Shown here: positions 1 through 64,000 of the stretch, in pieces
Layout of the letters: every line of letters starts with the position of its first letter
How positions within the stretch are numbered: position 1 is the stretch's first letter
DNA from: an uncultured delta proteobacterium
Lineage (GTDB): Bacteria; Myxococcota_A; Polyangia; Polyangiales; Polyangiaceae
Assembly: GCA_963696385.1 (NCBI GenBank)
Contig: CAVOKF010000004.1
Span: forward strand, 1,088,001 to 1,152,000
Direction: 5' to 3'
Length of the DNA: 64,000 nucleotides
Position numbers and translations under genes: made by a program
The notes under the pieces: model-generated
What the model saw: only the letters and a program-made list of their open reading frames with translations
The model's database searches: none
Told to the model about the DNA's origin: nothing

Positions 1-809
1 CATCCTGCAGATCCCGGGTGCACAGTTCGTTCGAGGGGCCCTGCCGCAAGGATCGGCGACCGGACCGGGCGTCGCGCAGATCTCGCTCATGAACAACAAC
101 ATCTGGCCGGGCCTCGTAAACGACCCCCTTCAAGGCGCGCTCGACCCGACAGCCACGGCAGCTGCCGTGGGGCTGCAGGGCGACGTGGGCTACTGGATGG
201 TGGTCGCAGGAACCCCCAGCGTCACGACCCCCAACGACCCGAGCTACGCCGCCACGCTGCAATTCTCGGATGGGATCGTCCTCGGCAACCACACGCTCGT
301 CGTGTGCGCCGCGGATGACAACGGGAACTTCGGTACCCCGAAAACTCAGGTCCTCGTTGCCGAGCCCTCGCCGCTCAACCCGCCGGCCACCGGCGATTCT
401 CGTCGTCACCCTGACGTGGGACACCGAATCGAATCTCGACCTGCACGTTGTCGATCCGGCGGGGCTCGACATCTACTGGGGCAACCCGTCCTCGGAGCCG
501 CCGTTCTCGTTCGACCAGACCGAGGGGGGCAGCTACGGCTATATCGACTACGACTCGAACGCGGACTGCGTCATCGACGGGTTGCGCAGCGAGGACGCGA
601 TCTGGCCCAATCCCCCGCCGAGCGGGCCGTACACGGTGCGCGTCGACACGCCCTCGCTGTGTGGCCAGCCCATCGCCAACTGGAAGGTGCGCGTGGTTCT
701 CGAGGGCACCCCGATCGCTCAGGCGAGCGGGGTTGCCGTGGGCGCCGACACGATGGGATCGCACGGGGCCGGCTCGGGTGTGCTCGCGCTCCAATTCAAT
801 GTGCCGTGA
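1..809 (+). CDS. Exported protein/lipoprotein, 5'-partial, with C-terminal YfaP/DUF2135-like domain; frameshift near 395
   Basis: The 89-frame reads as protein to ~395 and continues in the 270..809 frame as ILVVTLTWDTESNLDLHVVDP...DYDSNADC, a typical 'LTWD..DLDLHV.DP' motif. Confidence 0.65.
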
Positions 810-3239
810 TGGGTCGCCCGCGGTTCTGGCGACTCGGGTTCGCGGTCTTGCTCGTCGCAGCCCAAGCGCTCGCTCGGGAGGGGTCGGGGCCGACGCCCGT
901 CGGCGACGGGGGGGGGGATGCCGTCCTGGTGACGAAGCCGCCCAAGCTCCTCACGTTCAATCGGCCGGAGTATCCGGGCGGAGAGACCCGATCGGCCGAG
1001 GTCGTCCTTGCGATCACCCTCGGCATCGACGGGAGGGTCCGCGACGTGTCGGTGCTCCAGTCGGGCGGAGCGCGCTTCGACACCGCGGCCGTGGAGGCGG
1101 CATGGCGCCTCCTGTTCGAGCCGGGGCAAGCCAACGGGCGCCCGACGGCCGTAAAGATTCGGACCTCCTACTTCTTCCACCCTCCACTCGCGCCAACCCG
1201 ACCGACGACGCCCACTGGGTCGGTGCCGGCGGGAATTCCGGCCCCGGCCGGCGTGTCGCCTCAGAACGTCGTTGTCCACGGTGTGCCCCGAAGACACGAC
1301 GTCACCGACGTCACCGTCTCCGCGGCCGAGGCGAGCAAGGTGGCCGGCACGCAGGGCGATCCGATCAAGGTCCTCGAGAACCTCCCGGGACTGGCGCGCC
1401 CCTCGTTCGGATCGGGACAGCTCATCGTGTGGGGATCGGCTCCCACCGAGACGCGCACGTACGTCGATGGCGTCGAGATCCCCGCACTATTTCATGGCAA
1501 CGAACTGCGGTCCACGGTCAACGGCGATCTGGTGCGCGACGTCACTCTTACGCCGGGAGCCTACGGGGCGGACTACGGCCGCGCGATCGGCGGAATGGTC
1601 CGCGTCGAGACGAAGGACCTCCCCCCGAGCGGGGTCCACGGTTATGCCTCGGCCGACACGCTGGACGGATCCGGTATGGTGACGGCGGCGATCGGCGATC
1701 GCGTGCGCGTCGGAGCGGCGGCGCGCTACGGGTGGCTCGATAGCGTGCTGCGGGCCGTCGGCGCCCCGAATGTGGACGAGTTCTTCCCGATTCCGCGCTA
1801 CGAAGACACCCAGGTCAAGATACAGGTCGCGCTAAGGCCGCGCGAATCGCTCGACCTCGTCTTTCTCGGCTCACACGACGACCTCTTCGAAGCGATTCCT
1901 GATTCGGATCCGGCGCATGCCCGCAGCGAGACCACGGCCACGGATTACCAGCGGTTCTATCTGCATTACCGTCGTCTTCTGGGCGACGGTGCGAGCATAG
2001 ATGCCGTCCCCTTCGTCGGACACGACACCTCCGACCTCAACGCGACCTTCGGAGCCAATCCCGCAACGCTCGACGAGACGACCTGGCGCTGGGGCTTGCG
2101 TTCCTCCTACCGTTCGCGTGTCGCGGGTCCCGTGACGCTCACCTTCGGGCTCGAACTCGACGGGTCGGCCGCACAGGTCTTCCGGAACGGCTCGATGCTC
2201 ATTCCGCCCCGCGAAGGCGACATCACGGTGTTCGGGCAACCCCCGGGAGCCGGCACCAGCGCCGACGCATGGACGGCCGGCGTCATCGACGTCGCGCCGT
2301 ATGTCGTCGTGGGACTCGATCTCGGCCCACTGTCGGTCTCGCCCGGCATCCGCGTCGACGGTTTTCTTCTGCAAACGAGTCGACAGACGCCGGAGGTCGG
2401 CGCGACCCCATCGATCGGCTTCGAGCAGCTTCGGGGCGAAGTCGAGCCCCGCATGTCGGCGCTTCTGCGGGTCACGTCGCGGCTGTCGGTCCGCGGCGCG
2501 GCGGGCGTGTATTCGCAGCCCCCGGATCCGGCCGACCTCAGCGCCGTCTTCGGCAACCCGACGCTCGGTCCCGAGACCGCCGAGCACGCTTCGCTCGGAC
2601 AGGTGCTTCGCGTGACTTCGTCGCTCACGCTGGAGACAACCGGCTTTTCCAAGTGGATGACGCGCCTCGCCGTCCGAAACCCTTCGCCCACTCCCATGCT
2701 CGCCGAGGCTCTCCTTCAAGAAGGCATCGGCCGGGCGTATGGGGTACAGACGCTTCTGCGCCAGGCGCCTTGGCACGGGTTTTTCGGCTGGGTGTCGTAC
2801 ACCCTCTCGCGAAGCGAGCGACGAGACACGCCGGGGTCCCATTGGCGGCTTCTCGACTACGACCAGCCCCATGTGCTCACCGTGGTGGCGAACAAAGAGC
2901 TGCGAGCATGGACCGTCGGCTTGCGGTTCCGCTACGCGACGGGCCTGCCGCGTACTCCCGTCATCGGCGCATTCTACGACGTGAAGGACGATTTGTATCA
3001 GCCGATCTTCGGGCCCCAGAATTCCATCCGCCTGCCCGACTTCTGGCAGCTCGATCTGCGGGTCGACCGCAGTTTCCTGTTCGGCAAGAGCGCGAAGCTC
3101 CTCGTCTATGCCGAGGGACTGAACGTGACCGATCACACGAACGGCGAGGAGTACATCTACAGCATCGACTACGCGCGACGTGCGACCATTTCCTGGGCTG
3201 CCCGCGCTCGCGGTGGTCGGAGCGAGGATCGATTTATGA
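809..3239 (+). CDS. TonB-dependent receptor with N-terminal TonB C-terminal domain; apparent 1-nt frameshift near 3195 fuses it to the next gene
   Basis: Signal peptide, TonB_C (PEYP...FDTAAVEAA..LLFEPG), plug (GDPIKVLENLPGLAR), barrel motifs (LPDFWQLDLRVDR). The natural end GLPALAVVGARIDL-TGA at 3237-3239 lies in the adjacent frame. Confidence 0.85.
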
Positions 3240-4141
3240 AACGCCGGGCGCTGCTTGTCGTTGGGGCACTCGTCTTCACGGCGAGGTGCGTTCCGCCCCT
3301 CGGCCCCGGCGACTCGCTCATCACGTCGACACGCATTCTTGCCGTCCGCGCCGACCCCGCCGAGGCCGATCCGGGCTCCCGCGTGACCTTCACCGCGCTG
3401 GTCGCCGGTCCGGGCGGAACCGACAGCGGCGCCCCCATGACGTGGGACTTCTGCACCGCCCCGAAGCCACTGACCGAGAACAACGTCGTTTCGAACGCCT
3501 GCCTGGGCTCGTCCTCACTCGTCGCCGCCGGCGCTGGGCCCAGCATGACCGCCACGACCCCCAGCGACGGTTGCTCCATCTTTGGCCCAAGCACTTCGTC
3601 TGCGGGGGGCCGCCCCGTCGATCCGGACGCCACGGGCGGATACTACCAGCCCCTTCGCGCCGACCTCGCGGGCGCAGACAGCGCATTCGAGCTTGCCCGC
3701 ATCCATTGCGATCTGGCGAACGCATCCGCGACGGCAGCGAGCGCGTTCGCGGCGGCGTACGATTTGAATCAGAACCCCGAGCTCTCTCCTCTGACCGCGA
3801 CCGTCGACGGCATGCCGATCGCGCTGACTACGGTTGCCGCCGGGGCGCGTGTGTTGCTCGAAGCGAGCTGGCCAGCTGCATCCGTCGAAACTTTCGCCTA
3901 CTTCGATCCGGTGTCGCAAACGGTCACCAGTCAGCGCGAGTCGATGCAGGTCGCCTGGTACACGAGCGGCGGCACGCTCGATACCGAATCCACGGGGCGT
4001 TCCTCGGACGACCCGGCGACGGCGAGCGCCAACGGGTGGGACGCGCCGGGGGCAGAAGGCACGGTCCACCTGTGGATCGTGCTCCGCGATAGCCGGGGTG
4101 GCGTCGACTTCGCGGCGTATGACGTGGTCGTTGTGGACTGA
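3236..4141 (+). CDS. Lipoprotein associated with myxobacterial TonB-dependent receptors
   Basis: ATGA overlap with receptor stop; lipobox-like FTARC; RILAVRADPAEA and LWIVLRDSRGG motifs. Confidence 0.75.
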   Translation: MKRRALLVVGALVFTARCVPPLGPGDSLITSTRILAVRADPAEADPGSRVTFTALVAGPGGTDSGAPMTWDFCTAPKPLTENNVVSNACLGSSSLVAAGAGPSMTATTPSDGCSIFGPSTSSAGGRPVDPDATGGYYQPLRADLAGADSAFELARIHCDLANASATAASAFAAAYDLNQNPELSPLTATVDGMPIALTTVAAGARVLLEASWPAASVETFAYFDPVSQTVTSQRESMQVAWYTSGGTLDTESTGRSSDDPATASANGWDAPGAEGTVHLWIVLRDSRGGVDFAAYDVVVVD

Positions 4142-4153
4142 GCGGGGCAAGTC

Positions 4154-4708
4154 ATGCCGAACCCCGCGTCTTCGCTACTTCGCGATCCCCGGCAACTACC
4201 TGTTCACATCCCGTCAAGCGTGAACCCGATGGGCAAGGTCGGCGCCACCGAGTACGCGTATGCCGAGGCGGCTGCACCGGCACCGCTCCGTTACTCGACG
4301 GGTCTGAGCGGTTTCACGTCGAAGGCGACGCTCGCGGTCGAGAACTTCAACCCCACCACGTCCCTGTTCGATACCGTTCCGACGGGGAGCGCGTCGAGAG
4401 ACCAAGGTCTGGGGGTGGACCTGCTGTTTCAGTCTCCGCGGGTCGTCGCGCTCGCCGAGGGATACCTGCGACACGTCGAACCGGAGGGGTCTGGCGCCGA
4501 ATACACGTCCGTCGGTGCCTTCGCTCAGGCCGGCGTTCTGGTTTATCGCCGCGCGATCGATGCTGCGGTTCGCCTCTCGTGGGCGGACGTCAACCTCCTC
4601 CGCGTAGAGGGCCAGACCCACCAGACGTCCCAGCGGGCCACTGTGCAGAAGTCGACCTCCAACGATGACGCTTCGGATACGGCCCGACGGATCCCTTGGC
4701 ACGGTTGA
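4154..4708 (+). pseudogene. Fragment of outer-membrane porin (OprO/OprP-like)
   Basis: Amphipathic beta-strand pattern (GLGVDLLFQ, ALAEGYLR, GAFAQAGVLV, DAAVRLSW), no signal peptide, lies upstream of phoU. Confidence 0.4.
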
Positions 4709-4806
4709 GGCGGACCCTGATCACGCGTCCCGAGCGGCGCTGACGAAGTCGAAGGAGAGTCCGCGTCGTGGCTGACGCCGGTTTGTGTCATTGTGCTCGC
4801 TCTGAA

Positions 4807-5514
4807 GTGCAACGCATAACGTCCACGCACACCAGCCGGGACTTCGAGACCGAGCTTCGCGAGCTGCGAGCCCACCTGCTGGCGATGGGCGCTCGGTGCG
4901 AACGAATCGTCGGGCTGGCGTTCGAGGCTTTTCGGCGAGGAGATCCCGAGCTCCCCGGAACCTTGGAGTCTCTTGACGCCCAAATCGATCGCGATGAGGT
5001 CGAGATTCATGCGCTCATCCTGCGGATCCTCGCGCTGAGGCAGCCCGTCGCCGGCGATCTGCGCTTCCTGGCAACCGCGCTGCGGCTCATCACGGATCTC
5101 GAGCGCATCGGCGACGAGGCGGTCAACATCGGCGAGCGCACCGTGAAGCGGGACGGCGGTGCGCACCAGCTCGTCGACGGTGAACTCACCTCGATGGCGA
5201 CGGCCGCGCTGAACATGCTGCATGACGCGCTCGACGCGTTCGTGCGGTGGGACGACGAGGTCGCCGACCCCGTCCTCGGCTGCGACGATGGAGTCGACCA
5301 GGGTTGTGCGACCATCATGTCCGCGATGACCGCGCACATGTCCGAGCACCCGGGCGAGGTGCTGGCCGGACTGCGCGTGATACGGGTGGCCAAGTACCTG
5401 GAGCGCATTGCCGACCATGCGACCAACGTCGCGGAGGAGGTCATTTTCATGGTTCGAGCGGACGATGTGCGTCACGGGCAGTGGCAATCCTTGGCGGGCC
5501 CGAGACATCGATGA
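4807..5514 (+). CDS. phoU: Phosphate signalling complex protein PhoU
   Basis: RQPVAGDLR, TDLERIGDEAVNI, KYLERIADHATNVAEEVIFMV motifs. Confidence 0.95.
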   Translation: MQRITSTHTSRDFETELRELRAHLLAMGARCERIVGLAFEAFRRGDPELPGTLESLDAQIDRDEVEIHALILRILALRQPVAGDLRFLATALRLITDLERIGDEAVNIGERTVKRDGGAHQLVDGELTSMATAALNMLHDALDAFVRWDDEVADPVLGCDDGVDQGCATIMSAMTAHMSEHPGEVLAGLRVIRVAKYLERIADHATNVAEEVIFMVRADDVRHGQWQSLAGPRHR

Positions 5515-5974
5515 TCGGAAACGTCAGCTGATCGAGCGCATCGCGCTTGGCGCCGCGCTCGGCGGGGTCATCGGCTACGAGCGTGACCGGCATCGTCGGC
5601 CCGTTGGCCTGCGCACGCATCTCATTGTCGCGATGGCCGCGGCCACATTTACGGTCCTATCGGCACAGTTCGTGTACCGGCAGCACTACGGCAAGGACGA
5701 CCTCGTCGAAGTCGACACGGCGCGCATTGCGGCGTCCGTGGTTTCGGCGGTCGGATTCCTTGCGGGTGGCGCCATCCTGCGGACGGGGATCACGGTGCAA
5801 GGCCTCACCACGGCGGCAGGTCTATGGCTGGTCACGGCCATCGGCATGTGCGCCGGCGCGGGCATGTTTGTCGTGAGCATCCATGTTTGTCGTGAGCATC
5901 GCCGTGGGCCACGAAGCAAGCGGCGAAACGGCGTCGCGCGCGCCCGACGCTTACCCGTAAACATGAGCCTCTGA
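5511..5974 (+). pseudogene. MgtC/SapB family membrane protein, truncated after a 19-bp tandem duplication
   Basis: GGVIGYER, GLRTH, VGFLAGGAI, GLTTAAGLW motifs; CATGTTTGTCGTGAGCATC repeated at 5863-5881 and 5882-5900. Confidence 0.85.
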
Positions 5975-6143
5975 GTCTAAAGCCGTTGACGAGAAGCGGG
6001 GCCATTTGGCGTTTTGCCTTTGGCCGTTGGCAATCCGCAAGCGACTGAACTCGAATGGTTCGAGCTCTGACCGCTCGCCCGCCCCGCGCCGGCGCCTTCC
6101 CGCCAGGGAACGCGCTGTGCATGTTGCCCGGAGAGCCGGGGAG

Positions 6144-6986
6144 ATGAGCCAGAACGCGGATACCGGTGCGCCCATCCCCGCGTCGCCTCCCGGCGACGAA
6201 CGCCACGACCTGCACGCCGAGGTCCAGCGGCTCCGGCGTGCGCAGCGCACGGCCCAGAGGACGATCCGGGAACTCAGGGCCGCCGTCGCCGCGCGAGACG
6301 AGTTCATCGCGATCGTGAGCCGCGAGCTGCGTAACCCGATGGGAGCCATCGTTGTCAGCGCGAGCCACATGATTTACAAGGCGGGGCGCGAGCCAGATGT
6401 GCCAGCTTGGCTCGCGCCTCGCCTTTTGACGCTCGAACGCCAGACACGCAGCTTCGTCCGCCGCGCGACGACGCTCATGGACGTCTCCCGCCTCGCGACC
6501 GGAAACCTGCGCCTCGACCGGGACGTCGTCAGCCTGAGCGACGTCGTGAGCAACGTGGCACGCGAGCTCGCCACCGAGGCCGAGCACGCCGGATGCGACC
6601 TGCGCCTGTCCATCGAGCCGAACGTGGTCGGGACCTGGGATCGGGTCGCGCTCGAACAGATCACGATGGACCTGATGTCGAACGCCATCAAGTACGGTGC
6701 CGACCGCCCGGTGGAAACTTCCGTCACGTCCACAGGCGAGGACGCGACGATCGAGGTCCGCGATCACGGCGCGGGCATCTCCGAAGTCGACCGGTCCCGC
6801 ATCTTCGAGCCCTTCGAGCGCGCGGTCGTCCCGCGCCGGTCGAAGCCGGGCTTCGGTCTCGGGCTATGGATCACGCGGCAGCTCGTGATCGCCCACCGAG
6901 GCGAAATGGCGGTAGAGAGCCAGTCGGGGATCGGTTCGGTCTTCACGGTGAGCCTTCCGCGGGCGATACAGAAGCTTCCCCGATGA
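6144..6986 (+). CDS. Cytoplasmic histidine kinase (HisKA/HATPase_c)
   Basis: N box LMSNAIKY, G1 DHGAGI, F box IFEPF, G2 GFGLGL; H-box reads SRELRNPM (His replaced by Arg). Confidence 0.9.
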   Translation: MSQNADTGAPIPASPPGDERHDLHAEVQRLRRAQRTAQRTIRELRAAVAARDEFIAIVSRELRNPMGAIVVSASHMIYKAGREPDVPAWLAPRLLTLERQTRSFVRRATTLMDVSRLATGNLRLDRDVVSLSDVVSNVARELATEAEHAGCDLRLSIEPNVVGTWDRVALEQITMDLMSNAIKYGADRPVETSVTSTGEDATIEVRDHGAGISEVDRSRIFEPFERAVVPRRSKPGFGLGLWITRQLVIAHRGEMAVESQSGIGSVFTVSLPRAIQKLPR

Positions 6987-8500
6987 GCTCACACGAATTC
7001 GTCCCGCACCTCGCCAGGTTCACCAGCGGCATCCCAGGTCTCGACCGGGTCCTCACCGGCGGCTTCTTCACCGGCGGCGTTTACATCGTCGAAGGGGCGC
7101 CGGGGGCGGGCAAGACGATCCTCGCCAACCAGATCGCCTTCCATCGCGCGAAAGACGGCCAGCGAGTCCTCTACATCACGCTGCTCGCCGAGTCGCATGC
7201 GCGCCTCTTGCAGCACATGCAGGATCTGTCCTTCTTCGACGCAGGGGCGATCCCCGATCGGCTCACGTACCTGAGCGGGTTCCGCGTGCTCGAGCAGGGA
7301 GGGTTGCAGGCGCTCCTCGATCTGCTTCGCAAGGAGCTGCTCGGGCAGAACGCGAACGTGGTCGTCCTCGACGGTTTCGCCGCGGTGGGGGAGTCCGCGG
7401 AGACGGATCGCGAATTCAAAAAATTCGTGCACGAGCTTCAGGTGCAAGCCGGGCTCGGAACGTGCACATTCTTTCTGCTCTCGAGTGGCACAAGCGGCGA
7501 GGGATCCGTCCAGCCGGTCCACACGATGGTGGATGGGCTGGTCCGCCTGAGCGACCGGATCTTCGGAGTCCGCGCGCAACGCGAGCTTCAGGTGCAGAAG
7601 TTCCGAGGCAGTCGTTACCTGCGGGGCTTGCATTCGTTCGAGATCGGCGACGACGGAATCCGCGTTTATCCGCGTCTCGAGTCCTCCTCGGTCGCGTCCG
7701 GCGTGAAGAACGGTTCGAGCCGGCTGGCCATCGGCTTCCCGCGGCTCGACGCGATGATCGGCGGCGGACTGCACAGCACGTCGACCACCATGATCCTGGG
7801 CCCCAGCGGCGTCGGCAAGACAGTCGTCGGCTATCGCTTCCTCGCATGCTCTACGGCCCAAGAGAAGGGGCTGCTCTTCTCCTTCTACGAGACGCCGGAG
7901 CGGGTGCTGGCCAAGACGCAAGGCGTCGGGATCGACCTCGCCCCCGGGTATCAGCGCGGCGACGTCGAGCTCGTCTGGCAATCGCCGGTCGAAAGCACGC
8001 TCGACGCCGTCGGCTGGCGCATCCTCGAGTCTGTCGATCGGCTCGGCGCAAAGCGCCTCTTCGTCGACGGCTTCAACGCGCTGGAAAGCGCTTCGAGCCA
8101 CCCGGAGCGCGTCCCTCAGTTCTTCGCAGCGCTCGGGCGTGAGCTGCGAGCGCGCGGGGTCACGACGGTGTACGCGGCCGAGCTGCATCAGATCTTCTCG
8201 CCCGAGATCGCCGCCCCGCTGCGTGGGCTCTCCCCGCTCATCGAGAACCTGCTGCTCATGCGTTTCGTCGAGCTGCGCGCACGGCTGCGCCGGACGCTGT
8301 CGGTCATCAAGCTGCGCGACTCGGAGTTCGACCCTGCCATCTGCGAGTTCTGCCTCACCAGCCACGGCCTGGACGTCGTGGACTCGCTCGACGGAACGGA
8401 AGAACTCATGACGGGCGTGGCGCACGAGACGCCCCGCCCGCGATCGCGGAAACCCCCAAACCAACGGGGCCGAACCAAGCCGAAGAGAAGGCGGGGATGA
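6983..8500 (+). CDS. KaiC-like double-domain RecA-superfamily ATPase (RAD55/KaiC family)
   Basis: Two domains with Walker A GAPGAGKT and GPSGVGKT; SGIPGLD..L.GG; QKFRGS and IKLRDS. Confidence 0.9.
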   Translation: MSSHEFVPHLARFTSGIPGLDRVLTGGFFTGGVYIVEGAPGAGKTILANQIAFHRAKDGQRVLYITLLAESHARLLQHMQDLSFFDAGAIPDRLTYLSGFRVLEQGGLQALLDLLRKELLGQNANVVVLDGFAAVGESAETDREFKKFVHELQVQAGLGTCTFFLLSSGTSGEGSVQPVHTMVDGLVRLSDRIFGVRAQRELQVQKFRGSRYLRGLHSFEIGDDGIRVYPRLESSSVASGVKNGSSRLAIGFPRLDAMIGGGLHSTSTTMILGPSGVGKTVVGYRFLACSTAQEKGLLFSFYETPERVLAKTQGVGIDLAPGYQRGDVELVWQSPVESTLDAVGWRILESVDRLGAKRLFVDGFNALESASSHPERVPQFFAALGRELRARGVTTVYAAELHQIFSPEIAAPLRGLSPLIENLLLMRFVELRARLRRTLSVIKLRDSEFDPAICEFCLTSHGLDVVDSLDGTEELMTGVAHETPRPRSRKPPNQRGRTKPKRRRG

Positions 8501-8859
8501 AGACGATCGTCATCGTCGATGACGAGTTCGGTCTGGCGGACGTGCTTGCCGGAACGCTGTCCGATATGGGGTTTAGTGTGTTCACCGCCATCAACGGCAG
8601 GCAGGGCCTCGAGGTCATGGCGGAGCATCCGCCGGACGTGGTGCTTCTCGATTATATGATGCCGCTGCTGGATGGCCCGGGAGTCCTCAAGGCTATGCGT
8701 GCGGACCCGAAGCTCGCCGGCGTCCCGGTCATCATGACGAGCGGCGTGCCGGAGTCGGTGGTGCGCGAGCGGTGTCCGGGGTACGTCGCATTCCTGCGCA
8801 AGCCGTTCGATTTCCAAGCGCTTCTGAAGGCGGTGGACCGGGCGACGGCCGGGCCGTAA
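8497..8859 (+). CDS. Single-domain response regulator
   Basis: IVDDE, LLDYMMPLLDG, KPF. Confidence 0.95.
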   Translation: MKTIVIVDDEFGLADVLAGTLSDMGFSVFTAINGRQGLEVMAEHPPDVVLLDYMMPLLDGPGVLKAMRADPKLAGVPVIMTSGVPESVVRERCPGYVAFLRKPFDFQALLKAVDRATAGP

Positions 8860-9746
8860 ATCGGGATGCGCAGATTCTCTCGTCCGCAGTAAGCGCGTCG
8901 GCGTGCCCGCAGTAAGAATCGCGGACGCGACCAAGACACTTGCCACGGGCGACGTCGAGACCGCGCGGTTCGATTCTCAATGGACCGCGAGGCTCGTCCA
9001 CGTGACCGCTCCCGACGGCTTCAGGATCTCGGTGGTCGGTGCGCCTTACGCGGCGAGTTTTCGTGTTCCGATCGCATGGACCAGCGAAGCTCTTTTCAAA
9101 ATCGGCGCTGCCAGAATCGGTGACACAAATGACGGAAATCAACCTTTGGGGGCGTGGCCCCCCGGTCGGCTCTGCGGTATGGGGCGCGCCTGGTCCGGTC
9201 CGCTTGCGCGAACGGCTTGGCGAACTGCTCAATTCTCGGAGCGAATCGCCGCCTAATCACCGCTTAATCACCGCTGGCGTCGCGGCGGATAGGTCGGGCC
9301 CATCCTCGCGTAACGCGCCATCCCTCACGACGCAACGAGATGCGGGGCGAGGCAAGTTGACTTCGGTTGCAGCGGGAAATGGATGGCGCGGGATTTCGAG
9401 GCCCGCCTGGCAATGACTCTCCCGATGCGGCGAGGGCGAAATCTCGCGCGACTGACGAACTAACCGGAGAGCTTCTCTACGTTCAGATCACGACGAGCAC
9501 ATGGCGGCGCGCCGCGGCCGTTTGGGAACGTGACCGCGCCGGCTGAGGCCTTGGACGTGGACGTGCCGGTCGCTGCGCAAGCGCTCGAATGGGTGCCCAT
9601 CACAGTCACGACGAAGCGCAGGCACTTCGATTTGAGTCAGCAAACGGCCCCGGGGTGGCAATGGATCCGGCCCTCGTGATTTCGCGCCGATTCGCGAAGT
9701 AGCACGGGACGCTTTCGTCCATGGGCCTCGGCTACGCTACGCGCGA

Positions 9747-10505
9747 GTGAACGGTCTTCCCGACGGCGCACGCAGAGCCCTCGAGCGCGCTCGCGCCGAG
9801 AAACTCAGCTTTTCGGTCGACCTGCTCAAGGCCGCCGATGGGCGCCTCATCGCGGTGCTCGGCGAAGCGCACGTGAAGCTCGCGAAAGCCGCCGCGATCG
9901 GAGAGGAGGTCATCGGCCAGTTCGAGTTGCGCGGAGTCGAGACGTTCCAGCGAAGGCAGATCGTCGGCGGCCGCGCCCTCGGCGCCGTCATCACGGCACC
10001 GAGAACCCTGCTCCGTGTGCTCTCGCTCGGCGCGGTCCGGGGGAGCACGATCACCGACGCGAAGCATCTTTCCTCCGGCTACACGGTAGAACTCGAACGC
10101 ACGAAGCGTGTGCCCTTCGGGCTCCACGTCGCCGCGCTCTACATGACCGCGTTCTTAGTCGTTGCCTTTCTTGCGTTACTCGCTCCCTTGTTGATGCTCG
10201 TCGCTCCTTCTTTGGCGACCGCGATCACACTACTCGCGCGCCTCTTTCAGATACATCTCCTCACGCTGAGCCTCGCGCTCTTTCTTCGAAGGCATTCGTG
10301 GAGCTGGGTGGTTCATCCCTTCCTCGGCATCCTCACCCTTCGCGACGAGCTCATGGCCGAGGGGACCGTTCGCATGCTCGACGACCATCCGACGGTCCCG
10401 GCGGCCGTCGTGGTGATGGGGCGGGCGCATGTTTCGGGGTACACGCGGATCCTCGTCGAGCGCTACGGGTTCGCGCGCGATGAGGCTCGGGATCAAACGG
10501 GCTGA
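9747..10505 (+). CDS. Membrane protein, TraB/GumN-like
   Basis: LGEAHV, RDELMA, VVVMGRAHVSG resemble TraB-family motifs; central hydrophobic segments. Confidence 0.55.
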   Translation: MNGLPDGARRALERARAEKLSFSVDLLKAADGRLIAVLGEAHVKLAKAAAIGEEVIGQFELRGVETFQRRQIVGGRALGAVITAPRTLLRVLSLGAVRGSTITDAKHLSSGYTVELERTKRVPFGLHVAALYMTAFLVVAFLALLAPLLMLVAPSLATAITLLARLFQIHLLTLSLALFLRRHSWSWVVHPFLGILTLRDELMAEGTVRMLDDHPTVPAAVVVMGRAHVSGYTRILVERYGFARDEARDQTG

Positions 10506-10559
10506 ATCCGAGGAGGTGCTCGGCCGCGATCCACTTGGCCGGCCCCCGGCTTGACCTCG

Positions 10560-10680
10560 CGTCCTGGCTACTTCGCCGATCCGCCGAAAATTCGCTGCGC
10601 AGCGCTATGTTCGCGCACCATGTTCGCCATCGTGACCGCGCTCGCCGCCGCAGCGGTCGACCTGTTTCGCTCGCGACGGT
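10560..10680 (+). mobile_element. Left-end remnant of rve-integrase IS related to the 37722-38746 element
   Basis: GTCCTGGCTACTT matches the element end at 38746 (minus strand); MFAIVTALAAAAVDLFRSR resembles IADLTRSRAELVAEN. Confidence 0.55.
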
Positions 10681-10794
10681 ACAGCGCCTCAGGACCGCGC
10701 CTCCGCAGCGCGCTTGGCGGCGTCGATGCGAGGAAACGTGCGGGGTCGCGTCGATCTGCCCAAGATTCGTTCGTCGCGAGGGTAGGAGGTCAAA

Positions 10795-11385
10795 ATGTCT
10801 GCATCAGTGCTCTACATGTCTATGTCTCTCGACGGGTACATCGCAGGTCCGAACGACAGCCGGGACAATCCCGGGGGCGACGACTTCATGCGGCTGCACG
10901 CTTGGTACGGGTTCGGTCCGAACGGTCCGAAGGGGGGGCCGCCGAGAGGTCAAGGTCAGCATTTCTTAAACGAAATCAACGCGACCGGCGCGGTCCTCGC
11001 GGGTCGGCGTACCGTGGAGCAGGTCGATCACTGGGGCGGTGACCATCACGCCGGCGTCCGGATCTTCGTGCCCAGCCATCGGCCGCCCGGCTCTTCCGTC
11101 ACGAAGTATCCGTTGGTGACGTATGTGGCCGACGGGATCGCCAGCGCGATGGCACAGGCGAAGGCCGCCGCGGGGAGCCGGAACGTGTTGGTGCATGGCG
11201 CGTACACGGCGCAACGGGCGCTCGAGGCTGGTCTGTTGGACGAGTTGCAGATCCATCATATCCCGGTGCTGTTCGGTCGTGGCCTTCGGCAGTTTGATGT
11301 GTTGCCCTCGCGCATCGAACTCGAGGTCGTTCGGGTGATCGACACCCCGGAGGCAACACACATCCGCTACCGCGTCCGTCGATAG
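10795..11385 (+). CDS. Dihydrofolate reductase/RibD C-terminal family protein
   Basis: MSMSLDGYIAGP, GLLDELQIHHIPVLFGRG. Confidence 0.9.
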   Translation: MSASVLYMSMSLDGYIAGPNDSRDNPGGDDFMRLHAWYGFGPNGPKGGPPRGQGQHFLNEINATGAVLAGRRTVEQVDHWGGDHHAGVRIFVPSHRPPGSSVTKYPLVTYVADGIASAMAQAKAAAGSRNVLVHGAYTAQRALEAGLLDELQIHHIPVLFGRGLRQFDVLPSRIELEVVRVIDTPEATHIRYRVRR

Positions 11386-11578
11386 GAGCCGTCTGATTCA
11401 GAGACGGGTGCGTCGCAAGTGCCTCGACCACATCCTGGTGCTTGACGACCGGCCCCATGGCCCTGCGAACCGGCACCGCATCGCCGTGAGCAGCGCCCGA
11501 TCTCGACGTCAAGCGGGAGCCGATGAACTGGAGCCAGAGTCCGCGATGAGTCTCGTGGCGAAAACGAACGGCTGACGG

Positions 11579-12688
11579 CTATGCCGCCGATTGCCTTGGT
11601 AGGTCGATGGTGAACACGCAACCTATGCCGGGCAAGTCGCGAACGCGAAGGTCTCCCTTCATCGCCTGGATGGCTTTTAGGCAAATGGACAGTCCGAGGC
11701 CAAGACCGCTGCGATCGGTTCCACGCTGCGCGAATGGTTTGAACAGCTCATCGACCTTCCCTGGCGGCAGGCCCCCACACTCGTCCGCAACCTCGATGAC
11801 AACGCGCTCCGCGGTCGAGCGGGTGGTAAGTGAGACGTGGCCCTTTTTCGGCGTGAACTTGAAGGCGTTGTGAAGCAGGTTGGCAACGGCCGCAGAGAGG
11901 ATCTGTCGATCTGCCTGGACGATGACACTCCGCTCGACCGAACGGACGGTGAAGTGAATCTCTCTTGATTGGGCCTGCATCGAGCCACTGATCTCGACCT
12001 CTTCGAGGAGGTCAGCCACCGCAATGGGCTCAGGGGTCGGGATGTCCGCGTCCAGGCGCACGTCCGCAAGTGAGCGGTCGATGAGCCGTTGAAGGCCCAT
12101 CAGGCTCCGAGCCAGCAGCATGCTCGTGGCGCCACCGGGAGCCACGATACCCTTCTTGATACTGTCAAATGAGAGCATTGCCGAATTGATCTGATTTCGA
12201 AGCTCGTGCGCGAGAACGCCGAGCCGCTCGACTCCTTCGTCGCGGATCGTTCGTTCGCGCTGGGTCGCGTCGTCTCGGATCGAGCGCTCGTGCTCCTGGG
12301 AATATTCTGTCACCGCGCCGGCAATCGCATCGTCAAGGCAAAGGTTCAGCGTACGAAACTCTTCCGTCGATACGGCGGCGTTCTGTTCCACCGCCAGTTC
12401 CGTGATCACCTGGCAGAGGTCACCGTAGTCGTGAACGACCTGCGCCACCGTAAAGCCGCGGTGCAAAAGCGTACTCCCATGCTGTCGGGCAGTCGTCGTG
12501 ATGGAATCGTGATTGACTTCTCGGCTCGACACCGCGAGACGCAGGGCGTCCACGAGTTGGTTCAAGAACACCGGGAGCCCCACGGTCAGCTCGACTTCGG
12601 TCGCTACGGGGGCGCTTCGCTGGGCCACGCGCTTCCGGGCTCGAGCCAGAGTCGCTTCGGAGTTGGCCAATAGAAACTCGTACAGCAT
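11579..12688 (-). CDS. Sensor histidine kinase with N-terminal RsbRD_N-like helical domain
   Basis: HGSTLLHRGFTVAQVVHDY; AHELRN; NLLHNAFKF; GLGLGL. Confidence 0.9.
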   Translation of the reverse strand: MLYEFLLANSEATLARARKRVAQRSAPVATEVELTVGLPVFLNQLVDALRLAVSSREVNHDSITTTARQHGSTLLHRGFTVAQVVHDYGDLCQVITELAVEQNAAVSTEEFRTLNLCLDDAIAGAVTEYSQEHERSIRDDATQRERTIRDEGVERLGVLAHELRNQINSAMLSFDSIKKGIVAPGGATSMLLARSLMGLQRLIDRSLADVRLDADIPTPEPIAVADLLEEVEISGSMQAQSREIHFTVRSVERSVIVQADRQILSAAVANLLHNAFKFTPKKGHVSLTTRSTAERVVIEVADECGGLPPGKVDELFKPFAQRGTDRSGLGLGLSICLKAIQAMKGDLRVRDLPGIGCVFTIDLPRQSAA

Positions 12689-12885
12689 CGCGCGACACTA
12701 CACCGTCCAGCGGGGTCCGAAGCACAGTTCGTGCCGCAGCTTTACTGGGCGGGACGTCCCGGTCCCCTCGTTGGGTGGCCACCGACTTTTGCAATCTGCC
12801 TTGAAACTTTGGCTGAATGCCTGGGTGGCTCGGCAATTCGCTCCGTCGCCTGTCAACAAGTCAAGCTTCAATTTTCACGCCGTGC

Positions 12886-12900
12886 AGGCACGAACGTTGC
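12886..12900 (+). promoter_or_regulatory. Putative sigma-54 (-24/-12) promoter of the kai operon
   Basis: AGGCACG-AACG-TTGC fits GGCACG-N4-TTGC, ~75 bp upstream of the kaiC ATG. Confidence 0.55.
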
Positions 12901-12975
12901 GTAGCCACCTGCCGCGTGGGAACTGGCGGCACGATGGGCGCCACGCACTGTGCACCGATTAGCCATGGCGCTTCG

Positions 12976-13351
12976 ATGACAAAGACCAAGCCCGCCGAGC
13001 AATCGCAGTCCAAGGCGTCGAACGAGCTCGGCAAGGCCCGAACGGGCATCGCAGACCTCGACGAATTGACTTCGGGAGGGCTGCCTCGCGGTCGTCCTAC
13101 GCTGGTCTGCGGCAGTGCTGGCGATCAGCGTTTGCAAGTCGCGAGGCACGGCGCACTCGAACCAGATCCGAGAGTTTGTCATCAGCGCTCGAGGCCTTAC
13201 GCTGGTCAGCGCGTATCGCGCCGCCGATGGCCTCGTCACCGGGTCCGCGCGGGAGGCGCAGCAGCGGCACGACCAGGCCAACGGCGGAGGGGTCCACCAC
13301 AACGGCGGCCGCCACCCCGAAACTCCGGCCGACGCCCAAGGGTCCCCATGA
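12976..13351 (+). pseudogene. kaiC: kaiC with large internal deletion
   Basis: N-terminus (TGIADLDELTSGGLPRGRPTLVCGSAG) joined out of frame to the C-terminus (KSRGTAHSNQIREFVIS...VTGSAREAQ). Confidence 0.9.
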
Positions 13352-13443
13352 GCGGTACGGCCAAGAAGATCATCGGCGATCTCTCGAACTTCGAACGTGT
13401 GCTGGTCGGTCTCGAGCTGACGGCCTACCCGGTGCAGCGATGA
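13348..13443 (+). pseudogene. kaiB: kaiB with internal deletion
   Basis: MSGTA joined to the KaiB C-terminus KKIIGDLSNFERVLVGLEL. Confidence 0.75.
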
Positions 13444-15518
13444 TTGCCTCGGCGCGCGCCCTTTCGGCCGAGACGGCCACGATCGACCCCGAGTATGTGC
13501 TGCGACTCTTCGTCTCTGGTTTCACGCCACGCTCGCAACGGGCCATCTGCAGCTTGAAGCACATCTGCGAGCGATACCTGACAGGCCGTTATCGGATCGA
13601 AGTCGTCGATCTGTACCAGTCGCCGGGCCTCGCGCGCGGCGAACAGATCCTCGCCACCCCGACGCTTCTGAGGCTTTTGCCCATGCCGCGGCGACGAATC
13701 ATCGGGGACCTCGCTCAAGTGGACAAGGTTCTGCACGCTCTCGACATCCCGGGGGAGAAGATGGCGAAAATCGTCGCAGCGCGCGCGGCGCCCGCTAGGG
13801 CGCCTAGGGCGCGCCGGTCGCTGCGCGCCCGACTGGACGAGGCCGAGCAGTCCCTCGCGGCGATCCGTGCCGGCGAAGTGGACGCCGTCGTGGTCGGAGG
13901 TCCTTCGGGCGATCGTATCTACACGCTCGAGGGGGCCGAGCACGGCTACCGAGTCTTGATGGAAGCGATGAGCGAGGGCGTCGCGACGGTCACCCAGCAG
14001 GGGATCGTCACGTATTGCAACGTGCGATTCGCAGCGATCCTCGGTGCCCGGTTGGAATTGACCATCGGAAACCCCATCGCCCGATTCCTTCCGGAAGGGG
14101 GCTGGGGTGAGCTTAAGGCACTCCTCGTCGCCGGAACCGAAGGCCGCGGCGAGAGCGAGCTCTGGCTGAAGGCGCCGTGCGCCAACGCGCCGGCCCTCGT
14201 GAGACTGGCGGTGGTGGCCATGAGGTTGGATGGGGCCCTCACGCACTGTCTAGTGATGACCGACTTGACTGAGCAGCGCCGGCAGGCCGTTGCGATCGCA
14301 GCGGAGCGGGCGCAAATGCAGGCACGCCTGCTGCTGGTCGACCGCATGTCGTCGCTCGGAACGCTGGCGGCCGGCGTGGCTCACGAGATCAACAACCCAC
14401 TCGCGTACGTTGTCACGAGCCTCGAGCTGATGAAGAGCCGCTTGCAGGACGCTACCGCGGCGACGCAAGGGGTGGGGAGCGAGCCGACCGAGTGGCTGCG
14501 GCGCCAGTTGGCCCGCGCGTCCGAGGGGGTGGAGCGCGTGCGCCTCATCGTGCGCGATCTGAAGGCATTCTCGCGACCCGACGAAGAGACGATGGGCGTC
14601 GTGGATCCGCGGCGAGCGCTGGATACATCGATCGCGCTGGCTTCGAACGAGATCAGTCACCGAGCGAGGCTCGTGAGAGACTACGACGCCCTCCCCAAGG
14701 TGTGGGCCAACGAGGCACACCTCGGGCAACTGTTTCTGCATCTGCTGCTCAATGCCGCCCAGGCGATTGCGCCGGGTGCTGCCGCCGACAACGAGATTCG
14801 TGTCTCCGGCCGCACCGATTGCGAGGGCCGCGCGGTCATCGAGGTCCGCGACACGGGCTCGGGGATCGATACCGCTCATCTGAACCTCGTCTTCGATCCG
14901 TTCTTCACCACCAAGCCCCAGCACGAAGGCACGGGGCTCGGGCTCTCGTTTTGCCACTCCATCGTCGCCTCGCTCGATGGACAGATCACCGTGAAAAGCG
15001 AGCGCGGCGAAGGAAGCGTCTTCCGCGTCCTTCTTCCCGGCATCGCGCTCGCGACCTCGACCGCCCCTTCGTTCACCGAGCCGACGCCGGCGGTCGTGCA
15101 GCCTCTTGCCAATCGCCGTGGCCAGATCCTCGTGATTGACGACGAGCCAGACATCTGCCTTGCGCTGGAGGAGGCTCTGCAGAGGTCTCATGACGTCGTC
15201 ACGACGACCGAGGCGGTTCGAGCGCTCGACTTGCTCGCCGCGGGCCAGCGCTTCCACCTTATCCTTTGTGACGTCCGGATGCCAAGGATGACGGGGCTCG
15301 ATTTCTACGCCCGGCTAACTGCCCTGGACCCCTCACAAGCCCGCCGGGTTGTTCTGATGAGCGGCGCTTTCTCGCGGCGCCCTGGCGATCCGGCTCTGGC
15401 GCTTCCGGCCCCCGTCCTCGAGAAGCCGTTCGGCGTGGACCGGGTCCTCTCGCTGCTTCACGAATCGATGCGGACCGAGCTGTCCGCGTCCCGCGCCCCA
15501 AAAGGGGACGTAGTTTAG
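13440..15518 (+). CDS. KaiB domain in frame with PAS-histidine kinase-receiver hybrid (kinase may also start at 13761)
   Basis: KaiB: LRLFVSGFTPRSQRAI...QILATPTL...IIGDL; then AIRAGEVDAVVV, PAS, AHEINNPL, FDPFFTTK, receiver IDDE/DVRMP. Confidence 0.9.
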   Translation: MIASARALSAETATIDPEYVLRLFVSGFTPRSQRAICSLKHICERYLTGRYRIEVVDLYQSPGLARGEQILATPTLLRLLPMPRRRIIGDLAQVDKVLHALDIPGEKMAKIVAARAAPARAPRARRSLRARLDEAEQSLAAIRAGEVDAVVVGGPSGDRIYTLEGAEHGYRVLMEAMSEGVATVTQQGIVTYCNVRFAAILGARLELTIGNPIARFLPEGGWGELKALLVAGTEGRGESELWLKAPCANAPALVRLAVVAMRLDGALTHCLVMTDLTEQRRQAVAIAAERAQMQARLLLVDRMSSLGTLAAGVAHEINNPLAYVVTSLELMKSRLQDATAATQGVGSEPTEWLRRQLARASEGVERVRLIVRDLKAFSRPDEETMGVVDPRRALDTSIALASNEISHRARLVRDYDALPKVWANEAHLGQLFLHLLLNAAQAIAPGAAADNEIRVSGRTDCEGRAVIEVRDTGSGIDTAHLNLVFDPFFTTKPQHEGTGLGLSFCHSIVASLDGQITVKSERGEGSVFRVLLPGIALATSTAPSFTEPTPAVVQPLANRRGQILVIDDEPDICLALEEALQRSHDVVTTTEAVRALDLLAAGQRFHLILCDVRMPRMTGLDFYARLTALDPSQARRVVLMSGAFSRRPGDPALALPAPVLEKPFGVDRVLSLLHESMRTELSASRAPKGDVV

Positions 15519-15672
15519 CCCCCGGTCCGCGAGGGGGGGGGTCTCCCGCTTGGGCGGCTATCGGCGGCGCCGCTGACCCTGCCGGCCGTCGACAGACTCG
15601 TTCATGGAACTTGCGTTACGTCACGCAGGCGCACGGCCAAATCGTGCACGTCGAGATCTCACGCACGGTGCA

Positions 15673-16203
15673 CTAGCCGGCGCGCAGTTGCCGGGCGTCC
15701 CGTACCGCGTGTACGGCGACAACAAGAGCCTCGGCCGGGACCGAGGTCTCACCCTGCTTGCTTGTGCTCTCGCCGACCCGGGCTGCTGCATCTTGAATGC
15801 AGGGAAAGGATTTGCGCGGATACGTAAGCTGCGCGGCGAGTGAAACGCTCGCAACGACCGCGCGGACCGCCGCGGCTCGGAAACCGGCGCCTTCGAAGGC
15901 CACGACGGAAAAGGCGAGCGGTAGCTTTCGAAGCCACGTTGCGCTCAGCGCGCGTGCCTCGCTGGACGGCAGCGGAGTGCTGTCGCCGACGACCATGAAC
16001 AGCCGCGCCGAGTGGCCCGTGGCGTCTTGCAGCGCGAGGAGTACGCGGCCCAGCCAATCGATGGCGTGCAGTCTCGTCTCGCCGCACCAAACCACGATGG
16101 CGACTCGGCGCCACGCCGCAACCACGTGGTCGATGTCGCTTTCCAGAATTCGGGGGGCCTCTTCGTCGGTCACGGGACCTCGAAAAGCGAAGGCTGCACG
16201 CAC
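15673..16203 (-). CDS. Hypothetical protein (myxobacterial STAS/SEC14-like)
   Basis: VAFEGAGFRAAAVRAVV pattern. Confidence 0.45.
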   Translation of the reverse strand: MRAAFAFRGPVTDEEAPRILESDIDHVVAAWRRVAIVVWCGETRLHAIDWLGRVLLALQDATGHSARLFMVVGDSTPLPSSEARALSATWLRKLPLAFSVVAFEGAGFRAAAVRAVVASVSLAAQLTYPRKSFPCIQDAAARVGESTSKQGETSVPAEALVVAVHAVRDARQLRAG

Positions 16204-16853
16204 AAGACAGCGAGGTCGCGCCTAAGAAGCCCGGGGCACACAGACCGCGTCCGTGCTCTGGCGCCTAGAAACGCCGTGATCGCGACGGGGAGCCCCGCGG
16301 ACGGATGCGATTCGCCTCCGGTCGAAACGTGGATGCCTCCCCACCAGAGCGCCTCCTTCATGTGTCGATCGTTGCGGTTCAGGCTTCGCGGCGTCGCGAG
16401 TTCATCAGGGACCGAGCCGCGCTGCCATCTGAAGCCCACGGCACGGGCTAGCGTGCGGACGGATGCCGTCCGCTGCAAGGGGAGATCTCCGAAAACACGC
16501 TGACGTTCAGAGGGCCACACGCGGGGAGATGTCGGGAGCCGAGCCGAAGCCTCGGTCCGGGTGTGCCAACGGTCCAAAACGACGGGTGTAGCGCGCCGGC
16601 ACGAATATCCGGCCACCGTTACGACGGCCTCGTCCGCAAGGCATGCCAGAGCGATTGCGGCGCACTCGACAGCCGCGCCTCGACGGCAGCGTTGTCGGCT
16701 GAATCTCGATTGGGAAGATGCAGTGAGGTGAGGAGAGGGCTTCTCGCTTGAATTTCGTCATCCGATGCGAGTCGCGCGCTCGAATGAGGACGTTGAGGAG
16801 GGTCTCGAACGTTACGATGACGTCCCCGCTTCGGCTGAAGCATGGCCTGCCTG

Positions 16854-17417
16854 TCATCGTGGCCGAATGGATGATCGCGGGAACGACCCTCGAGCCGTTC
16901 CTTCCTCGTGCGAGCACCCGTCGCTCTTGCCTTCCGCGTAATGTGTAGTCTCAGGCTGCATAGGCCTGCGACCAGAGTGCGCCAGACGATGCACGGTCGC
17001 GCGCGACACCCGAAAACCGGCCGCGGCGAGCAAGTCTTGCCCGGCGCTCAGCATGTCGTCGGCATCGACGGCTTCCTCGAATTGCTCGTCCGAAATCGAG
17101 TCCAGCGCCCCGCACGCATACGCTCGGGCCATGGCCATCGTCCGGTTGCCCGTGCCTTCACGCTTGAGCGTTCGCGCCGCGTTCAAGACGCGGACAATCG
17201 TTCGCTGTTTCGTGTCGCCGTCAGCCTTCACGGCGAGATAGGCGCGGTACATGCGGCCGACTCTCTCGACCTGATGAGCAGTCGCATCGCCCGCCTCGAG
17301 CGCCTCGACATAGCTGGCGACCACCTCTCGGAGCCAGCGGGCCTGCTGCAATACGATGCCATCCGCGAGGGCGGGCGAGCTCAGGGACGAGACGTTCAGC
17401 GAGGATTTGGTGGCCAT
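16854..17417 (-). CDS. Hypothetical protein
   Basis: Protein-like ORF from MATKSS, ending in HTH-like RVSRATVHR. Confidence 0.35.
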   Translation of the reverse strand: MATKSSLNVSSLSSPALADGIVLQQARWLREVVASYVEALEAGDATAHQVERVGRMYRAYLAVKADGDTKQRTIVRVLNAARTLKREGTGNRTMAMARAYACGALDSISDEQFEEAVDADDMLSAGQDLLAAAGFRVSRATVHRLAHSGRRPMQPETTHYAEGKSDGCSHEEGTARGSFPRSSIRPR

Positions 17418-17819
17418 CGGTGGATTCGTCCTGTGATGTCGAAAGCTTAAAGAGTAGCGGACGAAAGCCTCTCGTTCAGCCCCATTTGTCGACCATCGAA
17501 AGCGCCTGCACGGCATTTTTTCCCACTGGCTGTGCGTCTCGAATGGGTCCGAGTTGGCGATTCAATGCGCCGGATCGCGAAAGGCGCTTTGGGCAGATCC
17601 GGGCGCGACTCGCGCTCCGCATGCGAACGTCGTTCGGCTGTCCGTCGTCCAAGGTTGGGGCCTCCTGCTTCTCGCCTTAGCCGCCGTCCGATCGTGTCAG
17701 GTCACCTCGGATCAGGTACTGGCAGCCCGTTTCATCCGTGAACGTCTCCGTGATTCCGACGGTTCCCATCGACGTCGAGACCGTCACCGACGTGAACACC
17801 CAAGGAACGCAGGGCCTGC

Positions 17820-18020
17820 TGCTGGCGGGCAGCATTTGCGGCACGGCGATTACGCCGGGCATGGGCCGCCCTTCGCGCACCCGTTCGTGCGCCTTTCCGA
17901 TCAGCGTGGCGACGTCGTGAGTCAACAGGATCCGTCGCTCGGATGCCGCTCTCTCCAGCACAGCGTCATCGGTTGCCCCGCGCATTCCTAGGTCCTGCAC
18001 GCGTACAACATCCGCCGCCG
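17820..18020 (-). pseudogene. DUF5615 PIN-like toxin fragment
   Basis: RVQDLGMRGATDDAVLERAASERRILLTHD...MPGV. Confidence 0.75.
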
Positions 18021-18174
18021 GAAGGCGGCGCAGGACACCGTCGAAGGACAGGACCTCGTCTTCCCCGGCCCGTCGCTGGAAGTCCGCTACGGCACTATCG
18101 GATCCGGCCCACGTCAGCTGTGAACCGTTCGGCCTGCGGTGCGCTATCCCGTGCGGCCGTCATCCGCTGCCGAG

Positions 18175-21100
18175 TCATTTGAAGCCCTTTGCCACGATGC
18201 CGAACAGCGTCGAAATCCAAGACGAGAACTGCGGATACTGCGCAGCGAGAAGGCTGGCCATCGGGAAGAGGCCCCAGACGACGATTCGGCGCCCCAGCGC
18301 CCAGTCCCAGGTCACAACCCCGGCCTTCGTCCCCGCAATCGCGCTGATGACCGGATCGCGATCGAGCGCGATGTAGATGCCGAAGATCGCGAGTACCATC
18401 GCGGCGACCGAGACGAAAATGAGGCTCGCGATCAGTCGCTGCGGCTGCACGAAATAGACGGACGTCATGAGGACGCCGAGAACGCTGCCGACGATGAGAG
18501 GCGGAACGAACAGGCGGAAGTGCCGTACGTAGCGTGGAACGAACACCGCGACGAGCGTTGCGGCGAGCGCGTCGGCCAGGCGGCGCACCTCCTCCGAGAA
18601 CCCGTCTCTATCCGCCCAAGCCTGCGCCGATGCGTCGAGAAGGCGGCTTACGAGCTCGGCCCGGTCTGCTCTTCCCTCGAGGGCGTCCGGCGCGCAACGC
18701 GTCCCTGCCTCGCACCGTAGCTCCCTCCGCAGGACTTCGGCGCAAGCTTCGGCCTGGTCACGAAAGGAGCCGTGAGCCGCTGCGAGCGCGCCTAGAGCCT
18801 CCACCGGCCAGGCAAGGTCGACGACCTCGCTGCCCGACAGGCCTACCTGCGCCGTCAGCGACCGAGCCAACGCCGGCGGTAGGCCGGCCATCGCCGCTAG
18901 GACCGGCGAGTGAGCCAAGCGCTGAAGCAGCCGGCGGAGGACGGCCCAGGTCGCGAGGAGACGGGCGAAATTGCCGGTAATCGGAAGGATCGTCAGACAA
19001 GCGAACCCGACGACGAGCGTGTTGCGCCACCCTCGCTCGAAGGTCTGGGGCGGCTTGATGAGCAGGGCGATCAGGATGCACCCCGCCGTGAAGGCGTGCA
19101 CGGCGACGGGAACCAATGGAAACGAAGCCCATGGGTTGCGGATCACGCGGAGCAGGCGCTGCTCGACTTCGGCCAACCCCGTGCGATCGTCGCTGCCGAG
19201 CCGTTCGCCGAGGGCCAGCGCTATGGGAGGCGTCACGCCTCGGAAGAGCGCTCGCCTGGAGACGCCGAAGGCGTGCATATCCAGAAACCGCAGCCGAACG
19301 CGCCAACACCAGAGGCCAAGGCCGAGGATGGTCAGCCCGATGAGTCCAGCGACGACCGGAGAGCCACCGCTCATGAGATTCAACGTCGCCTCGCTCTGCG
19401 GGCCGCAGCCCAGGCCCAAGGCGATGATCGACGCCAGGGTGGCCGACCCCGCGAGCAGCGCGGCGCCCCAGGCCGACGGATCCTGCGGTCGCCATTGGGC
19501 GGCCACCGTCCAGGCGTTGATGCCTAAACTCAGCGCGACAAGGGCGATGCTGAGCACCGCGTTGCCCCAGCTCGGGCTGTCCCCCTCTCGTGCAAACCTT
19601 GCGGTGATCAATAGGATTGTCGGAGACGCGGCTACGGTCAAAAGTGCCGCGGTGACGACCGTATCGTCCGCCCGCAAGTCGGCATACTGGCACGGCTCGA
19701 CCATCGCCCAGAGCGGGCCTCGATGACGAAGAAATCCCACCCGCTCTTGTGCGCGGGCGAATCGACGTGCGACCACGTCTCCCAGCCACGGCGCCTCCAC
19801 GAGGAGGAAAATGACAAAGAACGCGGCGCCGAAAAACCCCGTTACAAACGACCAGCTCACTGGAGTGGTAGGGCATGGGCGTCGCGGACAGCTGGCTGGG
19901 TCGACCGGTTCCCCCCCGATCCGGTCGGCGTCGATCTGCCAGAACGCGCCGTTTCCGATGAGCGAGATCCGCACGGCCGGAGGCGGCGCCGGGTCCCCAA
20001 GAAGGGTTCGCGCCGCGTTGAAGACACTCCCGACCATCTCGTTCTTGAGCGACGTAGAGTGGTTATCGATGGCGGGGGGCACAGAATGGGCGACCAGCAT
20101 CCCGTTCAGGAATGGCGCATAATCCGGCGTCAGGTACCGGACATCGGTGCTTAGCGTGAAGAGCCGCACGTCAGGGAATTCGGAGCGAATACGCTGCGCG
20201 AGAAAGACGACATCGAGCGCGTCGGTCGCGAGGATACCGATGAATCGCACATGCCTGGCGCTGAGACCACGCAGCACTTCGGCGAGGGCGAGATCGTGAG
20301 CGACGCCGGCGTTCTTCGAAAGCGCCGTGTCGGACGTGCCCTGAGCGAGCGGAGCGCCGTCGGGAGGCGCTGCACCGCTCGTGTCGCCGGTGCTGTCGAC
20401 TGGGTCAGAGTTCGGGGTGCGAATCGGAGCCAAGCTCGGGGGAAACTTGAGCTCGAGGAACTTCGGCTCCCTCTCCGCGCCGGCGGACCCGTAGCTCGTG
20501 AGGCTTTCGGTGAGCAGCGCGATGTTGGGATCCCTGCCAGCTTCGCAGTGCCCGCCCCGCTGGCACAAAAAGAGACGCATCGCCGTCAAGAGGTCCGGGT
20601 CCTGAGGCGTGACTGGCGAGTACGACACGCGGCCCTCTCCGTCGGAGGCGCCCGCCGCGATCCCTTTGACGGTGCTCGCGACGTCCGGGCTGGTCGCCGT
20701 CCCCGAAGCCACCGCAAATCGCCTGGTTCGGGGGGTCGCGTGTTTGCGGATGGCCGCAGCCAGAGACGCCGCAGTACCGGAGAACGTCGGTCCCACGATG
20801 CGGTACTCGTCGCCTCCTTGCTTCGACGGCCACCAGGCCGCGAAATCGTCAACGAGGGTCAGCGCCCTCTCGAACTGCCTTTCTTGAAGCCCCCAGGTGG
20901 GCGTCTCACCCACGAGGAGCACGACAATGGCGTACGACGTTGCGGGATCGGTCTGCGGGCGATAGACCAAGACGCCCGGCTGCGTCCCCCAGCAACGACG
21001 CTGCCCGTGCGTCGTGGCGCGGCGTCCCGGCCACGGCAACCAGCCGCGGTCGCGAAGATACGACGAGCCACCGCTCGGGAAAGCGACGGCCTCCTGAACG

Positions 21101-21507
21101 CCCTCGACGACGGCATCGTAGTAGTCCGGGTATCCCGACTCGACCGGATCCGGCACGAGCGCGATCAAGTGCCTTAGCGGAGGCGCCTGCGCGTTGCCTT
21201 CGCCACGCCCCGACACCGGGGCCACGGACGGCGTTGAGTAAAGAGCTTGGTAGCGCAAGAGGGCTCGCGTTCCCGCAGCACACGGATCCTCCGCGGCCGG
21301 CGACTGCCCGTTCGTCTGGGTCTCGACGGCCGGTGCAGCGGCGCGCGTTTCGGCCGCTGGCGGTTGACCATCTACAGCCGCAGCCGCTGTGCGCGCCAAC
21401 AGTCGAGATCCCGCTGGCGCCTGCGCCACCGCCAAGAGGGCCCCGACCCAGGAAACGAGCGAACTGAACCCCCTCATCGTCTCTTCCTCGCAATCCGGAA
21501 ACGACAC
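18175..21507 (-). CDS. Large hypothetical membrane protein (extracytoplasmic N-terminal half, multi-TM C-terminal half)
   Basis: 1110-aa ORF; LIALVPDPV, VLLVGETPTWG, IVGPTFSG, GILATDALD motifs; many hydrophobic segments. Confidence 0.8.
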   Translation of the reverse strand: MSFPDCEEETMRGFSSLVSWVGALLAVAQAPAGSRLLARTAAAAVDGQPPAAETRAAAPAVETQTNGQSPAAEDPCAAGTRALLRYQALYSTPSVAPVSGRGEGNAQAPPLRHLIALVPDPVESGYPDYYDAVVEGVQEAVAFPSGGSSYLRDRGWLPWPGRRATTHGQRRCWGTQPGVLVYRPQTDPATSYAIVVLLVGETPTWGLQERQFERALTLVDDFAAWWPSKQGGDEYRIVGPTFSGTAASLAAAIRKHATPRTRRFAVASGTATSPDVASTVKGIAAGASDGEGRVSYSPVTPQDPDLLTAMRLFLCQRGGHCEAGRDPNIALLTESLTSYGSAGAEREPKFLELKFPPSLAPIRTPNSDPVDSTGDTSGAAPPDGAPLAQGTSDTALSKNAGVAHDLALAEVLRGLSARHVRFIGILATDALDVVFLAQRIRSEFPDVRLFTLSTDVRYLTPDYAPFLNGMLVAHSVPPAIDNHSTSLKNEMVGSVFNAARTLLGDPAPPPAVRISLIGNGAFWQIDADRIGGEPVDPASCPRRPCPTTPVSWSFVTGFFGAAFFVIFLLVEAPWLGDVVARRFARAQERVGFLRHRGPLWAMVEPCQYADLRADDTVVTAALLTVAASPTILLITARFAREGDSPSWGNAVLSIALVALSLGINAWTVAAQWRPQDPSAWGAALLAGSATLASIIALGLGCGPQSEATLNLMSGGSPVVAGLIGLTILGLGLWCWRVRLRFLDMHAFGVSRRALFRGVTPPIALALGERLGSDDRTGLAEVEQRLLRVIRNPWASFPLVPVAVHAFTAGCILIALLIKPPQTFERGWRNTLVVGFACLTILPITGNFARLLATWAVLRRLLQRLAHSPVLAAMAGLPPALARSLTAQVGLSGSEVVDLAWPVEALGALAAAHGSFRDQAEACAEVLRRELRCEAGTRCAPDALEGRADRAELVSRLLDASAQAWADRDGFSEEVRRLADALAATLVAVFVPRYVRHFRLFVPPLIVGSVLGVLMTSVYFVQPQRLIASLIFVSVAAMVLAIFGIYIALDRDPVISAIAGTKAGVVTWDWALGRRIVVWGLFPMASLLAAQYPQFSSWISTLFGIVAKGFK

Positions 21508-21586
21508 TCACAAGCAGTGACTCGAATCGTGATGGAAGCTCATGCTGGGGTCGTGAGCTCGGCCGCGGACAACCGCCACGCGCGTG

Positions 21587-22672
21587 TCAGCCATTCGCCT
21601 CGGGAATCTTGAAACCGACGTAAGTGCCGCCACTGACGCCCATGAGCGCAAGCAGCGTGTCGCTGAATTGCGGCATGGAGAGGTCGCGCCATACGTCTAC
21701 GATGAACAGCGTGGCGAGGATCGCCGTCCAGACCAGGATTTGCATTCGGTGAAGGGTCGGGCCATTGTCGTCGTTGAGAAGGTCCGCAAGAAAAGTGCTG
21801 TGCGAATATCGGAGCTTTTTGACTCGCTCACCGACAGGCGTAATCGCCCCGATTCCTTGCTCTTCGGGACGTGCTTGTGCGGCTGGCGGAGTCTTCGTGA
21901 GATTCTCCGCGAGAGCGGAGTCCTGCGCAGAGCCGACGAGCTTCGCCCCCATCGCGGTCGCCGCGGCTATGCCCATGAGGGCGAGGCACTGGGGCGTCAC
22001 CGTGTCGGCCGACCCCGTCACCGTCCAGATAAGCAAAAAGGAGCAGACGACGAGCGCGGTCCACACAAACATCTGGAGCCGCCCGAGACTGAGGGATGTC
22101 CTCGGCCCCGCATCGAGGAGCATTCCCGCCTTGATCCCGAACCAGGAAGCAATTCCAAAAAAGAAAAGCAAAAAAATGCTGAGGACTCTCGCCAACCACG
22201 AGCTGCTGAAGTGGAGACGGATCGGATCGGGCGCACTCACGGTGGCCCCGTCGGGAGAGCCCGCGGCGATCGTGACGGCACGGTTCGACAGGACGGGGCC
22301 TAGGAGCCGACGCCAGGCGGCGTCATTCTCCGACGTCCTGTTGAGGGCAAAGAGAAACGTGTGCTCTTGGTCGAGCGCGCGACGAACGCTGATGCCTTTA
22401 ATCTCGTTGTTGTCGAGGAAGATTGCGAGCGGCTGCGGGGGTGGAGATGAAAAAGTGACCGCGAGGTCGTCGCCCAGACGGACGTCGACCGTCATCGGGT
22501 TGTCGTTGACCGCGGTCTGATTGATCGCGAGAATCCTCAGCGCAGGGGGTAAAACGGCAACGGCGCCCGCCCCCTGGGACTGGGCGAACGCAGATCTTGC
22601 GATAACGAAGGACAAGCTGCACGAGAGCACCCATACCCACCCGACTCGCGCATAGGTTTTGCCAATCCGCAT
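21587..22672 (-). CDS. Hypothetical membrane protein with internally duplicated TM module
   Basis: Signal peptide; SLGRLQMFVWT...LALMGIAAAT repeated as TLHRMQILVWT...LALMGVSGGT. Confidence 0.8.
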   Translation of the reverse strand: MRIGKTYARVGWVWVLSCSLSFVIARSAFAQSQGAGAVAVLPPALRILAINQTAVNDNPMTVDVRLGDDLAVTFSSPPPQPLAIFLDNNEIKGISVRRALDQEHTFLFALNRTSENDAAWRRLLGPVLSNRAVTIAAGSPDGATVSAPDPIRLHFSSSWLARVLSIFLLFFFGIASWFGIKAGMLLDAGPRTSLSLGRLQMFVWTALVVCSFLLIWTVTGSADTVTPQCLALMGIAAATAMGAKLVGSAQDSALAENLTKTPPAAQARPEEQGIGAITPVGERVKKLRYSHSTFLADLLNDDNGPTLHRMQILVWTAILATLFIVDVWRDLSMPQFSDTLLALMGVSGGTYVGFKIPEANG

Positions 22673-22947
22673 TCGTCGCCCCTTCTACCGGCCTCTCAAG
22701 GTCGTCTTGCGACTACCAACGCCACTGGCCGCATAGCCGGTGTTCCCTCGGTAGGTCCATTTCACGCGATTGCATGCCCGTACGACGCGATTCAATGCGC
22801 AGCCCTCTTGTTGCGGCTGCCCGATGTCATCGGTGCGCCGAATACGCAGGGAGCCGATCGAAGACGAGCTTTTCGACGAAGTGGGAGAGGCCGTACAATG
22901 GCTCATTCGGAAAGAGAAGCCGCGGCAACCAACCGCATATGTTTCCG

Positions 22948-23688
22948 TCACGCGTTGGGCTGAGCGACCGGCGGAGGAATCAGAAATGCCAGCAGGTCGT
23001 TCTGCGCGTTGATTGCGGGGTTGACCAGGCTGCGATCAATACTCGCGCCATCTCGCGGAAACATGTATTGCCATAGAAGAACGGGTGCGCCCAGATCCGG
23101 TTTTGGAGCGACGAGCGCGTTATTCCAAGCCACAGGCTCTGCCTCGGTCAGGAGAGGGTGCGACATCCAAAGCCCGCTGCAAGGCACTCCGTGGGCCAGA
23201 GCCCGCGCCAATGCCGTCCAGGTCGCCGCGTCGCCCGGAAGACCGTAGACACATGGCAATAAGTCAACGTTCTTGCTTGCTTGGGCCAGACCGTCGACCC
23301 AACCGGTATAGTAATCTGTCGAAAGGCGTGACTGGCCGCTCCCCTCGACGTCGAGAAAGATGAAAAATTTGCCGCCTTGGTCCACAAGGTAACTCTCGCC
23401 AAACGTGTCGATCACGTCAGACGCATTGGCTAGTCCGTCGCGTTGACCGGCCGCAACTCCGCCGCCCACGTTGTTCGTCTGGCGTGCAATGGGCAAGACC
23501 CGTATGTTGTGAGCCGCCAAAACTGCGTCTTCGACGCGATGGCGGTACTCGACATCCCCGACGGTCTGGGGCGTCGAGAAGTACCTACCCCAAAATGCTG
23601 GGGCCACCCCGAGGACAGCCGTAGCGGATGTGATGAGGGCCTCGGTAACCGGGTATGCCGTGTCGGCACCCACCGTTCGATCGGGCAT
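22948..23688 (-). CDS. DUF1906 (GH25-like) putative peptidoglycan hydrolase
   Basis: GADT, FWGRY, IFLDVE, PCVYG, LWQY motifs. Confidence 0.75.
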   Translation of the reverse strand: MPDRTVGADTAYPVTEALITSATAVLGVAPAFWGRYFSTPQTVGDVEYRHRVEDAVLAAHNIRVLPIARQTNNVGGGVAAGQRDGLANASDVIDTFGESYLVDQGGKFFIFLDVEGSGQSRLSTDYYTGWVDGLAQASKNVDLLPCVYGLPGDAATWTALARALAHGVPCSGLWMSHPLLTEAEPVAWNNALVAPKPDLGAPVLLWQYMFPRDGASIDRSLVNPAINAQNDLLAFLIPPPVAQPNA

Positions 23689-23969
23689 AGCGTTTTGCCT
23701 CCCCGCTCATTGCAAAGCATTCGGTCGCGCCGTTGTCAACGCCTGCTGCGACGCGTGGTCGCGGCATCCGGCAGTGGCTCGGCCTCTGGCCGGGGGGGCA
23801 GCCCACTTTTCTGCTTCCCGGATGGCCTAGTTTCGGACCGCCGCGGTTTGTTTGTGCGGGCTTCTGGTGGCTGCGCCTGTCGACTGAACGACTGTCGGCG
23901 GTGGAATACGGCCTCCGGCACTGCAACGCGCGTGCAATTGCCTGCAATCGACCTGAGTGACGAGTATCA

Positions 23970-24069
23970 CTAGTACCCCGATTCCATGAAACGGAGGGGT
24001 GAGACCACCCGATCCCGTCGGGAATATCGCGGAAAACGACCCTTCCATTCCGCGGAATCGAGGTACTAG
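23970..24069. mobile_element. 100-bp MITE copy 1 (IS630-related), CTAG at both ends
   Basis: Terminal IR CTAGTACCCCGATTCC / GGAATCGAGGTACTAG; same sequence at 29866 and 37625. Confidence 0.9.
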
Positions 24070-24096
24070 ATTCCGCAGAGAAGCGGGAGTGAAACC

Positions 24097-24288
24097 AAGC
24101 CAAGGGCCAACCCGTCATCTCGCTGGATACGAAGAAAAAGGACCTGATCGGCGACTTTCACAACGAGGGCCAGGAGTGGCAGCGTGCGGGGTCGCCCGAG
24201 CCGGTGCGCGTTCACGACTTCATCGATCCCGAGCTCGGCAAGGCGATTCCCTATGGGGTGTACGACGTGGCCCGCAACGAAGGCTGGG
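24097..24288 (+). pseudogene. ISAzo13-family transposase fragment
   Basis: GQPVISLDTKKKDLIGDF...VRVHDFIDPELGKAIPYGVYD. Confidence 0.9.
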
Positions 24289-24293
24289 CGCCC

Positions 24294-24426
24294 TACCGGG
24301 TTCTCCGGGGCGGCTACTTCTACTACACCGCGGCGTCCTTGCTTCCCCCGTACCGCAGCTACAGCTTCCCCTCGTACCGCTACTTGCTACTAGCCCATCG
24401 GCTTTCGTTGCGCCAGGACGCCGTGA
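24294..24426 (+). pseudogene. C-terminal fragment of FGE-sulfatase/CLec-fold gene resembling a DGR variable region
   Basis: YRVLRGGYFYYTAASLLPPYRSYSFPSYRY, then (shifted frame) IGFRCARTP-stop. Confidence 0.7.
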
Positions 24427-24613
24427 TGACACGTTGTGCCGCGTTCTTCGACTGACGGTTAGCGGTGTCTCTGGCGCCTACGGCCGCTTCACGAAGCGTC
24501 ATGGCGGACCCCCTGGAGTAGGTCACGCAGTCGCCTGGCCCGTAGACCCAAGCCGTGATCCACAGCGCCATCTCCATCAGCGAGCCTGACGGGGACCCGC
24601 TTGTTGGCTCGGA

Positions 24614-24943
24614 TCAGACAACCGCGTCTTTGATGGCCTTCACCGGCCTGGCGCGAACGCCCTTGCTGGCGGGCTTCGCGGCGAACTTCTGCTTCTCTTT
24701 CGTGAACGGGTTGATGCCTTCCCGTGCGGGTCGGGCGGGCTTCTTGACCACCACGAACTTGGCGAATCCGGGCAGCACGAAGATGCCGGTTTTCTTGAGT
24801 TCCCGGTGACCCACTTCGACGAGCGTTTCGATCACCTGCTTGACCTGCTTGCGCGAGATTTCCTCGCCGCCCGCCTCTGTCACGGCTTGCAGGATTGCGC
24901 TTTTCGAAAGGGGTTTCTTCGCCGCGGTCGTCGCTTTGGCCAT
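24614..24943 (-). CDS. HU-family DNA-binding protein
   Basis: FVLPGFAKF..KKPARPAREGINPFT. Confidence 0.95.
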   Translation of the reverse strand: MAKATTAAKKPLSKSAILQAVTEAGGEEISRKQVKQVIETLVEVGHRELKKTGIFVLPGFAKFVVVKKPARPAREGINPFTKEKQKFAAKPASKGVRARPVKAIKDAVV

Positions 24944-25706
24944 GGTTCGGGTCTCCTGAGCTGCGTAGAAAGCGCCTTCGCGGTTTTCTCGTCAACACAA
25001 ACACCGAAAAAAAGCGCCGTTTTCCCCTTCGGCGGTCATTTCGCACGCCACAAGATCGGGCCCATTCGCGACGGGTGCTCGCGCCGCGTCAACCGGCGCC
25101 GCTCGAACGGAGCGGCCTTTGACACCTCTCGGACGAGCCTTACAGTGTGGGACGAGGCTGGCGGGGACGATGCGCGTCCCCCCCTGCGCCGGTCCTGCCG
25201 GCCTCGCCTTTTTTGTTACGGCATCGGTGACGAGGCGCTTTTCGAAGGGGCCGACGCGGACCGGACGAGATACTCGAGCCACGGGGCGAGGGTCAAAGCC
25301 GAGCGCCCCTTGGCGAGAATCTCGACGCCTCCGTCTTTGACCCGATGGTGCTGGTAGTGCGCGCGGGCGTTGCCCATGAAGCGCATCAGATCATCGGCGT
25401 CGGGGCGGGATACGGGGAAAATCTCGCGGTACTCATCCATCCGCGGTCGAAGACTGGGCGGGCACCACGATGCGGGGCCGAAATACATCCGCCAGGTATC
25501 GCCGTGCTCGCGGGCAATGAGCACGTCGAGAAAGGGCAATCGCTCGACCATGGGGCCGAAGGATACCATCGGCGCCAGGTGGCCAAAAGGCTCGGCCGGG
25601 GTCCATTCGTTCGACGGCGACGTGCGGCGGGGTCGAGCGGTGCGCGCGTCCCGACGGCTCGGGCGCCGCGTTCGCCGGTCCCCCGCGCCGCGGTGCGATC
25701 CCGGGT

Positions 25707-26143
25707 TCATTCGCGCCGACGACCTCGGTCCCAGGGACCGAGTCGCTTGTCCATCAGAACCAGTCCCGTCCGAAGCGGTCCTCCGTCAACGTTGCGGCCA
25801 GCATGAAGCCATGCCGCTCGTAGAACGGCCGCGCTTGGTAATCGGCCGTTTCGAGTCGCAGCTTGTGACATCCGAGAGCCGCGCACCGCCGCTCGAACTC
25901 CTCGAGCAACTGCGAGCCGACTCGCGTGCGTGCGTGGTCGATCTTCACGAGCAGTTGGTTGAGCTCTCCCACTCCGCCGATCGCGACGCCGCACGCAACC
26001 CCCACGGGGATTCCACGCGTGGCGACGAGCACAATCTCTCGCCGCGACCACGCGATGCCGATCGGCGCATCGTGAGGCGGCCATTCCACGTTCATGAACT
26101 CGGCAGCGGCGGTCGCCGTCCAATCGGAGATCTGAAGATCCAA
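25707..26143 (-). CDS. GNAT N-acetyltransferase (probable frameshift near 25760)
   Basis: RVGSQLL, LETADYQARPFYERHGF. Confidence 0.85.
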
Positions 26144-26235
26144 GCGAGAGCCACGCTAGCGCCGCCCCGCGGCCGCGTCCGCCTCGCCGTACCATTGGAT
26201 CTTGACCGCGCGCGGCGCGGGCGACAGGATGGCCC

Positions 26236-26523
26236 GTGTCCACTTTGCCGCCGCGCGCGATCGACCCAGGCGCGCAACTTTCGTTGCATCGGGCCGACGA
26301 GGCGGTCATGCCCATCCACGACTCCGCATTCCGCTTGGCGGTCGACCTGCTTCGCGGCACCGTCCTCGAGTTTACGGACGGACTTCGGCGTCACTGGAAG
26401 GCCGATCGCAACGGCCTCTACTGGCGCACGGACGGGAAAGCTGCACCCATCCTGGAAGGATGTGCCGCCGACGTTGCCATCGAGGTGCTCAAGCGGTGGC
26501 CCGAGCGGATAGAGGGCAAGTAG
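26236..26523 (+). CDS. Hypothetical protein
   Basis: Compact protein-like ORF. Confidence 0.4.
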   Translation: MSTLPPRAIDPGAQLSLHRADEAVMPIHDSAFRLAVDLLRGTVLEFTDGLRRHWKADRNGLYWRTDGKAAPILEGCAADVAIEVLKRWPERIEGK

Positions 26524-26696
26524 CCCGATCCCGTTGTTATTCCGCGTTCAGAACCGTCAGAGCCGATACACCTCGTCGGCCGCACCGTACGCTGCGTGGT
26601 CTTTGACGGGTACGCGTGCGAAGGGGGCGAAGCCGAGACCCGTGAGCACCTGTCGGCGGGCCTTTGACGTTAGTTAGCGTAGGTGCGTCAGTTCTC

Positions 26697-27290
26697 CTAC
26701 CTCCAGCGGGTCAGCGGCGTATCGCCGCGAACGTAAAGGGGATGCCGTGGTTTCTTACCCTTGGTTGTGCCAAGGCACCAGATCGCTCGGTCTGCAAAAA
26801 CGGCGTCGACTGCCCCGGCGCGGTGCCTATAGAGTCCGCGTGCGCCCCACGCCGCGACCACCGTAGTTGCGCGCTGGACCGCGCTCGCCAAGTGCTGGTC
26901 GTTCAAGGGCCCGATCGGGTCCCGAGCGATCTCGAGGCGACGAGGATCGTGCGTTCGGAGTGCGAACAGGTTGCACACCTCGAGCCGACCGAAACCCCAG
27001 CTTCGCCCGAAGGCCATACAGCGTCTCAAGGTCGGGTCGTCGATCGCGGCGTCCGCCCTGCTCGGATTGAGCATAACAAATAGGATCGTTCCGCTCGCCG
27101 AGGCGCTCAGGGTTCGCCAGAGGAGATATCGATAGGCCCCTTTGATGACGGCGCCGTGCCCGGCTGGTCCCGCGGGGACCGAATGTGTATCGGTGCGTCG
27201 CTGTGTCGTAAAGACGGGGTCGAGACCTGAAACCGTAAGCGGGGCGCGAGGAGAGACGGCGGACTTGGCAACTGGGGTCGGCCTCCTCAC
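26697..27290 (-). CDS. DUF1643 domain protein
   Basis: YRYLLWR, FVMLNPSRAD..DDPT, NLFALR, PRHPLY. Confidence 0.9.
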   Translation of the reverse strand: MRRPTPVAKSAVSPRAPLTVSGLDPVFTTQRRTDTHSVPAGPAGHGAVIKGAYRYLLWRTLSASASGTILFVMLNPSRADAAIDDPTLRRCMAFGRSWGFGRLEVCNLFALRTHDPRRLEIARDPIGPLNDQHLASAVQRATTVVAAWGARGLYRHRAGAVDAVFADRAIWCLGTTKGKKPRHPLYVRGDTPLTRWR

Positions 27291-27965
27291 GATCGGGGCA
27301 GCCTAGCGCCACGGCGAAAGCGCGAGAGGGCGTTGACCCCGCACCCGCCGCCGACGTCCTCGGCACAAACTCCGAGGCGAAGCTGCCGCGCATTTGGACG
27401 CACACCTCGCTCGGCTTGCGACGCGGCACGGCGTCAGGCGGCTGGGCGTTGGTGAGAAGTACCGTACCGGCGGGGTACTCGAGGAGATTCGCCGAAGACG
27501 GTGTCCGTATCGGTGCGCCCCTTGGCCCGAACGAGGGCACACGTCGCCCCAAGGCTCGAAGTCAGCCACGTCGGTCTTTTTGAGGAGGTTCCCGTCCATC
27601 CGCTTCTTGTCGAAGTGGATGGTGATGACCGTGCGCCGCCCGGCGGTCTCCGCCACGGACGCAGTTTCATCGCTCTTGATCCCCTAACGCGCCGCGTCTG
27701 ACGCAGGGGGGGCAGGAATTGCTGACCACCTGGTGAATCATCACCAGGGTAATCTCTGACCCGATCGGGGCATAATAGTTAGTTATTTCCATTACTTCAT
27801 TAGTGCTCGAGGATCCGGCACACGGCTGGCGCGCGGGTTGCCATAGAGGGTTTCCATGATCCAACGCCTCCGGTCCTTAACCCCGCAGGTCACGGAGATC
27901 GTCCTGCGGCTATCCGTGCAGGATGCATGAACGGCCCCACGCAACTACGTGCGTGGAAGACTGGA

Positions 27966-28147
27966 AGTGGCGGGATCGACGGCCGACCACCTTCGGCGTA
28001 CATCGCGTCGAACACCGGCGACAGCTTCGCCAAGGCCTCGTCGGCAAGCTTCTTGATCGCCCCCAACGGGTGCGCCTGCGGCACCTGCGTCTCGGCGGGC
28101 GACATCAGCATCAACATCGACGACTGCTTCTTGTCCTCGCCTCGCAT
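27966..28147 (-). pseudogene. IS5/IS1182-type (DUF772) transposase N-terminal fragment
   Basis: MRGED..QSSM...VPQAHPL..IK...FDAMYAEGGRPSIPP. Confidence 0.85.
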
Positions 28148-28271
28148 CGTGAGCCGCAACGTAAGTTCCCTGCGGCAGATCTCGATCCCCTGCTCGTTTC
28201 TTTTCTTTCTCTCGCCACCATGGCGGGCGAGTGCCTCCAGTGCCGAGGGCGGTGACGGCCATCGACGGGGT

Positions 28272-29000
28272 ATGGTCTTTCACAAGATCATGTCATCCCC
28301 CAAGCGTCTCGCGAGGATCGCCGGTGTCCTCTACCTGTTCGTCGGCATCTTCGGCGGCTTCGCAGAGGGGTTCGTGGACCCCAAGATGTACGTCGCGGGC
28401 AACGCGACGGCCACGGCGGGGAACGTCGTTGCGAGCCCGGGACTCGTCCGCATGAGCGTCGTCGCTCATCTGCTCGACGGGACGTTCTTCGTGTTCCTGG
28501 CGATGGCGCTCTACGTCCTGCTTGAGCACGTCAACAAGAACGTGGCGAGGGCGATGCTGGTCCTGGTCGCGCTCGCCACCGGCATCATCTGCCTCAATGC
28601 GGTCTTCCAGTTCGAGGGCTTGCGGGTCGCAACCGACAGCTCCTACGCGACCGCCTTTGGCACGGCGGGATCGAACGCCCTGGTGCTGCTCTTGCTCGAC
28701 ACCCAGCACTACGGCACGCTCAGCGCGCAGGTCTTCTTTGGCCTATGGCTCGTTCCGATAGGGTATCTCGCCTATAGATCGGCGCTGTTCCCAAGGTGGC
28801 TTGGCGCTCTGCTCATCGTGGGGGGCGTCTGCTACCTCGTGGACCTGCTCGCGGCGTTCCTGGTCCCCGCCTTCGGCCAGCAGATTCACGCCTTCGTGGT
28901 CATCCCGTGCGCAGTCGCCGAGATCTCGATGGTCGTGTACCTGCTCGTGGTTGGCGTGAAGACCGTGAAGCCAGACAAGCAAATCCCTGCCGCGACGTGA
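28272..29000 (+). CDS. DUF4386 family membrane protein
   Basis: LARIAGVLYL, FFGLWL..GYL.YRS.LFPRWLG. Confidence 0.85.
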   Translation: MVFHKIMSSPKRLARIAGVLYLFVGIFGGFAEGFVDPKMYVAGNATATAGNVVASPGLVRMSVVAHLLDGTFFVFLAMALYVLLEHVNKNVARAMLVLVALATGIICLNAVFQFEGLRVATDSSYATAFGTAGSNALVLLLLDTQHYGTLSAQVFFGLWLVPIGYLAYRSALFPRWLGALLIVGGVCYLVDLLAAFLVPAFGQQIHAFVVIPCAVAEISMVVYLLVVGVKTVKPDKQIPAAT

Positions 29001-29011
29001 ACGCAGGAGGC

Positions 29012-29030
29012 TTTTTCAGCAGCCTGCTAG
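29012..29030 (-). repeat. IS5/IS1182-type terminal inverted repeat with CTAG
   Basis: TTTTTCAGCAGCCTGCTAG, a typical end for this group. Confidence 0.6.
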
Positions 29031-29040
29031 AAGCTAGAAG

Positions 29041-29256
29041 CTACAGGTCCTGCTGCTGGAGTCCGGTTTGCTTCGCAATCTTCGCCAGCATCACCGCCCC
29101 GATCTCATCGCCGCCGTGAAAGGCAAACGTAACCGGCGGCCAACCCGGACGCGCCAGTCGCCGATATGATCCCCGCTGCCGCGCCACCGTCCACCCAATC
29201 GGGAGCAACGCGGCGAGAACCCGGTCCGCACGCGTTGCCGGCCACTCGGCGCCCAA
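29041..29256 (-). CDS. hicA: HicA-family toxin
   Basis: GWTVARQRGSYRRL...FAFHGGDEIG..MLAKIAKQTGL (GSH replaced by GSY). Confidence 0.85.
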   Translation of the reverse strand: MGAEWPATRADRVLAALLPIGWTVARQRGSYRRLARPGWPPVTFAFHGGDEIGAVMLAKIAKQTGLQQQDL

Positions 29257-29257
29257 G

Positions 29258-29476
29258 TCAGGCGGCCTCGCGCGTGTCGACTGTCATGCTCAAGAGCGTC
29301 TTGGCGTCGCGCTCTCCGTGTTCGACTTCATCAGCGAGCACGTTGTATGCGAGCGAGAGAGCCTTCGCCAGGGCTTGGTCGCGGCTCTCCCCGTAGACAT
29401 GCACGCCAGCCAGCTCCGGGACGCTGGCGATCCAGCGGCCATCGGTCTCGCGGTCGAATTCGACGGTCAACTTCAC
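29258..29476 (-). CDS. hicB: HicB-family antitoxin (short form)
   Basis: REtDGRWIASVPELAGVHVYG.SRDQA. Confidence 0.9.
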   Translation of the reverse strand: MKLTVEFDRETDGRWIASVPELAGVHVYGESRDQALAKALSLAYNVLADEVEHGERDAKTLLSMTVDTREAA

Positions 29477-29865
29477 GACCCAATCCTAGCGCGATCGCTG
29501 TGGAAGCGCGACAGCGCGAAGCACGAGTCGACTCGGGTGCACCAACTCGATCCGGTCGTTTCAACGACGGTCCTCGCTATCGAGTGCGTCGGCCCACGCG
29601 TCGAGGCCGTCGCTGGCAAGCGTGTCATCCTCGGCGCCGCCGACCGCAAGGCGCTTCAGGTCCCAGCGTGCGGGGTCGGGGCTCCAAGCTCGGGATCCCC
29701 CGCTCACGAAGAAAAGGAAGAGAGCCCTGGCTCAAGGACTTGACGGTCGTTCCATATCAGGGGCGTTCGCTGTCGCTGAAATGGCAAATCGAATTGAGCG
29801 CGCCCGTCAGCAGTGATGGTCGGGAAGAGGTGAGCGCCGACACGCGCGAAGTCGACGTGATGGCA

Positions 29866-29965
29866 CTAGTACCCCGATTCCATGAAACGGAGGGGTGAGA
29901 CCACCCGATCCCGTCGGGAATATCGCGGAAAACGACCCTTCCATTCCGCGGAATCGAGGTACTAG
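29866..29965. mobile_element. 100-bp MITE copy 2
   Basis: Same sequence as copy 1; CTAG at both ends. Confidence 0.9.
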
Positions 29966-30095
29966 TTGATGTCGCCGGCACCGTTTTGGCCGCCGGGCGC
30001 GGTCGACGGACCAAGTCGATTCGCCGCTGCAGTAACAACAGATGCCCCAAAGGGATCTTACTTTAGGCTGGGCCAGTGGTTGTAGATGCTGGAGG

Positions 30096-30495
30096 TCAGG
30101 CGCCCGCCGATCGCTCGATGAGGTCGAATCGGTTGCCGTAGAGATCCTCGAAGACGGCCACGGTGCCGTACGCCTCCTTCGTCGGCGGGCGCACGAACGT
30201 CACGCCTCGCGCGACGAGGTCGCGGTAGTCCCGCCAGAACTGATCCGTCTCAAAGAAGATGAAGACTCGGCCACCGGTCTGGTTTCCCACGCGGGTGATC
30301 TGCTCTGCCGAGACGGCCCGCGCGAGCAAAATGCCCGCACCTGTCGATCCCAGCGGACCCACGCGGACCCACCGTTTGCCGCCCCCGAGGTCCGTGTCTT
30401 CGAGTCGCTCGAAGCCGAGCTTGTCGACGTAGAACGCGAGGGCTTCGTCGTAATCGCGAACGACCACCGAGAATTGCGCGACGTGCTGGGGTATG
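30096..30495 (-). CDS. VOC/glyoxalase family protein (start uncertain)
   Basis: VRDYDEALAFY, GNQTGGRVF, FEDLYGNRFDL. Confidence 0.9.
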
Positions 30496-30514
30496 GCGTT
30501 GCTGCTTGGATCGG

Positions 30515-30965
30515 TCACCCGCGCCGGGCTGCCTCGATGGTCGCAATGTCGATCTTCCTCATCGACATCATCGCCGCGAAGGCACGCTTCGCCTCCGCGC
30601 CGCCCGCTGCCAGGGCTTCCATCAGCGTACCAGGCGTGATCTGCCAAGAGAGCCCCCACCGGTCCTTGCACCAACCACAGGCGCTCTCCTGCCCGCCGTT
30701 GCCGACGATCGCGTTCCAGTAGCGGTCCGTCTCCTTCTGATCTTCGGTGGAGACCTGGAAGGAGAAAGCCTCGCTGTGCTTGAACTGCGGGCCGCCGTTG
30801 AGACCGAGACACGGGATCCCCAGGACGGTGAACTCCACGGTCAGCACGTCGCCTTCCTTGCCTCCCGGATACTCACCCGGTGCCCTGCGAACCGCGCGCA
30901 CTTCGCTGTTGGGGAACGTGGCGGCATAGAAGCGTGCCGCCTCTTCGGCGTCCTTGTCGAACTCC
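30515..30965 (-). pseudogene. PhnB-like VOC protein (3-dmu-9_3-mt family) with N-terminus lost
   Basis: FDKDAEEAARFY, LNGGPQF, CGWCKDRWGLSWQI; no start codon region after the SRPBCC stop. Confidence 0.8.
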
Positions 30966-30972
30966 CTCTCCG

Positions 30973-31464
30973 CTAGGCGGCCTCGCGCAGCGTCTTCTCG
31001 AGCTGGGCGAGCAACCCTCGCCAACCGTCTTCGCGGAGCTTCGCGCCGTCGGAGCGTTCGAAGAAGGCCGCTTGCTCAGTGAAGAGCAGGCGCGTCCCTC
31101 CGTCCGCAGCGGACAGCTCCACCGTGGCCAGCGACGTCGACATGCGGTAGTCGCCAATGAGCATGGAGTACGCGAAGACGATGCGCCGGTTAGGCACGAT
31201 GTCGAGGTAGACGGTGTCGTTGCCCATCTTCGTGCCGGCGGGCGGTGCTCCCGCGGGACCACCGGCGAACGTAAAGCGGCTCTTTTCGCGACCGCCGACG
31301 CGAAAGTCGGCGGTGTACTCCTCGGAGGTAAATCCCTTCCCATCCATGAACCACCGACGCTTGAGCGCTGGGTCAGCGAAGGCCGCGAAGACACGCGCAG
31401 GCGGAGCGGGGTAGGTGCGTTCGATGGCGAAGGTGCTGTGCACGACGTGCTGTTCGTCTTTCAT
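30973..31464 (-). CDS. SRPBCC (AHSA1-like) family protein
   Basis: TFAIERTYPAPPARVFAAF, DIVPNRRIVF. Confidence 0.9.
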   Translation of the reverse strand: MKDEQHVVHSTFAIERTYPAPPARVFAAFADPALKRRWFMDGKGFTSEEYTADFRVGGREKSRFTFAGGPAGAPPAGTKMGNDTVYLDIVPNRRIVFAYSMLIGDYRMSTSLATVELSAADGGTRLLFTEQAAFFERSDGAKLREDGWRGLLAQLEKTLREAA

Positions 31465-31829
31465 GGCTTCGTCCTCTTCTTGGGGTTGGGTGCTGACCGT
31501 TTCGAGTTGTCGTCTTCCGCGAGCAGCTCGCCTAGGCGGTCGAGCCGGCGCTCCCAAAGCGTGCGGCGCTCCGCGATCCAGCGTTCCGCGAGCTTCAAAC
31601 CGTCGGGCTCCAGGCGACAGGTCCGAACGCGACCAACCTTCTTGCTTCGCACGACCCCGCTCTCTTCGAGGACTTGGAGATGCTGGACGATCGCAGCCAG
31701 GGTCACGTCGAACGGCTGCGCCAGATCGCTGACGGACATGGGTCCCGCGCTGAGACGCTCCACAAGCGCCCTCCGCATGGGCTCGGCGAGCGCATGGAAG
31801 ACGCGGCCGACCGCGGCATGGTTTAGCAT
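31461..31829 (-). CDS. ArsR/SmtB family regulator
   Basis: FHALAEPMRR, QHLQVLEESGVV..K.GRVR. Confidence 0.9.
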   Translation of the reverse strand: MLNHAAVGRVFHALAEPMRRALVERLSAGPMSVSDLAQPFDVTLAAIVQHLQVLEESGVVRSKKVGRVRTCRLEPDGLKLAERWIAERRTLWERRLDRLGELLAEDDNSKRSAPNPKKRTKP

Positions 31830-32171
31830 CGGATTGACTATGTGATCGCGCTCGTCAATTGTCAAGCGGTCGCTAAAGTGTAGTCCGGTGCGTTTGGCGG
31901 AGCTTGTTCGTGCCCGCATGCACCTGGCAGCGGGGATCGGAGACTGCGCCGAACATTCACTCGTGACGACGCCGACTCCACGGCGTCTCAGGTGGTTTCT
32001 GGGTGGTTTCTCCGCCCCGCCCCGACGGCTTCGGCCACCTGCCGGTCAGCCCACCGCCGACCCACCGAACCATTTTCCGGGGCCGGATAGACGTTGCCAA
32101 GGCAAGCGACCCCGAGTCTCCTCGAGCCGAAGGCTGGCGCTCGTACGGAGCGAGCGTCACGTCGCCGGCCT

Positions 32172-33080
32172 TTACTGCGCAGAGCGAACCGCCAGCTCCT
32201 TCGCCACTTCGACGAACAGACGCAGTGGTGGCGAGCGCCGCGCGACGCTGGGGAAGTAGAGGAAGAAGCCGGGGACCGTCGGCGCATAGCGTTCGAGCAC
32301 CCGCTGCAGCCGGCCCATGCGTAGCCGCTCCAACACCATCGGCTCGAAGGCGTAGACGAGCCGTACCCCCTGTTCCGCGAGGGAGGCGTTCAACGAGGAG
32401 TCGTCGCTGACGACGCCCCCGTGAACCGGCACGCGCCAGTTCTTGCGGCCGCGCTCCAGCTCCCAGGCGTAGAGCGCCCCAGTCGTCCGCGAACGGAAGG
32501 TGATGCACTCGTGGCGCAGGAGATCCTCCGGGCGTTCCGGGGTCCCGCGGCGCGCGAGGTAGTCGGGCGACCCTACCACCACGAAGCGGAACGGCTCCGT
32601 GAGCCGCACCTGCACCATGTCGCGCTCGATGGCCTCGCTGAGCCGGACCCCTGCGTCGTACCCCTCCGCCACGATGTCCACGAAGCGATCGTCGACCGCG
32701 ACTTCGACCTCGACGCGCGGATAGCGGGTGCGAAACGTGGGAACCACGGGGTCGACGACGAGGGGGACGGCCACGCGAGGTACCGACAGGCGGACGCGAC
32801 CGACGACTTCCCCAGGTTGAGCGGACGCCTCGCTCAGCGCAGCGAGCGCAAGCCCCAACGCCGGACCCGCACTCTGCACGAGCCGCCGCCCCGCCTCCGT
32901 CACCGACACGCTCCGGGTCGTGCGGGCCAGAAGCACCACGCGAAGCTGCTCCTCGAGCTGTCGGACCGCCTGGCTGACCGCGGACCGGGTGACACCGAGC
33001 TCGCGCGCCGCACTGCTGAAGCTGCGCAAGCGTGCCACCGCAAGGAATGCCTGAAGCTGCGGGAAAGGAGCGGCGCTCAT
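32172..33080 (-). CDS. LysR family regulator
   Basis: SFSSAARELGVTRSAVSQ, RTTRSV. Confidence 0.95.
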   Translation of the reverse strand: MSAAPFPQLQAFLAVARLRSFSSAARELGVTRSAVSQAVRQLEEQLRVVLLARTTRSVSVTEAGRRLVQSAGPALGLALAALSEASAQPGEVVGRVRLSVPRVAVPLVVDPVVPTFRTRYPRVEVEVAVDDRFVDIVAEGYDAGVRLSEAIERDMVQVRLTEPFRFVVVGSPDYLARRGTPERPEDLLRHECITFRSRTTGALYAWELERGRKNWRVPVHGGVVSDDSSLNASLAEQGVRLVYAFEPMVLERLRMGRLQRVLERYAPTVPGFFLYFPSVARRSPPLRLFVEVAKELAVRSAQ

Positions 33081-33229
33081 GAAGCGAAGAGCGCTCGAGC
33101 TGGAGCCGATTGTCAAGCAGAGCTAAACAGGCCGTCGCCGAGATGGCGTCTAGTCCGCCGCCGGCAACGGGCGCATCTTCTTCGCGTCGGTCCGGTTCGT
33201 GCCCGAAGGCGCGTGAAGGAGGAGATGCC

Positions 33230-34092
33230 ATGAGCAAAAAGGTCTGGTTCATCACGGGCGCGGGTCGCGGCATGGGCGTCGACTTCGCAAAGGCGGCCCT
33301 GGCGGCCGGCCACGCCGTCGTGGCCACACGGGCCGGGACCCCGACCGCGTATCCAGAGCGCTGGGTCTGTCGAACGATCTGCTGGCCGTGAAGCTGGACG
33401 TCACTCGACGCGCCGATGCCGAAGCGGCGGTGAGCGCCGGCGTCGATCGGTTCGGGCGCATCGACGTGCTGGTCAACAACGCGGCCAGCTTCTACGCCGG
33501 TTACTTCGAGGAGCTGTCGCCGGAGCAGATGGATCGGCAGCTGGCGGCGAGCCTCACTGGACCCATGAACGTCACCCGCGCCGTCCTGCCGGTGATGCGC
33601 AAGCAGCGCTCGGGACACGTCATCGCGATCTCCTCCTCGGCGGGCCTCACGGGCTTCGAGTTCTGCAGCGCCTACGCGGCGTCGAAGTTCGGCCTCGAGG
33701 GGTGGATGGAGTCGCTCGCGCCCGAGGTCGCGCTGTTCGGCATCGCTACCACTATCGTCAACCCCGGGTTCTTCCGTACGGAGCTCCTCTCGGAGCAATC
33801 GACGAGCTACGCCGAGCCGTCGATCAGCGACTACAGCGAGCGCAGAGCGAAGCAGCTCGAGTTCTGGGGAGCCCAGAACGGCAAGCAGGGGGGCGACCCC
33901 GCAAAGCTCGCGAAGGCCCTCATCACCCTCACCGACCAGGAGCGCCCACCGCTGCGCTTCATCGCGGGGGCCGATGCGATCGGGACGGCCGAGCAGACGG
34001 TCGCCACGCTTCGGCAGCAGATCGATGCGTACCGCGGCTTATCCTCCTCGCTCGCGTTCGACGAGGCCGTCACGGCCCGTAGCTCGAAGTAG
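33230..34092 (+). CDS. SDR oxidoreductase (frameshift near 33330)
   Basis: [21 protein letters not shown]. Confidence 0.9.
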
Positions 34093-34117
34093 TCGGACGA
34101 AGGGAGCAGGTACGAAC

Positions 34118-34758
<641 letters not shown>

Positions 34759-34803
34759 CCGACGGCGAGCCTCGGAGGCGAAGCCGAACGAAAGGAAAGC
34801 ACA

Positions 34804-35365
34804 ATGAAGAGCGTCGTCGTCGTCACCGGTGCGGGCTCGATCGGCCAAGCGATCGCCCGTCGCGTCGGCGCGGGGAAACACGTTCTGCTCGCCGACCTGC
34901 GCGCGGAGAACGCGAAGGCGGCCGCCGACGTGATGAGCAACGCCGGGTTCGAGGTCAGCACCGCGACCGTCGACATCTCCTCGCGCGAGTCGATCCACGA
35001 GCTCGCCCTTGCGGCGACGAAGCTCGGTGAGGTCACGGGGGCGATTCACGCGGCCGGCGTGTCCCCCTCGCAAGCGTCGCCGGCGACGATCCTCAAGGTC
35101 GACCTTTACGGCACCGCCGTCCTGCTCGAGGAGTTCGGGAGCGTCATCGCGCGAGGCGGGTCCGGCGTGGTCATCGCGTCGCAGTCGGGCCATCGTCTGG
35201 GAGCGCTAAGCGCGGAGCAAGACAAGGCGCTCGCAACGACGGCCCCCGAGCAGCTGCTCTCGCTTCCGTTCCTCCAGCCCGAGCAGGTGAAGGACTCGCT
35301 GCACGCCTACCAGCTCGCCAAGCGCGAGAACTCGCTTCGCGTCATGGCGGAGGCGGTGCGGTGGG
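34804..35365 (+). pseudogene. SDR oxidoreductase, 3'-truncated
   Basis: VTGAGSIG, HAAGVSPSQA, YQLAK; similarity stops after EAVRW. Confidence 0.85.
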
Positions 35366-35549
35366 CAATCCTCTCGCGGCCAAAAGACGTTGGACCCGGC
35401 GCTGTGGCCGTGCGCGGACCCCTTCACGGCGAGCGCATCGACTTGAGCGCGCAGCCGAACATGGTAATGTTGTTCGGAACATTCCCTACAGCTTGCCGAT
35501 GCTGCGACACCTCGATCCCGCTGACCGTCAGGCGCAAGTCGCTCGTACC

Positions 35550-35744
35550 ATGACCGACCAAGACGTTGCCCGCAACACGCGCGCGGTTGCGCATGCAATC
35601 GGGCAGCAGAAGCTCGAGGGCTTGACGGTGCCGGCGGTGACGGAGCGCGACTTGTACCGAGTGGCACGCGGCGAGATGCCTCTCACCGAGGCCATCCGCA
35701 ACGTCTACGCCCAGTTCGGGAATGTCCCGGTATTCCAGCCTTGA
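35550..35744 (+). CDS. VbhA/FicA-like antitoxin
   Basis: AIGQQKLEGL resembles the inhibitory (S/T)xxxE(G/N) motif; overlaps fic. Confidence 0.7.
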   Translation: MTDQDVARNTRAVAHAIGQQKLEGLTVPAVTERDLYRVARGEMPLTEAIRNVYAQFGNVPVFQP

Positions 35745-36308
35745 CCCGTACCTCGATCCGGCGTCCGGGGCTCTGAAAAACCGTTTTCGGCATTACCGAC
35801 GAACCGACCCTTGAGGCCGCAGAGGCCTCTCTCGTCGCGCTGCGCTCCTACGAACTCGCGCGGCAGCCCATCCCGGGTGCCTTCGATCTCGCGCATCTGC
35901 AAGCCATCCACCGCCACCTGTTCGGCGATGTCTATGCATGGGCGGAGCAGCTTCGCACGATCGACATCGCCAAGGGCGGCAACGCACCACGCTTACATCG
36001 CGACCGCCGCCGCGCCGATCTTCGCACAGCTCGCGCGCGAGAGGCATTTGACGGGGCTAGCGCCAGCGGCTTTCAGCGGCCGGGCGGCCCACTACCTGGG
36101 AGAGGTCAATGCATTGCACCCGTTTCGCGAAGGCAATGGACGTGCGCAACGCGAGTTCGTGAGTCATCTGGCCCATTCGAACGGCTACTACGTTGCCTGG
36201 GAGTACATCACCGCTTCGGACATGCTGGAGGCCTCGATCGAAGCCTTCCGAGGCGATGTGTCAAAGCTCGCGGCGATGGTCCACGGCAATCTGAGTCGCA
36301 GCGGTTAG
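35722..36308 (+). CDS. Fic-domain toxin (FicT/VbhT-like), with frameshifts near 35790 and 35980
   Basis: DPYLDP..G.LKN, HLQAIHRHLFGDVY, HPFREGNGRAQR. Confidence 0.9.
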
Positions 36309-36426
36309 GCCGCCGCCCCAAGAAAGACGCCCGGAACGTGGGCGCGTACGTCTCGTTCGGTGGAGCGAGTCGATGGCGTCGTCACCTCCGCTGCGGATCC
36401 GCACGTGAGCTTGGGCTCGAAGGACG

Positions 36427-37628
36427 CTAGTACCTCGAATCCATTGACGCGACGGGTTTTGCTTTCCATGGCGACGAGGGCGTGCTCCATGGTGGGCCAT
36501 GAAAAAGCGCTACGTAGTGAATCTGACGGTGGACGAGCGGGCGGCGCTGACGCAGCTCGTGAAGCGTGAGCGCGTCTCGGGCCTGAAAAGGCTTCGCGCA
36601 AGCATTTTGCTGAAAGCCGACGAAGGGCTGACCGATCAGGAAATCTCGGACGACTTGGAGGCCGGGCTCGTCACGGTGGAGCGCGTGCGCAAGCGCTGCT
36701 GCGAGCGCGGCGTCGAAGCGTGCCTGGAGCGCAAGCCCCAAGACACCCCGTCGCGGCCGCGAAAGCTCGACGGGGCCTCGGAGGCGCGGCTGGTTCAGAA
36801 TCGCTTGCAGTGAGCCGCCCGCAGGGCGGGCACGGTGGACCATCTCGCTTCTCGCGGACCGACTCGTCGAGCTGAAGGTGTTCGACTCCGTCAGCCCGAG
36901 CACGGTCCAGCGCGGTCTAAAAAAAACGAAATCAAGCCCTGGCTTGTAGAGCGCTTCTGCATTCCGCCTGAGGAAAACGCGGCGTTCGTAAAGTGCATGG
37001 AGGATGTGCTCGACGTTTACCATCGACCCTATGATCCGGACCGGCCGCAGGTCTGTCTCGACGAGACCAGCAAGCAGTTGCTCGAGCACACCCGCCAGCC
37101 CGTTCCTGCGAGCCCCGGCACACCGGCCCGCGTCGATGACGAATACAAGCGGTGCGGCACAGCCAACATCTTCGCTGCCGTGGAACCGCTGACCGGGCAA
37201 TCCGTCGTCGAAGTGACCGAGCGACGCACGGCCGTCGACATGGCGCATTTCTTAGCCCGCCTGTCCGACGAGACCTACGCAACCGCGACCGTCATCGTCT
37301 TGGTCATGGACAACCTCAACATCCACGATCTTTCGTGCCTGTACGAAGCATTCGCGCCCAAAGAGGCTCGTCGTCTGGTCGAGAGGTTCGAGGTTCACCA
37401 CACCCCCAAGCACGGCAGTTGGCTCAACGTCGCCGAAATCTTCCTCTCGACCCTATCGATACAGTGTCTCGACCAGCGCGTCGGCAGCATCGGCGCGCTC
37501 CACACGATCGTCTCCGCGTGGCAGGCTTCGCGACCCGACCGCAAGGTCAACTGGCGCTTCACCACGGCGGACGCACGCATCAAGCTGCGCCGCCTCTACC
37601 CTTCCATTCCGTAGAATCGGGGTACTAG
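36427..37628 (+). mobile_element. IS630-family element (orfA from 36499, DDE orfB ending 37614, A8 slippery site near 36920)
   Basis: Ends CTAGTACCTCGAATCC / AGAATCGGGGTACTAG; CLDETSKQL, VMDNLN, GSWLNVAE; extra indel near 36799. Confidence 0.95.
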
Positions 37629-37721
37629 TACCCCGATTCCATGAAACGGAGGGGTGAGACCACCCGATCCCGTCGGGAATATCGCGGAAAACGACCCTTC
37701 CATTCCGCGGAATCGAGGTAC
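37625..37721. mobile_element. MITE copy 3, sharing CTAG with the IS630 right end; lacks distal TAG
   Basis: Same internal sequence as copies 1-2; abuts a truncated integrase. Confidence 0.9.
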
Positions 37722-38746
37722 CGACAGGATGATCACGTGATCGAGGCACTCGCGGCGGACGCTCCCCAGAAATCGCTCGCAGACCGCGTTCATTAACGGC
37801 GCCCGCACGGCGGTCCGCACGACACGGGCACCGGCACCTGCGGCGATGCGGTCGAAGCCCGCGCCGAACTTGTCATCGCGATCTCGGATGATGAACTGCG
37901 GACCGCACCCGAACGGCGTCGCGTTGCGAATCTGCTGCGCGGTCCACGCCTGCGTGGGAGCGCGCGTCACCGACACCTGCACGACGCGCTTGGCGTTCAC
38001 GTCGACGATGAAGAACGCGTAGATGGGACGGAACCAGATGTCGTAGATCTGAAGGAAGTCGCACGCCCACACGGTGTGGTTTCGCAGGAAGGTCCGCCAG
38101 CGTTGTCCCGGGCGCGGCGCGACGGGCCCCGCGGCGCCTCGCATGTACCGTTGCACCGTGCGCTTCGCGATGCCGACGCCGAGCTTCAAGAGCTCGCCTC
38201 GAATCCGCTCGGCTCCCCAGAGCCGGTTCTCGGTCGCCATGCGGCGGATGAGCGTTACGACGTCCGGCGCGAGACGCGGTTCGCGCGGACCGGCCCGGCG
38301 GGACTTCCGCCGCCAGAACAATCGGAACCCCTCCCGGTGCCATCACAGGACGGTCTCGGGCTTGAGCACGAGCAGGGCCTGGCGCCACTGGGAAAGAAAG
38401 CTCGCCAGGAGCACGATCAGGCCTCGCTCGTGGGTGCGCAGAACAGGGCGTTTGACCGCGCGCGAGGCGACGATGAGCTGCTGGCGAAGAAGCACGTTCT
38501 CGGCGACCAGCTCGGCCCGGGAGCGGGTGAGATCGGCGATGAAGCCGCTCGCGACGCCCGAGGGCCGGCATGCGTCGCCAAGCGCCCTCATCGCCCGGGC
38601 TGCCACGCCGGCGAGCATTGCCCGAAGCCGAGAGCCAGACGAGCAAGGCACCGCGCGATCCGAGCCGATCCGACGCCGATCATCAAGGCTTGTTCCGACG
38701 AGAATCCTGAGCGATCGTGCGGCGGAGGAGGGAAGTAGCCAGGACA
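37722..38746 (-). mobile_element. rve integrase-core IS, frameshifted and 3'-truncated by the MITE
   Basis: ELVAENVLLRQQL, WGAERIRGELLKLG, WACDF, RDRDDKF, ERFLGSVRRECLDH; end TGTCCTGGCTACTTCC. Confidence 0.9.
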
Positions 38747-38893
38747 GCCATCGGCCGCATGGCGCTTTCCGACGTTCCGCAAGCCACATTCGTAGCGTCC
38801 TCGAAGAGGCTGCGGCCAAGGGTCTGCTGCGCAAGACCGCGTCCGACCTGCGCGGCGTGCTTCACCGGTCTTTCGGGCCTTCGCCGCTCCGGT

Positions 38894-39190
38894 CTACGTG
38901 CCCGGTGGCTGATTGGTCAGTCTCGCGATCTCCAAGAAATCGCCTGCTTCGCGGTACCAGATCCAGAGGTTGAGGCCGCGCACCTGCCGCACGTGCACCA
39001 GCGTCACCACTCCGCGCGCATCGGCCGGCTCCAGGATCGTCATCGCGTCGCCATGCCCCGGTAACGTCTCGGACGTGCACAGTGCGACAATCGTCGCAGC
39101 GATCGCACGCGACTCCGGCGAGTGCTTAATGATACCGATCGCGGTGCGACGAGCGAGAAACCGCGGGCTCAGTCGAGGCGTTCGGGCCAC
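38894..39190 (-). CDS. Putative RelE/ParE-like toxin
   Basis: 98 aa; HVRQVRGLNLWIWYRE..LEIARL resembles the RelE beta-sheet; overlaps an upstream acidic ORF. Confidence 0.45.
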   Translation of the reverse strand: MARTPRLSPRFLARRTAIGIIKHSPESRAIAATIVALCTSETLPGHGDAMTILEPADARGVVTLVHVRQVRGLNLWIWYREAGDFLEIARLTNQPPGT

Positions 39191-39339
39191 GCGCCGGTCT
39201 CTACCCAGTGCTGAAGCTCGTCCGCCGTCAGCTCGACACCCTCACCGCGGTCGAGCTCTGCCAGTCCGGCGCGAATTTCCGCCTCGTCATCGGCCGAGGG
39301 GCTGACGAGCTCAGGATTCGGTCGCGCGCGGGGAGCCAT
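39169..39339 (-). CDS. Putative 56-aa acidic antitoxin (below ORF-track cutoff)
   Basis: MAPRARPNPELVSPSADDEAEIRAGLAELDRGEGVELTADELQHWVETGAWPERLD*. Confidence 0.55.
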   Translation of the reverse strand: MAPRARPNPELVSPSADDEAEIRAGLAELDRGEGVELTADELQHWVETGAWPERLD

Positions 39340-39649
39340 CGCCCAAAGGTAGCACGCTACGCGGAGTGAGCGACTCTGTCGATCCGCCGCCCGGCATTGG
39401 AGACGGGTCAGCCATCGTCGAGCATCTGCAGCACTGTCCTGGCTCCTTGGGCTGTCCGGCGGCTTCGCGGGCGCATGTGGAAGTCGAGCTAATTAGATCG
39501 CGTCGGCTCCGCGCGGTTGGCTCTTGTTGCGGGGTCGATCGCCCGTCGCGCGCGTGCCCGCGGCGAGCAACTCGTGAGGGCTGCCGGACCGTCGCAGGCG
39601 TAGCTGCAAAGGCCCACGGGCCCCGCGCCGCCAACGCGAATGGCCCCTG

Positions 39650-40141
39650 TTACGACGGGGCATGATGCGACTGGTCCTGGTCGCGCTTCACCGCCGTTTC
39701 CGCAGCAGCCGCCGCTGTGAGCTCCGCGTCGTCGCCGATGCTCTCGTGCGGCAAGTCGTCAAGAAATCGGCGGCCCCCGGAAAACTGTTCGGCGACGTGC
39801 TCCACGAACTGCTTGTAGCGGCCTTCGGCGTTCGCTCGCGCCGCCTTCTTGCCGTCATCGGGGATGTTTGGTGTGTGCGCAAACCAAACGCGGAGGAAGA
39901 CCGCAAACGCCTCCGACAGAAACTCGCGCTGGCCGCGAGCTACCGCGCGACCGAGTCGGTCCAGGCGCCGCAGGACGAGCGTGGCGTCGCTCGTGCCATC
40001 GAGGTACTGCTGGACGGCGGCTAGAACGACGGCGCTCACGGTCGAATCCGTCGCCGCACAGAATCGGTCAAGACGCTTGGAGACTTCCACGTCCACATAG
40101 GGTTGCAGCCGCACGCGGCCACGTCGCACGAGTTTGGTCAT
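39650..40141 (-). CDS. CopG/RHH-like protein of the type found between traG and trbB in Tn4371-like ICEs
   Basis: VSAVVLAAVQQYL, LRRLDRLGRAV, SEAFAVFLRVWFAHTP, YKQFVEHV. Confidence 0.65.
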   Translation of the reverse strand: MTKLVRRGRVRLQPYVDVEVSKRLDRFCAATDSTVSAVVLAAVQQYLDGTSDATLVLRRLDRLGRAVARGQREFLSEAFAVFLRVWFAHTPNIPDDGKKAARANAEGRYKQFVEHVAEQFSGGRRFLDDLPHESIGDDAELTAAAAAETAVKRDQDQSHHAPS

Positions 40142-40628
40142 CAGGAAGCTCCTTCTTGGCGGCGGAAAGCTCGCAATGGGCCGGCCCAGGGCCGCCGATC
40201 GGCGACCAATCGATAAACTCCGCAGCGTCGTACTCGGTCGACACCCGGAGCCCAGCACGAGACGGCACCAGCAGCGACAAGAAGTGTTAACGCACGCATG
40301 GGCCCTCCGCGGCGGTCGAAAACGCCCGCCTCTCCGCCCGAACACCACTCGCCAGAAAGCCCGGGCGGTTGGAACGGACAGCCAATATGAGTCCCATACT
40401 CGCTTCCGTCAAATGCGATATCAACGTTCACTCCGAGCCAATCACCGGCGGGGTTGGCCACGACGCGATGCACAGCGATCCACCCGCGGACGACGGTCAA
40501 AGCGACTAGCCGAGGTAGGTGGTCAATTACTGACCATGGGTCAAGTCAAACCCGCCTTTCGAGGGATGCTGCACCGCTTTTAACAAGTATAACAGCAACT
40601 TATCATACTCATGGGCATGATAAGCATA

Positions 40629-40643
40629 TGGCACGATCTTTGC
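40629..40643 (+). promoter_or_regulatory. Sigma-54 (-24/-12) promoter
   Basis: TGGCACG-ATCT-TTGC matches the consensus. Confidence 0.7.
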
Positions 40644-40751
40644 GGTTGACGCGACCGGTGCACTGATCAAATGGTTAGAAGCGTCGTTCTGCCTGACTCC
40701 CGATCGGGCACCACGGCACCGGATGGTGCCCGTTGGTCGGAAGAAACCCCC

Positions 40752-42158
40752 ATGAATAACCACGAATATCCGACTCCCACGTTTCCGTTGGAATCCTCAA
40801 TCATCATGGTCAAAGGCGGGCGCCTCGAGGCCGAGGATGGTTCCCAGTCGCTCGCCATCCATGACGAACTCAAGATCGTGGGACGTGCCCGCGATAGCGC
40901 CCTGCGCGTCAACCACGAGACGGTCAGTCTGGTGCACGCCGAATTGCAGGCCACGCCCAAAGGGGTGCGCCTTAAGGATCGGCGGTCACGCAACGGCACC
41001 TTCGTTTCGCACCGAGGCGACGAGACGCAGATCGAAGAGGTGTACTTGGTTCGGCCGTGCGGGGTTCGCTTCGCTGCCAAGCGGTTTCGCTTCGTTCCGG
41101 AACTGCCGGAGTCCGTCGTCGTTTGTACGGAAACGCGGTTCAGAGGCCTGCTTGGTACGACGCCCGAGATGCAGGACCTTTTCTCCCGGATCGAGCGCCA
41201 CGCGTGGGGTTCTCTGTCGATCTTCATTGGCGGAGAGACCGGCACGGGAAAGGAGCGTGTGGCTCGTGCCATTCACGAAGCAAGTTCGAGGTCTCGTAAA
41301 CCGTTCGTGGCCATCAACTGCGCAGCCGTATCGCCTAACTGTCTCGAGAGCGAACTGTTCGGACATGTTCGAGGCGCGTTCACGGGGGCGGACCGAAATC
41401 ACCCGGGTGTTTTTGTCGAGGCGGACGGTGGAACTCTCTTCTTCGACGAGGTCGCTGAAATGAGCCGCGACATGCAAGTGAAATTGCTCCGCGTTCTCCA
41501 AGAGCATGAGGTCCGGCCCGTCGGTGGCACCCCGCGCAAAGTGGACGTCCGAACTCTCTTCGCGACCCACGTCGATCTTGCGGCGGCCGTGAACCAGCGC
41601 CTATTTCGACACGACTTGTACCACCGCATCACCCAGGCGCGCATGGAGATCCCGCCACTTCGCCGTCGGCTCGATGATTTACCGCTGCTGCTGGAGGACA
41701 TTCTGCGGGACCTGAAACGTCCCGACGTGACGTTCGACGAGGCGGCCATGGAGCTGTTACGGGCGCGCAATTGGCCAGGCAACGTCCGCGAGTTGCACTC
41801 GGTCGTGGCGTGCGCTCTCGACGGCTTCTCAGGGTCGAGGCTTACGCCCCAAGAGCTCAGCGCGAGCCTACCATCCGCCCAGCCGCTCCGCCGCGAGACG
41901 GGCGAGTACGATGCGGCGAAAGACGAATTCGATCGGCAGTACTACGAAGCCAAGTACTTTGAGCATCACGGCAACGTTTCGCAGATCGCGCGAGCCGCTG
42001 GCAAGGACCGAGCGACGGTGAGAGCGGCGCTCCGGCGGTTTGTCTTGCTTGAGCCCCCTGCGGCACCCCAAGCACCCCCATTGCTGAACCATCGCCCACC
42101 CGAGCGGTGGTTTCTTCCGACTCGGTTCGTGCGGAAGGGCGCGCGCGCTTCGCCGTGA
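40752..42158 (+). CDS. FHA-domain sigma-54-dependent activator (bEBP, Fis HTH)
   Basis: FHA (VGR..VS.VHA..SRNGTF), GETGTGKE, GAFTGA, WPGNVRELH, GNVSQIAR. Confidence 0.95.
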   Translation: MNNHEYPTPTFPLESSIIMVKGGRLEAEDGSQSLAIHDELKIVGRARDSALRVNHETVSLVHAELQATPKGVRLKDRRSRNGTFVSHRGDETQIEEVYLVRPCGVRFAAKRFRFVPELPESVVVCTETRFRGLLGTTPEMQDLFSRIERHAWGSLSIFIGGETGTGKERVARAIHEASSRSRKPFVAINCAAVSPNCLESELFGHVRGAFTGADRNHPGVFVEADGGTLFFDEVAEMSRDMQVKLLRVLQEHEVRPVGGTPRKVDVRTLFATHVDLAAAVNQRLFRHDLYHRITQARMEIPPLRRRLDDLPLLLEDILRDLKRPDVTFDEAAMELLRARNWPGNVRELHSVVACALDGFSGSRLTPQELSASLPSAQPLRRETGEYDAAKDEFDRQYYEAKYFEHHGNVSQIARAAGKDRATVRAALRRFVLLEPPAAPQAPPLLNHRPPERWFLPTRFVRKGARASP

Positions 42159-42342
42159 ACTCGTATGCGCAGGCGGCACCAATCGAGCGAGAGCTTCAGC
42201 GGCGCCCTCGTCGTGGTCCACCGCACGGCGGGATCGTGATCCACGGCACGGCCTGAAGGGGCGGCCGCGGGCGGCGGGATCGTGATCCAGGGGGGCGCCG
42301 TGGAATGCGCGATCGAGGGCGTCTCGCCGGACGCTGGCGTCG

Positions 42343-42813
42343 ATGTCCAGGCGTCGATGCAGCGAGTGCCGGAAGTGGTTCACGCCTGCCGTGAGCGCGC
42401 TCGATCACCAAGTCGTGTGCGGAGAGGGGTGCCGCGGCCAGCGCCGCAACCGTCAGGCGCGCCGGAGGCGGCGCAACGACCTGGACGAGCAGCGGGCCGA
42501 CGAGCGCGCACGCCAGCAAAGGTGCCGGGACGGCGCCAAGGCAGCCGGATGTCACGAGCTACCCTCGGACGGCAACAGCGTGGATTTATTGCGTAAAGTA
42601 CAGCAGATCGTGGACAAGGCCGCGAGCCTGTCACGAGCTACCCTCCGCCGCGATCTGGGGCGAATTCTGCGGAAAATCGGCCCTTTTGGGCCCGCCAAAG
42701 TGGACAGAGCGGGCCTATGTCACGAGCTACCCTGCGCGCTGGAAGCTGGGGAAAACGGCTGCCGATCGGGCCTGGACCTGGACAGCGTCACGGGCCGGTC
42801 TCGTGCCGGGTGA
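42343..42813 (+). CDS. Hypothetical Cys-rich basic protein
   Basis: CSEC...CGEGC, Arg-rich. Confidence 0.6.
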   Translation: MSRRRCSECRKWFTPAVSALDHQVVCGEGCRGQRRNRQARRRRRNDLDEQRADERARQQRCRDGAKAAGCHELPSDGNSVDLLRKVQQIVDKAASLSRATLRRDLGRILRKIGPFGPAKVDRAGLCHELPCALEAGENGCRSGLDLDSVTGRSRAG

Positions 42814-43727
42814 CGAGTCGTGGTGGATTCGCGGCCGTGACCGCCGCTGCTCAAGCCGAGCGCCTCGTCGCCGTCGCCGATCTCGGCGAGGGCCTGTCGC
42901 GGCTGCGCCTCGCCGACGCCTGCGCGCTGGCCGCCATGCGCGCGTCGCTCAAGCAGCACGGCCAGCTCTCCGCCGTGCGCGCGTTCGAGCGGGATGGCGC
43001 CGTCGAGATCTTCGACGGCTTCAAGCGGCTACGCGCCGCGCGAGGGCTGGGCCTTCGCGATCTGCGCGCCGTCGTCACCGACCTTGGCGCCGTCGATGCC
43101 ACCGTGCAGATGCGCGAGCTGCACGCTGGCCGCGGGCTCACCGCGCTCGAGGAGGCGTGGATCGTGCGCGCCCTGCATCGAGAGCATCACGTGACGCAAG
43201 GGGCGATCGCTGCGCTGCTTCGTTGCCACAAGAGCTGGGTCTGTCGCCGCCTGATGCTGGTCGAAGCGCTCGATTCGTCGGTCCAAGCCGACGTTCGACT
43301 CGGGCTGCTCGCGCCGCGGGCAGCGATCCTCGTCGGCGCGTTGCCACGTGGCAACCAGCCGGCGGTCTCCGCGGTCGTCATCCGTCGCGGGCTCACCGTG
43401 CGGCAGACGGCCCTCTTGGTGCGCGAGCTCGCGGACGACTCGGGGCCGGGGCATGAGGCGGTGCTGGCGCGCTGGCGCGACGGGGGTCGGCCTGCGCGCC
43501 GCGGCCGCCCACGCACGGCAAGGAGCATCGCCGAGACAATCGCGCTCGACGTGACGACCATTCGACGGAGCGCGGGGCGACTTCAGGCCTGTTTGGCCGG
43601 GATGCCGCTCGACGCGTTGGGACCCGCCGCCGACGTCGTGGGCCCCGATCTCAGCAACCTCCATGGCGTGTTGGGCGGCCTGATGAAAACGATCACCGCC
43701 GTGACCGAGAGAGCGAGCAGGGCATGA
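42810..43727 (+). CDS. ParB N-terminal domain protein with HTH
   Basis: SLKQHGQL, IFDGFKRLRAA, TQGAIAALL.CHKSWVCRRL. Confidence 0.85.
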   Translation: MTSRGGFAAVTAAAQAERLVAVADLGEGLSRLRLADACALAAMRASLKQHGQLSAVRAFERDGAVEIFDGFKRLRAARGLGLRDLRAVVTDLGAVDATVQMRELHAGRGLTALEEAWIVRALHREHHVTQGAIAALLRCHKSWVCRRLMLVEALDSSVQADVRLGLLAPRAAILVGALPRGNQPAVSAVVIRRGLTVRQTALLVRELADDSGPGHEAVLARWRDGGRPARRGRPRTARSIAETIALDVTTIRRSAGRLQACLAGMPLDALGPAADVVGPDLSNLHGVLGGLMKTITAVTERASRA

Positions 43728-45298
43728 CGGTGCACTGGCGCTCTCGCGAGGAATTGATCCACCAGGTCGTCGTGTTGACGGCCCAGGGGATGAGCCGGCG
43801 CGCCATCACGCGGGCGCTGGGGGTCAGTCGGAACACGATCGAGAAGATCCTTCGGACCCACGGTCGCGAGCGCGACGACGGGCACGCCGCGCTGGCCGCT
43901 GCGCCCGTGCGCGCGCCGCGTTCCCGCAAGATCGACGCCTACCAGGGTCGCGTGAGCGAGTTGCTCGCGCGCTACCCGGACATCACCGCGCAGCGCGTGC
44001 TGGAGATCCTCAAGGACGAGGGATTCCAAGGCGGCTACACCGCCGTCAAGAAGCAGATGCGGCGCGTGCGGCCAGCGGCCAAGCCGACGCCGAGCCTCGA
44101 AGCTCCGGTGTTCGGACCGGGTGAGATGGCCGAAAACGATTGGTCGCCCTACACGCTCACGTATACGACCGGCCTCTCCGAGACTGTGCAGCTGTTCTCG
44201 TACGTCCTGGTCTATTCGAAGCGCAAGTCCTTCGACGTCTTCGGCTCGCCGGACTTGTTCGCGCTCATGGACGGCCACGAGCGCGCCTTCGCGCGCTTCG
44301 GCGGCTGCGCCGCGGGCTGCAAGTACGACAGCCAAAAGCCCGTCGTGCTCCGGTGGGAAGGCCACCAGCCCATCTACAATCCTCGGTATCTCGCCTTTGC
44401 CGCGCACTACGGCATTCAGCCCGCCGCCGTGCGAGGAAAACCCAACGCCAAGCCGCGCGTCGAACGCAGCTTCTGGGAGCACGAGCGATCGTTTCTCAAC
44501 GGCCGCTCATTTCGCGATCGCGACGACTTCGCCGCGCAGCTCGCCGACTGGCTCGTTCGCGTCGTCGACCCGCGCAAGCGTCACGGGCTGTCCGCCCTCG
44601 ATCGGTTTCGCGACGAGGCGCCTCATCTGCGGCCGCTGCCCAAGCATCCGTACGACACCGCCCGGGTCACGTATCGACTCTGCAGCATCGACGGGTACGT
44701 CGAATGGCTCGGTAACCGCTACGCCGTGCCGTACGACCATGTGACCGACTTCCTGCCGCTGCGCATCACGCAGACGGAGCTGTTCGTCTACGGGCCGAAT
44801 CTCGCTTGCCTGGCGCGCTATGAGCTGCGACCGCGCGGACGCGGCGACAAGATCGATCCGCTCGGGCTGCATCCTCGCCCAGAGAGCCGGTCGCCCATCG
44901 ACGTCGACAAGCTGCGCGCCACCTTCGAGCAGATGGGCGACGGGGCCGCCGCGTTCCTGCTCCAGCTCTCGGGCGCCCACGTGACCCGTGTCTGGACCCA
45001 CCACGCCCGGCAGATCCTGCTCTTGCGTGCCCGCTACGACAGCGCCGACGTCGACGCCGCCCTCGCGCACGCCGTTCGGTTCGGCGCGCTCGACGCGGCC
45101 TCGGTCGAGCGCATCCTCGCCCGACGCGCTCCGCCCCGGACCCTCGACGAGTACGTCGCCGAAGACACCGCCAAGCGCATCGATGACGCGCTCGGTCCCG
45201 TCGTCACACGCCCCCGCGATCTGGCCGAGTACGACGCTCTGCCGCTCGCCACCCGCCGCCCCGTGGAGACCGCCGATGGCCAAGACCAAAACGGATAA
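43724..45298 (+). CDS. istA: IS21-family transposase
   Basis: GMSRRAI.RALGVSRNTI, GFQGGYT, YDSQK, KPRVER. Confidence 0.95.
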   Translation: MTVHWRSREELIHQVVVLTAQGMSRRAITRALGVSRNTIEKILRTHGRERDDGHAALAAAPVRAPRSRKIDAYQGRVSELLARYPDITAQRVLEILKDEGFQGGYTAVKKQMRRVRPAAKPTPSLEAPVFGPGEMAENDWSPYTLTYTTGLSETVQLFSYVLVYSKRKSFDVFGSPDLFALMDGHERAFARFGGCAAGCKYDSQKPVVLRWEGHQPIYNPRYLAFAAHYGIQPAAVRGKPNAKPRVERSFWEHERSFLNGRSFRDRDDFAAQLADWLVRVVDPRKRHGLSALDRFRDEAPHLRPLPKHPYDTARVTYRLCSIDGYVEWLGNRYAVPYDHVTDFLPLRITQTELFVYGPNLACLARYELRPRGRGDKIDPLGLHPRPESRSPIDVDKLRATFEQMGDGAAAFLLQLSGAHVTRVWTHHARQILLLRARYDSADVDAALAHAVRFGALDAASVERILARRAPPRTLDEYVAEDTAKRIDDALGPVVTRPRDLAEYDALPLATRRPVETADGQDQNG

Positions 45299-46139
45299 AC
45301 CAGACTCCAATGACCGGGTGACCGGCCCGGCCTCTGACGAGGCCGTCGTGGTGATCGATCGCCTGCGCCGGCACCTCGGCTACTTGGGCCTCTCCCATAC
45401 GCTCTCCACGCTCGACGACTGGCTCGCGTGGGCCACCCGCGAGCGACCCGGACACACCGCCCTGCTCGAGCACGTCCTGGCCGCTGAGGTCAATCACAAG
45501 TCGGCCGCACGCCTGGACCGGCGTATCCGGGTCAGCGGCCTGGTCGAGCGAAAGACACTCGAGGCCTTCGACTGGGACTTCCAACCCTCGATCGACAAGA
45601 GCCTCGTGCTGGAGCTCGCCCGCCTCGACTTCGTCAGGCGCCACGACGACCTGGTCATCACGGGAAAGAGCGGCACCGGCAAGAGTCACATCCTCAAGGC
45701 TCTCTCCCTGCGCGCCTGCGTGCAGGGCATCTCCCTGCGCTACGCGCGGTGCGTCGACCTGCTCGCCGACCTGCACGCCGGCCTCGCCGACGGCACCTAC
45801 CCCCGACGCCTGAAGGCCTGGGCACGACCCGACCTGCTCGTCATCGACGACGTCGGCCTGGGGCAGGTGCGCCAGCGCGACGACGAGCCCACCGCCGCCC
45901 ATACTCTCTTCAACCTCGTCGATCGCAGGCACGGCAAGCTCTCGACCGCGGTCACCTCCAATATCGATTTGCGCCAGTGGGGACGCTACCTGGGAGACGC
46001 GACCGTCGCCGCCGCCATTCTCGATCGGCTCGCCATGCATGCCATTCGTATCGACATCGACGGACCGAGCTACCGCCAGCACGTCGCTGCCGAGCGTGCC
46101 GGCAAGCCGGTCGCACCCACTCGGGCGACGGCGCCGTGA
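45276..46139 (+). CDS. istB: IS21 ATPase
   Basis: FDWDFQP, GKSGTGKSH, LLVIDDVG, AILDRL. Confidence 0.95.
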   Translation: MAKTKTDKPDSNDRVTGPASDEAVVVIDRLRRHLGYLGLSHTLSTLDDWLAWATRERPGHTALLEHVLAAEVNHKSAARLDRRIRVSGLVERKTLEAFDWDFQPSIDKSLVLELARLDFVRRHDDLVITGKSGTGKSHILKALSLRACVQGISLRYARCVDLLADLHAGLADGTYPRRLKAWARPDLLVIDDVGLGQVRQRDDEPTAAHTLFNLVDRRHGKLSTAVTSNIDLRQWGRYLGDATVAAAILDRLAMHAIRIDIDGPSYRQHVAAERAGKPVAPTRATAP

Positions 46140-46450
46140 GGCGCCCGCGCCGCGTTCCACCCGCTCCGCCTCCGCCCCGCGTCCCGGACCTCGTCGTCGC
46201 GCCGGAGCTCGCCTCCATCATTCTGCTCGAACACGCGCTCGACCTCGCTGCCGACGCGCTCTTGGCCGAGCACCAGACGCTCATCGACGACTTCCATAGG
46301 CCACGCGACCAAGGCCCTGTCGTCTTCCTCGCCCACACGATCTGCCGCAGGGCCGCCACCTTGCGCGAAACGCTCTGGCGCTACCGCCACGCCGTCCGCG
46401 AAGCGGCGATGCCACCCGCGCACGATCCCACCGACGACAACACCTTCTGA
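46136..46450 (+). CDS. Hypothetical protein inside the IS21-like element
   Basis: GTGA overlap with the istB stop. Confidence 0.6.
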   Translation: MRRPRRVPPAPPPPRVPDLVVAPELASIILLEHALDLAADALLAEHQTLIDDFHRPRDQGPVVFLAHTICRRAATLRETLWRYRHAVREAAMPPAHDPTDDNTF

Positions 46451-46685
46451 TAGCCGGACTCCCGCACTGAGCCGCGGGCCCGAGCGCTCGCGAGTCCTAC
46501 CGGCGTCTTGGCGGTTCCCCCCTTCGCCCGGCCGAGCACCTCGGGGTGAGCCACTGGCCCTGACGCGCGCCCTTTCCGATAGCCAGGGGTGGGTCACGAT
46601 CCCGCCGCTGCCGCCACCCCGACCCCGGCGACGGGTGGATCACTTCGGTCGCCAGAAGTGGATCACTCTAAAGGCGCCGCTGAAG

Positions 46686-47059
46686 GTTTCGGTGCGGAAC
46701 TCCGGCAGGCCGTGGAGAATCGCGCCGAGACGCTGCGGCAACTGGGCATCGAGCCCGACGACCCGAGTCGGCTTGCCGCTCTGCGCGAGCGCGAGCGGAG
46801 GGCGGTAGGAGAACAAATGGCGGCGAGCTTGGGGCAGAAATTTGTCGGGCGTATGCCGGAGCGCTTCCGCGGGCGCGTTGAAATCCGCGTGGCGCCCGGC
46901 GGCTTCTCGTACGCCGTCATCTCCGACGGTTCGCGCTTCGGCGTGATGGAGACCACGGCGTCGCTGCGCGCCCTGCGAGGCAAGTCGGTCGTGCTCGCCC
47001 GTGACTCCAAAGGCAGGCTCGTCGTTCGCCCGGATCTCGACCGAGGGCTCGGGCGCTGA
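46686..47059 (+). pseudogene. DUF3363 (VirD2-like relaxase C-terminus) fragment
   Basis: GFGAELRQAV..R..L, LAALRERE, YAVISDGSRF, RGLGR. Confidence 0.65.
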
Positions 47060-47295
47060 CCCTGCGGGCAACGCGTCACCCGAAGCGCGTGGCCTCGATG
47101 TCCTTAGCGCGAAGGACACGGTCGGGACAACCGAGCCGCGGCCGCTGCAGTCGTCGCAACGGGATCCTGGTCGTCCGCTGCCGGTCGACAGCTGGAAACC
47201 ATGGGCCATCTGCGGCCTCATCGCCGCAAACGTGGCGATCTTCGCATTCGAGGTCGCCCAGACGAGCAGCTTTCTCCGGTCGGGCTCGAACGGGG

Positions 47296-47592
47296 TCAAG
47301 CACGCGTTGCCGCCTTCCAGCACGCGGCCAGCCAGGCCCGCTCGGTGGCTCCGAGGACGACGCCGGGAACCGCTCCCTCCACGACGGCATGTGGGCGCTC
47401 CCATCCCGCATCGCCCAGCGACAACGTTCCCGCTTGGCGGGTGCGGTCGTACACGAAGATCGCCTGCTCGCCGTGCTCGTTCTCGAAGTAGCCGAGATAG
47501 TAGTGGTTTGGCTCGGAGTCGTCGATCGCGGGAGGCGCGCCGCACGCGTCGGCGTGATGGTTCGTGACGCGGAAGATCGCCTGCTCACTCAT
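47296..47592 (-). CDS. Hypothetical protein
   Basis: GYFENEHGEQAIFVYD, GDAGW. Confidence 0.7.
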   Translation of the reverse strand: MSEQAIFRVTNHHADACGAPPAIDDSEPNHYYLGYFENEHGEQAIFVYDRTRQAGTLSLGDAGWERPHAVVEGAVPGVVLGATERAWLAACWKAATRA

Positions 47593-47640
47593 GGTCGCAC
47601 CGAGCCTGGTCGGAGCGCAGATGGCATGTCAAGGGCCCGT

Positions 47641-47733
47641 TCAAAGCCTGCCGGTCGACGAAGAGCCGCGGAAGTCGGCGCGGAAACATATCGCGTTTTA
47701 GGGGCGTCCACTGTCGGTTCAGAGTCCCATTTG
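47641..47733 (-). repeat. dif-like repeat R1 (core 47681-47708, spacer AACGCG)
   Basis: Reverse: GACGCCCCTAA AACGCG ATATGTTTCCG...CTTCCGCGGCTCTTCGTCGACCG. Confidence 0.85.
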
Positions 47734-48128
47734 GCGTCCCCGAGGGCGCCAAGCTGGCCGCTCGGCAAGCTGCGGAGGGCCAGCGGAAGCAGTTTGTGGC
47801 GCACCTTGCCGACCGGTTCTCGGATGGCCACCGCTTCACGGACGGTTTGCCGCAAGGGGGCGACGGCGGAGAGGACGAGCCCGGGCCCGCATAGGATGGT
47901 TTGGCGTTGGGTCGACCGCGAGAGGGAGGTCCGCGGTCGTGACTGTCGTGACCGACTCGATGGCGGCAGACGTGCGGTCCCGCATCGGTCTGCGGGAGGC
48001 CAACGGCGACGACCGCTGCGGTGGCCGCGTCACCCCCGGGACAGGACCGGGTCACCCGACGCGGATGGCTTTCGCCGTGAAATCCAGTCGCGTGAGCGTG
48101 GCACGAAAATGGGCGTGTTCGAGCGCCC

Positions 48129-49831
48129 GTGGCTGCTCTCGCGCCCGCCTACGTTCCCCGTCGCCCGACCGAAACGGTCCTGTACGGATTGGTGCGCGAG
48201 AATCTGGAATCGTTTCTCGCGTACGCGCGTGAGAACTACGAGGGAGGGCTACCGCGCTACGTGGAAGCGGAGCTGCGCGCGTACTTGAATTGCGGCGTAT
48301 TGCGTGCGGATTTACGCGCTGCCACTGCGACTCATGCGGCCGCGACTTGCTTGTGGCCTTTAGCTGCAAGGGAAGATCTCTCTGCCCCAGTTGCTGCGGC
48401 AGGCGTATGGCCAACACGGCTGCCCACTTGGTCGACCGAGTCTTGCCCGACGTCCCTGTGCGGCAATACGTTCTGTCGCTCCCGTACGAGCTGCGCAAGC
48501 TTGCGGCGTTAAAGGCCGACGTTCTCACAGCCCTGGGCCGCATCTTCGTCGAGGCCATCTTTGCCCGCTACCGCGCTCGCGCCCAGCGCGAGGGCCTCGA
48601 GGATGCGCAGTGCGGAGCGGTAACCTTTGTTCAACGCTTCGGCAGTCTGAATCTCAACGTGCATTTTCACGTGTTGGTGCTCGATGGCGTCGTGACCCGG
48701 GACCCGGACCGTCGTGTGCTCTTTCATCCGGCGGCCGCTCCGACGCCGGTCGAGTTCGAGGTGCTGGTCGAGCGTGTGATGAACCGCAGCGTGGCGTGGC
48801 TGCGCCGCCACGGCCATGTGCAGGACACGCCGCTCGAAGAGCGCTCGAACGAGCCGCCGGCGCAGACTGCCCTCGACGCGTGCGCGGACATCGCCATGGG
48901 CCGCGGCACAGTCGCAACCTTGTCGAACGACGACGACGGGTCGAAGGACGACGACCGCGAGGCGCGGCCCGACGGGCTCGTCGGCGCGGTCGAGCGAGAC
49001 GGGTTTAATGTGCATGCCGGGGTCCGGATCGAAGCGGGCGACCATCTGGGTCGCGAACGACTGGCGCGTTACGGCGCGCGACCTCCGCTCTCGCTCGAGC
49101 GACTTCGCAGGTTGCCCGGCGGGCGGGTGGCCTATCGACTGAAGTACGTCCGTCGCGGCCGAGGCAAGTACAGAATCATGACTGGCCTGGAGTTCATGGC
49201 CCGCTTGAGCGCGATCATTGCGCCGCCTCGGTATCCGTTGGTGCGCTACAGCGGAGTGCTCGGGCCACACTCGAGCTGGCGACGCGACGTGGTGCCGAAG
49301 CCGCGCAAGACGGCTCCCGCCTGCCACCGCGCGCCCACCCCACCGCTGAGCTCGGCCAAGCCGGTCACCGGCGCAATGACGCACCCGGGCTCCGCGCTTC
49401 CCGGGGCGGCGGCGCCGACAGCGGGAAATGTCGAGAGTGCTCCGGCGCCGGCCGCCAGTTCCTCGGCGAAGGCGGGTCTGTCCGCGCTCCCCATCTTCGC
49501 GCATGGGGGCGAGGTCATCCCGCTCACGCCCAATGTGCTTGCTGTCAGCCACTGGGAACGGCTGCTCGGCGGCGCCATCTACGCGGCCTCGCCGCGCGTG
49601 GACTGGCCCACGCTCTTGAAACGAACGTTTGACGTGGACGTTCTGCAATGTCCGAAGTGCCACGGCCGACTGCGGGTGCTCGCCGTGATCACCGAGCGCG
49701 AGCCGGTGCGCCAGGTCCTCGCCCATCTCGGCCTGCCGACCGAGGCGCCGCCCGTCGCCCGGGCGCGCGACCCGACTGACGACGCGCAAGACCCCGAGCC
49801 GTCGGATCAACTCGAGCTGCAGCTCGCGTGA
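48129..49831 (+). CDS. IS91/ISCR-like HUH (Y2) transposase with Zn-binding domain; frameshift near 48300
   Basis: FSCKGRSLCPSC, RQYVLSLP, QRFGSLNLNVHFHVLVLDG (HUH), ARYGARPP, LVRYSGVL, CPKC. Confidence 0.9.
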
Positions 49832-49897
49832 ACGACCGGCCCCGAGAGCGGCGCCGATGCGGCGCCGCGCGGGCGACGTGCGCTTTGGATATGTTCG

Positions 49898-50005
49898 AAA
49901 TCGGTTCGCCGCTCGGTGACAACGGAAGCCCCTAAGACGCGATATGTTTCCGCGCCCGCTTCCGCGGGCTCTTCGTCGACCGACAGCTTTGGGCTTACTA
50001 CTCGC
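49898..50005 (+). repeat. dif-like repeat R2 (core 49925-49952, spacer GACGCG)
   Basis: AAATCGGTTCGCCG...GAAGCCCCTAA GACGCG ATATGTTTCCG...TACTCGC. Confidence 0.9.
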
Positions 50006-50514
50006 CCGCGTCCGTCGCAGCGTCGGGAATGGTGCTTCCTTCGACGGTCGCGGACGCTGAGCAACCGCACGCGAACACCGCAACAAGCAAGATGCCGTGC
50101 GCTATTCTTCGATCCATCGGAACCACCCTTCCGGTCACGCCCCCCGGCGCTGGCGCGCGCGAGGGTTCTCATCACACTACCCGCGTCTATCCAACTCTTC
50201 GAGCCACTGCGTCGCTGCGGCGACGAAAGCGCGGCCCTCGGCACTCGGCACGATGGATCGCTACGCCGACCGTGCGCCGTTTGTAGCTGGCCCGGTCCCT
50301 GAAGCGCACGAACGCGGTCACGTATTCGTGTGCCTGTCCACCGTTCGGGCCGGCGCCGTCGTAGTAGCGACACGGGGTGGGGCTTCGTCCGCCAGGAAAA
50401 AGGCCGGCCCGGGGGGGTCATCGCCTGCCCTTGCCAATCCGAAGCTCGCTTTCGAGCGTCACGAAGGCCATCGCGGAGCGACGCGCCCCGTTCACGCCGT
50501 AAACAATCTCAACT

Positions 50515-50901
50515 TTAGGGGGCGAGCGGCTCTGGCCACCATTCGCGGAAATCGTGGGCTGAAAGCTTCTCTCGGGCACCGGCGCGGGCGAGAAGCTGAA
50601 GCTTTTCCCACAGGACCAGCGGGCATCGAATGGGGGGTGTCTCGCGGCACTCGAGCTCGTCGACACGTCGCACGTGCAGTGCGCTTTGATAAAAGTACGT
50701 CTTCTTGCTCAACCGGAGCGGCTTGTTGGCTCGCCGTTCCGGGTCCACCACCTCGTGCGGAATATCCCGGGGGCCGGTTCCGGTCCCCGAAAGGACGAGC
50801 GCTCGGGTTCCGTCGGCCGACAACCTGATCACGATGGCCGGATGCGGCTCTCCGCCAGAGTTTGGGACGATCCAAACCTTGTCGGCAATGTGCAGGGTCA
50901 T
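50515..50901 (-). CDS. Putative PemK/MazF-like toxin
   Basis: DKVWI...HPAIVI...LVLSGTGT...LRLSKKTYF resembles the PemK pattern. Confidence 0.5.
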   Translation of the reverse strand: MTLHIADKVWIVPNSGGEPHPAIVIRLSADGTRALVLSGTGTGPRDIPHEVVDPERRANKPLRLSKKTYFYQSALHVRRVDELECRETPPIRCPLVLWEKLQLLARAGAREKLSAHDFREWWPEPLAP

Positions 50902-51699
50902 CTACTGGATCGTTGCCGTCTCAGTGATGTACGCTTCAAAGAGAGCCTCGCCTTCGTTGTGATCGCTGATGATCTGCTCTTGTCGGAAACGCTGATCGGA
51001 AGGTACGAGGTCTTCAGGTACGCCAGCGTCGCCGTACATCATTGCGAGCATGCGGACCACCGAACGCTCGCCCTTGACCCAGCCTCGCGCGACGGCTTCA
51101 GTAAGCCAACGCGGCGGCGATGGGCGATCCGAAAGGACGAGGTCCACGAGTGCCGCCAGGCACGCGGTACCCTGCGCGTGCGCCAGAACGGCGTTGAGCA
51201 AGGGAATTGGAAGAGCGTAAAGATCGAAGCCCTCCCAGGCAGCCCCGCTAGCCTTAGGGTCAGGAGCCGAACGAGCATGCCGTCCGAACAAGCCGGAGAT
51301 AACCGCGCCGATTCTGAGCCCCGCGAGCAGATCCGTGACGAGCCCGCTCTCCTCCGGCACCTTCGCGCACACGGCTCGCATGAAAGTCACCGGATCGGCA
51401 ATCCTGGCAAAGCGACCTGCGTACAAGGTCGCCGAGACCGTCCGTGCGGACTGGGAGGCTTGCAGGTCGTTCGCCTGGGCATCGAGAATGTCGAGGAAAT
51501 CGGCCTCGTCTGCCGCGGTCCAGACAAGCGAGCCGATGACGCGTGCCGTTCTGCGCGCTTCGTCGATTGACGAAGGTGACTTGCTCCTCCGAAGATGCGC
51601 CTTCTGAACCCGGCGTTCATGGCGGTTCACGACTGATAGCCCGAGCAGCCACTTCTTTTCGGCCGCGTAGTCGTCAGATAGCTGCGCCAGCGCGTTCAT
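50902..51699 (-). CDS. Hypothetical 265-aa protein directly upstream of the PemK-like gene
   Basis: Stop codon directly abuts the downstream ATG. Confidence 0.7.
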   Translation of the reverse strand: MNALAQLSDDYAAEKKWLLGLSVVNRHERRVQKAHLRRSKSPSSIDEARRTARVIGSLVWTAADEADFLDILDAQANDLQASQSARTVSATLYAGRFARIADPVTFMRAVCAKVPEESGLVTDLLAGLRIGAVISGLFGRHARSAPDPKASGAAWEGFDLYALPIPLLNAVLAHAQGTACLAALVDLVLSDRPSPPRWLTEAVARGWVKGERSVVRMLAMMYGDAGVPEDLVPSDQRFRQEQIISDHNEGEALFEAYITETATIQ

Positions 51700-51751
51700 C
51701 GGTCGTGGAATTCTAGCACGCGGAATTGGCCTGCGTTTTCGCTGTCGCACG

Positions 51752-51853
51752 GCGAGTACTAAGCCCAAAGTGCGTCGGTCGACGAAGAGCCCGCGGAGGC
51801 GGGCGCGGAAACATATCGCATCTTAGGGGCTTCCGTTGTCACCGAGCGGCGAA
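51752..51853 (-). repeat. dif-like repeat R3 (core 51806-51833, spacer GATGCG)
   Basis: Near-identical inverted copy of R2. Confidence 0.9.
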
Positions 51854-52054
51854 AGATTAGATGAACCGGTGGCGGCGCGTCCTGGACCGCCAGGCACGCC
51901 GCGCGGCACGGGTGCCGCAGCCTCGAGATCGATCGCGGGGCGTCTCGAGAGCAGCCCCCGTGCCGGTCGTCGGTCATCGAAAATAGCGACCGACCTCCCG
52001 CTGGATTATCCATCCGACACCCCGGCGTGCTCAAAGGCACAAAGCGAAGTGGGG

Positions 52055-52164
52055 GCGAGTAGGCGGCGCAAAGCTTGTCGGCCGACGAAGAGACGCGGAA
52101 ACCGCCGCGGTCACATAAAAGGCCTTTGGGGCGCTCGTTGTCATTGAAAGCGCCGTCCCAATTG
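52055..52164 (-). repeat. Diverged dif-like repeat R4 (core 52108-52135, spacer GGCCTT)
   Basis: Reverse: AGCGCCCCAAA GGCCTT TTATGTGACCG...TTTCCGCGTCTCTTCGTCGGCCGAC...TACTCGCC. Confidence 0.8.
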
Positions 52165-52193
52165 CGCACCGCCGTCCCGCTTCACGGTGCGCT

Positions 52194-52304
52194 CAAATCG
52201 GTTCGCCGATTCAGCGATAACGAACGCCCCTAAGACGCGATATGTTTCCGCTGGGTCTTCCGCTGCTCTTCGTTGACCGATACCCTTTCGACTGGCTACT
52301 CGCC
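52194..52304 (+). repeat. dif-like repeat R5 (core 52223-52250, spacer GACGCG)
   Basis: CAAATCGGTTCGCCG...AACGCCCCTAA GACGCG ATATGTTTCCG...GGCTACTCGCC. Confidence 0.9.
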
Positions 52305-52478
52305 AATTGAGCGTTCGCCGATTCGAGTCGGAGGTTGGCTGGTCCCCATCGATGATGATCTGCTCCGAGGTGCCCGCTCGCCTCTCCGGCGCATCGCGAA
52401 CTTCCTGCGCGCGCGCCGTAACCGTCCGGCCGGGCCCGCACTTGATTTAGGGGCAGAAAGCGCGGTGCGATCGGGGGC

Positions 52479-52799
52479 ATGGGACGCGAGCGTCGGTCGC
52501 GAGTCTGGTGGTCAAGCCGAGTGGCGCGTTGGCGGCGCAGCGGGCTTACGGCGCGGCAATTCGCAGAGAGCGAAGGGCTTTCGGTGTTCTCGCTTCGGTG
52601 GTGGTCGAGCCAGTTGGCTCGTGATAACCGTGCGGAGCACGGTGCGTCGGCGATCGAGCCGATCGAGATCACCGTCGAGGGGCGTCAGGCCGGCCGCGAA
52701 CTGGTCGAAGTCGTGGTCGGCGCGGCGACGATCCGCTGCGAGCGGGGGACGGACGTCGGATACATTGCGGCGCTGGTTCGTGCGATCGCGGGTGCATGA
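52479..52799 (+). CDS. tnpA: IS66 TnpA
   Basis: WRRSGLTARQFAESEGLS. Confidence 0.85.
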   Translation: MGRERRSRVWWSSRVARWRRSGLTARQFAESEGLSVFSLRWWSSQLARDNRAEHGASAIEPIEITVEGRQAGRELVEVVVGAATIRCERGTDVGYIAALVRAIAGA

Positions 52800-53161
52800 C
52801 GGTGTTCGGTTTCTCGCCTCACGTTCGCGTGTACCTCGCGTCGCAGCCGGTCGACATGCGTGCAGGCCACGACAGTCTGTTCGCGATCGTGAAGAGCTGG
52901 GACCTGAATCCGTTCAGCGGGGACCTGTTTGCGTTCGTTGGGAAACGACGAGACCGGGTGAAGATTTTGGTGTGGCACCGCGGGGGATTTTTATTGGTCT
53001 ACAAGCGGTTGGAAAGAAATCGATTTCGGATCCCTGCGATCCAGCCGGGAACGCGGACGGCGATGCTCGATGCGACGCAGCTGGCGATGTTGCTCGATGG
53101 CATCGACGTCCAACACGTTCAACGCCCCGCGCTGTGGCAGCCTCCGGGTCTGGCGCGCTGA
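52796..53161 (+). CDS. tnpB: IS66 TnpB
   Basis: PVDMR.G.D.L, FVGKRRDRVKIL, YKRLE. Confidence 0.95.
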   Translation: MTVFGFSPHVRVYLASQPVDMRAGHDSLFAIVKSWDLNPFSGDLFAFVGKRRDRVKILVWHRGGFLLVYKRLERNRFRIPAIQPGTRTAMLDATQLAMLLDGIDVQHVQRPALWQPPGLAR

Positions 53162-53268
53162 GCCCCGTCGCGGCCCTGTGTGTCCATTGGACACTTTGTC
53201 GCTGAAATCGTCGTCGGCCCCCACGCTAAGCCTTTTAATCTGCGCGGCGATGGTGCACGAAAAGGATC

Positions 53269-54873
53269 GTGGTTGATGCGCGAGACGTCCGCATCGCGAA
53301 GCTTGTGGAGCTGCGCAAGCGCGCCGAAGAGCGTGAGCGACAACTGGGCGAGATCGTCGCGCAGCAGCAGACGCTGATCGCTGCGCAGCAGCAACTCATC
53401 GCCGAGCTGCAGCGTCGACTGTCCGAGCAAGATGCGCAGCAGAAGGCGCGCGCCGAAGAGATGAAGGCCGAGATCGACCGGCTGGAGCGGCAACTGTTGG
53501 GCCCGAAGACCGAGCGGACCCACGTTCCGCCGATCGACGCCGAGCTTCGCAACACCGAACCGATGACCGACGAAGAGCGCGCGCGCCGTCGCGAAGAGAT
53601 TGCACGCAAGCGACGCGAACGCGCACTCGCGAAGAACGCCGCGATGGCCGTCGAGCAGGTCGAGTACCCGGTACCCGAATCGATGAAGCCGTGCGCTCAT
53701 TGTGGCGGCGTGCATGCGCGAGCTCTCGAGCCCGAGCAGAGCACGACGTACGAGTACAAGCCGGGTCACTTCATCCGTCGTGTGCACAAGCGGCAGAAGC
53801 TCGCATGCAGCTGCGGCCAGTCCATCGTGACGGCGCCGCCGCCTCCGAAGCTCGTCGTCGGTGGACAGTACGGCTTCGGGTTCGCCGCATTCCTCATCGT
53901 GGAGAAGTGCGCCGACTCGATTCCCATTCATCGCATTGAGAAACGATTCGGCCGACTTGGGATCCCGATCTCGCGCAGCACGATGAACGATCTCGTTTAC
54001 AAGGCTGCCGAGATTGTTCGACCGCTCGTCGCTCGACTGCAGACGCGAATCGCGGCTCTCGAAGTCGTGCTCGCCGACGAGACCTCGATGCGCTTGCAGG
54101 ACCGTCCCAAGCGCGGCTTTGTCTGGGTGTTTCACGGTCACGATGAAGTCAGCGGCGGCAAGCTTGTTCTGTATGCCTTCGCCGTCGATCGAAGCGGCGA
54201 CACGCCGGCGAAGATCCTGGGTGGCACTCGCGGCACTCTCGTGGTGGACGGATACACGGGGTACAACCAGGTGACCGACCCGCTCGGACGCGCGCGCGGC
54301 GGATGCTGGAGCCACATGCGCAGAAAGCTCTTCGAGGCGCGCTCCACCCGTGCGGCCGAGGACATCGACCCCGCGCTCGGGATCATCCGCGAGATCTTTC
54401 GTGTCGAACACGACGCGACCGAGCAGAAGATCGTCCGCACTCCGGCCCATCTCGAGCTGCGAAATGCGCGTAGCGCTCCGCTGGTCGAGCAATTCTTTCA
54501 GTGGGCCGAACACAAGAAGGTCGAGGTCCTTCCGAAGGGCCCGCTCGGCGAGGCGCTCGGTTACGCGATTAACCAACGCGCTCGACTCGAGCTTTTCTTG
54601 TCGGATCCGCGTATTCCGATGCACAACAACGGCTCAGAGTCCCGCTTACGCGTTATTGCTCTGGCTCGCCATACGTACCTTTTCTTCGGACATCCACTCG
54701 CGGGCAAAAACTTCGCGGGGCTCTACTCGCTCGTCGGCTCCTGCATCGCCAACGAAGTCGAGCCGACGGAGTATCTCACCGACGTACTTGCCCGAGTCCG
54801 CGACGCAACGACCGACGAGCAGCTCGACGCGCTGCTACCCGATCGGTGGGCGCCACACGGTCCAGCGCCCTGA
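53269..54873 (+). CDS. tnpC: IS66 transposase TnpC
   Basis: ADETS, VVDGY.GY, CWSHMRRK, HNNGSE. Confidence 0.95.
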   Translation: MVDARDVRIAKLVELRKRAEERERQLGEIVAQQQTLIAAQQQLIAELQRRLSEQDAQQKARAEEMKAEIDRLERQLLGPKTERTHVPPIDAELRNTEPMTDEERARRREEIARKRRERALAKNAAMAVEQVEYPVPESMKPCAHCGGVHARALEPEQSTTYEYKPGHFIRRVHKRQKLACSCGQSIVTAPPPPKLVVGGQYGFGFAAFLIVEKCADSIPIHRIEKRFGRLGIPISRSTMNDLVYKAAEIVRPLVARLQTRIAALEVVLADETSMRLQDRPKRGFVWVFHGHDEVSGGKLVLYAFAVDRSGDTPAKILGGTRGTLVVDGYTGYNQVTDPLGRARGGCWSHMRRKLFEARSTRAAEDIDPALGIIREIFRVEHDATEQKIVRTPAHLELRNARSAPLVEQFFQWAEHKKVEVLPKGPLGEALGYAINQRARLELFLSDPRIPMHNNGSESRLRVIALARHTYLFFGHPLAGKNFAGLYSLVGSCIANEVEPTEYLTDVLARVRDATTDEQLDALLPDRWAPHGPAP

Positions 54874-55325
54874 ACCACTGGGGCGCAGCGCAACTCCCGC
54901 AATCCCCGAACGCGTCGCGCGTCGTCACGTCGATGCAGAGTGTCGCGCGAGTCCGCGACGCGACCCCAGCACGACGTGCCGCTATCCATACGAGCGCAGC
55001 GCCTCGCCTCTGCCCCCCTGAACCACTGGCCTGAAGTCGCCAAGCATGGTCGCGCTCTGTTGCGGCCGCGGCAACGACGTCAACGCGACGATGCTCTTGG
55101 CGTGCTCGCCAACAATCGCGACGAGTACTGGGACAAGAAGCTCGCCGCCGATACTTGGCAGGGGCCTCATCGCGGGAAAGGCCCGCCCCCTGAACCATTC
55201 TTGGACTCAGGTCAACAGCGGGGCGCGCCGGACGCTTACCGCGCGCCGGAACGAGCCATGGCCTCGTCGCTCAGATTTCCGCGCTCCCTGCGAGCGACAT
55301 CGCCGGCTCAATCTCTATTCGATGC

Positions 55326-56540
55326 TTATTCGATGCTTGCTCGGGCGATCAGCTCGTCCGGGCGTTCGTTTAGGAGCTCCGAGCAGGTACCGCCGATGGC
55401 GTACGACGCGATTTCTTGTTTGAGAACACGCACGAGTGACCCGTCGAGCTCGGATCGAAATATAGCAAAAAGTCGTTCTGCAGGGCCCTCCGGATCCTTC
55501 GTGGCGAACACTACCCGTCGCAGGGATATGTTGTTTCTCAAGCCGGCAGCGATCAGGTACTTGAAGTGCCCGTCAGAGGCTGGAATTGAGAAACCGAGGA
55601 TACCGATCCGAGTCGCATCGGTGAGGGCTTTCACCGCGTCGTCCCACACGAAGGCCAATGCGCCGTCGAAGTTTTTCTGCCAGGTCGGCGGAACAATCAA
55701 AGGGACGTATCGGGCCCCCAAAAGGTCTCGGTACGTCTCGTAATCCTTCAGGAGCCTCGTGTCCGGGATCTGGCTTCGCGGATTATCGGATCCGCTCGGG
55801 CGCGCCCAATTTATCGAGCCGTGCAGTTTGAGCAGTTTGACGCAGCGCTCGTGCGAGGGCCGCTTCTCGTCGTTCGCATCGATCGTACCATAGTTCCAGT
55901 CGATACCGAGCGCGGTCAGCGCGGTTTCGATGACCAAGTCGTAGTTGAACGTAATGATCGTAATGCGGCGGCGCGGGTCGTCGGCCCAGACGCGGCCGGT
56001 CAAGAAGGCGTAGGTCAACTCGCTCAGGGAACGGTCGATGATAACGATCGGTTGCTGGGGCGCGTTGATCGGCATGGGCCCGCGCATAGTCGCCGCGATT
56101 GTCTGCGTCGGTTGTTCGTCTGCCACATGCTGCCAGGACGGGGGTGCCGTCCAGCTTGGACCACTGTTTCGAGGAACACCCACTTTTCCGTGTGCAGCGC
56201 GAAACCCGGCCGAATAGTCGAGAGTCGACGCGATGGCGATCTTGACGTCGTCCATCAGGCCATTGCTTTCGCTGGCGGCTGCGAGACTGAACAGTTCCTC
56301 GATGTTCTCCGGATCCACTTGGACGCGGTAGGCGGCTGACGCGATCTCGTGCCGAAACGCCAAGACGTTCTGTATCGCCCTCTGCTCGCGCTCGCGACCG
56401 TCTTGGTCGTCAAGCCAGTCAAGTGCGTCTCGCATGCGATTGAGAAAGTTCGCGACGACCGGCATGCCTGCGTCGACCGAGGCGCCCGCGCCAAGGATGT
56501 AGACGACATTGTGATTGTAAAGGTCAGGTCCCATGCCCAT
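55326..56540 (-). CDS. SIR2-like (SIR2_2) domain protein, putative defence NADase
   Basis: ILGAGAS...P, ITFNYD, KLHGSINW, IVPPT, ILGFS. Confidence 0.85.
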   Translation of the reverse strand: MGMGPDLYNHNVVYILGAGASVDAGMPVVANFLNRMRDALDWLDDQDGREREQRAIQNVLAFRHEIASAAYRVQVDPENIEELFSLAAASESNGLMDDVKIAIASTLDYSAGFRAAHGKVGVPRNSGPSWTAPPSWQHVADEQPTQTIAATMRGPMPINAPQQPIVIIDRSLSELTYAFLTGRVWADDPRRRITIITFNYDLVIETALTALGIDWNYGTIDANDEKRPSHERCVKLLKLHGSINWARPSGSDNPRSQIPDTRLLKDYETYRDLLGARYVPLIVPPTWQKNFDGALAFVWDDAVKALTDATRIGILGFSIPASDGHFKYLIAAGLRNNISLRRVVFATKDPEGPAERLFAIFRSELDGSLVRVLKQEIASYAIGGTCSELLNERPDELIARASIE

Positions 56541-56807
56541 TCGGATCGCGAGCGTAACTGGAGCCGCCGAATCTTGCTGCCGCCGGCGAGTGCCCGGGGC
56601 CAAGGGTCGCCAGCGATCCGGCGAAGGCGATACGCGGATCAGCCGGTGGCGATACGTTCTGTACGGCGCGCTGTCGGGTCACGCAACCGAGAATCGTGGG
56701 GCAAAGCCGAGTCCTCCAGAACCAGTGCCCCAGTGCCCTGTAGTGGGCGGAGCGAACGCCCGGGTCATCTCGGTCATCTCGGAACCGCTGCCCGAGTCAG
56801 GCGAGCT

Positions 56808-56850
56808 CAAATCGGCCGCTCGGTGACAACGGAAGCCCCTAAGACGCGAT
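56808..56850 (+). repeat. dif-like repeat R6, left half (cut by IS4)
   Basis: CAAATCGGCCGCTCGGTGACAACGGAAGCCCCTAAGACGCGAT, then the IS end. Confidence 0.85.
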
Positions 56851-58326
56851 CATAAGTTGGTACTTAGGGATTCGGGATGGCGCTCGCTACCACACAAGTG
56901 CGAGTGGCTCGAGGCCCATAGCGAGACGTCCGCGCTTTCGATCGCGAGCAGGATGAGCGCGGCGCGCGTTGGAATCGAGGAACTTGAGCGCTTCGGCGAG
57001 GGCACGACGCAATTGGCGCGGTGAGTCGAGGAGGCCGCGGAGGACATCGTCGAAGTAATGCTTGCCGGACGCGGCGGCTCGCTGGGTCGAAAGCTCCACC
57101 CCCAGCGACGCTTCCGCGAAGTGTGCGAGCGAGCGTTTCAGAAGGGCTGCGAGCAGGCTCGCCCATATCATCGCTTTCGCGATAGCGGCCTTGCCCGTAT
57201 CGAAGGCATGAAGGTTGGCGTGAGATTTGAACTCTTTGAACAGGAGTTCCACCTGCCAGCGGAGGCGATACAAGCCGGCCACGTCGGCGGCGGAGAAGCG
57301 CTTGCGAGCGAGGTTGCTGTGCAGGTACACGAACGTCTTCGCGTTGCGCTTGCCGCGCTTGTAGATCGCCACAATTCGCCCGCGATACACGAATGAATTC
57401 GCCTGCCATTCGATGTCGAGATCGACCGTGTGGGCCGGAAGCAGGTCCCAGTTCAACTTCTGGCCGAGCAACTTGGGGATGGATTTGCCGGCGCTGTCGA
57501 AAGCGGCCCGAATGGTGGGTCGAATGTTTTTGGTTCCGCGGACGATGAAGGCGCCGCCCGCTTGGTCGACGTCGAAAAAGAATTTTCGCTCCTCGTACCC
57601 TCGGTCGGCCAGAAAGAGCCGCTCGCGAAGACTCGCGGCCTCGGGACGGTAGGTTCGCTCGGTCTCCTTGTCGGCCGTCAGGGCGACGATGCGCACATCG
57701 TCTTGGAGCAGACTCATCGTGACGTGCAGTTCCACGGCGGCAGGCGAGATTTTTGTAAAGCGGCCCGGCCATGTGCCTTTCAAGTCGTCCTTGAGCGCGA
57801 ACGACGTCCCGTCGTGAATGACGATGTCCCGAAAGGTCGACAGTTTGGGGGACACGGCGTGCAGAACCGGCTGGCTCATCTTCTGTACCGTCGCTTCCAG
57901 CAGCATCCGAAACATCTCTGGAAAGGACGCTTGCGCGAGCCGGTTGTGAAAGGGCTTATATCGCAGCGAAAGGCCCGCGAATTTCCGGAACGTCCGCAGA
58001 ATATCGGCCAACCACTTGGCGTGGCCCGACCCGAGCGTCGACAGCACCGCCACGACCATCGCCAGCGGCATCACCTTGCGCACTCGCCGTAGCCAGCCGC
58101 TACGTCTCGCGATCGCGGTCACCTCCTCCTCGCCGAGTACTTCCGTAAGCCGTTTCGCATACACGCCGACTCCGGCGCGTGTACTGTTTGATCCGTGCAT
58201 CGGGGGTCTCCTTTCGCGTTGTCTCACAACAGCGTCTAGAGAATCCCCGATGCCTTTGACTATCCAATTCGTGCACTATGCACGTAAGTGATCGAGATCA
58301 CTCGGGAAATAAAGATCCTACCTATG
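56851..58326 (-). mobile_element. IS4-family element (transposase 56887..58200)
   Basis: IHDGTSF, LADRGY, YRLRWQVELLFKEFK (YREK); ends CATAAGTTGG / CCTACCTATG. Confidence 0.95.
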
Positions 58327-58398
58327 AACGGGTTATATGTGACCGCCGCGGTTTCCGCGGCTCTTCGTTGATCGATACGCTTTCGACCGGCTACTCGC
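58327..58398 (+). repeat. dif-like repeat, right half (spacer CGGGTT)
   Basis: AA CGGGTT ATATGTGACCG...TTTCCGCGGCTCTTCGTTGA...GGCTACTCGC. Confidence 0.85.
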
Positions 58399-58580
58399 TC
58401 CTTGCCTCCCCGCCATCGCGAGGACCGTCATCGACGCCACAACATCGCGACGACCGTCGCATATTCCGGCGTGGCTCAGGCTGTCGTTCCAATGTAGCAT
58501 CGCGACGTGAGGGGACCCTTGTCAATCGCCGTCCAGACCGCGACAGCCGCGGCGCGCAATTGGCGCTGGTAGCTACCGGC

Positions 58581-59261
58581 ATGGCGCTCATCTCCTGCCC
58601 GGACTGCGGCCGCTCGGTATCGGATGCTGCCGTCGCGTGCGGCGGCTGCGGGCTTCCGATTGCCGGCCATTTCGTTCATCCGCAGTCGCGGCCCCGCTGG
58701 TACCACACCACTGTTGTCGTCGGGCTGGCGCTGTTGCTTGTCTATCCAATCGGTCTGCTTCTGCTCTGGACCGATCGAAGGACGAAGGGATCCACGAAGG
58801 CGTTGGCCACCGTGCTGTTCGGTTTGCTGTTCATGGCGGTCATGCGCGGCGCATCGTCTGACCACGTCGCTTCGTCGACGAGCGACGGTTCGCGGGGACA
58901 ATCGATCCTTCACGCTATGGTGAACCGGGACCAAGCACCCACCGCCAACACCTACGCCGTGCCGCTTTCCACGCTGCTCGGCGAGTATTCGGATAACGAA
59001 GTGCGCGCTGACGTTCGCTATAAACAACATTGGATTCGGACCTCGGGGATCGTCGGCGAGGTCAAAAAGGACATCACGGACAGTCCCTTTGTGACCATTG
59101 GTAATGGCAGCGAATTTCAGATCCCGGTTGTCCAGTGCTTGCTTGCGGATGATCAAGTCGCCCGGGCCGCAAGCTTTTCGAAAGGAGATCGGGTCAAGAT
59201 CGTCGGGCGAGTCGACGGCCTCATGATGAACGTAATCATGAGGGATTGTCGGTTCGAGTAA
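58581..59261 (+). CDS. Zinc-ribbon + TM + OB-fold (tRNA_anti-like) protein
   Basis: MALISCPDCG.SVSD.A.AC..CG.P; EYSDNEVRAD..YK; KGDRVKIVG. Confidence 0.8.
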   Translation: MALISCPDCGRSVSDAAVACGGCGLPIAGHFVHPQSRPRWYHTTVVVGLALLLVYPIGLLLLWTDRRTKGSTKALATVLFGLLFMAVMRGASSDHVASSTSDGSRGQSILHAMVNRDQAPTANTYAVPLSTLLGEYSDNEVRADVRYKQHWIRTSGIVGEVKKDITDSPFVTIGNGSEFQIPVVQCLLADDQVARAASFSKGDRVKIVGRVDGLMMNVIMRDCRFE

Positions 59262-59306
59262 CGGGAGGAAGGTGTCACCGGCGGCGACTCACGCTTGCCG
59301 ACCTGC

Positions 59307-59416
59307 CAAATCGGTTCGCCGATTCAGCGATAACGAACGCCCCTAAGACGCGATATGTTTCCGCGCCCGCTTCCGCGGCTCTTCGTCGACCGACGCACTT
59401 TGGGCTTACTACTCGC
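59307..59416 (+). repeat. dif-like repeat R7 (core 59336-59363, spacer GACGCG)
   Basis: Left half matches R5, right half matches R2/R3. Confidence 0.9.
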
Positions 59417-59418
59417 TC

Positions 59419-59991
59419 GTAAAGCGGCCCGGCCATGTGCGTTTCAAGTCGTCCTTGAGCGCGAACGACGTCCCGTCGTGAATGACGATGTCCCGAAAGG
59501 TCGACAGTTTGGGGGACACGGCGTGAAGAACCGGCTGGCTCATCTTCTGTACCGTCGCTTCCAGCAGCATCCGAAACATCTCTGGAAAGGACGTCTTCGC
59601 GAGCCGGTTGTGAAAGGGCTTATATCGCAGCGAAATGCCCGCGAATCTCCGGAACGTCCGCAGAATATCGGCCAACCACTTGGCCTGGCCCGACCCGAGC
59701 GTGGACAGCACCGCCACGACCATCGCCAGCGGCATCACCTTGCGCACGCGCCGTAGCCAGCCGCTACGTCTCGCGATCGCGGTCACCTGCTCCTCGCCGA
59801 GTACTTCCGTAAGCCGTTTCGCATACACGCCGACTTCGGCGCGTGTACCGTTCGATCCGTGCATCGGGGTCTCCTTTCGCGTTGTCCCACAACACCGCGT
59901 CTAGAGAATCCCCGATGCCTTTGACTATCCAATTCGTGCACTATGCACGTAAGTGATCGACATCACTCGAGAAATAAAGATCCTACCTATG
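59419..59991 (-). mobile_element. Truncated second IS4 copy
   Basis: Close homolog of 57756-58326, cut after GRFT. Confidence 0.9.
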
Positions 59992-60040
59992 ATAACCCGT
60001 TAGGGGCTTCCGCCGTCGCTGTAATGGCGAACCGATTTGG
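59992..60040 (-). repeat. dif-like repeat R8, left half (spacer CGGGTT), cut by IS4
   Basis: Reverse: CCAAATCGGTTCGCC...GAAGCCCCTAA CGGGTT AT, then the IS end. Confidence 0.85.
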
Positions 60041-60550
60041 TATCCACTGCACGAATCGGCGAGTAGCCGGTCGTTGAGCAGTTCGCCAATTTGGTCCGCC
60101 TTCAGCTCGAACCTCCCGTTGGCGGTTGGCCCATAAGAAGTCCTATGTGAAGACGGCTCCCTTGCCAGCTCGCGCCCGCTTGCACGGCCTATCCGCCCGA
60201 GTCGTCGCCGAAAGAAGGGCAGTCCACGAGCCGCTGGCGAGAGTTCTTAGGCCGCTCGCCGCTCAAGCAGGGCCTGCTGGCAGCAAGGCCCTTGCGCCAG
60301 CTCCACGGTGCGCATCTCTTGGTCGACGACTTGCAGGGACATCAGGGGTCGAAGTGTGCCTGCACGCAAGCGTCTGCCGGGAAACACCGCGCTAATGGTG
60401 AGAAGCCCAACAGAATCAAGTAGGTCGTAGAGGAAGCACCTCAAAAACATCCCCATTTAGCGTTTCGCGAAATACCTGGCTGCGCTCTTGCATCTGCAAA
60501 ACCGAGCGGGGCGGTGGATACCGATCAGTGACCGCAAGGGAGTGACTCCG

Positions 60551-61774
60551 ATGACCGAAAGACTGGCTCAGTTCGGCGACTACCAGAACGAGATCTACAA
60601 CGCGGGATTGCACGGAACATTGCCGGGCTTCCCGATGGTCTATGCGGAGCTGGAAGCGAGAGGGACGAGAGCCCTGTCTCCTTCCGTGCTCTCCTTCGTC
60701 GCGGGAGGCGCTGGCGACGAACTGACCCAACGCAACAACGTCGACGCGTTCCAACGGTGGGGTCTGATTCCGCGCATGCTCGTCGGGGCGACCAAGCGAG
60801 ATCTCTCCGTGCAGTTGTTCGGAATGACGTTCCCGTCCCCACTTCTCATGGCTCCGATTGGCGTCATCGGAGTGTGCGCACAAGACGGGCACGGCGATCT
60901 GGCCACAGCCGAGGCGGCGGCGCGCAGCGGCGTTCCGATGATCGCGTCAACGCTGTCCGTCGATCCGATGGAGGACGTGGCCCGCCGCTTCGGGGGGACG
61001 CCAGGTTTCTTTCAGCTCTACACCCCTACCGACCGGGACCTGGCCGCGAGCTTCGTCCATCGGGCGGAAGCCGCGGGCTTCAAAGGGATTGTCGTCACTC
61101 TCGATACGTGGATCACCGGTTGGCGTCCGCGCGATCTGGCCGGCAGCAATTTCCCTCAACTGCGAGGACACTGCTTGGCCAACTACACCTCCGATCCCGT
61201 ATTCAAGGCGCGCCTTGGTAAGGACCCCCTAAGCGACATGTCTGCGGCTGTGAAGCTTTGGACAGAGGTATTCGGCAATCCACTGACCTGGGAGGACCTG
61301 CCCTGGCTACGCTCGCTCACGAAGCTGCCGTTGCTGCTCAAGGGCATCTGTCATCCCGACGATGTCCGCCGCGCGAAGGGCGGAGGGGTGGACGGAATCT
61401 ACTGTTCCAATCATGGTGGCCGACAGGCCAACGGCGGGCTGGCTACACTCGACTGCCTACCGGATCTCGTGGAGGCGGCAGATGGTATGCCCGTGCTCTT
61501 CGACTCCGGCGTCCGTTCCGGCGCCGACGTGGTTAAGGCCCTCGCCCTGGGCGCCACCGCGGTCGGCATCGGCCGGCCGTATGCTTACGGTCTCGCGATT
61601 GGCGGCGTCGACGGCATCGTTCACGTCTTGCGTACCGTCCTCGCGGAGGCCGACCTAATGATGGCCGTTGATGGCTATCGTAGTCGGGCGGACCTGACGC
61701 CAGCGTGTCTGCGCCTCATTTGCAACTGCTTCGCAACTGTGTCGACAATGACCAGAGGGCGCGAGCATGAATAG
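60551..61774 (+). CDS. FMN-dependent alpha-hydroxy acid oxidase / lactate 2-monooxygenase
   Basis: APIG, VVTLD, LKGI, SNHGGRQ, DSGVRSG. Confidence 0.95.
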
Positions 61775-62237
61775 CGTGTGGGTTCTCGTTTGCGATGCCG
61801 CAAAGGCAAGGGTCTTCGATGTGCGCGAAGGAGGGGCGTCGTGGCGTCTCGTGTCGGAGACTTTCCACGCTGGCTCGCGTAGCAAAGCCGCCGCCCTCGC
61901 TGGGGACCGGTCGGGGAGCCGCTCGTCTCAGGGTCGATCCGTGCACCACAACGCGCTCGCGCGCGCGTTATCGCCGAAGGAGGTCCAAAAGGAACACCTC
62001 GCCCACGAGCTTGGAAGGACGCTCGACCAGGCGGTACGCTCGTCCGAGTTCGAGCACTGGGTGCTCGTCGCGCCGCCGCACTTCGTCGGATTGATCGAGA
62101 GCGAGCTGAGCCCCGCGCTGAAGAAGAGCCTTCTGACGACGGTGGGCGAGGACTTGAACCACCTCGATCAGCGCGCCCTGGAAGAAACGCTCCGCGAGAG
62201 CGTTCGCGTTCCCCTCGACCAGCAGGACGGGGCCTAG
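61767..62237 (+). CDS. Host attachment protein family
   Basis: [22 protein letters not shown]. Confidence 0.85.
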
Positions 62238-62239
62238 CG

Positions 62240-63360
62240 ATGTCCGCTTTGGGGAGCACTCTGGACGGGACGGCGATCCCCCGCTTCACCGCTGTCGACG
62301 TCTCCGGTGACGACGACAGTTGGTTCGCCAAGCTGGCATCGGCCTATCTTGCGAAGCGCCTGACGCGCGCCCGTGTGGCCCAGGCTGCCGGCACCGCCAC
62401 GGAATCCGAACGTGCAGAGACAGCGATACGTGCCGCCTGCGTAAAGTGCGCACTGACGGGCGCCGGCTCGGGCACGGTGACCACAGCAGCCGAGCTCTTG
62501 ACGGCCGAGTCCGGCGGCTTTGCAGCTCTCGTCACCGTTCCCGTGGCAGCACTGACGATCGGGGGCGAGATGGTTTTCCGCGCGGTCGTGCACCTTGGTC
62601 TCGCATGCGACCTCGCCGAGATATTCGGCGTGCCTTTCGATGCCCGGGACCGCACCGCGTTCTGGCGCCTCTGTGCCCTCGCCTTCCGCGTGCCCTCTGA
62701 CGGCGGCGGGCGGCCGACCTGGGACAGCAGCTCGTGAAGCGGATGCTGCAACCCGACGAGGACATCGGCTCCAGCATCGGCTCGATGCTGCTCAGCGAGA
62801 GCCTCCTGCGCAACATCGTGCCGGTCGTGGCACCGGTGACGTCCTCGCTGGCGAACTGGAGGATGACCCGCAGGCTCGGCGACACGGTCACGAGGTACAT
62901 GCGCTACCACCGCGCGTTTCGTGACGAGATGTTGGAAGTCGGCTCTCGTTGCGCCGCGCATTTCGGCCTGCTCGCCGAGGGGCTCTGGTTTCTCTTCAGC
63001 GCCGACGGACGTCTGAGCCCGGAAGAGACCGGCGTGCTCGCGTATCTCGTCAGGCTCCTCCCTTCCGACGAGCGCGCTGTCGTGATGGCAAGGTTCGTCG
63101 AGGACGAGTACGGATGGATGCAGCGACTCGCCGAGCTCCCGGAGAACGAGCGCGACGACTTCTTTCAAGCGCTCGAGATCGCGGCGACCGTCGACACGGT
63201 CGTCACGCTGCCCGAGCGCCGGATCCTGCGCGGCGCCGCGCGCGCTCTCCGACGGAGTTACGACGACGCGCGCATCGCCCAGATGGTCAAGGACTTCGGC
63301 GATGTGGGTGTGCTGCGAGCCGAAAAAGGGGCGCGGGCAAGGCAGGCCGGTCGTGGGTGA
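62240..63360 (+). CDS. Hypothetical protein (EcsC/TerB-like), split by a probable frameshift near 62715
   Basis: LACDLAEIFG; ADGRLSPEE; LEIAATVD.VVTLPERRIL. Confidence 0.6.
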
Positions 63361-63901
63361 CGACGGACTGCCGCTCGATCGGTGGGCGAATTTTTACGTC
63401 ATCACGTCGACGGCAGCTGCAACCCTCGTCGGGCTGCTCTTCGTGGTCATCACCCTAGCAGCCGAACGCGCGCCTGCCAGTCAGGCAGGTAAGATCCGTC
63501 TGTACCTCACTCCTACCGTCGTCTACTTGGCGTCGGTGCTGTACTTCGCCGCTGCGCTGGCGTTCCCCACTCAGTCGCGGCTATCGACAGCCATCTGCTG
63601 TTGCCTCGGGGGTGCGGCCGGCGTCGTCTACCCGCTCTCCATGCTCTTCCACAGCGGCGGTGCCAGTCGATTCTACGAGCGCGCAGACGTGTTCTACTAC
63701 GTTGTGTCGCCCGCAGCCGCATACGCTCTGGTCATCGTAGGCGGCGCGATGCTGATGCATACACCGCAGCGCGGCCTGACTGTCGTGGCCGTCGGCGTGT
63801 TCGCGTTCATCGTGATCGGCCTACGCAATGCGTGGGCGATCGTCGTGGATCTCGTGGCCCGGCGCCATTTCGGGAAGGAGGCCGACGATCGCGAGCGTTA
63901 G
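63353..63901 (+). CDS. Hypothetical membrane protein
   Basis: WANFYVITSTAAATLVGLLFV...GLRNAWAIV. Confidence 0.8.
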   Translation: MGDDGLPLDRWANFYVITSTAAATLVGLLFVVITLAAERAPASQAGKIRLYLTPTVVYLASVLYFAAALAFPTQSRLSTAICCCLGGAAGVVYPLSMLFHSGGASRFYERADVFYYVVSPAAAYALVIVGGAMLMHTPQRGLTVVAVGVFAFIVIGLRNAWAIVVDLVARRHFGKEADDRER

Positions 63902-64000
63902 CCTGAAGTTCCTGAACCAAAATCGCCGAAGTTCGCGATCTTGCTGTGGAATCGGCAAAATTGACCCGAAATGTAGGCATGTAAACAGATAGAAATAGCT

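Follow-up and report, generated by a model that had tools for sequence, protein, structure and literature searches.

The repeat that punctuates the analysed window, a stretch of 64,000 nucleotides (C4:1088001-1152000) from a Polyangiaceae-like genome (G000), appears to be the terminal sequence of a rolling-circle insertion sequence and carries a core resembling the host's own predicted dif site. The reading we favour, with a probability of about 0.55, is that IS91-derived miniatures disperse a dif mimic, which the host XerC/XerD pair would recombine. The repeats probably disperse as fragments of a transposon and subsequently act as portable sites for recombination. A sequence-only reading had described this region as a XerCD-like cassette-shuffling array; its dif-like core and exchange at the core were upheld, whereas self-contained cassettes moved solely by core recombination were not.

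Nine copies or half-copies of the ~110-bp repeat lie within the window (Table 1). All the copies previously listed in both orientations at 47641..60073 exist, and the spacers GACGCG, AACGCG, GATGCG, GGCCTT and CGGGTT were correct on re-reading. A profile built from 6 window copies gave 98 matches in the 6.9-Mb genome, 49 of them full-length, and 55 of the 90 gaps between same-contig neighbours were 5 kb or shorter, where a mean spacing of ~70 kb would be expected. This abundance and clustering is far above chance, and the copies concentrate in islands of ISs, defence genes and toxin-antitoxin genes. The repeat ends are sharp (YCAAATCGG ... CTACTCGC) and the flanks of the copies are unrelated; comparison of these flanks revealed no target duplication at the outer ends. 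Furthermore, four or more distinct elements insert at set positions of the repeat: the core holds an IS4-family element, position ~22 another IS, and the L end both the IS91-like element and a 194-bp element end. The 194-bp segment adjoins the L end of a repeat copy at all 6 of its genomic sites and is probably the end of another IS.

Table 1. Repeat copies and intervening features, in window positions
Feature	Position	Strand	Remarks
R1, repeat copy	47636-47733	-	Shortened L part, degenerate R end; L end adjoins left end of IS91-like element
IS91/ISCR-family rolling-circle IS, full copy	47734-50005	+	
IS91/ISCR-family IS body	47734..49897	+	Compared with the genome's other copies; end motif 'a' ...GCGCTTTGGATATGTTCG
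Left GC-rich stem-loop of IS	within 47734..49897		GGCGTCCCCGAGGGCGCC
Upstream ORF in IS	ends 48288		No family match
Y2 HUH transposase	48290-49831	+	Pfam Y2_Tnp, Zn_Tnp_IS91; NCBIfam ISCR/IS91 matches below cut-off
R2, putative 108-bp right-end module of IS	49898-50005	+	Core GAAGCCCCTAA-GACGCG-ATATGTTTCCG
Unique segment R2-R3	50006..51749	-	Truncated RCC1-repeat gene and two ORFs
Truncated RCC1-repeat gene	start 50146		First 47 codons remain
Two ORFs of the R2-R3 segment	50515-50901, 50902-51768		No family matches
R3, repeat copy	51750-51860	-	First ~10 nt of L end replaced by end of another repeated element
194-bp segment	51861..52054		6 genomic occurrences, at least 98% identity
R4, repeat copy	52053-52164	-	Core CGCCCCAAA-GGCCTT-TTATGTGACCG; right arm closest to dif
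R5, repeat copy	52194-52306	+	Head-to-head with R4, 29-bp spacer
IS66-family element	52413..55239	+	Three near-identical full copies genome-wide, this one included
IS66 ORFs	52479-52799, 52796-53161, 53269-54873		orf1, TnpB, transposase
SIR2_2-domain gene	55326..56603	-	Candidate defence gene; unique in genome
R6, left half of repeat copy	56808-56850	+	Stops ...CCCCTAAGACGCGAT at IS4 insertion point
IS4-family IS, 1,476 bp	56851..58326	-	In repeat core; transposase 56887-58227
R7, right half of repeat	58327..58400 (or from 58330)	+	AACGGGTTAT-ATGTGACCG...; different site from R6
Zn-ribbon / tRNA_anti-like OB-fold gene	58445..59288	+	
R8, full repeat copy	59306-59419	+	
Partial IS4-family IS, second copy	59419..59992	-	Right ~575 bp; bridges R8 R end and R9 core
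R9, left half of repeat copy	59993-60040	-	
Internally deleted 37-bp remnant	60058-60094	-	R-end motif fused to L-end motif, core absent

All four Y2_Tnp loci in the genome have a repeat copy in the same orientation ~65 bp downstream, with the junction GCGCTTTGGATNTGTTC|(G)AAATCGG between IS and module and homology extending to the R end. The nearest copy of the IS outside this genome, in G025 (92% amino acid identity), shows the same arrangement (1/1). Additionally, in four more distant IS91-like lineages (in G011, G012, G006 and G008; 60-67% amino acid identity) a G-N-T-C motif is followed by a module of 108-109 bp that ends in CTAC.C.C; its middle differs and its ends are the same. All six IS lineages preserve the module length and both end motifs, with a middle that diverges in step with the IS; in 4 of the 6, the 'a' motif preceding the module and the 'b' motif at its R end have ...GC.CTTTGG... 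in common. Solo copies of exactly these lineage modules were found in G011 (one) and G012 (three). The HUH transposase, formerly taken for cargo between sites, instead has the repeat as the terminal module of its own IS. In the favoured reading, the repeats are miniature non-autonomous copies of this 108-bp module, which forms the right end of an IS91/ISCR-family IS.

The middle of the repeat is predicted to be an 11-6-11 imitation of the host's chromosomal dif. Among 49 non-repeat matches to a loose pattern, only C3:50568-50595 (AAGGCCCCTAA-GGAACA-TTATGTGAACT; 28 bp, single-copy) has extended arms in common with the repeat. In 7 of the 31 genomes of the genus it stands out as a conserved island of 28 bp, and the locus looks the same across relatives because at least one flank is homologous to that of G000 in 5 of 6. 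We predict it to be the genus's chromosomal dif; GC skew is weak in G000, with a broad maximum on C3 (40-100 kb). Repeat cores match this site at 8-10 of 11 positions in the left arm and 6-9 of 11 in the right, the commonest right arm, ATATGTTTCCG, matching at 6, and the spacers of the repeats differ from its own. XerC-like and XerD-like genes are present in the host, with scores just under the NCBIfam equivalog cut-offs. No recombinase gene lies consistently near repeat copies among 32 tyrosine recombinase matches genome-wide, and none of the 32 falls in the window, as had been stated.

Exchange at the core was observed in a metagenome contig (L087), where the left half of one site, C2:59325, is fused to the right half of another, C2:69058. 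The flanks are 99.7-100% identical to G000 and the switch occurs within the 14-bp CGCCCCAAAGGGAT, which therefore implies a 9.6-kb inversion. When 82 distinct copies were scanned under a strict two-parent rule, three emerged as recombinants, switching at consensus positions 33-43, 33-44 and 45-48; two of them name each other as parents and may represent one event. All cleanly localisable exchanges between copies fall within the left arm and spacer, and such cases are few. A linkage (four-gamete) scan of 49 copies revealed mosaicism across the right half with no core hotspot, so homologous exchange or conversion also acts.

Breakpoints outside the core, which the sequence-only reading had named as evidence against itself, were found repeatedly. 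The R end of R2 interrupts the RCC1-repeat gene, which is intact in G003 (387 aa), and an intact continuation of this segment was recovered in contigs from 3 of 4 peat runs. Further cases were identified at C4:38314, C7:1425692, C4:72638 and C5:731604, and other R and L ends adjoin truncated genes or ISs. Identical copies with an identical right flank have two or three different left flanks, and orientation does not alternate. Since genes at many junctions are truncated and not merely split, extra rearrangements or adjacent deletions are needed. Comparison of 49 full-length G000 and 44 metagenomic copies revealed no simple insertion with an empty site, and in none were both flanks adjacent elsewhere, so the mobility of the solo 108-bp unit is something we infer. 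At R9, an uninterrupted full-length version is present in G003 and in a metagenome contig. Some G003 contigs are 99-100% identical to G000, against ~92% for the dif flanks, and may derive from a G000-like strain and perhaps lack independence.

Two further assignments changed. R7, previously considered a hybrid produced by core crossover, is, with R6, a site split by the IS4-family element; this element has 10-bp duplications at other sites, and its two flanks here differ (AAGACGCGAT vs AACGGGTTAT) and come from two different sites. The supposed PemK-like pair is IS66 orf1/TnpB, adjacent to the IS66 transposase.

In the mechanism we propose by analogy with IS91 and IS801, the Y2 HUH transposase would initiate strand displacement from the ori-type right end, ...CTTTGG...CTACTCGC, and stop 108 nt on, where the transferred strand has a stem-loop and TTTG; this 'L end' reads CAAATCGG in top-strand orientation, and the arrangement of IS91 ends follows PMC13181058. 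The released unit would have both end types, insert without target duplication and be movable again in trans. Such release and re-insertion would explain why the outer ends are sharp, why ~100 copies exist, why they cluster and why their occurrence among relatives is patchy. Strand exchange at the core between copies with matching spacers would be the work of host XerC/XerD (another tyrosine recombinase being less likely) and would invert or delete the DNA between the copies. The element would thus disperse recombination sites before the host enzyme shuffles flanking DNA. The repeat family, its match to the IS end, its resemblance to dif, the exchanges mapped to the core and the junctions at the outer ends are observations, whereas we infer the polarity of transposition and the enzyme responsible at any given site.

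A model of purely Xer-type (pdif-like) sites that bear accessory arms, with cassettes moved by core recombination alone and no role for a transposase, would fit the dif-like core and the exchanges mapping to it, as well as island L012 (C4:1015001-1032000), where the intervals between consecutive copies hold single genes or toxin-antitoxin pairs. Cassette content also varies among populations, the SIR2 and Zn-ribbon segments having ~0 depth in 4 peat runs. We nevertheless consider this explanation distinctly improbable: breakpoints at the outer ends run through genes and ISs, identical copies with the same right flank differ on the left, and neighbours within 5 kb are in the same orientation in 34 cases vs 21 opposite. 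The unit is, moreover, the IS91-like right end in 4/4 and 1/1 copies, and the repeat occurs in just 4 of the 31 genomes, with the predicted dif found in 7. The Zn-ribbon/OB gene has a second copy (C6:46694-47535, 94.5% identity), also with adjacent repeat copies, yet homology ends 9-18 bp short of the downstream copy, and this common module is not co-inherited with the inner half-site.

It is also possible, though not very probable, that the repeat constitutes a separate element or family of sites, a preferred insertion target of IS91-like and other ISs, spread by another enzyme such as one of the 32 tyrosine recombinases. The four or more elements inserted at fixed positions and the excess of solo copies over IS copies are in keeping with this, but no recombinase gene is consistently close to the copies, the module R end repeats the IS's own end motif, and the conserved length and ends in six lineages, with a middle diverging with the IS, argue for a part of the IS. 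The IS-adjacent copies in G000 are different sequence variants, as independent sites might be; they are alike in the left half and unlike after the core, however, as core exchange predicts. That the dif likeness is functionless and the repeat structured or regulatory (REP/REPIN-like, integron attC-like or a small RNA gene) is scarcely credible. The many intergenic copies, the head-to-head pairs like R4/R5 and, in the window, an HUH transposase gene between inverted copies, like RAYT genes between REPs, recall such repeats, but neither strand of three copies showed a folding signal when treated as single-stranded DNA (z -1.2 to +0.5), Rfam had no match at E<=1, the transposase is a multi-copy Y2 IS91 type and not a single-copy Y1 RAYT, and exchanges localise to the core.

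The favoured reading, miniatures of an IS91-family element bearing a dif mimic, has parallels in several known systems. IMEXs (CTXphi, VGJphi, TLCphi) are mobile elements that carry a dif imitation, use host XerC/D in place of a recombinase of their own and integrate at chromosomal dif itself. The element described here likewise bears a dif imitation and would rely on host XerC/D; unlike IMEXs, it has no copy near the predicted dif (at 50.5 kb on C3, whose sole repeat copy is at 483 kb), its spacers differ and its carrier is a rolling-circle IS fragment.

IS801 of Pseudomonas syringae transposes right-end miniatures of 229, 360 and 679 nt, 26% of its events, by premature termination at a tetranucleotide (PMC3189936). 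As with these fragments, the unit here is a short right (ori) end of a rolling-circle IS, its far boundary is a short motif resembling the IS left end or target (CAAA here; GAAC and CAAG in IS801), target duplication is lacking and full-length copies coexist. It differs in that its length is fixed at 108-109 bp in all six IS lineages, its far end has a stem-loop of its own, its core is dif-like and ~100 copies exist instead of a handful; its mobility is presumed. The pdif/dif modules on Acinetobacter plasmids and chromosomes (PMC13141974, PMC12907356) similarly consist of many extra 11-6-11 dif-like sites punctuating accessory genes, toxin-antitoxin pairs among them, with DNA reshuffled by site recombination; they too are IS targets, of the IS1202 family (PMC10132070). 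In contrast to the 28 bp of pdif, conservation here extends over 108 bp; the unit has sharp ends like those of a transposon, its orientation does not alternate, breakpoints also fall at its outer ends, and the sites are chromosomal and form the end of an IS91-family element. Finally, some IS91-family elements encode their own tyrosine recombinase (bioRxiv 10.1101/542381), likewise combining rolling-circle transposition and tyrosine-recombinase chemistry in one element. The IS described here has no recombinase gene, its upstream ORF having no Pfam match, and appears to carry a site for the host's enzyme instead.

The repeat was found at the positions where the sequence-only reading had placed it, and the copies in the window were checked and aligned. 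Six are full or nearly full (R1, R2, R3, R4, R5 and R8), three are half copies (R6, R7 and R9), and one further remnant of 37 bp is internally deleted. The alignment shows sharp ends (YCAAATCGG ... CTACTCGC) between unrelated flanks; the AAATCGG side is referred to here as the L end, followed by the left arm, the 6-bp spacer, the right arm and the R end. A profile built from the six copies was searched against the genome under study (G000; 6.94 Mb in eight contigs, C1–C8) and returned 98 matches, 49 of them full-length. The gap to the neighbouring copy on the same contig was 5 kb or less in 55 of 90 cases, where a mean spacing of ~70 kb would be expected, and the clusters sit in IS-rich islands on C2, C4, C6, C7 and C5. 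A weak partial match (profile positions 3–45, 18.6 bits) was also observed at window 29754–29796, distant from the array.

The scan of the genome and its relatives, which that reading had proposed as a check, was extended with a sequence-only covariance model, as a single-copy blastn search against 60 relatives overlooked the diverged copies of relative G025. The dif-bearing repeat was present in 4 of the 31 same-genus genomes (84 matches in G000, 41 in G003, 4 in G025 and 1 weak match in G006), and it was absent from a sample of 150 other genomes of the order. Additionally, when 185,579 species genomes were scanned with a pattern, the only named genome with more than one match was a MAG titled 'Polyangiaceae bacterium'; two further single matches look like chance.

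Features of the array region in the window
Feature	Window position	Source
IS21 (istA/istB), just upstream of the array	43724–46139	
Repeat R1	47636–47733	
IS91-like element	47734–50005	
IS91-family Y2 transposase gene	48290–49831	Pfam
Repeat R2 (+)	49898–50005	
Unique segment with truncated RCC1-repeat gene		Pfam
IS66 element	52413–55239	Pfam
SIR2_2 gene	55326–56603	Pfam
IS4-family element	56851–58326	Pfam
Zn-ribbon/OB-fold gene	58445–59288	Pfam
IS4-family element, partial second copy	59419–59992	Pfam
Repeat R9 (half copy)	59993–60040	

The segments between the window copies are mostly mobile DNA according to Pfam, and the supposed PemK-like pair turned out to be orf1/TnpB of the IS66 element. 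A DUF3363 fragment, of a kind found with relaxases, lies just upstream of the array at window 46589–47059, and a longer Relaxase/DUF3363 gene was observed in another island (L011). Among 146 representative proteins encoded next to repeat copies in the other islands, proteins of numerous IS families and reverse transcriptases of group II introns were identified, along with ordinary enzymes, defence-type proteins (DruA, Shedu SduA_C, SIR2_2 and Uma2) and toxin-antitoxin pairs (ParE, Phd/PIN and BrnT). Successive copies in island L012 are separated by single genes or toxin-antitoxin pairs, so the cassette-like appearance is real there.

Contigs from four peat runs contain the R2–R3 segment and the DNA to the right of R9, and the SIR2_2 and Zn-ribbon/OB-fold genes have nearly zero depth in them; both genes look strain-specific, although the uncovered stretches (window 55518–56519 and 58524–59024) indicate no more than a lack of assembly there in these runs. 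Joints at repeats in the peat-run contigs rest on 36 nt or less per side and represent repeat-induced contig ends. Between G000 and G003, island segments, even window 59992–63906, are 99–100% identical, and the flanks of the predicted dif are ~92% identical; this near-identity would reflect a recent transfer, or else the G003 bin includes contigs from a strain resembling G000.

The window transposase is a Y2 HUH enzyme with an N-terminal zinc-binding domain, as the IS91/ISCR family requires (Pfam Y2_Tnp, 83.5 bits against a cut-off of 20.9; Zn_Tnp_IS91, 44.6 bits against 26.3); in NCBIfam it came closest to ISCR clade Ia and to IS91 transposase, each time under the cut-off. The element has two unlike ends, no terminal inverted repeats, unrelated flanks and no target duplication. 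The four G000 copies share their right boundary and vary at the left; the left end GGCGTCCCCGAGGGCGCC is common to the window and C6 copies, and a GC-rich stem-loop can be read from the sequence at window 47734. At all four Y2_Tnp loci of G000, a repeat copy lies ~65 bp downstream in the same orientation, with a conserved junction and homology that extends exactly to the R end. Transposase relatives occur in 21 of the 31 genus genomes, and the closest, in G025 (92% amino acid identity), has the repeat at the corresponding position. Four lineages at a greater distance (60–67% identity) carry a module of 108–109 bp after a G-N-T-C motif, ending CTAC.C.C, with a different middle and little or no likeness to dif. 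Homology to the right end of the full-length IS, beginning at a fixed internal point, was observed in all four G000 copies, the single G025 copy and all four distant lineages examined, and solo copies of exactly those distant modules were identified in two relatives (one in G011, three in G012).

The motif preceding the module (...GC.CTTTGG...) recurs at its R end in 4 of 6 lineages. The boundaries were also compared with the target tetranucleotide (CTTG/GTTC type) that IS91/ISCR elements have beside the ori end. The end motif of the IS that precedes the module (motif 'a') is followed by CAAA or GAAA. Among 81 unique flanks, the position just after the module R end holds C in 54 and T in 20, and no 4-mer stands out. 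On the other side, 70 unique flanks have C before AAATCGG in 66 cases, itself preceded by T or C in 68. These last bases may belong to the element, or they may represent a target of GNTC type on the opposite strand.

A naive search for the chromosomal dif (ATAA-N6-TTAT with palindromic arms) returned only an unrelated palindrome. The looser pattern [AT]AA-N6-[AT]TATG gave 106 matches in G000, and among the 49 outside repeats a single one shares the extended arms (C3:50568–50595, AAGGCCCCTAA-GGAACA-TTATGTGAACT). Allowing up to two mismatches, this site is present in 7 of the 31 genus genomes searched, including the unpublished G010, and occurs once per genome in six of the seven, with two further matches in G020. 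It forms a conserved 28-bp island within otherwise unconserved DNA, close to where GC skew on C3 has its broad maximum, with the genus consensus ARGGC..CTAA-GRRR.A-TTATGTGA(A/C)CT (C3:50568–50595 and loci L031–L037). At least one flank is homologous to that of G000 in five of six relatives, so the locus looks the same across them. On account of its single copy, conservation, shared locus and position near the skew maximum, we predict this site to be the chromosomal dif of the genus. In G020, two copies of a different repeat (L038 and L039; core TCGACCCCGAA-GCGCCT-TTATGTGAACT) were observed with identical flanks of ~30 nt on both sides, which may represent a second dif-mimicking element in a relative without the 110-bp family.

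Comparison with the host's predicted dif and Xer-like enzymes, also proposed with the sequence-only reading, bore out its claim of a dif-like core. The 11-6-11 cores match the predicted dif at 8–10 of 11 positions in the left arm and at 6 of 11 (ATATGTTTCCG type) or 8–9 of 11 (TATGTGACCG type) in the right arm, with spacers unlike that of the predicted dif. G000 encodes one XerC-like and one XerD-like tyrosine recombinase (~306–311 aa). The best NCBIfam match of one was XerC (309.9 bits against a cut-off of 335) and that of the other was XerD (314 bits against 329.6), both just below the equivalog cut-offs; the XerD-like protein passes subfamily NF001399. The genome-wide search agreed that the window holds no tyrosine recombinase gene. 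Lone repeat copies lie near such genes elsewhere (C3:483 kb, C4:81 kb and C8:14 kb), and gene maps of these three places show no consistent pairing.

Evidence of exchange at the core was obtained from a metagenome contig (L087) whose site has flanks 99.7–100% identical to G000. This site combines the left half of C2:59325(+) with the right half of C2:69058(-), and the switch point falls within the 14 bp CGCCCCAAAGGGAT, comprising left arm and spacer; inversion of the 9.6 kb between these inverted copies would give this product. Furthermore, 82 distinct copies, taken from G000, G003 and metagenome loci, were scanned strictly, with a perfect two-parent fit and at least four informative differences on each side needed, which identified three recombinants with breakpoints at consensus positions 33–43, 33–44 and 45–48, corresponding to the left arm and spacer. 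Two of these name each other as parent and are possibly one event. Exchange in the central region of the repeat, as earlier claimed, is observed in L087 and 3 of 3 strict recombinants, which are small numbers beside diffuse mosaicism elsewhere. A linkage/four-gamete scan of 49 copies showed no core hotspot and placed mosaicism across the right half, so other exchange or conversion acts too.

The dif-like core, the central exchanges and the single-gene spacing in L012 are the features that an array of pure Xer cassettes would present, and the sequence-only reading had proposed such an array. Breakpoints at the outer ends contradict it, which is the outcome that reading had itself named against it. 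The R end of R2 (50005/6) truncates the RCC1-repeat gene after 47 codons, and in G003 the adjacent DNA continues into an intact gene of 387 aa (RCC1_2, 39 bits; cut-off 22); peat-run contigs at this junction have the longer form in three of four runs and the G000 form in the fourth. Similarly, the R end at C4:38314 adjoins a 5'-truncated paralogue of a C7 gene, an IS66 copy on C5 is cut at a repeat L end, and a metagenome copy has its R end at C4:72638, a place without a repeat in G000. At C7:1425692, the repeat copy stands between two segments that are each 99.4–99.5% identical to non-adjacent, repeat-free loci; a search for the reciprocal products of this junction found none. Identical copies with identical right flanks have two or three different left flanks. 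Orientation does not alternate either, as neighbours within 5 kb are the same way round in 34 cases and opposite in 21. The Zn-ribbon gene occurs twice in the genome (94.5% identity), both times beside repeat copies, and the homology ends 9–18 bp before the downstream copy; the two repeat copies are different variants, and co-inheritance of this module with its half-sites was not seen. The R6/R7 pair, taken earlier for a core-crossover hybrid, is instead one IS4-family insertion whose flanks, AAGACGCGAT and AACGGGTTAT, come from different sites. Its partner flank is at R9, beside the partial IS4 copy, so recombination between ISs accounts for the apparent hybrid. Empty sites, with both flanks adjacent and no repeat, were found for none of the 49 full-length G000 and 44 metagenomic copies, whose flanks are mostly island DNA without orthologues.

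A composite explanation, to which we assign a probability of roughly 0.55, is that IS91-derived miniatures spread a dif mimic that is recombined by host XerC/D. According to PMC13181058, IS91 has the layout terIS, orf, tnpA, oriIS; a tetranucleotide adjoins its ori end, and the active form is the bottom-strand circle. IS801 is reported to give transposing right-end miniatures of 229, 360 and 679 nt, arising by premature termination in 26% of events (PMC3189936). By analogy, the R end of the repeat would be ori-type, and the L end, where the transferred strand has a stem-loop (AATCGG-TTCG-CCGATT) plus TTTG, would be ter-type, so that the 108-bp unit could be a complete mini-IS produced and moved by the Y2 transposase. 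Dispersed copies with matching spacers would then be recombined at the core, presumably by XerC and XerD.

The repeat copies are also an insertion hot spot for other ISs. An IS4-family element of 1,476 bp, found in the window and at 19 other places with a target like TTA-N8-TAG, is very young (copies 94–99.5% identical); it makes 10-bp duplications covering AA-N6-AT of the repeat core. Of the 20 full or fragmentary copies in G000, 10 adjoin such a core. In four repeat copies (C4:46442, C2:103534, C2:74009 and C7:1383862), the core contains a duplication-T-duplication scar that looks like an excision footprint. Another IS or repeated element (GTCGGGTAGGCCGGGGAGG...) interrupts the repeat at position ~22 (window 52143; G003 contig ends L061, L066, L067 and L068), several genome matches begin at profile position 22, and a 194-bp element end is located at the repeat L end.

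The wider proposition is that a rolling-circle transposon built an imitation of the host dif into its 108-bp end module and scattered ~100 copies, with XerC/D inverting, deleting and reassorting accessory DNA across islands, and that dif-module-like arrays possibly originate in this way; we hold it tentatively, at somewhat less than even odds. The finding bears on the origin of the gene-flanking dif-like sites in Acinetobacter dif modules, as the sites here have a visible vehicle, a rolling-circle IS end. If this is confirmed, it would mean that sites for a housekeeping recombinase can be sown across a genome by a transposon, and would account for the plasticity of these islands of IS, defence and toxin-antitoxin genes in a large myxobacterial genome from soil or peat; if true, this two-step 'portable recombination site' system would offer a possible route to the birth of such arrays. 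The system would then be testable in three parts (Y2 transposase, 108-bp unit and XerC/D). In practical terms, the repeats explain why assemblies of these organisms show contig breaks and mis-joins.

Several other element classes resemble the repeat in part. The unit is neither a structured RNA nor a DNA hairpin: an Rfam scan of window 44000–64000 was empty at E ≤ 1, and single-strand folds of three copies on both strands were no better than shuffles (z -1.2 to +0.5), unlike an integron attC site, an imperfect palindrome folding as single-stranded DNA. The missing hairpin signal likewise argues against REP/REPIN palindromes with a RAYT, a single-copy Y1 IS200-like transposase, and the genome has a Y2 IS91-type transposase at four loci. 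An IMEX would share the dif likeness and integrates at the chromosomal dif; the one repeat copy on C3 is at 483 kb, far from the predicted dif at C3:50.5 kb. No description of such an element was found in literature searches (IS91 with an Xer/dif site; dif-like or Xer in Myxococc*; Polyangiaceae repeats), with subscription journals outside coverage. Some IS91 elements are reported to encode their own tyrosine recombinase (10.1101/542381). Acinetobacter-type dif modules have alternating site orientation and boundaries in the core, whereas here orientations are mixed and boundaries lie at the outer ends. The closest known systems are IS801 miniatures, Acinetobacter dif modules, IMEXs and recombinase-encoding IS91 elements, and in none of them does the end of a rolling-circle IS carry an imitation of the host dif.

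Follow-up and report, generated by a model that had tools for sequence, protein, structure and literature searches.

An IS4-family insertion sequence that favours the core of a dispersed repeat in an uncultured myxobacterium

A repeat of about 125 bp in the genome of an uncultured soil myxobacterium has been entered by an insertion sequence (IS) of the IS4 family many times independently, and in every core insertion the element sits in exactly the same register of a 10-bp core. Genome-wide, 21 insertion events were counted, 11 in this core and 10 in unrelated sequence. The core insertions are probably the joint result of a sequence preference of the element, a large number of identical targets, a regional bias and tolerance of the insertions. 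The initial annotation of this DNA had seen in them an element specialised for a functional, dif-like site. Its statements on family, target duplication, register and recombination hold; the specialisation and the marking of a functional site do not.

The element and its junctions with the repeat

All three IS ends in the window (the whole stretch of 64,000 nucleotides that was analysed) adjoin the same 10-bp core, as direct reading of the sequence confirmed. The core 10-mer AAGACGCGAT (56841-56850) is followed from 56851 by the IS end CATAAGTTGG. The other end of this full copy, ...CCTACCTATG (to 58326), is followed by AACGGGTTAT at 58327-58336. In a truncated copy this same end reaches 59991 and adjoins ATAACCCGTT (59992-60001), which equals AACGGGTTAT reverse-complemented. 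The arms of the repeat read CCCCT ahead of the core and ATGT behind it. The motif CCCCTAA-N6-ATATGT, with at most one mismatch, occurs five times in the window and was absent from each of 100 shuffles. The full copy lacks a direct duplication. On its left stands an A-type left arm; on its right the sequence is the same as in the right arm of the intact B-type repeat G000:C4:52940. This agrees with the earlier remark that the two flanks come from different repeat variants. Because its flanks derive from two core variants, this copy must be a recombinant between two IS copies. The right terminus of the uninterrupted A-type repeat is fused to the interior of the truncated copy (Table 1).

Table 1. 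Repeat parts, IS copies and candidate excision footprints in the window
Feature	Position	Strand	Basis and remarks
A-type repeat left arm and core 10-mer AAGACGCGAT	56803..56850	+	nhmmer C4:1144803-1144850, profile positions 8-60; adjoins IS end
Full IS4-family IS, 1476 bp, ISH8-subgroup-like	56851..58326	-	boundaries from 12 full-length copies, 94-100% identity
Transposase gene, 437 aa from ATG	56887..58200	-	Pfam DDE_Tnp_1, NCBIfam IS4 family, homologue lengths
B-type core AACGGGTTAT and right arm	58327..58404	+	nhmmer C4:1146327-1146404, profile positions 51-128; adjoins transposase-proximal IS end
Uninterrupted A-type repeat, core 59345-59354	59303..59427	+	sequence, motif and nhmmer
Truncated copy of the IS, IS positions 905-1476, 97% identity	59419..59991	-	blastn
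B-type core ATAACCCGTT (+ strand reading, 59992-60001) and left arm, inverted	59992..60046	-	nhmmer C4:1148046-1147992, profile positions 6-60
Candidate excision footprint outside repeat: ATTCGATGCT, T, ATTCGATGCT	55317..55337		fits t|A-N8-T; link to this IS putative
Candidate excision footprint outside repeat: AATCACCGCT, T, AATCACCGCT	9255..9275		origin from this IS putative

The transposase frame is open from a GTG at 58227 (446 aa, P0001); its homologues are mostly 437 aa long. Its product matched Pfam DDE_Tnp_1 over residues 132-363 (E 1.6e-17) and the NCBIfam model of the IS4 family, NF033592, with 183.1 bits against a curated cut-off of 115, which bears out the family named in the initial annotation; with the IS701, IS1380 and IS1634 models the scores were far under their cut-offs. 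Residues D139, D208 and E327 are invariant among 21 aligned homologues, their catalytic roles being assigned by conservation and not by structure. Their spacings of 68 and 118 fall within the D(60-110)D(100-150)E range of the IS4 family, and Y320, R323, E327 and K334, likewise invariant in the 21 homologues, form the Y-(2)-R-(3)-E-(6)-K signature of its region C1, both as given in PMC2266710. The same paper lists a single transposase ORF without frameshift and a target duplication of about one helical turn. The transposase is indeed encoded in a single frame of 437-446 aa without frameshift, and 11 genomic copies have no internal stop. An exact 10-bp target duplication, the length originally proposed, flanks 9 of the 12 full copies; one further copy shows a 1-base indel in it, and two have none because they are recombinant. 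The element thus belongs to the IS4 family.

Within this family the ISH8 subgroup is described by a size of 1400-1800 bp, CAT ends with T at position 15 and a 10-bp direct repeat (PMC2266710, Table 1). Our element resembles it in size (1476 bp), in having CAT...T15 at both ends, in the 10-bp duplication, in the YREK motif and in its tblastn matches, which include plasmid records of Halobacterium (15) and Haloarcula (8); the best named match was 'IS4-like element ISPa13 family' with 34% identity. The terminal inverted repeats are imperfect, one end starting with CATAAGTTGGTACTT and the other with CATAGGTAGGATCTT. Judged by size, ends, gene and duplication, an active cut-and-paste IS with ISH8-subgroup features would be the best explanation of the element.

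Genome-wide insertions and the choice of target

The element occupies 20 loci, 12 of them with full copies of 94-100% identity, and at 10 of the 20 at least one IS end lies in a repeat core. When the flanks of all copies were tabulated, the core proved to hold about half of the events (11 of 21); a majority of copies outside the repeat, which would have spoken against the initial annotation, was not observed. With the other ten elsewhere, the IS is no specialist of the repeat: this is strong enrichment and not exclusivity, short of the insertion of all or nearly all copies in a repeat that marks type 1 of Tobes and Pareja. Even with targets restricted to TA-N8-TA sites (1191 in the genome) the probability of the core insertions is 5.6e-11. 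They occur in both orientations (4 vs 7), and the sequence beyond the repeat is unique at each core-inserted locus. Together with the A/B-joined copy of the window, this supports the order of events suggested previously, independent insertions followed by recombination.

It might be argued that the repeat arms are part of a longer composite element carrying the IS, the common register then reflecting the copying of one unit, and some flanks are near-identical along the repeat, for example those at C7:1397665 and at 59992 of the window. We consider this extremely unlikely, because six full copies have 10-bp duplications in unrelated sequence, all exact or nearly so (one has a 1-base indel), both orientations are seen, the arms differ among occupied repeats, no sequence past the repeat is held in common, and about 53 repeats carry no IS.

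The variants of the core were used to different extents: 5 of 7 B cores, 6 of 33 A cores and 0 of about 14 C/D cores have received insertions, the counts of unoccupied cores being approximate. In public Logan contigs IS ends were found on A cores in both orientations, in 4 runs from 4 studies that are not independent of this species. The fitting parts of these contigs are repeat arms, and joints free of the IS are therefore not assignable to the window locus; parts without cover say nothing. A tRNA-like flank at the C7:1416005 insertion was rejected, since ARAGORN found no tRNA in either the occupied locus or the computed empty site.

The register of the core insertions follows from a consensus shared by related elements. 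In other phyla, homologous ISs insert at unrelated sites that follow the consensus t|A-N8-T|a and are duplicated over 10 bp; in the symmetrised set of 18 distinct exact duplications from other genomes, T stands at -1 in 29 of 36 cases and A at +1 in 30 of 36. A target matrix built for our genome from 12 non-repeat sites of this IS ranked the B core about 130th, the A core about 300th and the C/D cores about 2900th to 5900th of 6.9 million positions. This order, B > A >> C/D, agrees with IS occupancy, whereas the matrix of the relatives places A over B, the opposite of occupancy; both matrices are small, with 12 and 18 sites only. Region also matters: of 17 insertions or candidate scars outside the cores, 11 lie less than 10 kb from a repeat, in zones that make up 12% of the genome. 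Within the islands, cores that score no lower than the A core had taken 16 hits among about 46 (11 IS and 5 scars), and non-core positions of such a score 4 among about 40, even with those 4 in the training set (odds ratio 4.8, Fisher p 0.01). About half of all landings fall on the same ten bases, probably mostly because the core matches the preferred target sequence, and a roughly fivefold excess at cores is left unexplained once sequence and region are accounted for.

One could also suppose that the IS enters any TA-N8-TA-like site and that copies elsewhere are harmful and have been lost. The repeats do lie in IS-rich islands with IS21, IS66, ISCR and IS110 elements, the non-core copies are likewise concentrated there, and few copies are found elsewhere. 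Such selective survival is nevertheless unlikely. The copies are 94-100% identical, which leaves little time for purging; non-core positions of equal score in the same islands are hit far less; C/D cores in these islands are never occupied; and scars without an IS show the same bias, with 5 in cores and about 7 outside.

The explanation that we favour combines preference with opportunity. The transposase would attack the two target strands 10 bp apart and, presumably by reading the sequence itself, would favour a target of loosely palindromic form, T|A(R)-N6-(Y)T|A, to which the core CCCCT|AAGACGCGAT|ATGT or CCCCT|AACGGGTTAT|ATGT is a good match. This core is on offer in about 40 or more copies of a lineage-specific repeat within IS-rich, apparently dispensable islands, where the IS also lands outside repeats. 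Preference, target number, regional bias and tolerance could then jointly place about half of the insertions in one core register, in either orientation, and homologous recombination between IS copies in different repeats may have produced mismatched flanks such as those of the window copy.

The core compared with dif-like sites and known targets

The insertions might instead point to a core that functions in site-specific recombination, as an Xer/dif-like or similar site to which the IS is drawn by a bound recombinase or by the DNA shape that a recombinase imposes. Repeat subfamilies differ in the core 10-mer but share a constant CCCC(T/A) and (T)ATGT, and in several half repeats homology ends at or beside the core, which could equally be explained by IS-mediated rearrangement. 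The genome has 31 tyrosine recombinase matches, with two XerC/D-like genes on contig C3, and the excess at cores that persists after sequence and region would also suit this idea. Sites of the dif and pdif type consist of two 11-bp arms with imperfect dyad symmetry and a spacer of 6-8 bp; dif is present once per replicon, and pdif sites bound modules in alternating orientation. In the family consensus, however, the presumed 11-bp left arm matches the reverse complement of the right arm at only 4 of 11 positions, about 53 near-full copies exist and not one, and neighbouring repeats (less than 10 kb apart) show no alternation, with 15 pairs in opposite and 15 in the same orientation. Thus neither arm symmetry nor the number and orientation of sites agrees with dif or pdif. 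No recombinase gene was found beside the repeats between 43.5 and 64 kb of the window. Half of the insertions of this IS lie outside repeats, its relatives insert in the t|A-N8-T|a register where there is no repeat, at unrelated sites, and the better a core type fits the consensus, the more often it is hit. We therefore regard a recombination site marked by the IS as very unlikely. The preference for the core gives no sign of dif-like recombination, and the IS can no longer be cited as separate evidence that the repeat has a dif-like function.

That an IS4-family element favours a repeat is a known kind of behaviour. The closest precedent is ISRm22 (IS4Sa subgroup) in the REPs of Sinorhizobium meliloti 1021, where Tobes and Pareja (PMC1525189) tabulate 10 of 10 copies as lying in REPs and speak of nine copies in the text. 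It is listed with conserved target arms in PMC2266710 and shares with our element the IS4-family DDE transposase, a fixed place in an interspersed intergenic repeat and a palindromic site. Our element differs in that only about half of its insertions are in the repeat, in its ISH8-like features and in its myxobacterial host; moreover, unlike the REP setting of ISRm22, the repeat has no stable hairpin. Folded as DNA and RNA on both strands, it gave z-scores of -0.33, -0.07 and -0.34, which indicates no special structure, and Rfam had no match in the window from 44 to 64 kb at E up to 1. For ISH8 elements De Palmenaer et al. (2008, PMC2266710) report no apparent target specificity, in contrast to the t|A-N8-T|a consensus that is clear in our element and its relatives.

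Elements of the IS110/IS1111 family target REPs, attC sites and transposon ends and likewise insert at fixed positions in repeats, as does an IS110-family element in the very repeat described here; these are RNA-guided DEDD elements without a 10-bp duplication, unlike our DDE element of the IS4 family. IS231A, which has CAT ends and duplicates about 10-12 bp of its target, reportedly favours a symmetric target in the ends of Tn4430. It is thus similar in being an IS4-family element whose symmetric target is carried by another repeated mobile sequence. Its target consensus and host are different, and the AA at 11-12 of the IS231 end signature is missing from our element.

Candidate excision scars and other occupants of the repeat

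In five cores free of the IS the 10-mer is doubled, the two copies being separated by an A or T. From their sequence these duplicated cores are likely to be excision footprints of the IS, which may have been joined by Ku/LigD. Similar candidates lie outside the repeat, two of them in the window (Table 1). At the site beginning at 9255 the left-flank homology with the sister genome G003 stops at this point, and at C4:986182 homology with G003 breaks at the site; the candidate at C1:337555 has no orthologue in G003, from which no empty site was recovered for the candidate scars. A duplication at C7:614501 was discarded as a fresh scar: G003 has it as well, differing by two substitutions, and it is therefore old or unrelated. 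A full-text literature search returned no paper on end-joining scars of bacterial ISs, which does not prove that none exist.

Besides the IS4 element, with 11 insertions and 5 scars on the core, the repeat accommodates an IS110-family element between CAAATCGG and TTCGCC of its left arm (5 copies and a remnant) and an ISCR/IS91-type rolling-circle element at its left border (5 copies). A sequence present in 8 copies adjoins the right arm at profile position 58/59; it was rejected as a whole IS because its copies have only 165-363 bp in common. The joint reading, in which three or more unrelated kinds of transposition chemistry share the repeat as a landing site and the duplicated cores are genuine Ku/LigD scars with a non-templated A, is put forward tentatively, as we would not expect all of it to hold.

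The t|A-N8-T|a target consensus is the first to be described for a clade that is widespread and little studied. Its 21 events, found in both orientations and graded according to natural target variants, make the element a further well-documented case of target choice in the IS4 family. The repeat is a potential test bed in which site choice by DDE, RNA-guided DEDD and rolling-circle elements could be compared on one short sequence. If the duplicated cores are excision scars, they would give an unusual view of how a bacterium loses an IS by excision and repairs the break by end joining, and a natural record of the cut-and-paste turnover of an IS, which is usually invisible in genomes.

The IS4-family element and its insertion sites

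The transposase of the element matched the Pfam family DDE_Tnp_1 (E 1.6e-17) and the NCBIfam IS4-family model NF033592 (183 bits; cut-off 115), and scored far under the cut-offs of the IS701, IS1380 and IS1634 models. In an alignment with 20 homologues D139, D208 and E327 (spacings 68 and 118) were invariant, as were Y320, R323, E327 and K334. These residues and spacings fit the definition D(60-110)D(100-150)E plus YREK found in the available text of De Palmenaer et al. (2008, PMC2266710). For the ISH8 subgroup the same text lists element size, ends starting CAT with a T at position 15, and direct repeats of 10 bp; judged by these features, our element resembles this subgroup. The best named plasmid-borne relative was "IS4-like element ISPa13 family" (34% identity), and plasmid matches included Halobacterium and Haloarcula.

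In the sequence of window 56400-60500, AAGACGCGAT (56841-56850) abuts the IS end CATAAGTTGG starting at 56851, and the opposite end ...CCTACCTATG finishes at 58326, followed by AACGGGTTAT. A second, truncated copy shows the identical end ...CCTACCTATG at 59991, where it meets ATAACCCGTT (AACGGGTTAT in reverse complement). The junction 10-mers are bordered by CCCCT and ATGT, the fixed flanks of the core in a ~125-bp interspersed repeat. All three junctions thus read as the initial annotation described them. The common register of the IS ends on the core is correct and far beyond chance. The core motif occurred five times in the window and not once in 100 shuffles. In the window copy an A-type left arm is paired with a B-type right arm, the latter having the same sequence as in the intact repeat at C4:52940. 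Such mismatched arms are as expected from homologous recombination between two IS copies in different repeats, in line with the earlier proposal of two recombined variants.

The genome under study (G000) comprises 8 contigs, C1-C8, and 6.94 Mb, with the window at C4:1088001-1152000. Blastn searches of it found 12 full-length copies (94-100% identity) and 8 truncated ones, and every IS end was tabulated. A 10-bp duplication was exact in 9 of the 12 full copies, bearing out the predicted target-site duplication; in one it carried a one-base indel in a C run, and it was absent from the window copy and C7:1434520. Four full copies lay in repeat cores within a perfect duplication of the core 10-mer. 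Both ends of the window copy adjoin cores in this register too, as do C7:1434520 at its right end and, at their intact ends, four truncated copies (C2:103708, C4:48211, window 59991, C6:107810). The flanks of all copies were divided: 11 insertion events lay in the core, in one register, but 10 lay in unrelated sequence (six full copies and four single ends; duplications of full copies there include AGTTGCGTAT, AGCGCGTACA, AACGCGCATT, AGCGGCAGCT and AGAAGGCCCT). The element occupied the repeat in both orientations (4 vs 7, p 0.55), the flanks outside the repeat had nothing in common between loci other than physically overlapping ones, and the arms of occupied repeats were unlike one another. 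For these reasons the core copies represent separate insertions, as had been supposed, and not the copying of one unit.

Outside the window, at C7:1434134-1436381, a 386-bp direct duplication surrounds one full copy. The core 10-mer ATCGCGTCTT marks its exact start, and its other end is ...AGTGGCCCTT, which is also a t/A-N8-T site (slashes mark 10-mer borders). Either unequal exchange between insertion alleles 376 bp apart or strand transfers at two half sites could have produced it. Repeats of 8-514 bp are mentioned for IS1549 and IS1634 in the available text of PMC2266710.

The element also occurred in public contigs from 20 runs of 14 studies (soil, peat, wetland). Loose IS ends were read in four of those runs, in contigs made of repeats that are neither locus-specific nor independent. 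The transposase-proximal end lay on AAGACGCGAT-ATGT in contigs X5 and X9 and on an A left arm in X1, and the other end lay on an A core in X6; IS-free cores were present in X5, X6 and X9. These contigs probably stem from the same species as G000, and their joints fit its table of IS ends.

Coordinates and properties of the principal features (positions without a contig are window positions)
Feature	Location	Strand	Details
IS4-family element	56851-58326		1476 bp; imperfect terminal inverted repeats starting CAT
Transposase ORF	ATG at 58200	minus	437 aa; sole ORF of the element
Uninterrupted repeat	59303-59427
Full copy in core	C5:728478		duplication ATCGCGTCTT
Full copies in core	C6:108748, C7:1397665		duplication ATAACCCGTT
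Full copy in core	C8:878418		duplication AACGGGTTAT
A core			AAGACGCGAT and one-base variants; 27 unoccupied
B core			AACGGGTTAT or AACGAGTTAT; 2 unoccupied
C/D core			AAGGCCTTTT, AAGGCGTTAT, others; 11 with exact flanks, ~14 with looser matching
IS21-type istA/istB; IS66-type orf2/orf3	43724-46139; 52796-54873		IS-dense stretch beside the IS4 copies
ISCR/IS91-type rolling-circle transposase gene/element	48290-49831		four other copies
IS110-family full copy	C4:1017825-1019590 (L156)
Doubled cores	C2:74073, C2:103599, C4:46481		spacer T (core orientation)
Doubled core	C4:81396		spacer A
Doubled core	C6:60091		spacer AT

Target preference of the element and its relatives

Homologues of 33-55% identity, found in Gammaproteobacteria, Myxococcota, Acidobacteriota, Planctomycetota and others, share the termini of the element (CATAGGTAGGATCTT...). 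Of 80 homologue loci, both ends could be recognised and an exact 10-bp duplication read in 19, which represent 18 distinct target sites unrelated to each other; in OZ241870 the duplications were mostly 9 bp. When symmetrised, the 18 sites had T at -1 in 29/36 and A at +1 in 30/36, and favoured R at +2 and Y at +9. The T/A-N8-T/A register thus belongs to the IS clade, and the repeat core CCCCT/A...T/ATGT fits it.

This bears on the proposal that the insertions mark the core as a functional dif-like site, which is not supported. Several half repeats do finish at the core, and some recombinase may act there. However, the 11-bp arms of the family consensus (spacer GACGCG) match as a dyad at only 4/11 positions, neighbouring repeats less than 10 kb apart are as often in opposite as in the same orientation (15 vs 15), no tyrosine recombinase was found in the window, and the two best XerC/D-like matches lie on contig C3, away from repeats. 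Because it is the core's T-A...T-A that fixes the register of the IS, the insertions give no independent support for such a site.

A profile built from 49 copies detected 107 repeat pieces in G000, 53 of them near-full, clustered in C2, C4:38-53 kb, C4:1019-1030 kb, the window, C6:1-130 kb and C7:1356-1440 kb. The core (profile positions 51-60) differs by subfamily, and the base before the C/D core is A, not T. In a matrix of the relatives' sites the A core ranked ~1175 and the B core ~2611 of 6.9 million positions. With a matrix from 12 non-repeat sites of G000 itself (5 IS sites and 7 candidate scars) the ranks were ~130 for B, ~300 for A and ~2900-5900 for C/D. Occupancy by the element followed the same order as this second matrix: 5/7 for B, 6/33 for A and 0/~14 for C/D (Fisher, B vs A p 0.011, A+B vs C/D p 0.048; unoccupied counts approximate).

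Region also plays a part. Non-core insertions and candidate scars lay within 10 kb of a repeat in 11/17 cases, a zone that makes up 12% of the genome (p 4e-7). Within the islands, 35 positions in repeats and 40 outside scored as high as the A core or higher; with occupied cores counted, ~46 cores had 16 hits and the 40 non-core positions 4 (p 0.01, odds ratio 4.8). Taken together, the preferred sequence and the region account for most of the core bias, leaving an excess with an odds ratio of about 5 that could reflect small matrices, selection against genic insertions or a repeat feature not captured.

In a gammaproteobacterial MAG all three homologue copies (L101, L117, L155) adjoin the 10-mer AGTTGCAGTT within a common palindromic flank, so insertion into a repeated target is not unique to G000. 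At loci L101 and L103 the 10-mers of the two flanks are reverse complements of one another, which suggests inversion between IS copies. The closest precedent is ISRm22, which sits in REPs of S. meliloti (PMC1525189). The supposed specialisation for the repeat is no more than half right, with 11 core events in one register against 10 events elsewhere and a clade-wide register: this is an IS4-family element whose favoured symmetric target lies by coincidence in an interspersed repeat.

Other sequences joined to the repeat

Among 31 genomes of the genus searched, repeat and element were present only in G000 and its sister species G003. The repeat had no match in Rfam, and its folding showed nothing unusual. 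Around the repeat, mobile genes follow one another through window 43.5-57 kb (IS21 istA/istB, an ISCR/IS91-type gene, IS66 orf2/orf3, a SIR2-like gene).

An IS110-family element (NF033542, 216 bits), of the RNA-guided type and bordered by short inverted repeats GAACCGGTGG and CCACCGGTTC, sits between CAAATCGG and TTCGCC in the left arm. Its five full copies have unique outer flanks and differing repeat variants, and a 189-bp remnant adjoins the window repeat at about 51.8 kb. The ISCR/IS91-type element ends just before the left border of the repeat, after GTTC, in 5/5 copies. At C6:22287, C6:105720, C7:1370093 and C7:1434130 the right arm is broken at one place, after GACGCACTT, by a common sequence that looks like a putative IS66-type end.

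In the truncated IS4 copies at window 59419, C4:48591 and C6:107549 the broken end is joined to a repeat terminus (one right, two left), as if the repeat had entered the IS or nucleated deletions. These joints suggest that the repeat itself is a discrete, possibly mobile unit. An eight-copy sequence of ~165-360 bp ending ...CGCCTATTAT takes the place of the left arm together with nearly all of the core, meeting TTATGT of the right arm (sites include C2:75397, C2:119383, C6:48248, C6:58554 and C7:94439); only these ~165-360 bp are common to the copies, and the sequence is no complete IS.

Duplicated cores as candidate excision scars

Five G000 repeats with differing arms carry the core 10-mer twice around a short spacer, without an IS, and G003 has one further doubled core at a non-orthologous locus (G003:C184:7338). 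The doubled 10 bp are exactly those duplicated by the element and are single in about 50 other repeats. Genome-wide there were 16 exact two-unit 11-bp tandem duplications; with low-complexity cases set aside, 8 of 14 follow the pattern T-(A/T)-N8-T (expected 0.3; p 7e-11). Candidate scars outside repeats include window 9255-9275 and 55317-55337, both tandem 10-mers with a T spacer and t/A-N8-T form; the latter touches the 3' end of the SIR2-like ORF (55326-56603).

In IS10 and IS50 transposition a hairpin forms on the transposon end, so that the donor flanks are left blunt. The spacers (T, A, AT; one C) are those that one non-templated A joined to either or both blunt 3' ends would yield. On our reading of the sequences, C4:83965, C7:614501 and C7:485384, whose 10-mers start with T or end in A, fit A-addition and not palindromic hairpin-opening nucleotides. 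Two Ku and two LigD-polymerase domains encoded by G000 scored above cut-off. According to PMC8068969, LigD polymerase adds nucleotides both with and without a template, an activity that related primase-polymerases also show at blunt ends.

Given the matching 10 bp, the excess of T-(A/T)-N8-T, the spacer pattern and the presence of Ku and LigD, the doubled cores are likely end-joined excision scars of the IS4 element. No empty allele of a candidate scar was recovered in G003, which shares C7:614501 with G000, and the literature searched listed no account of comparable scars left by a bacterial IS. Of most further interest are these likely excision scars and the presence of three transposase types on one repeat.
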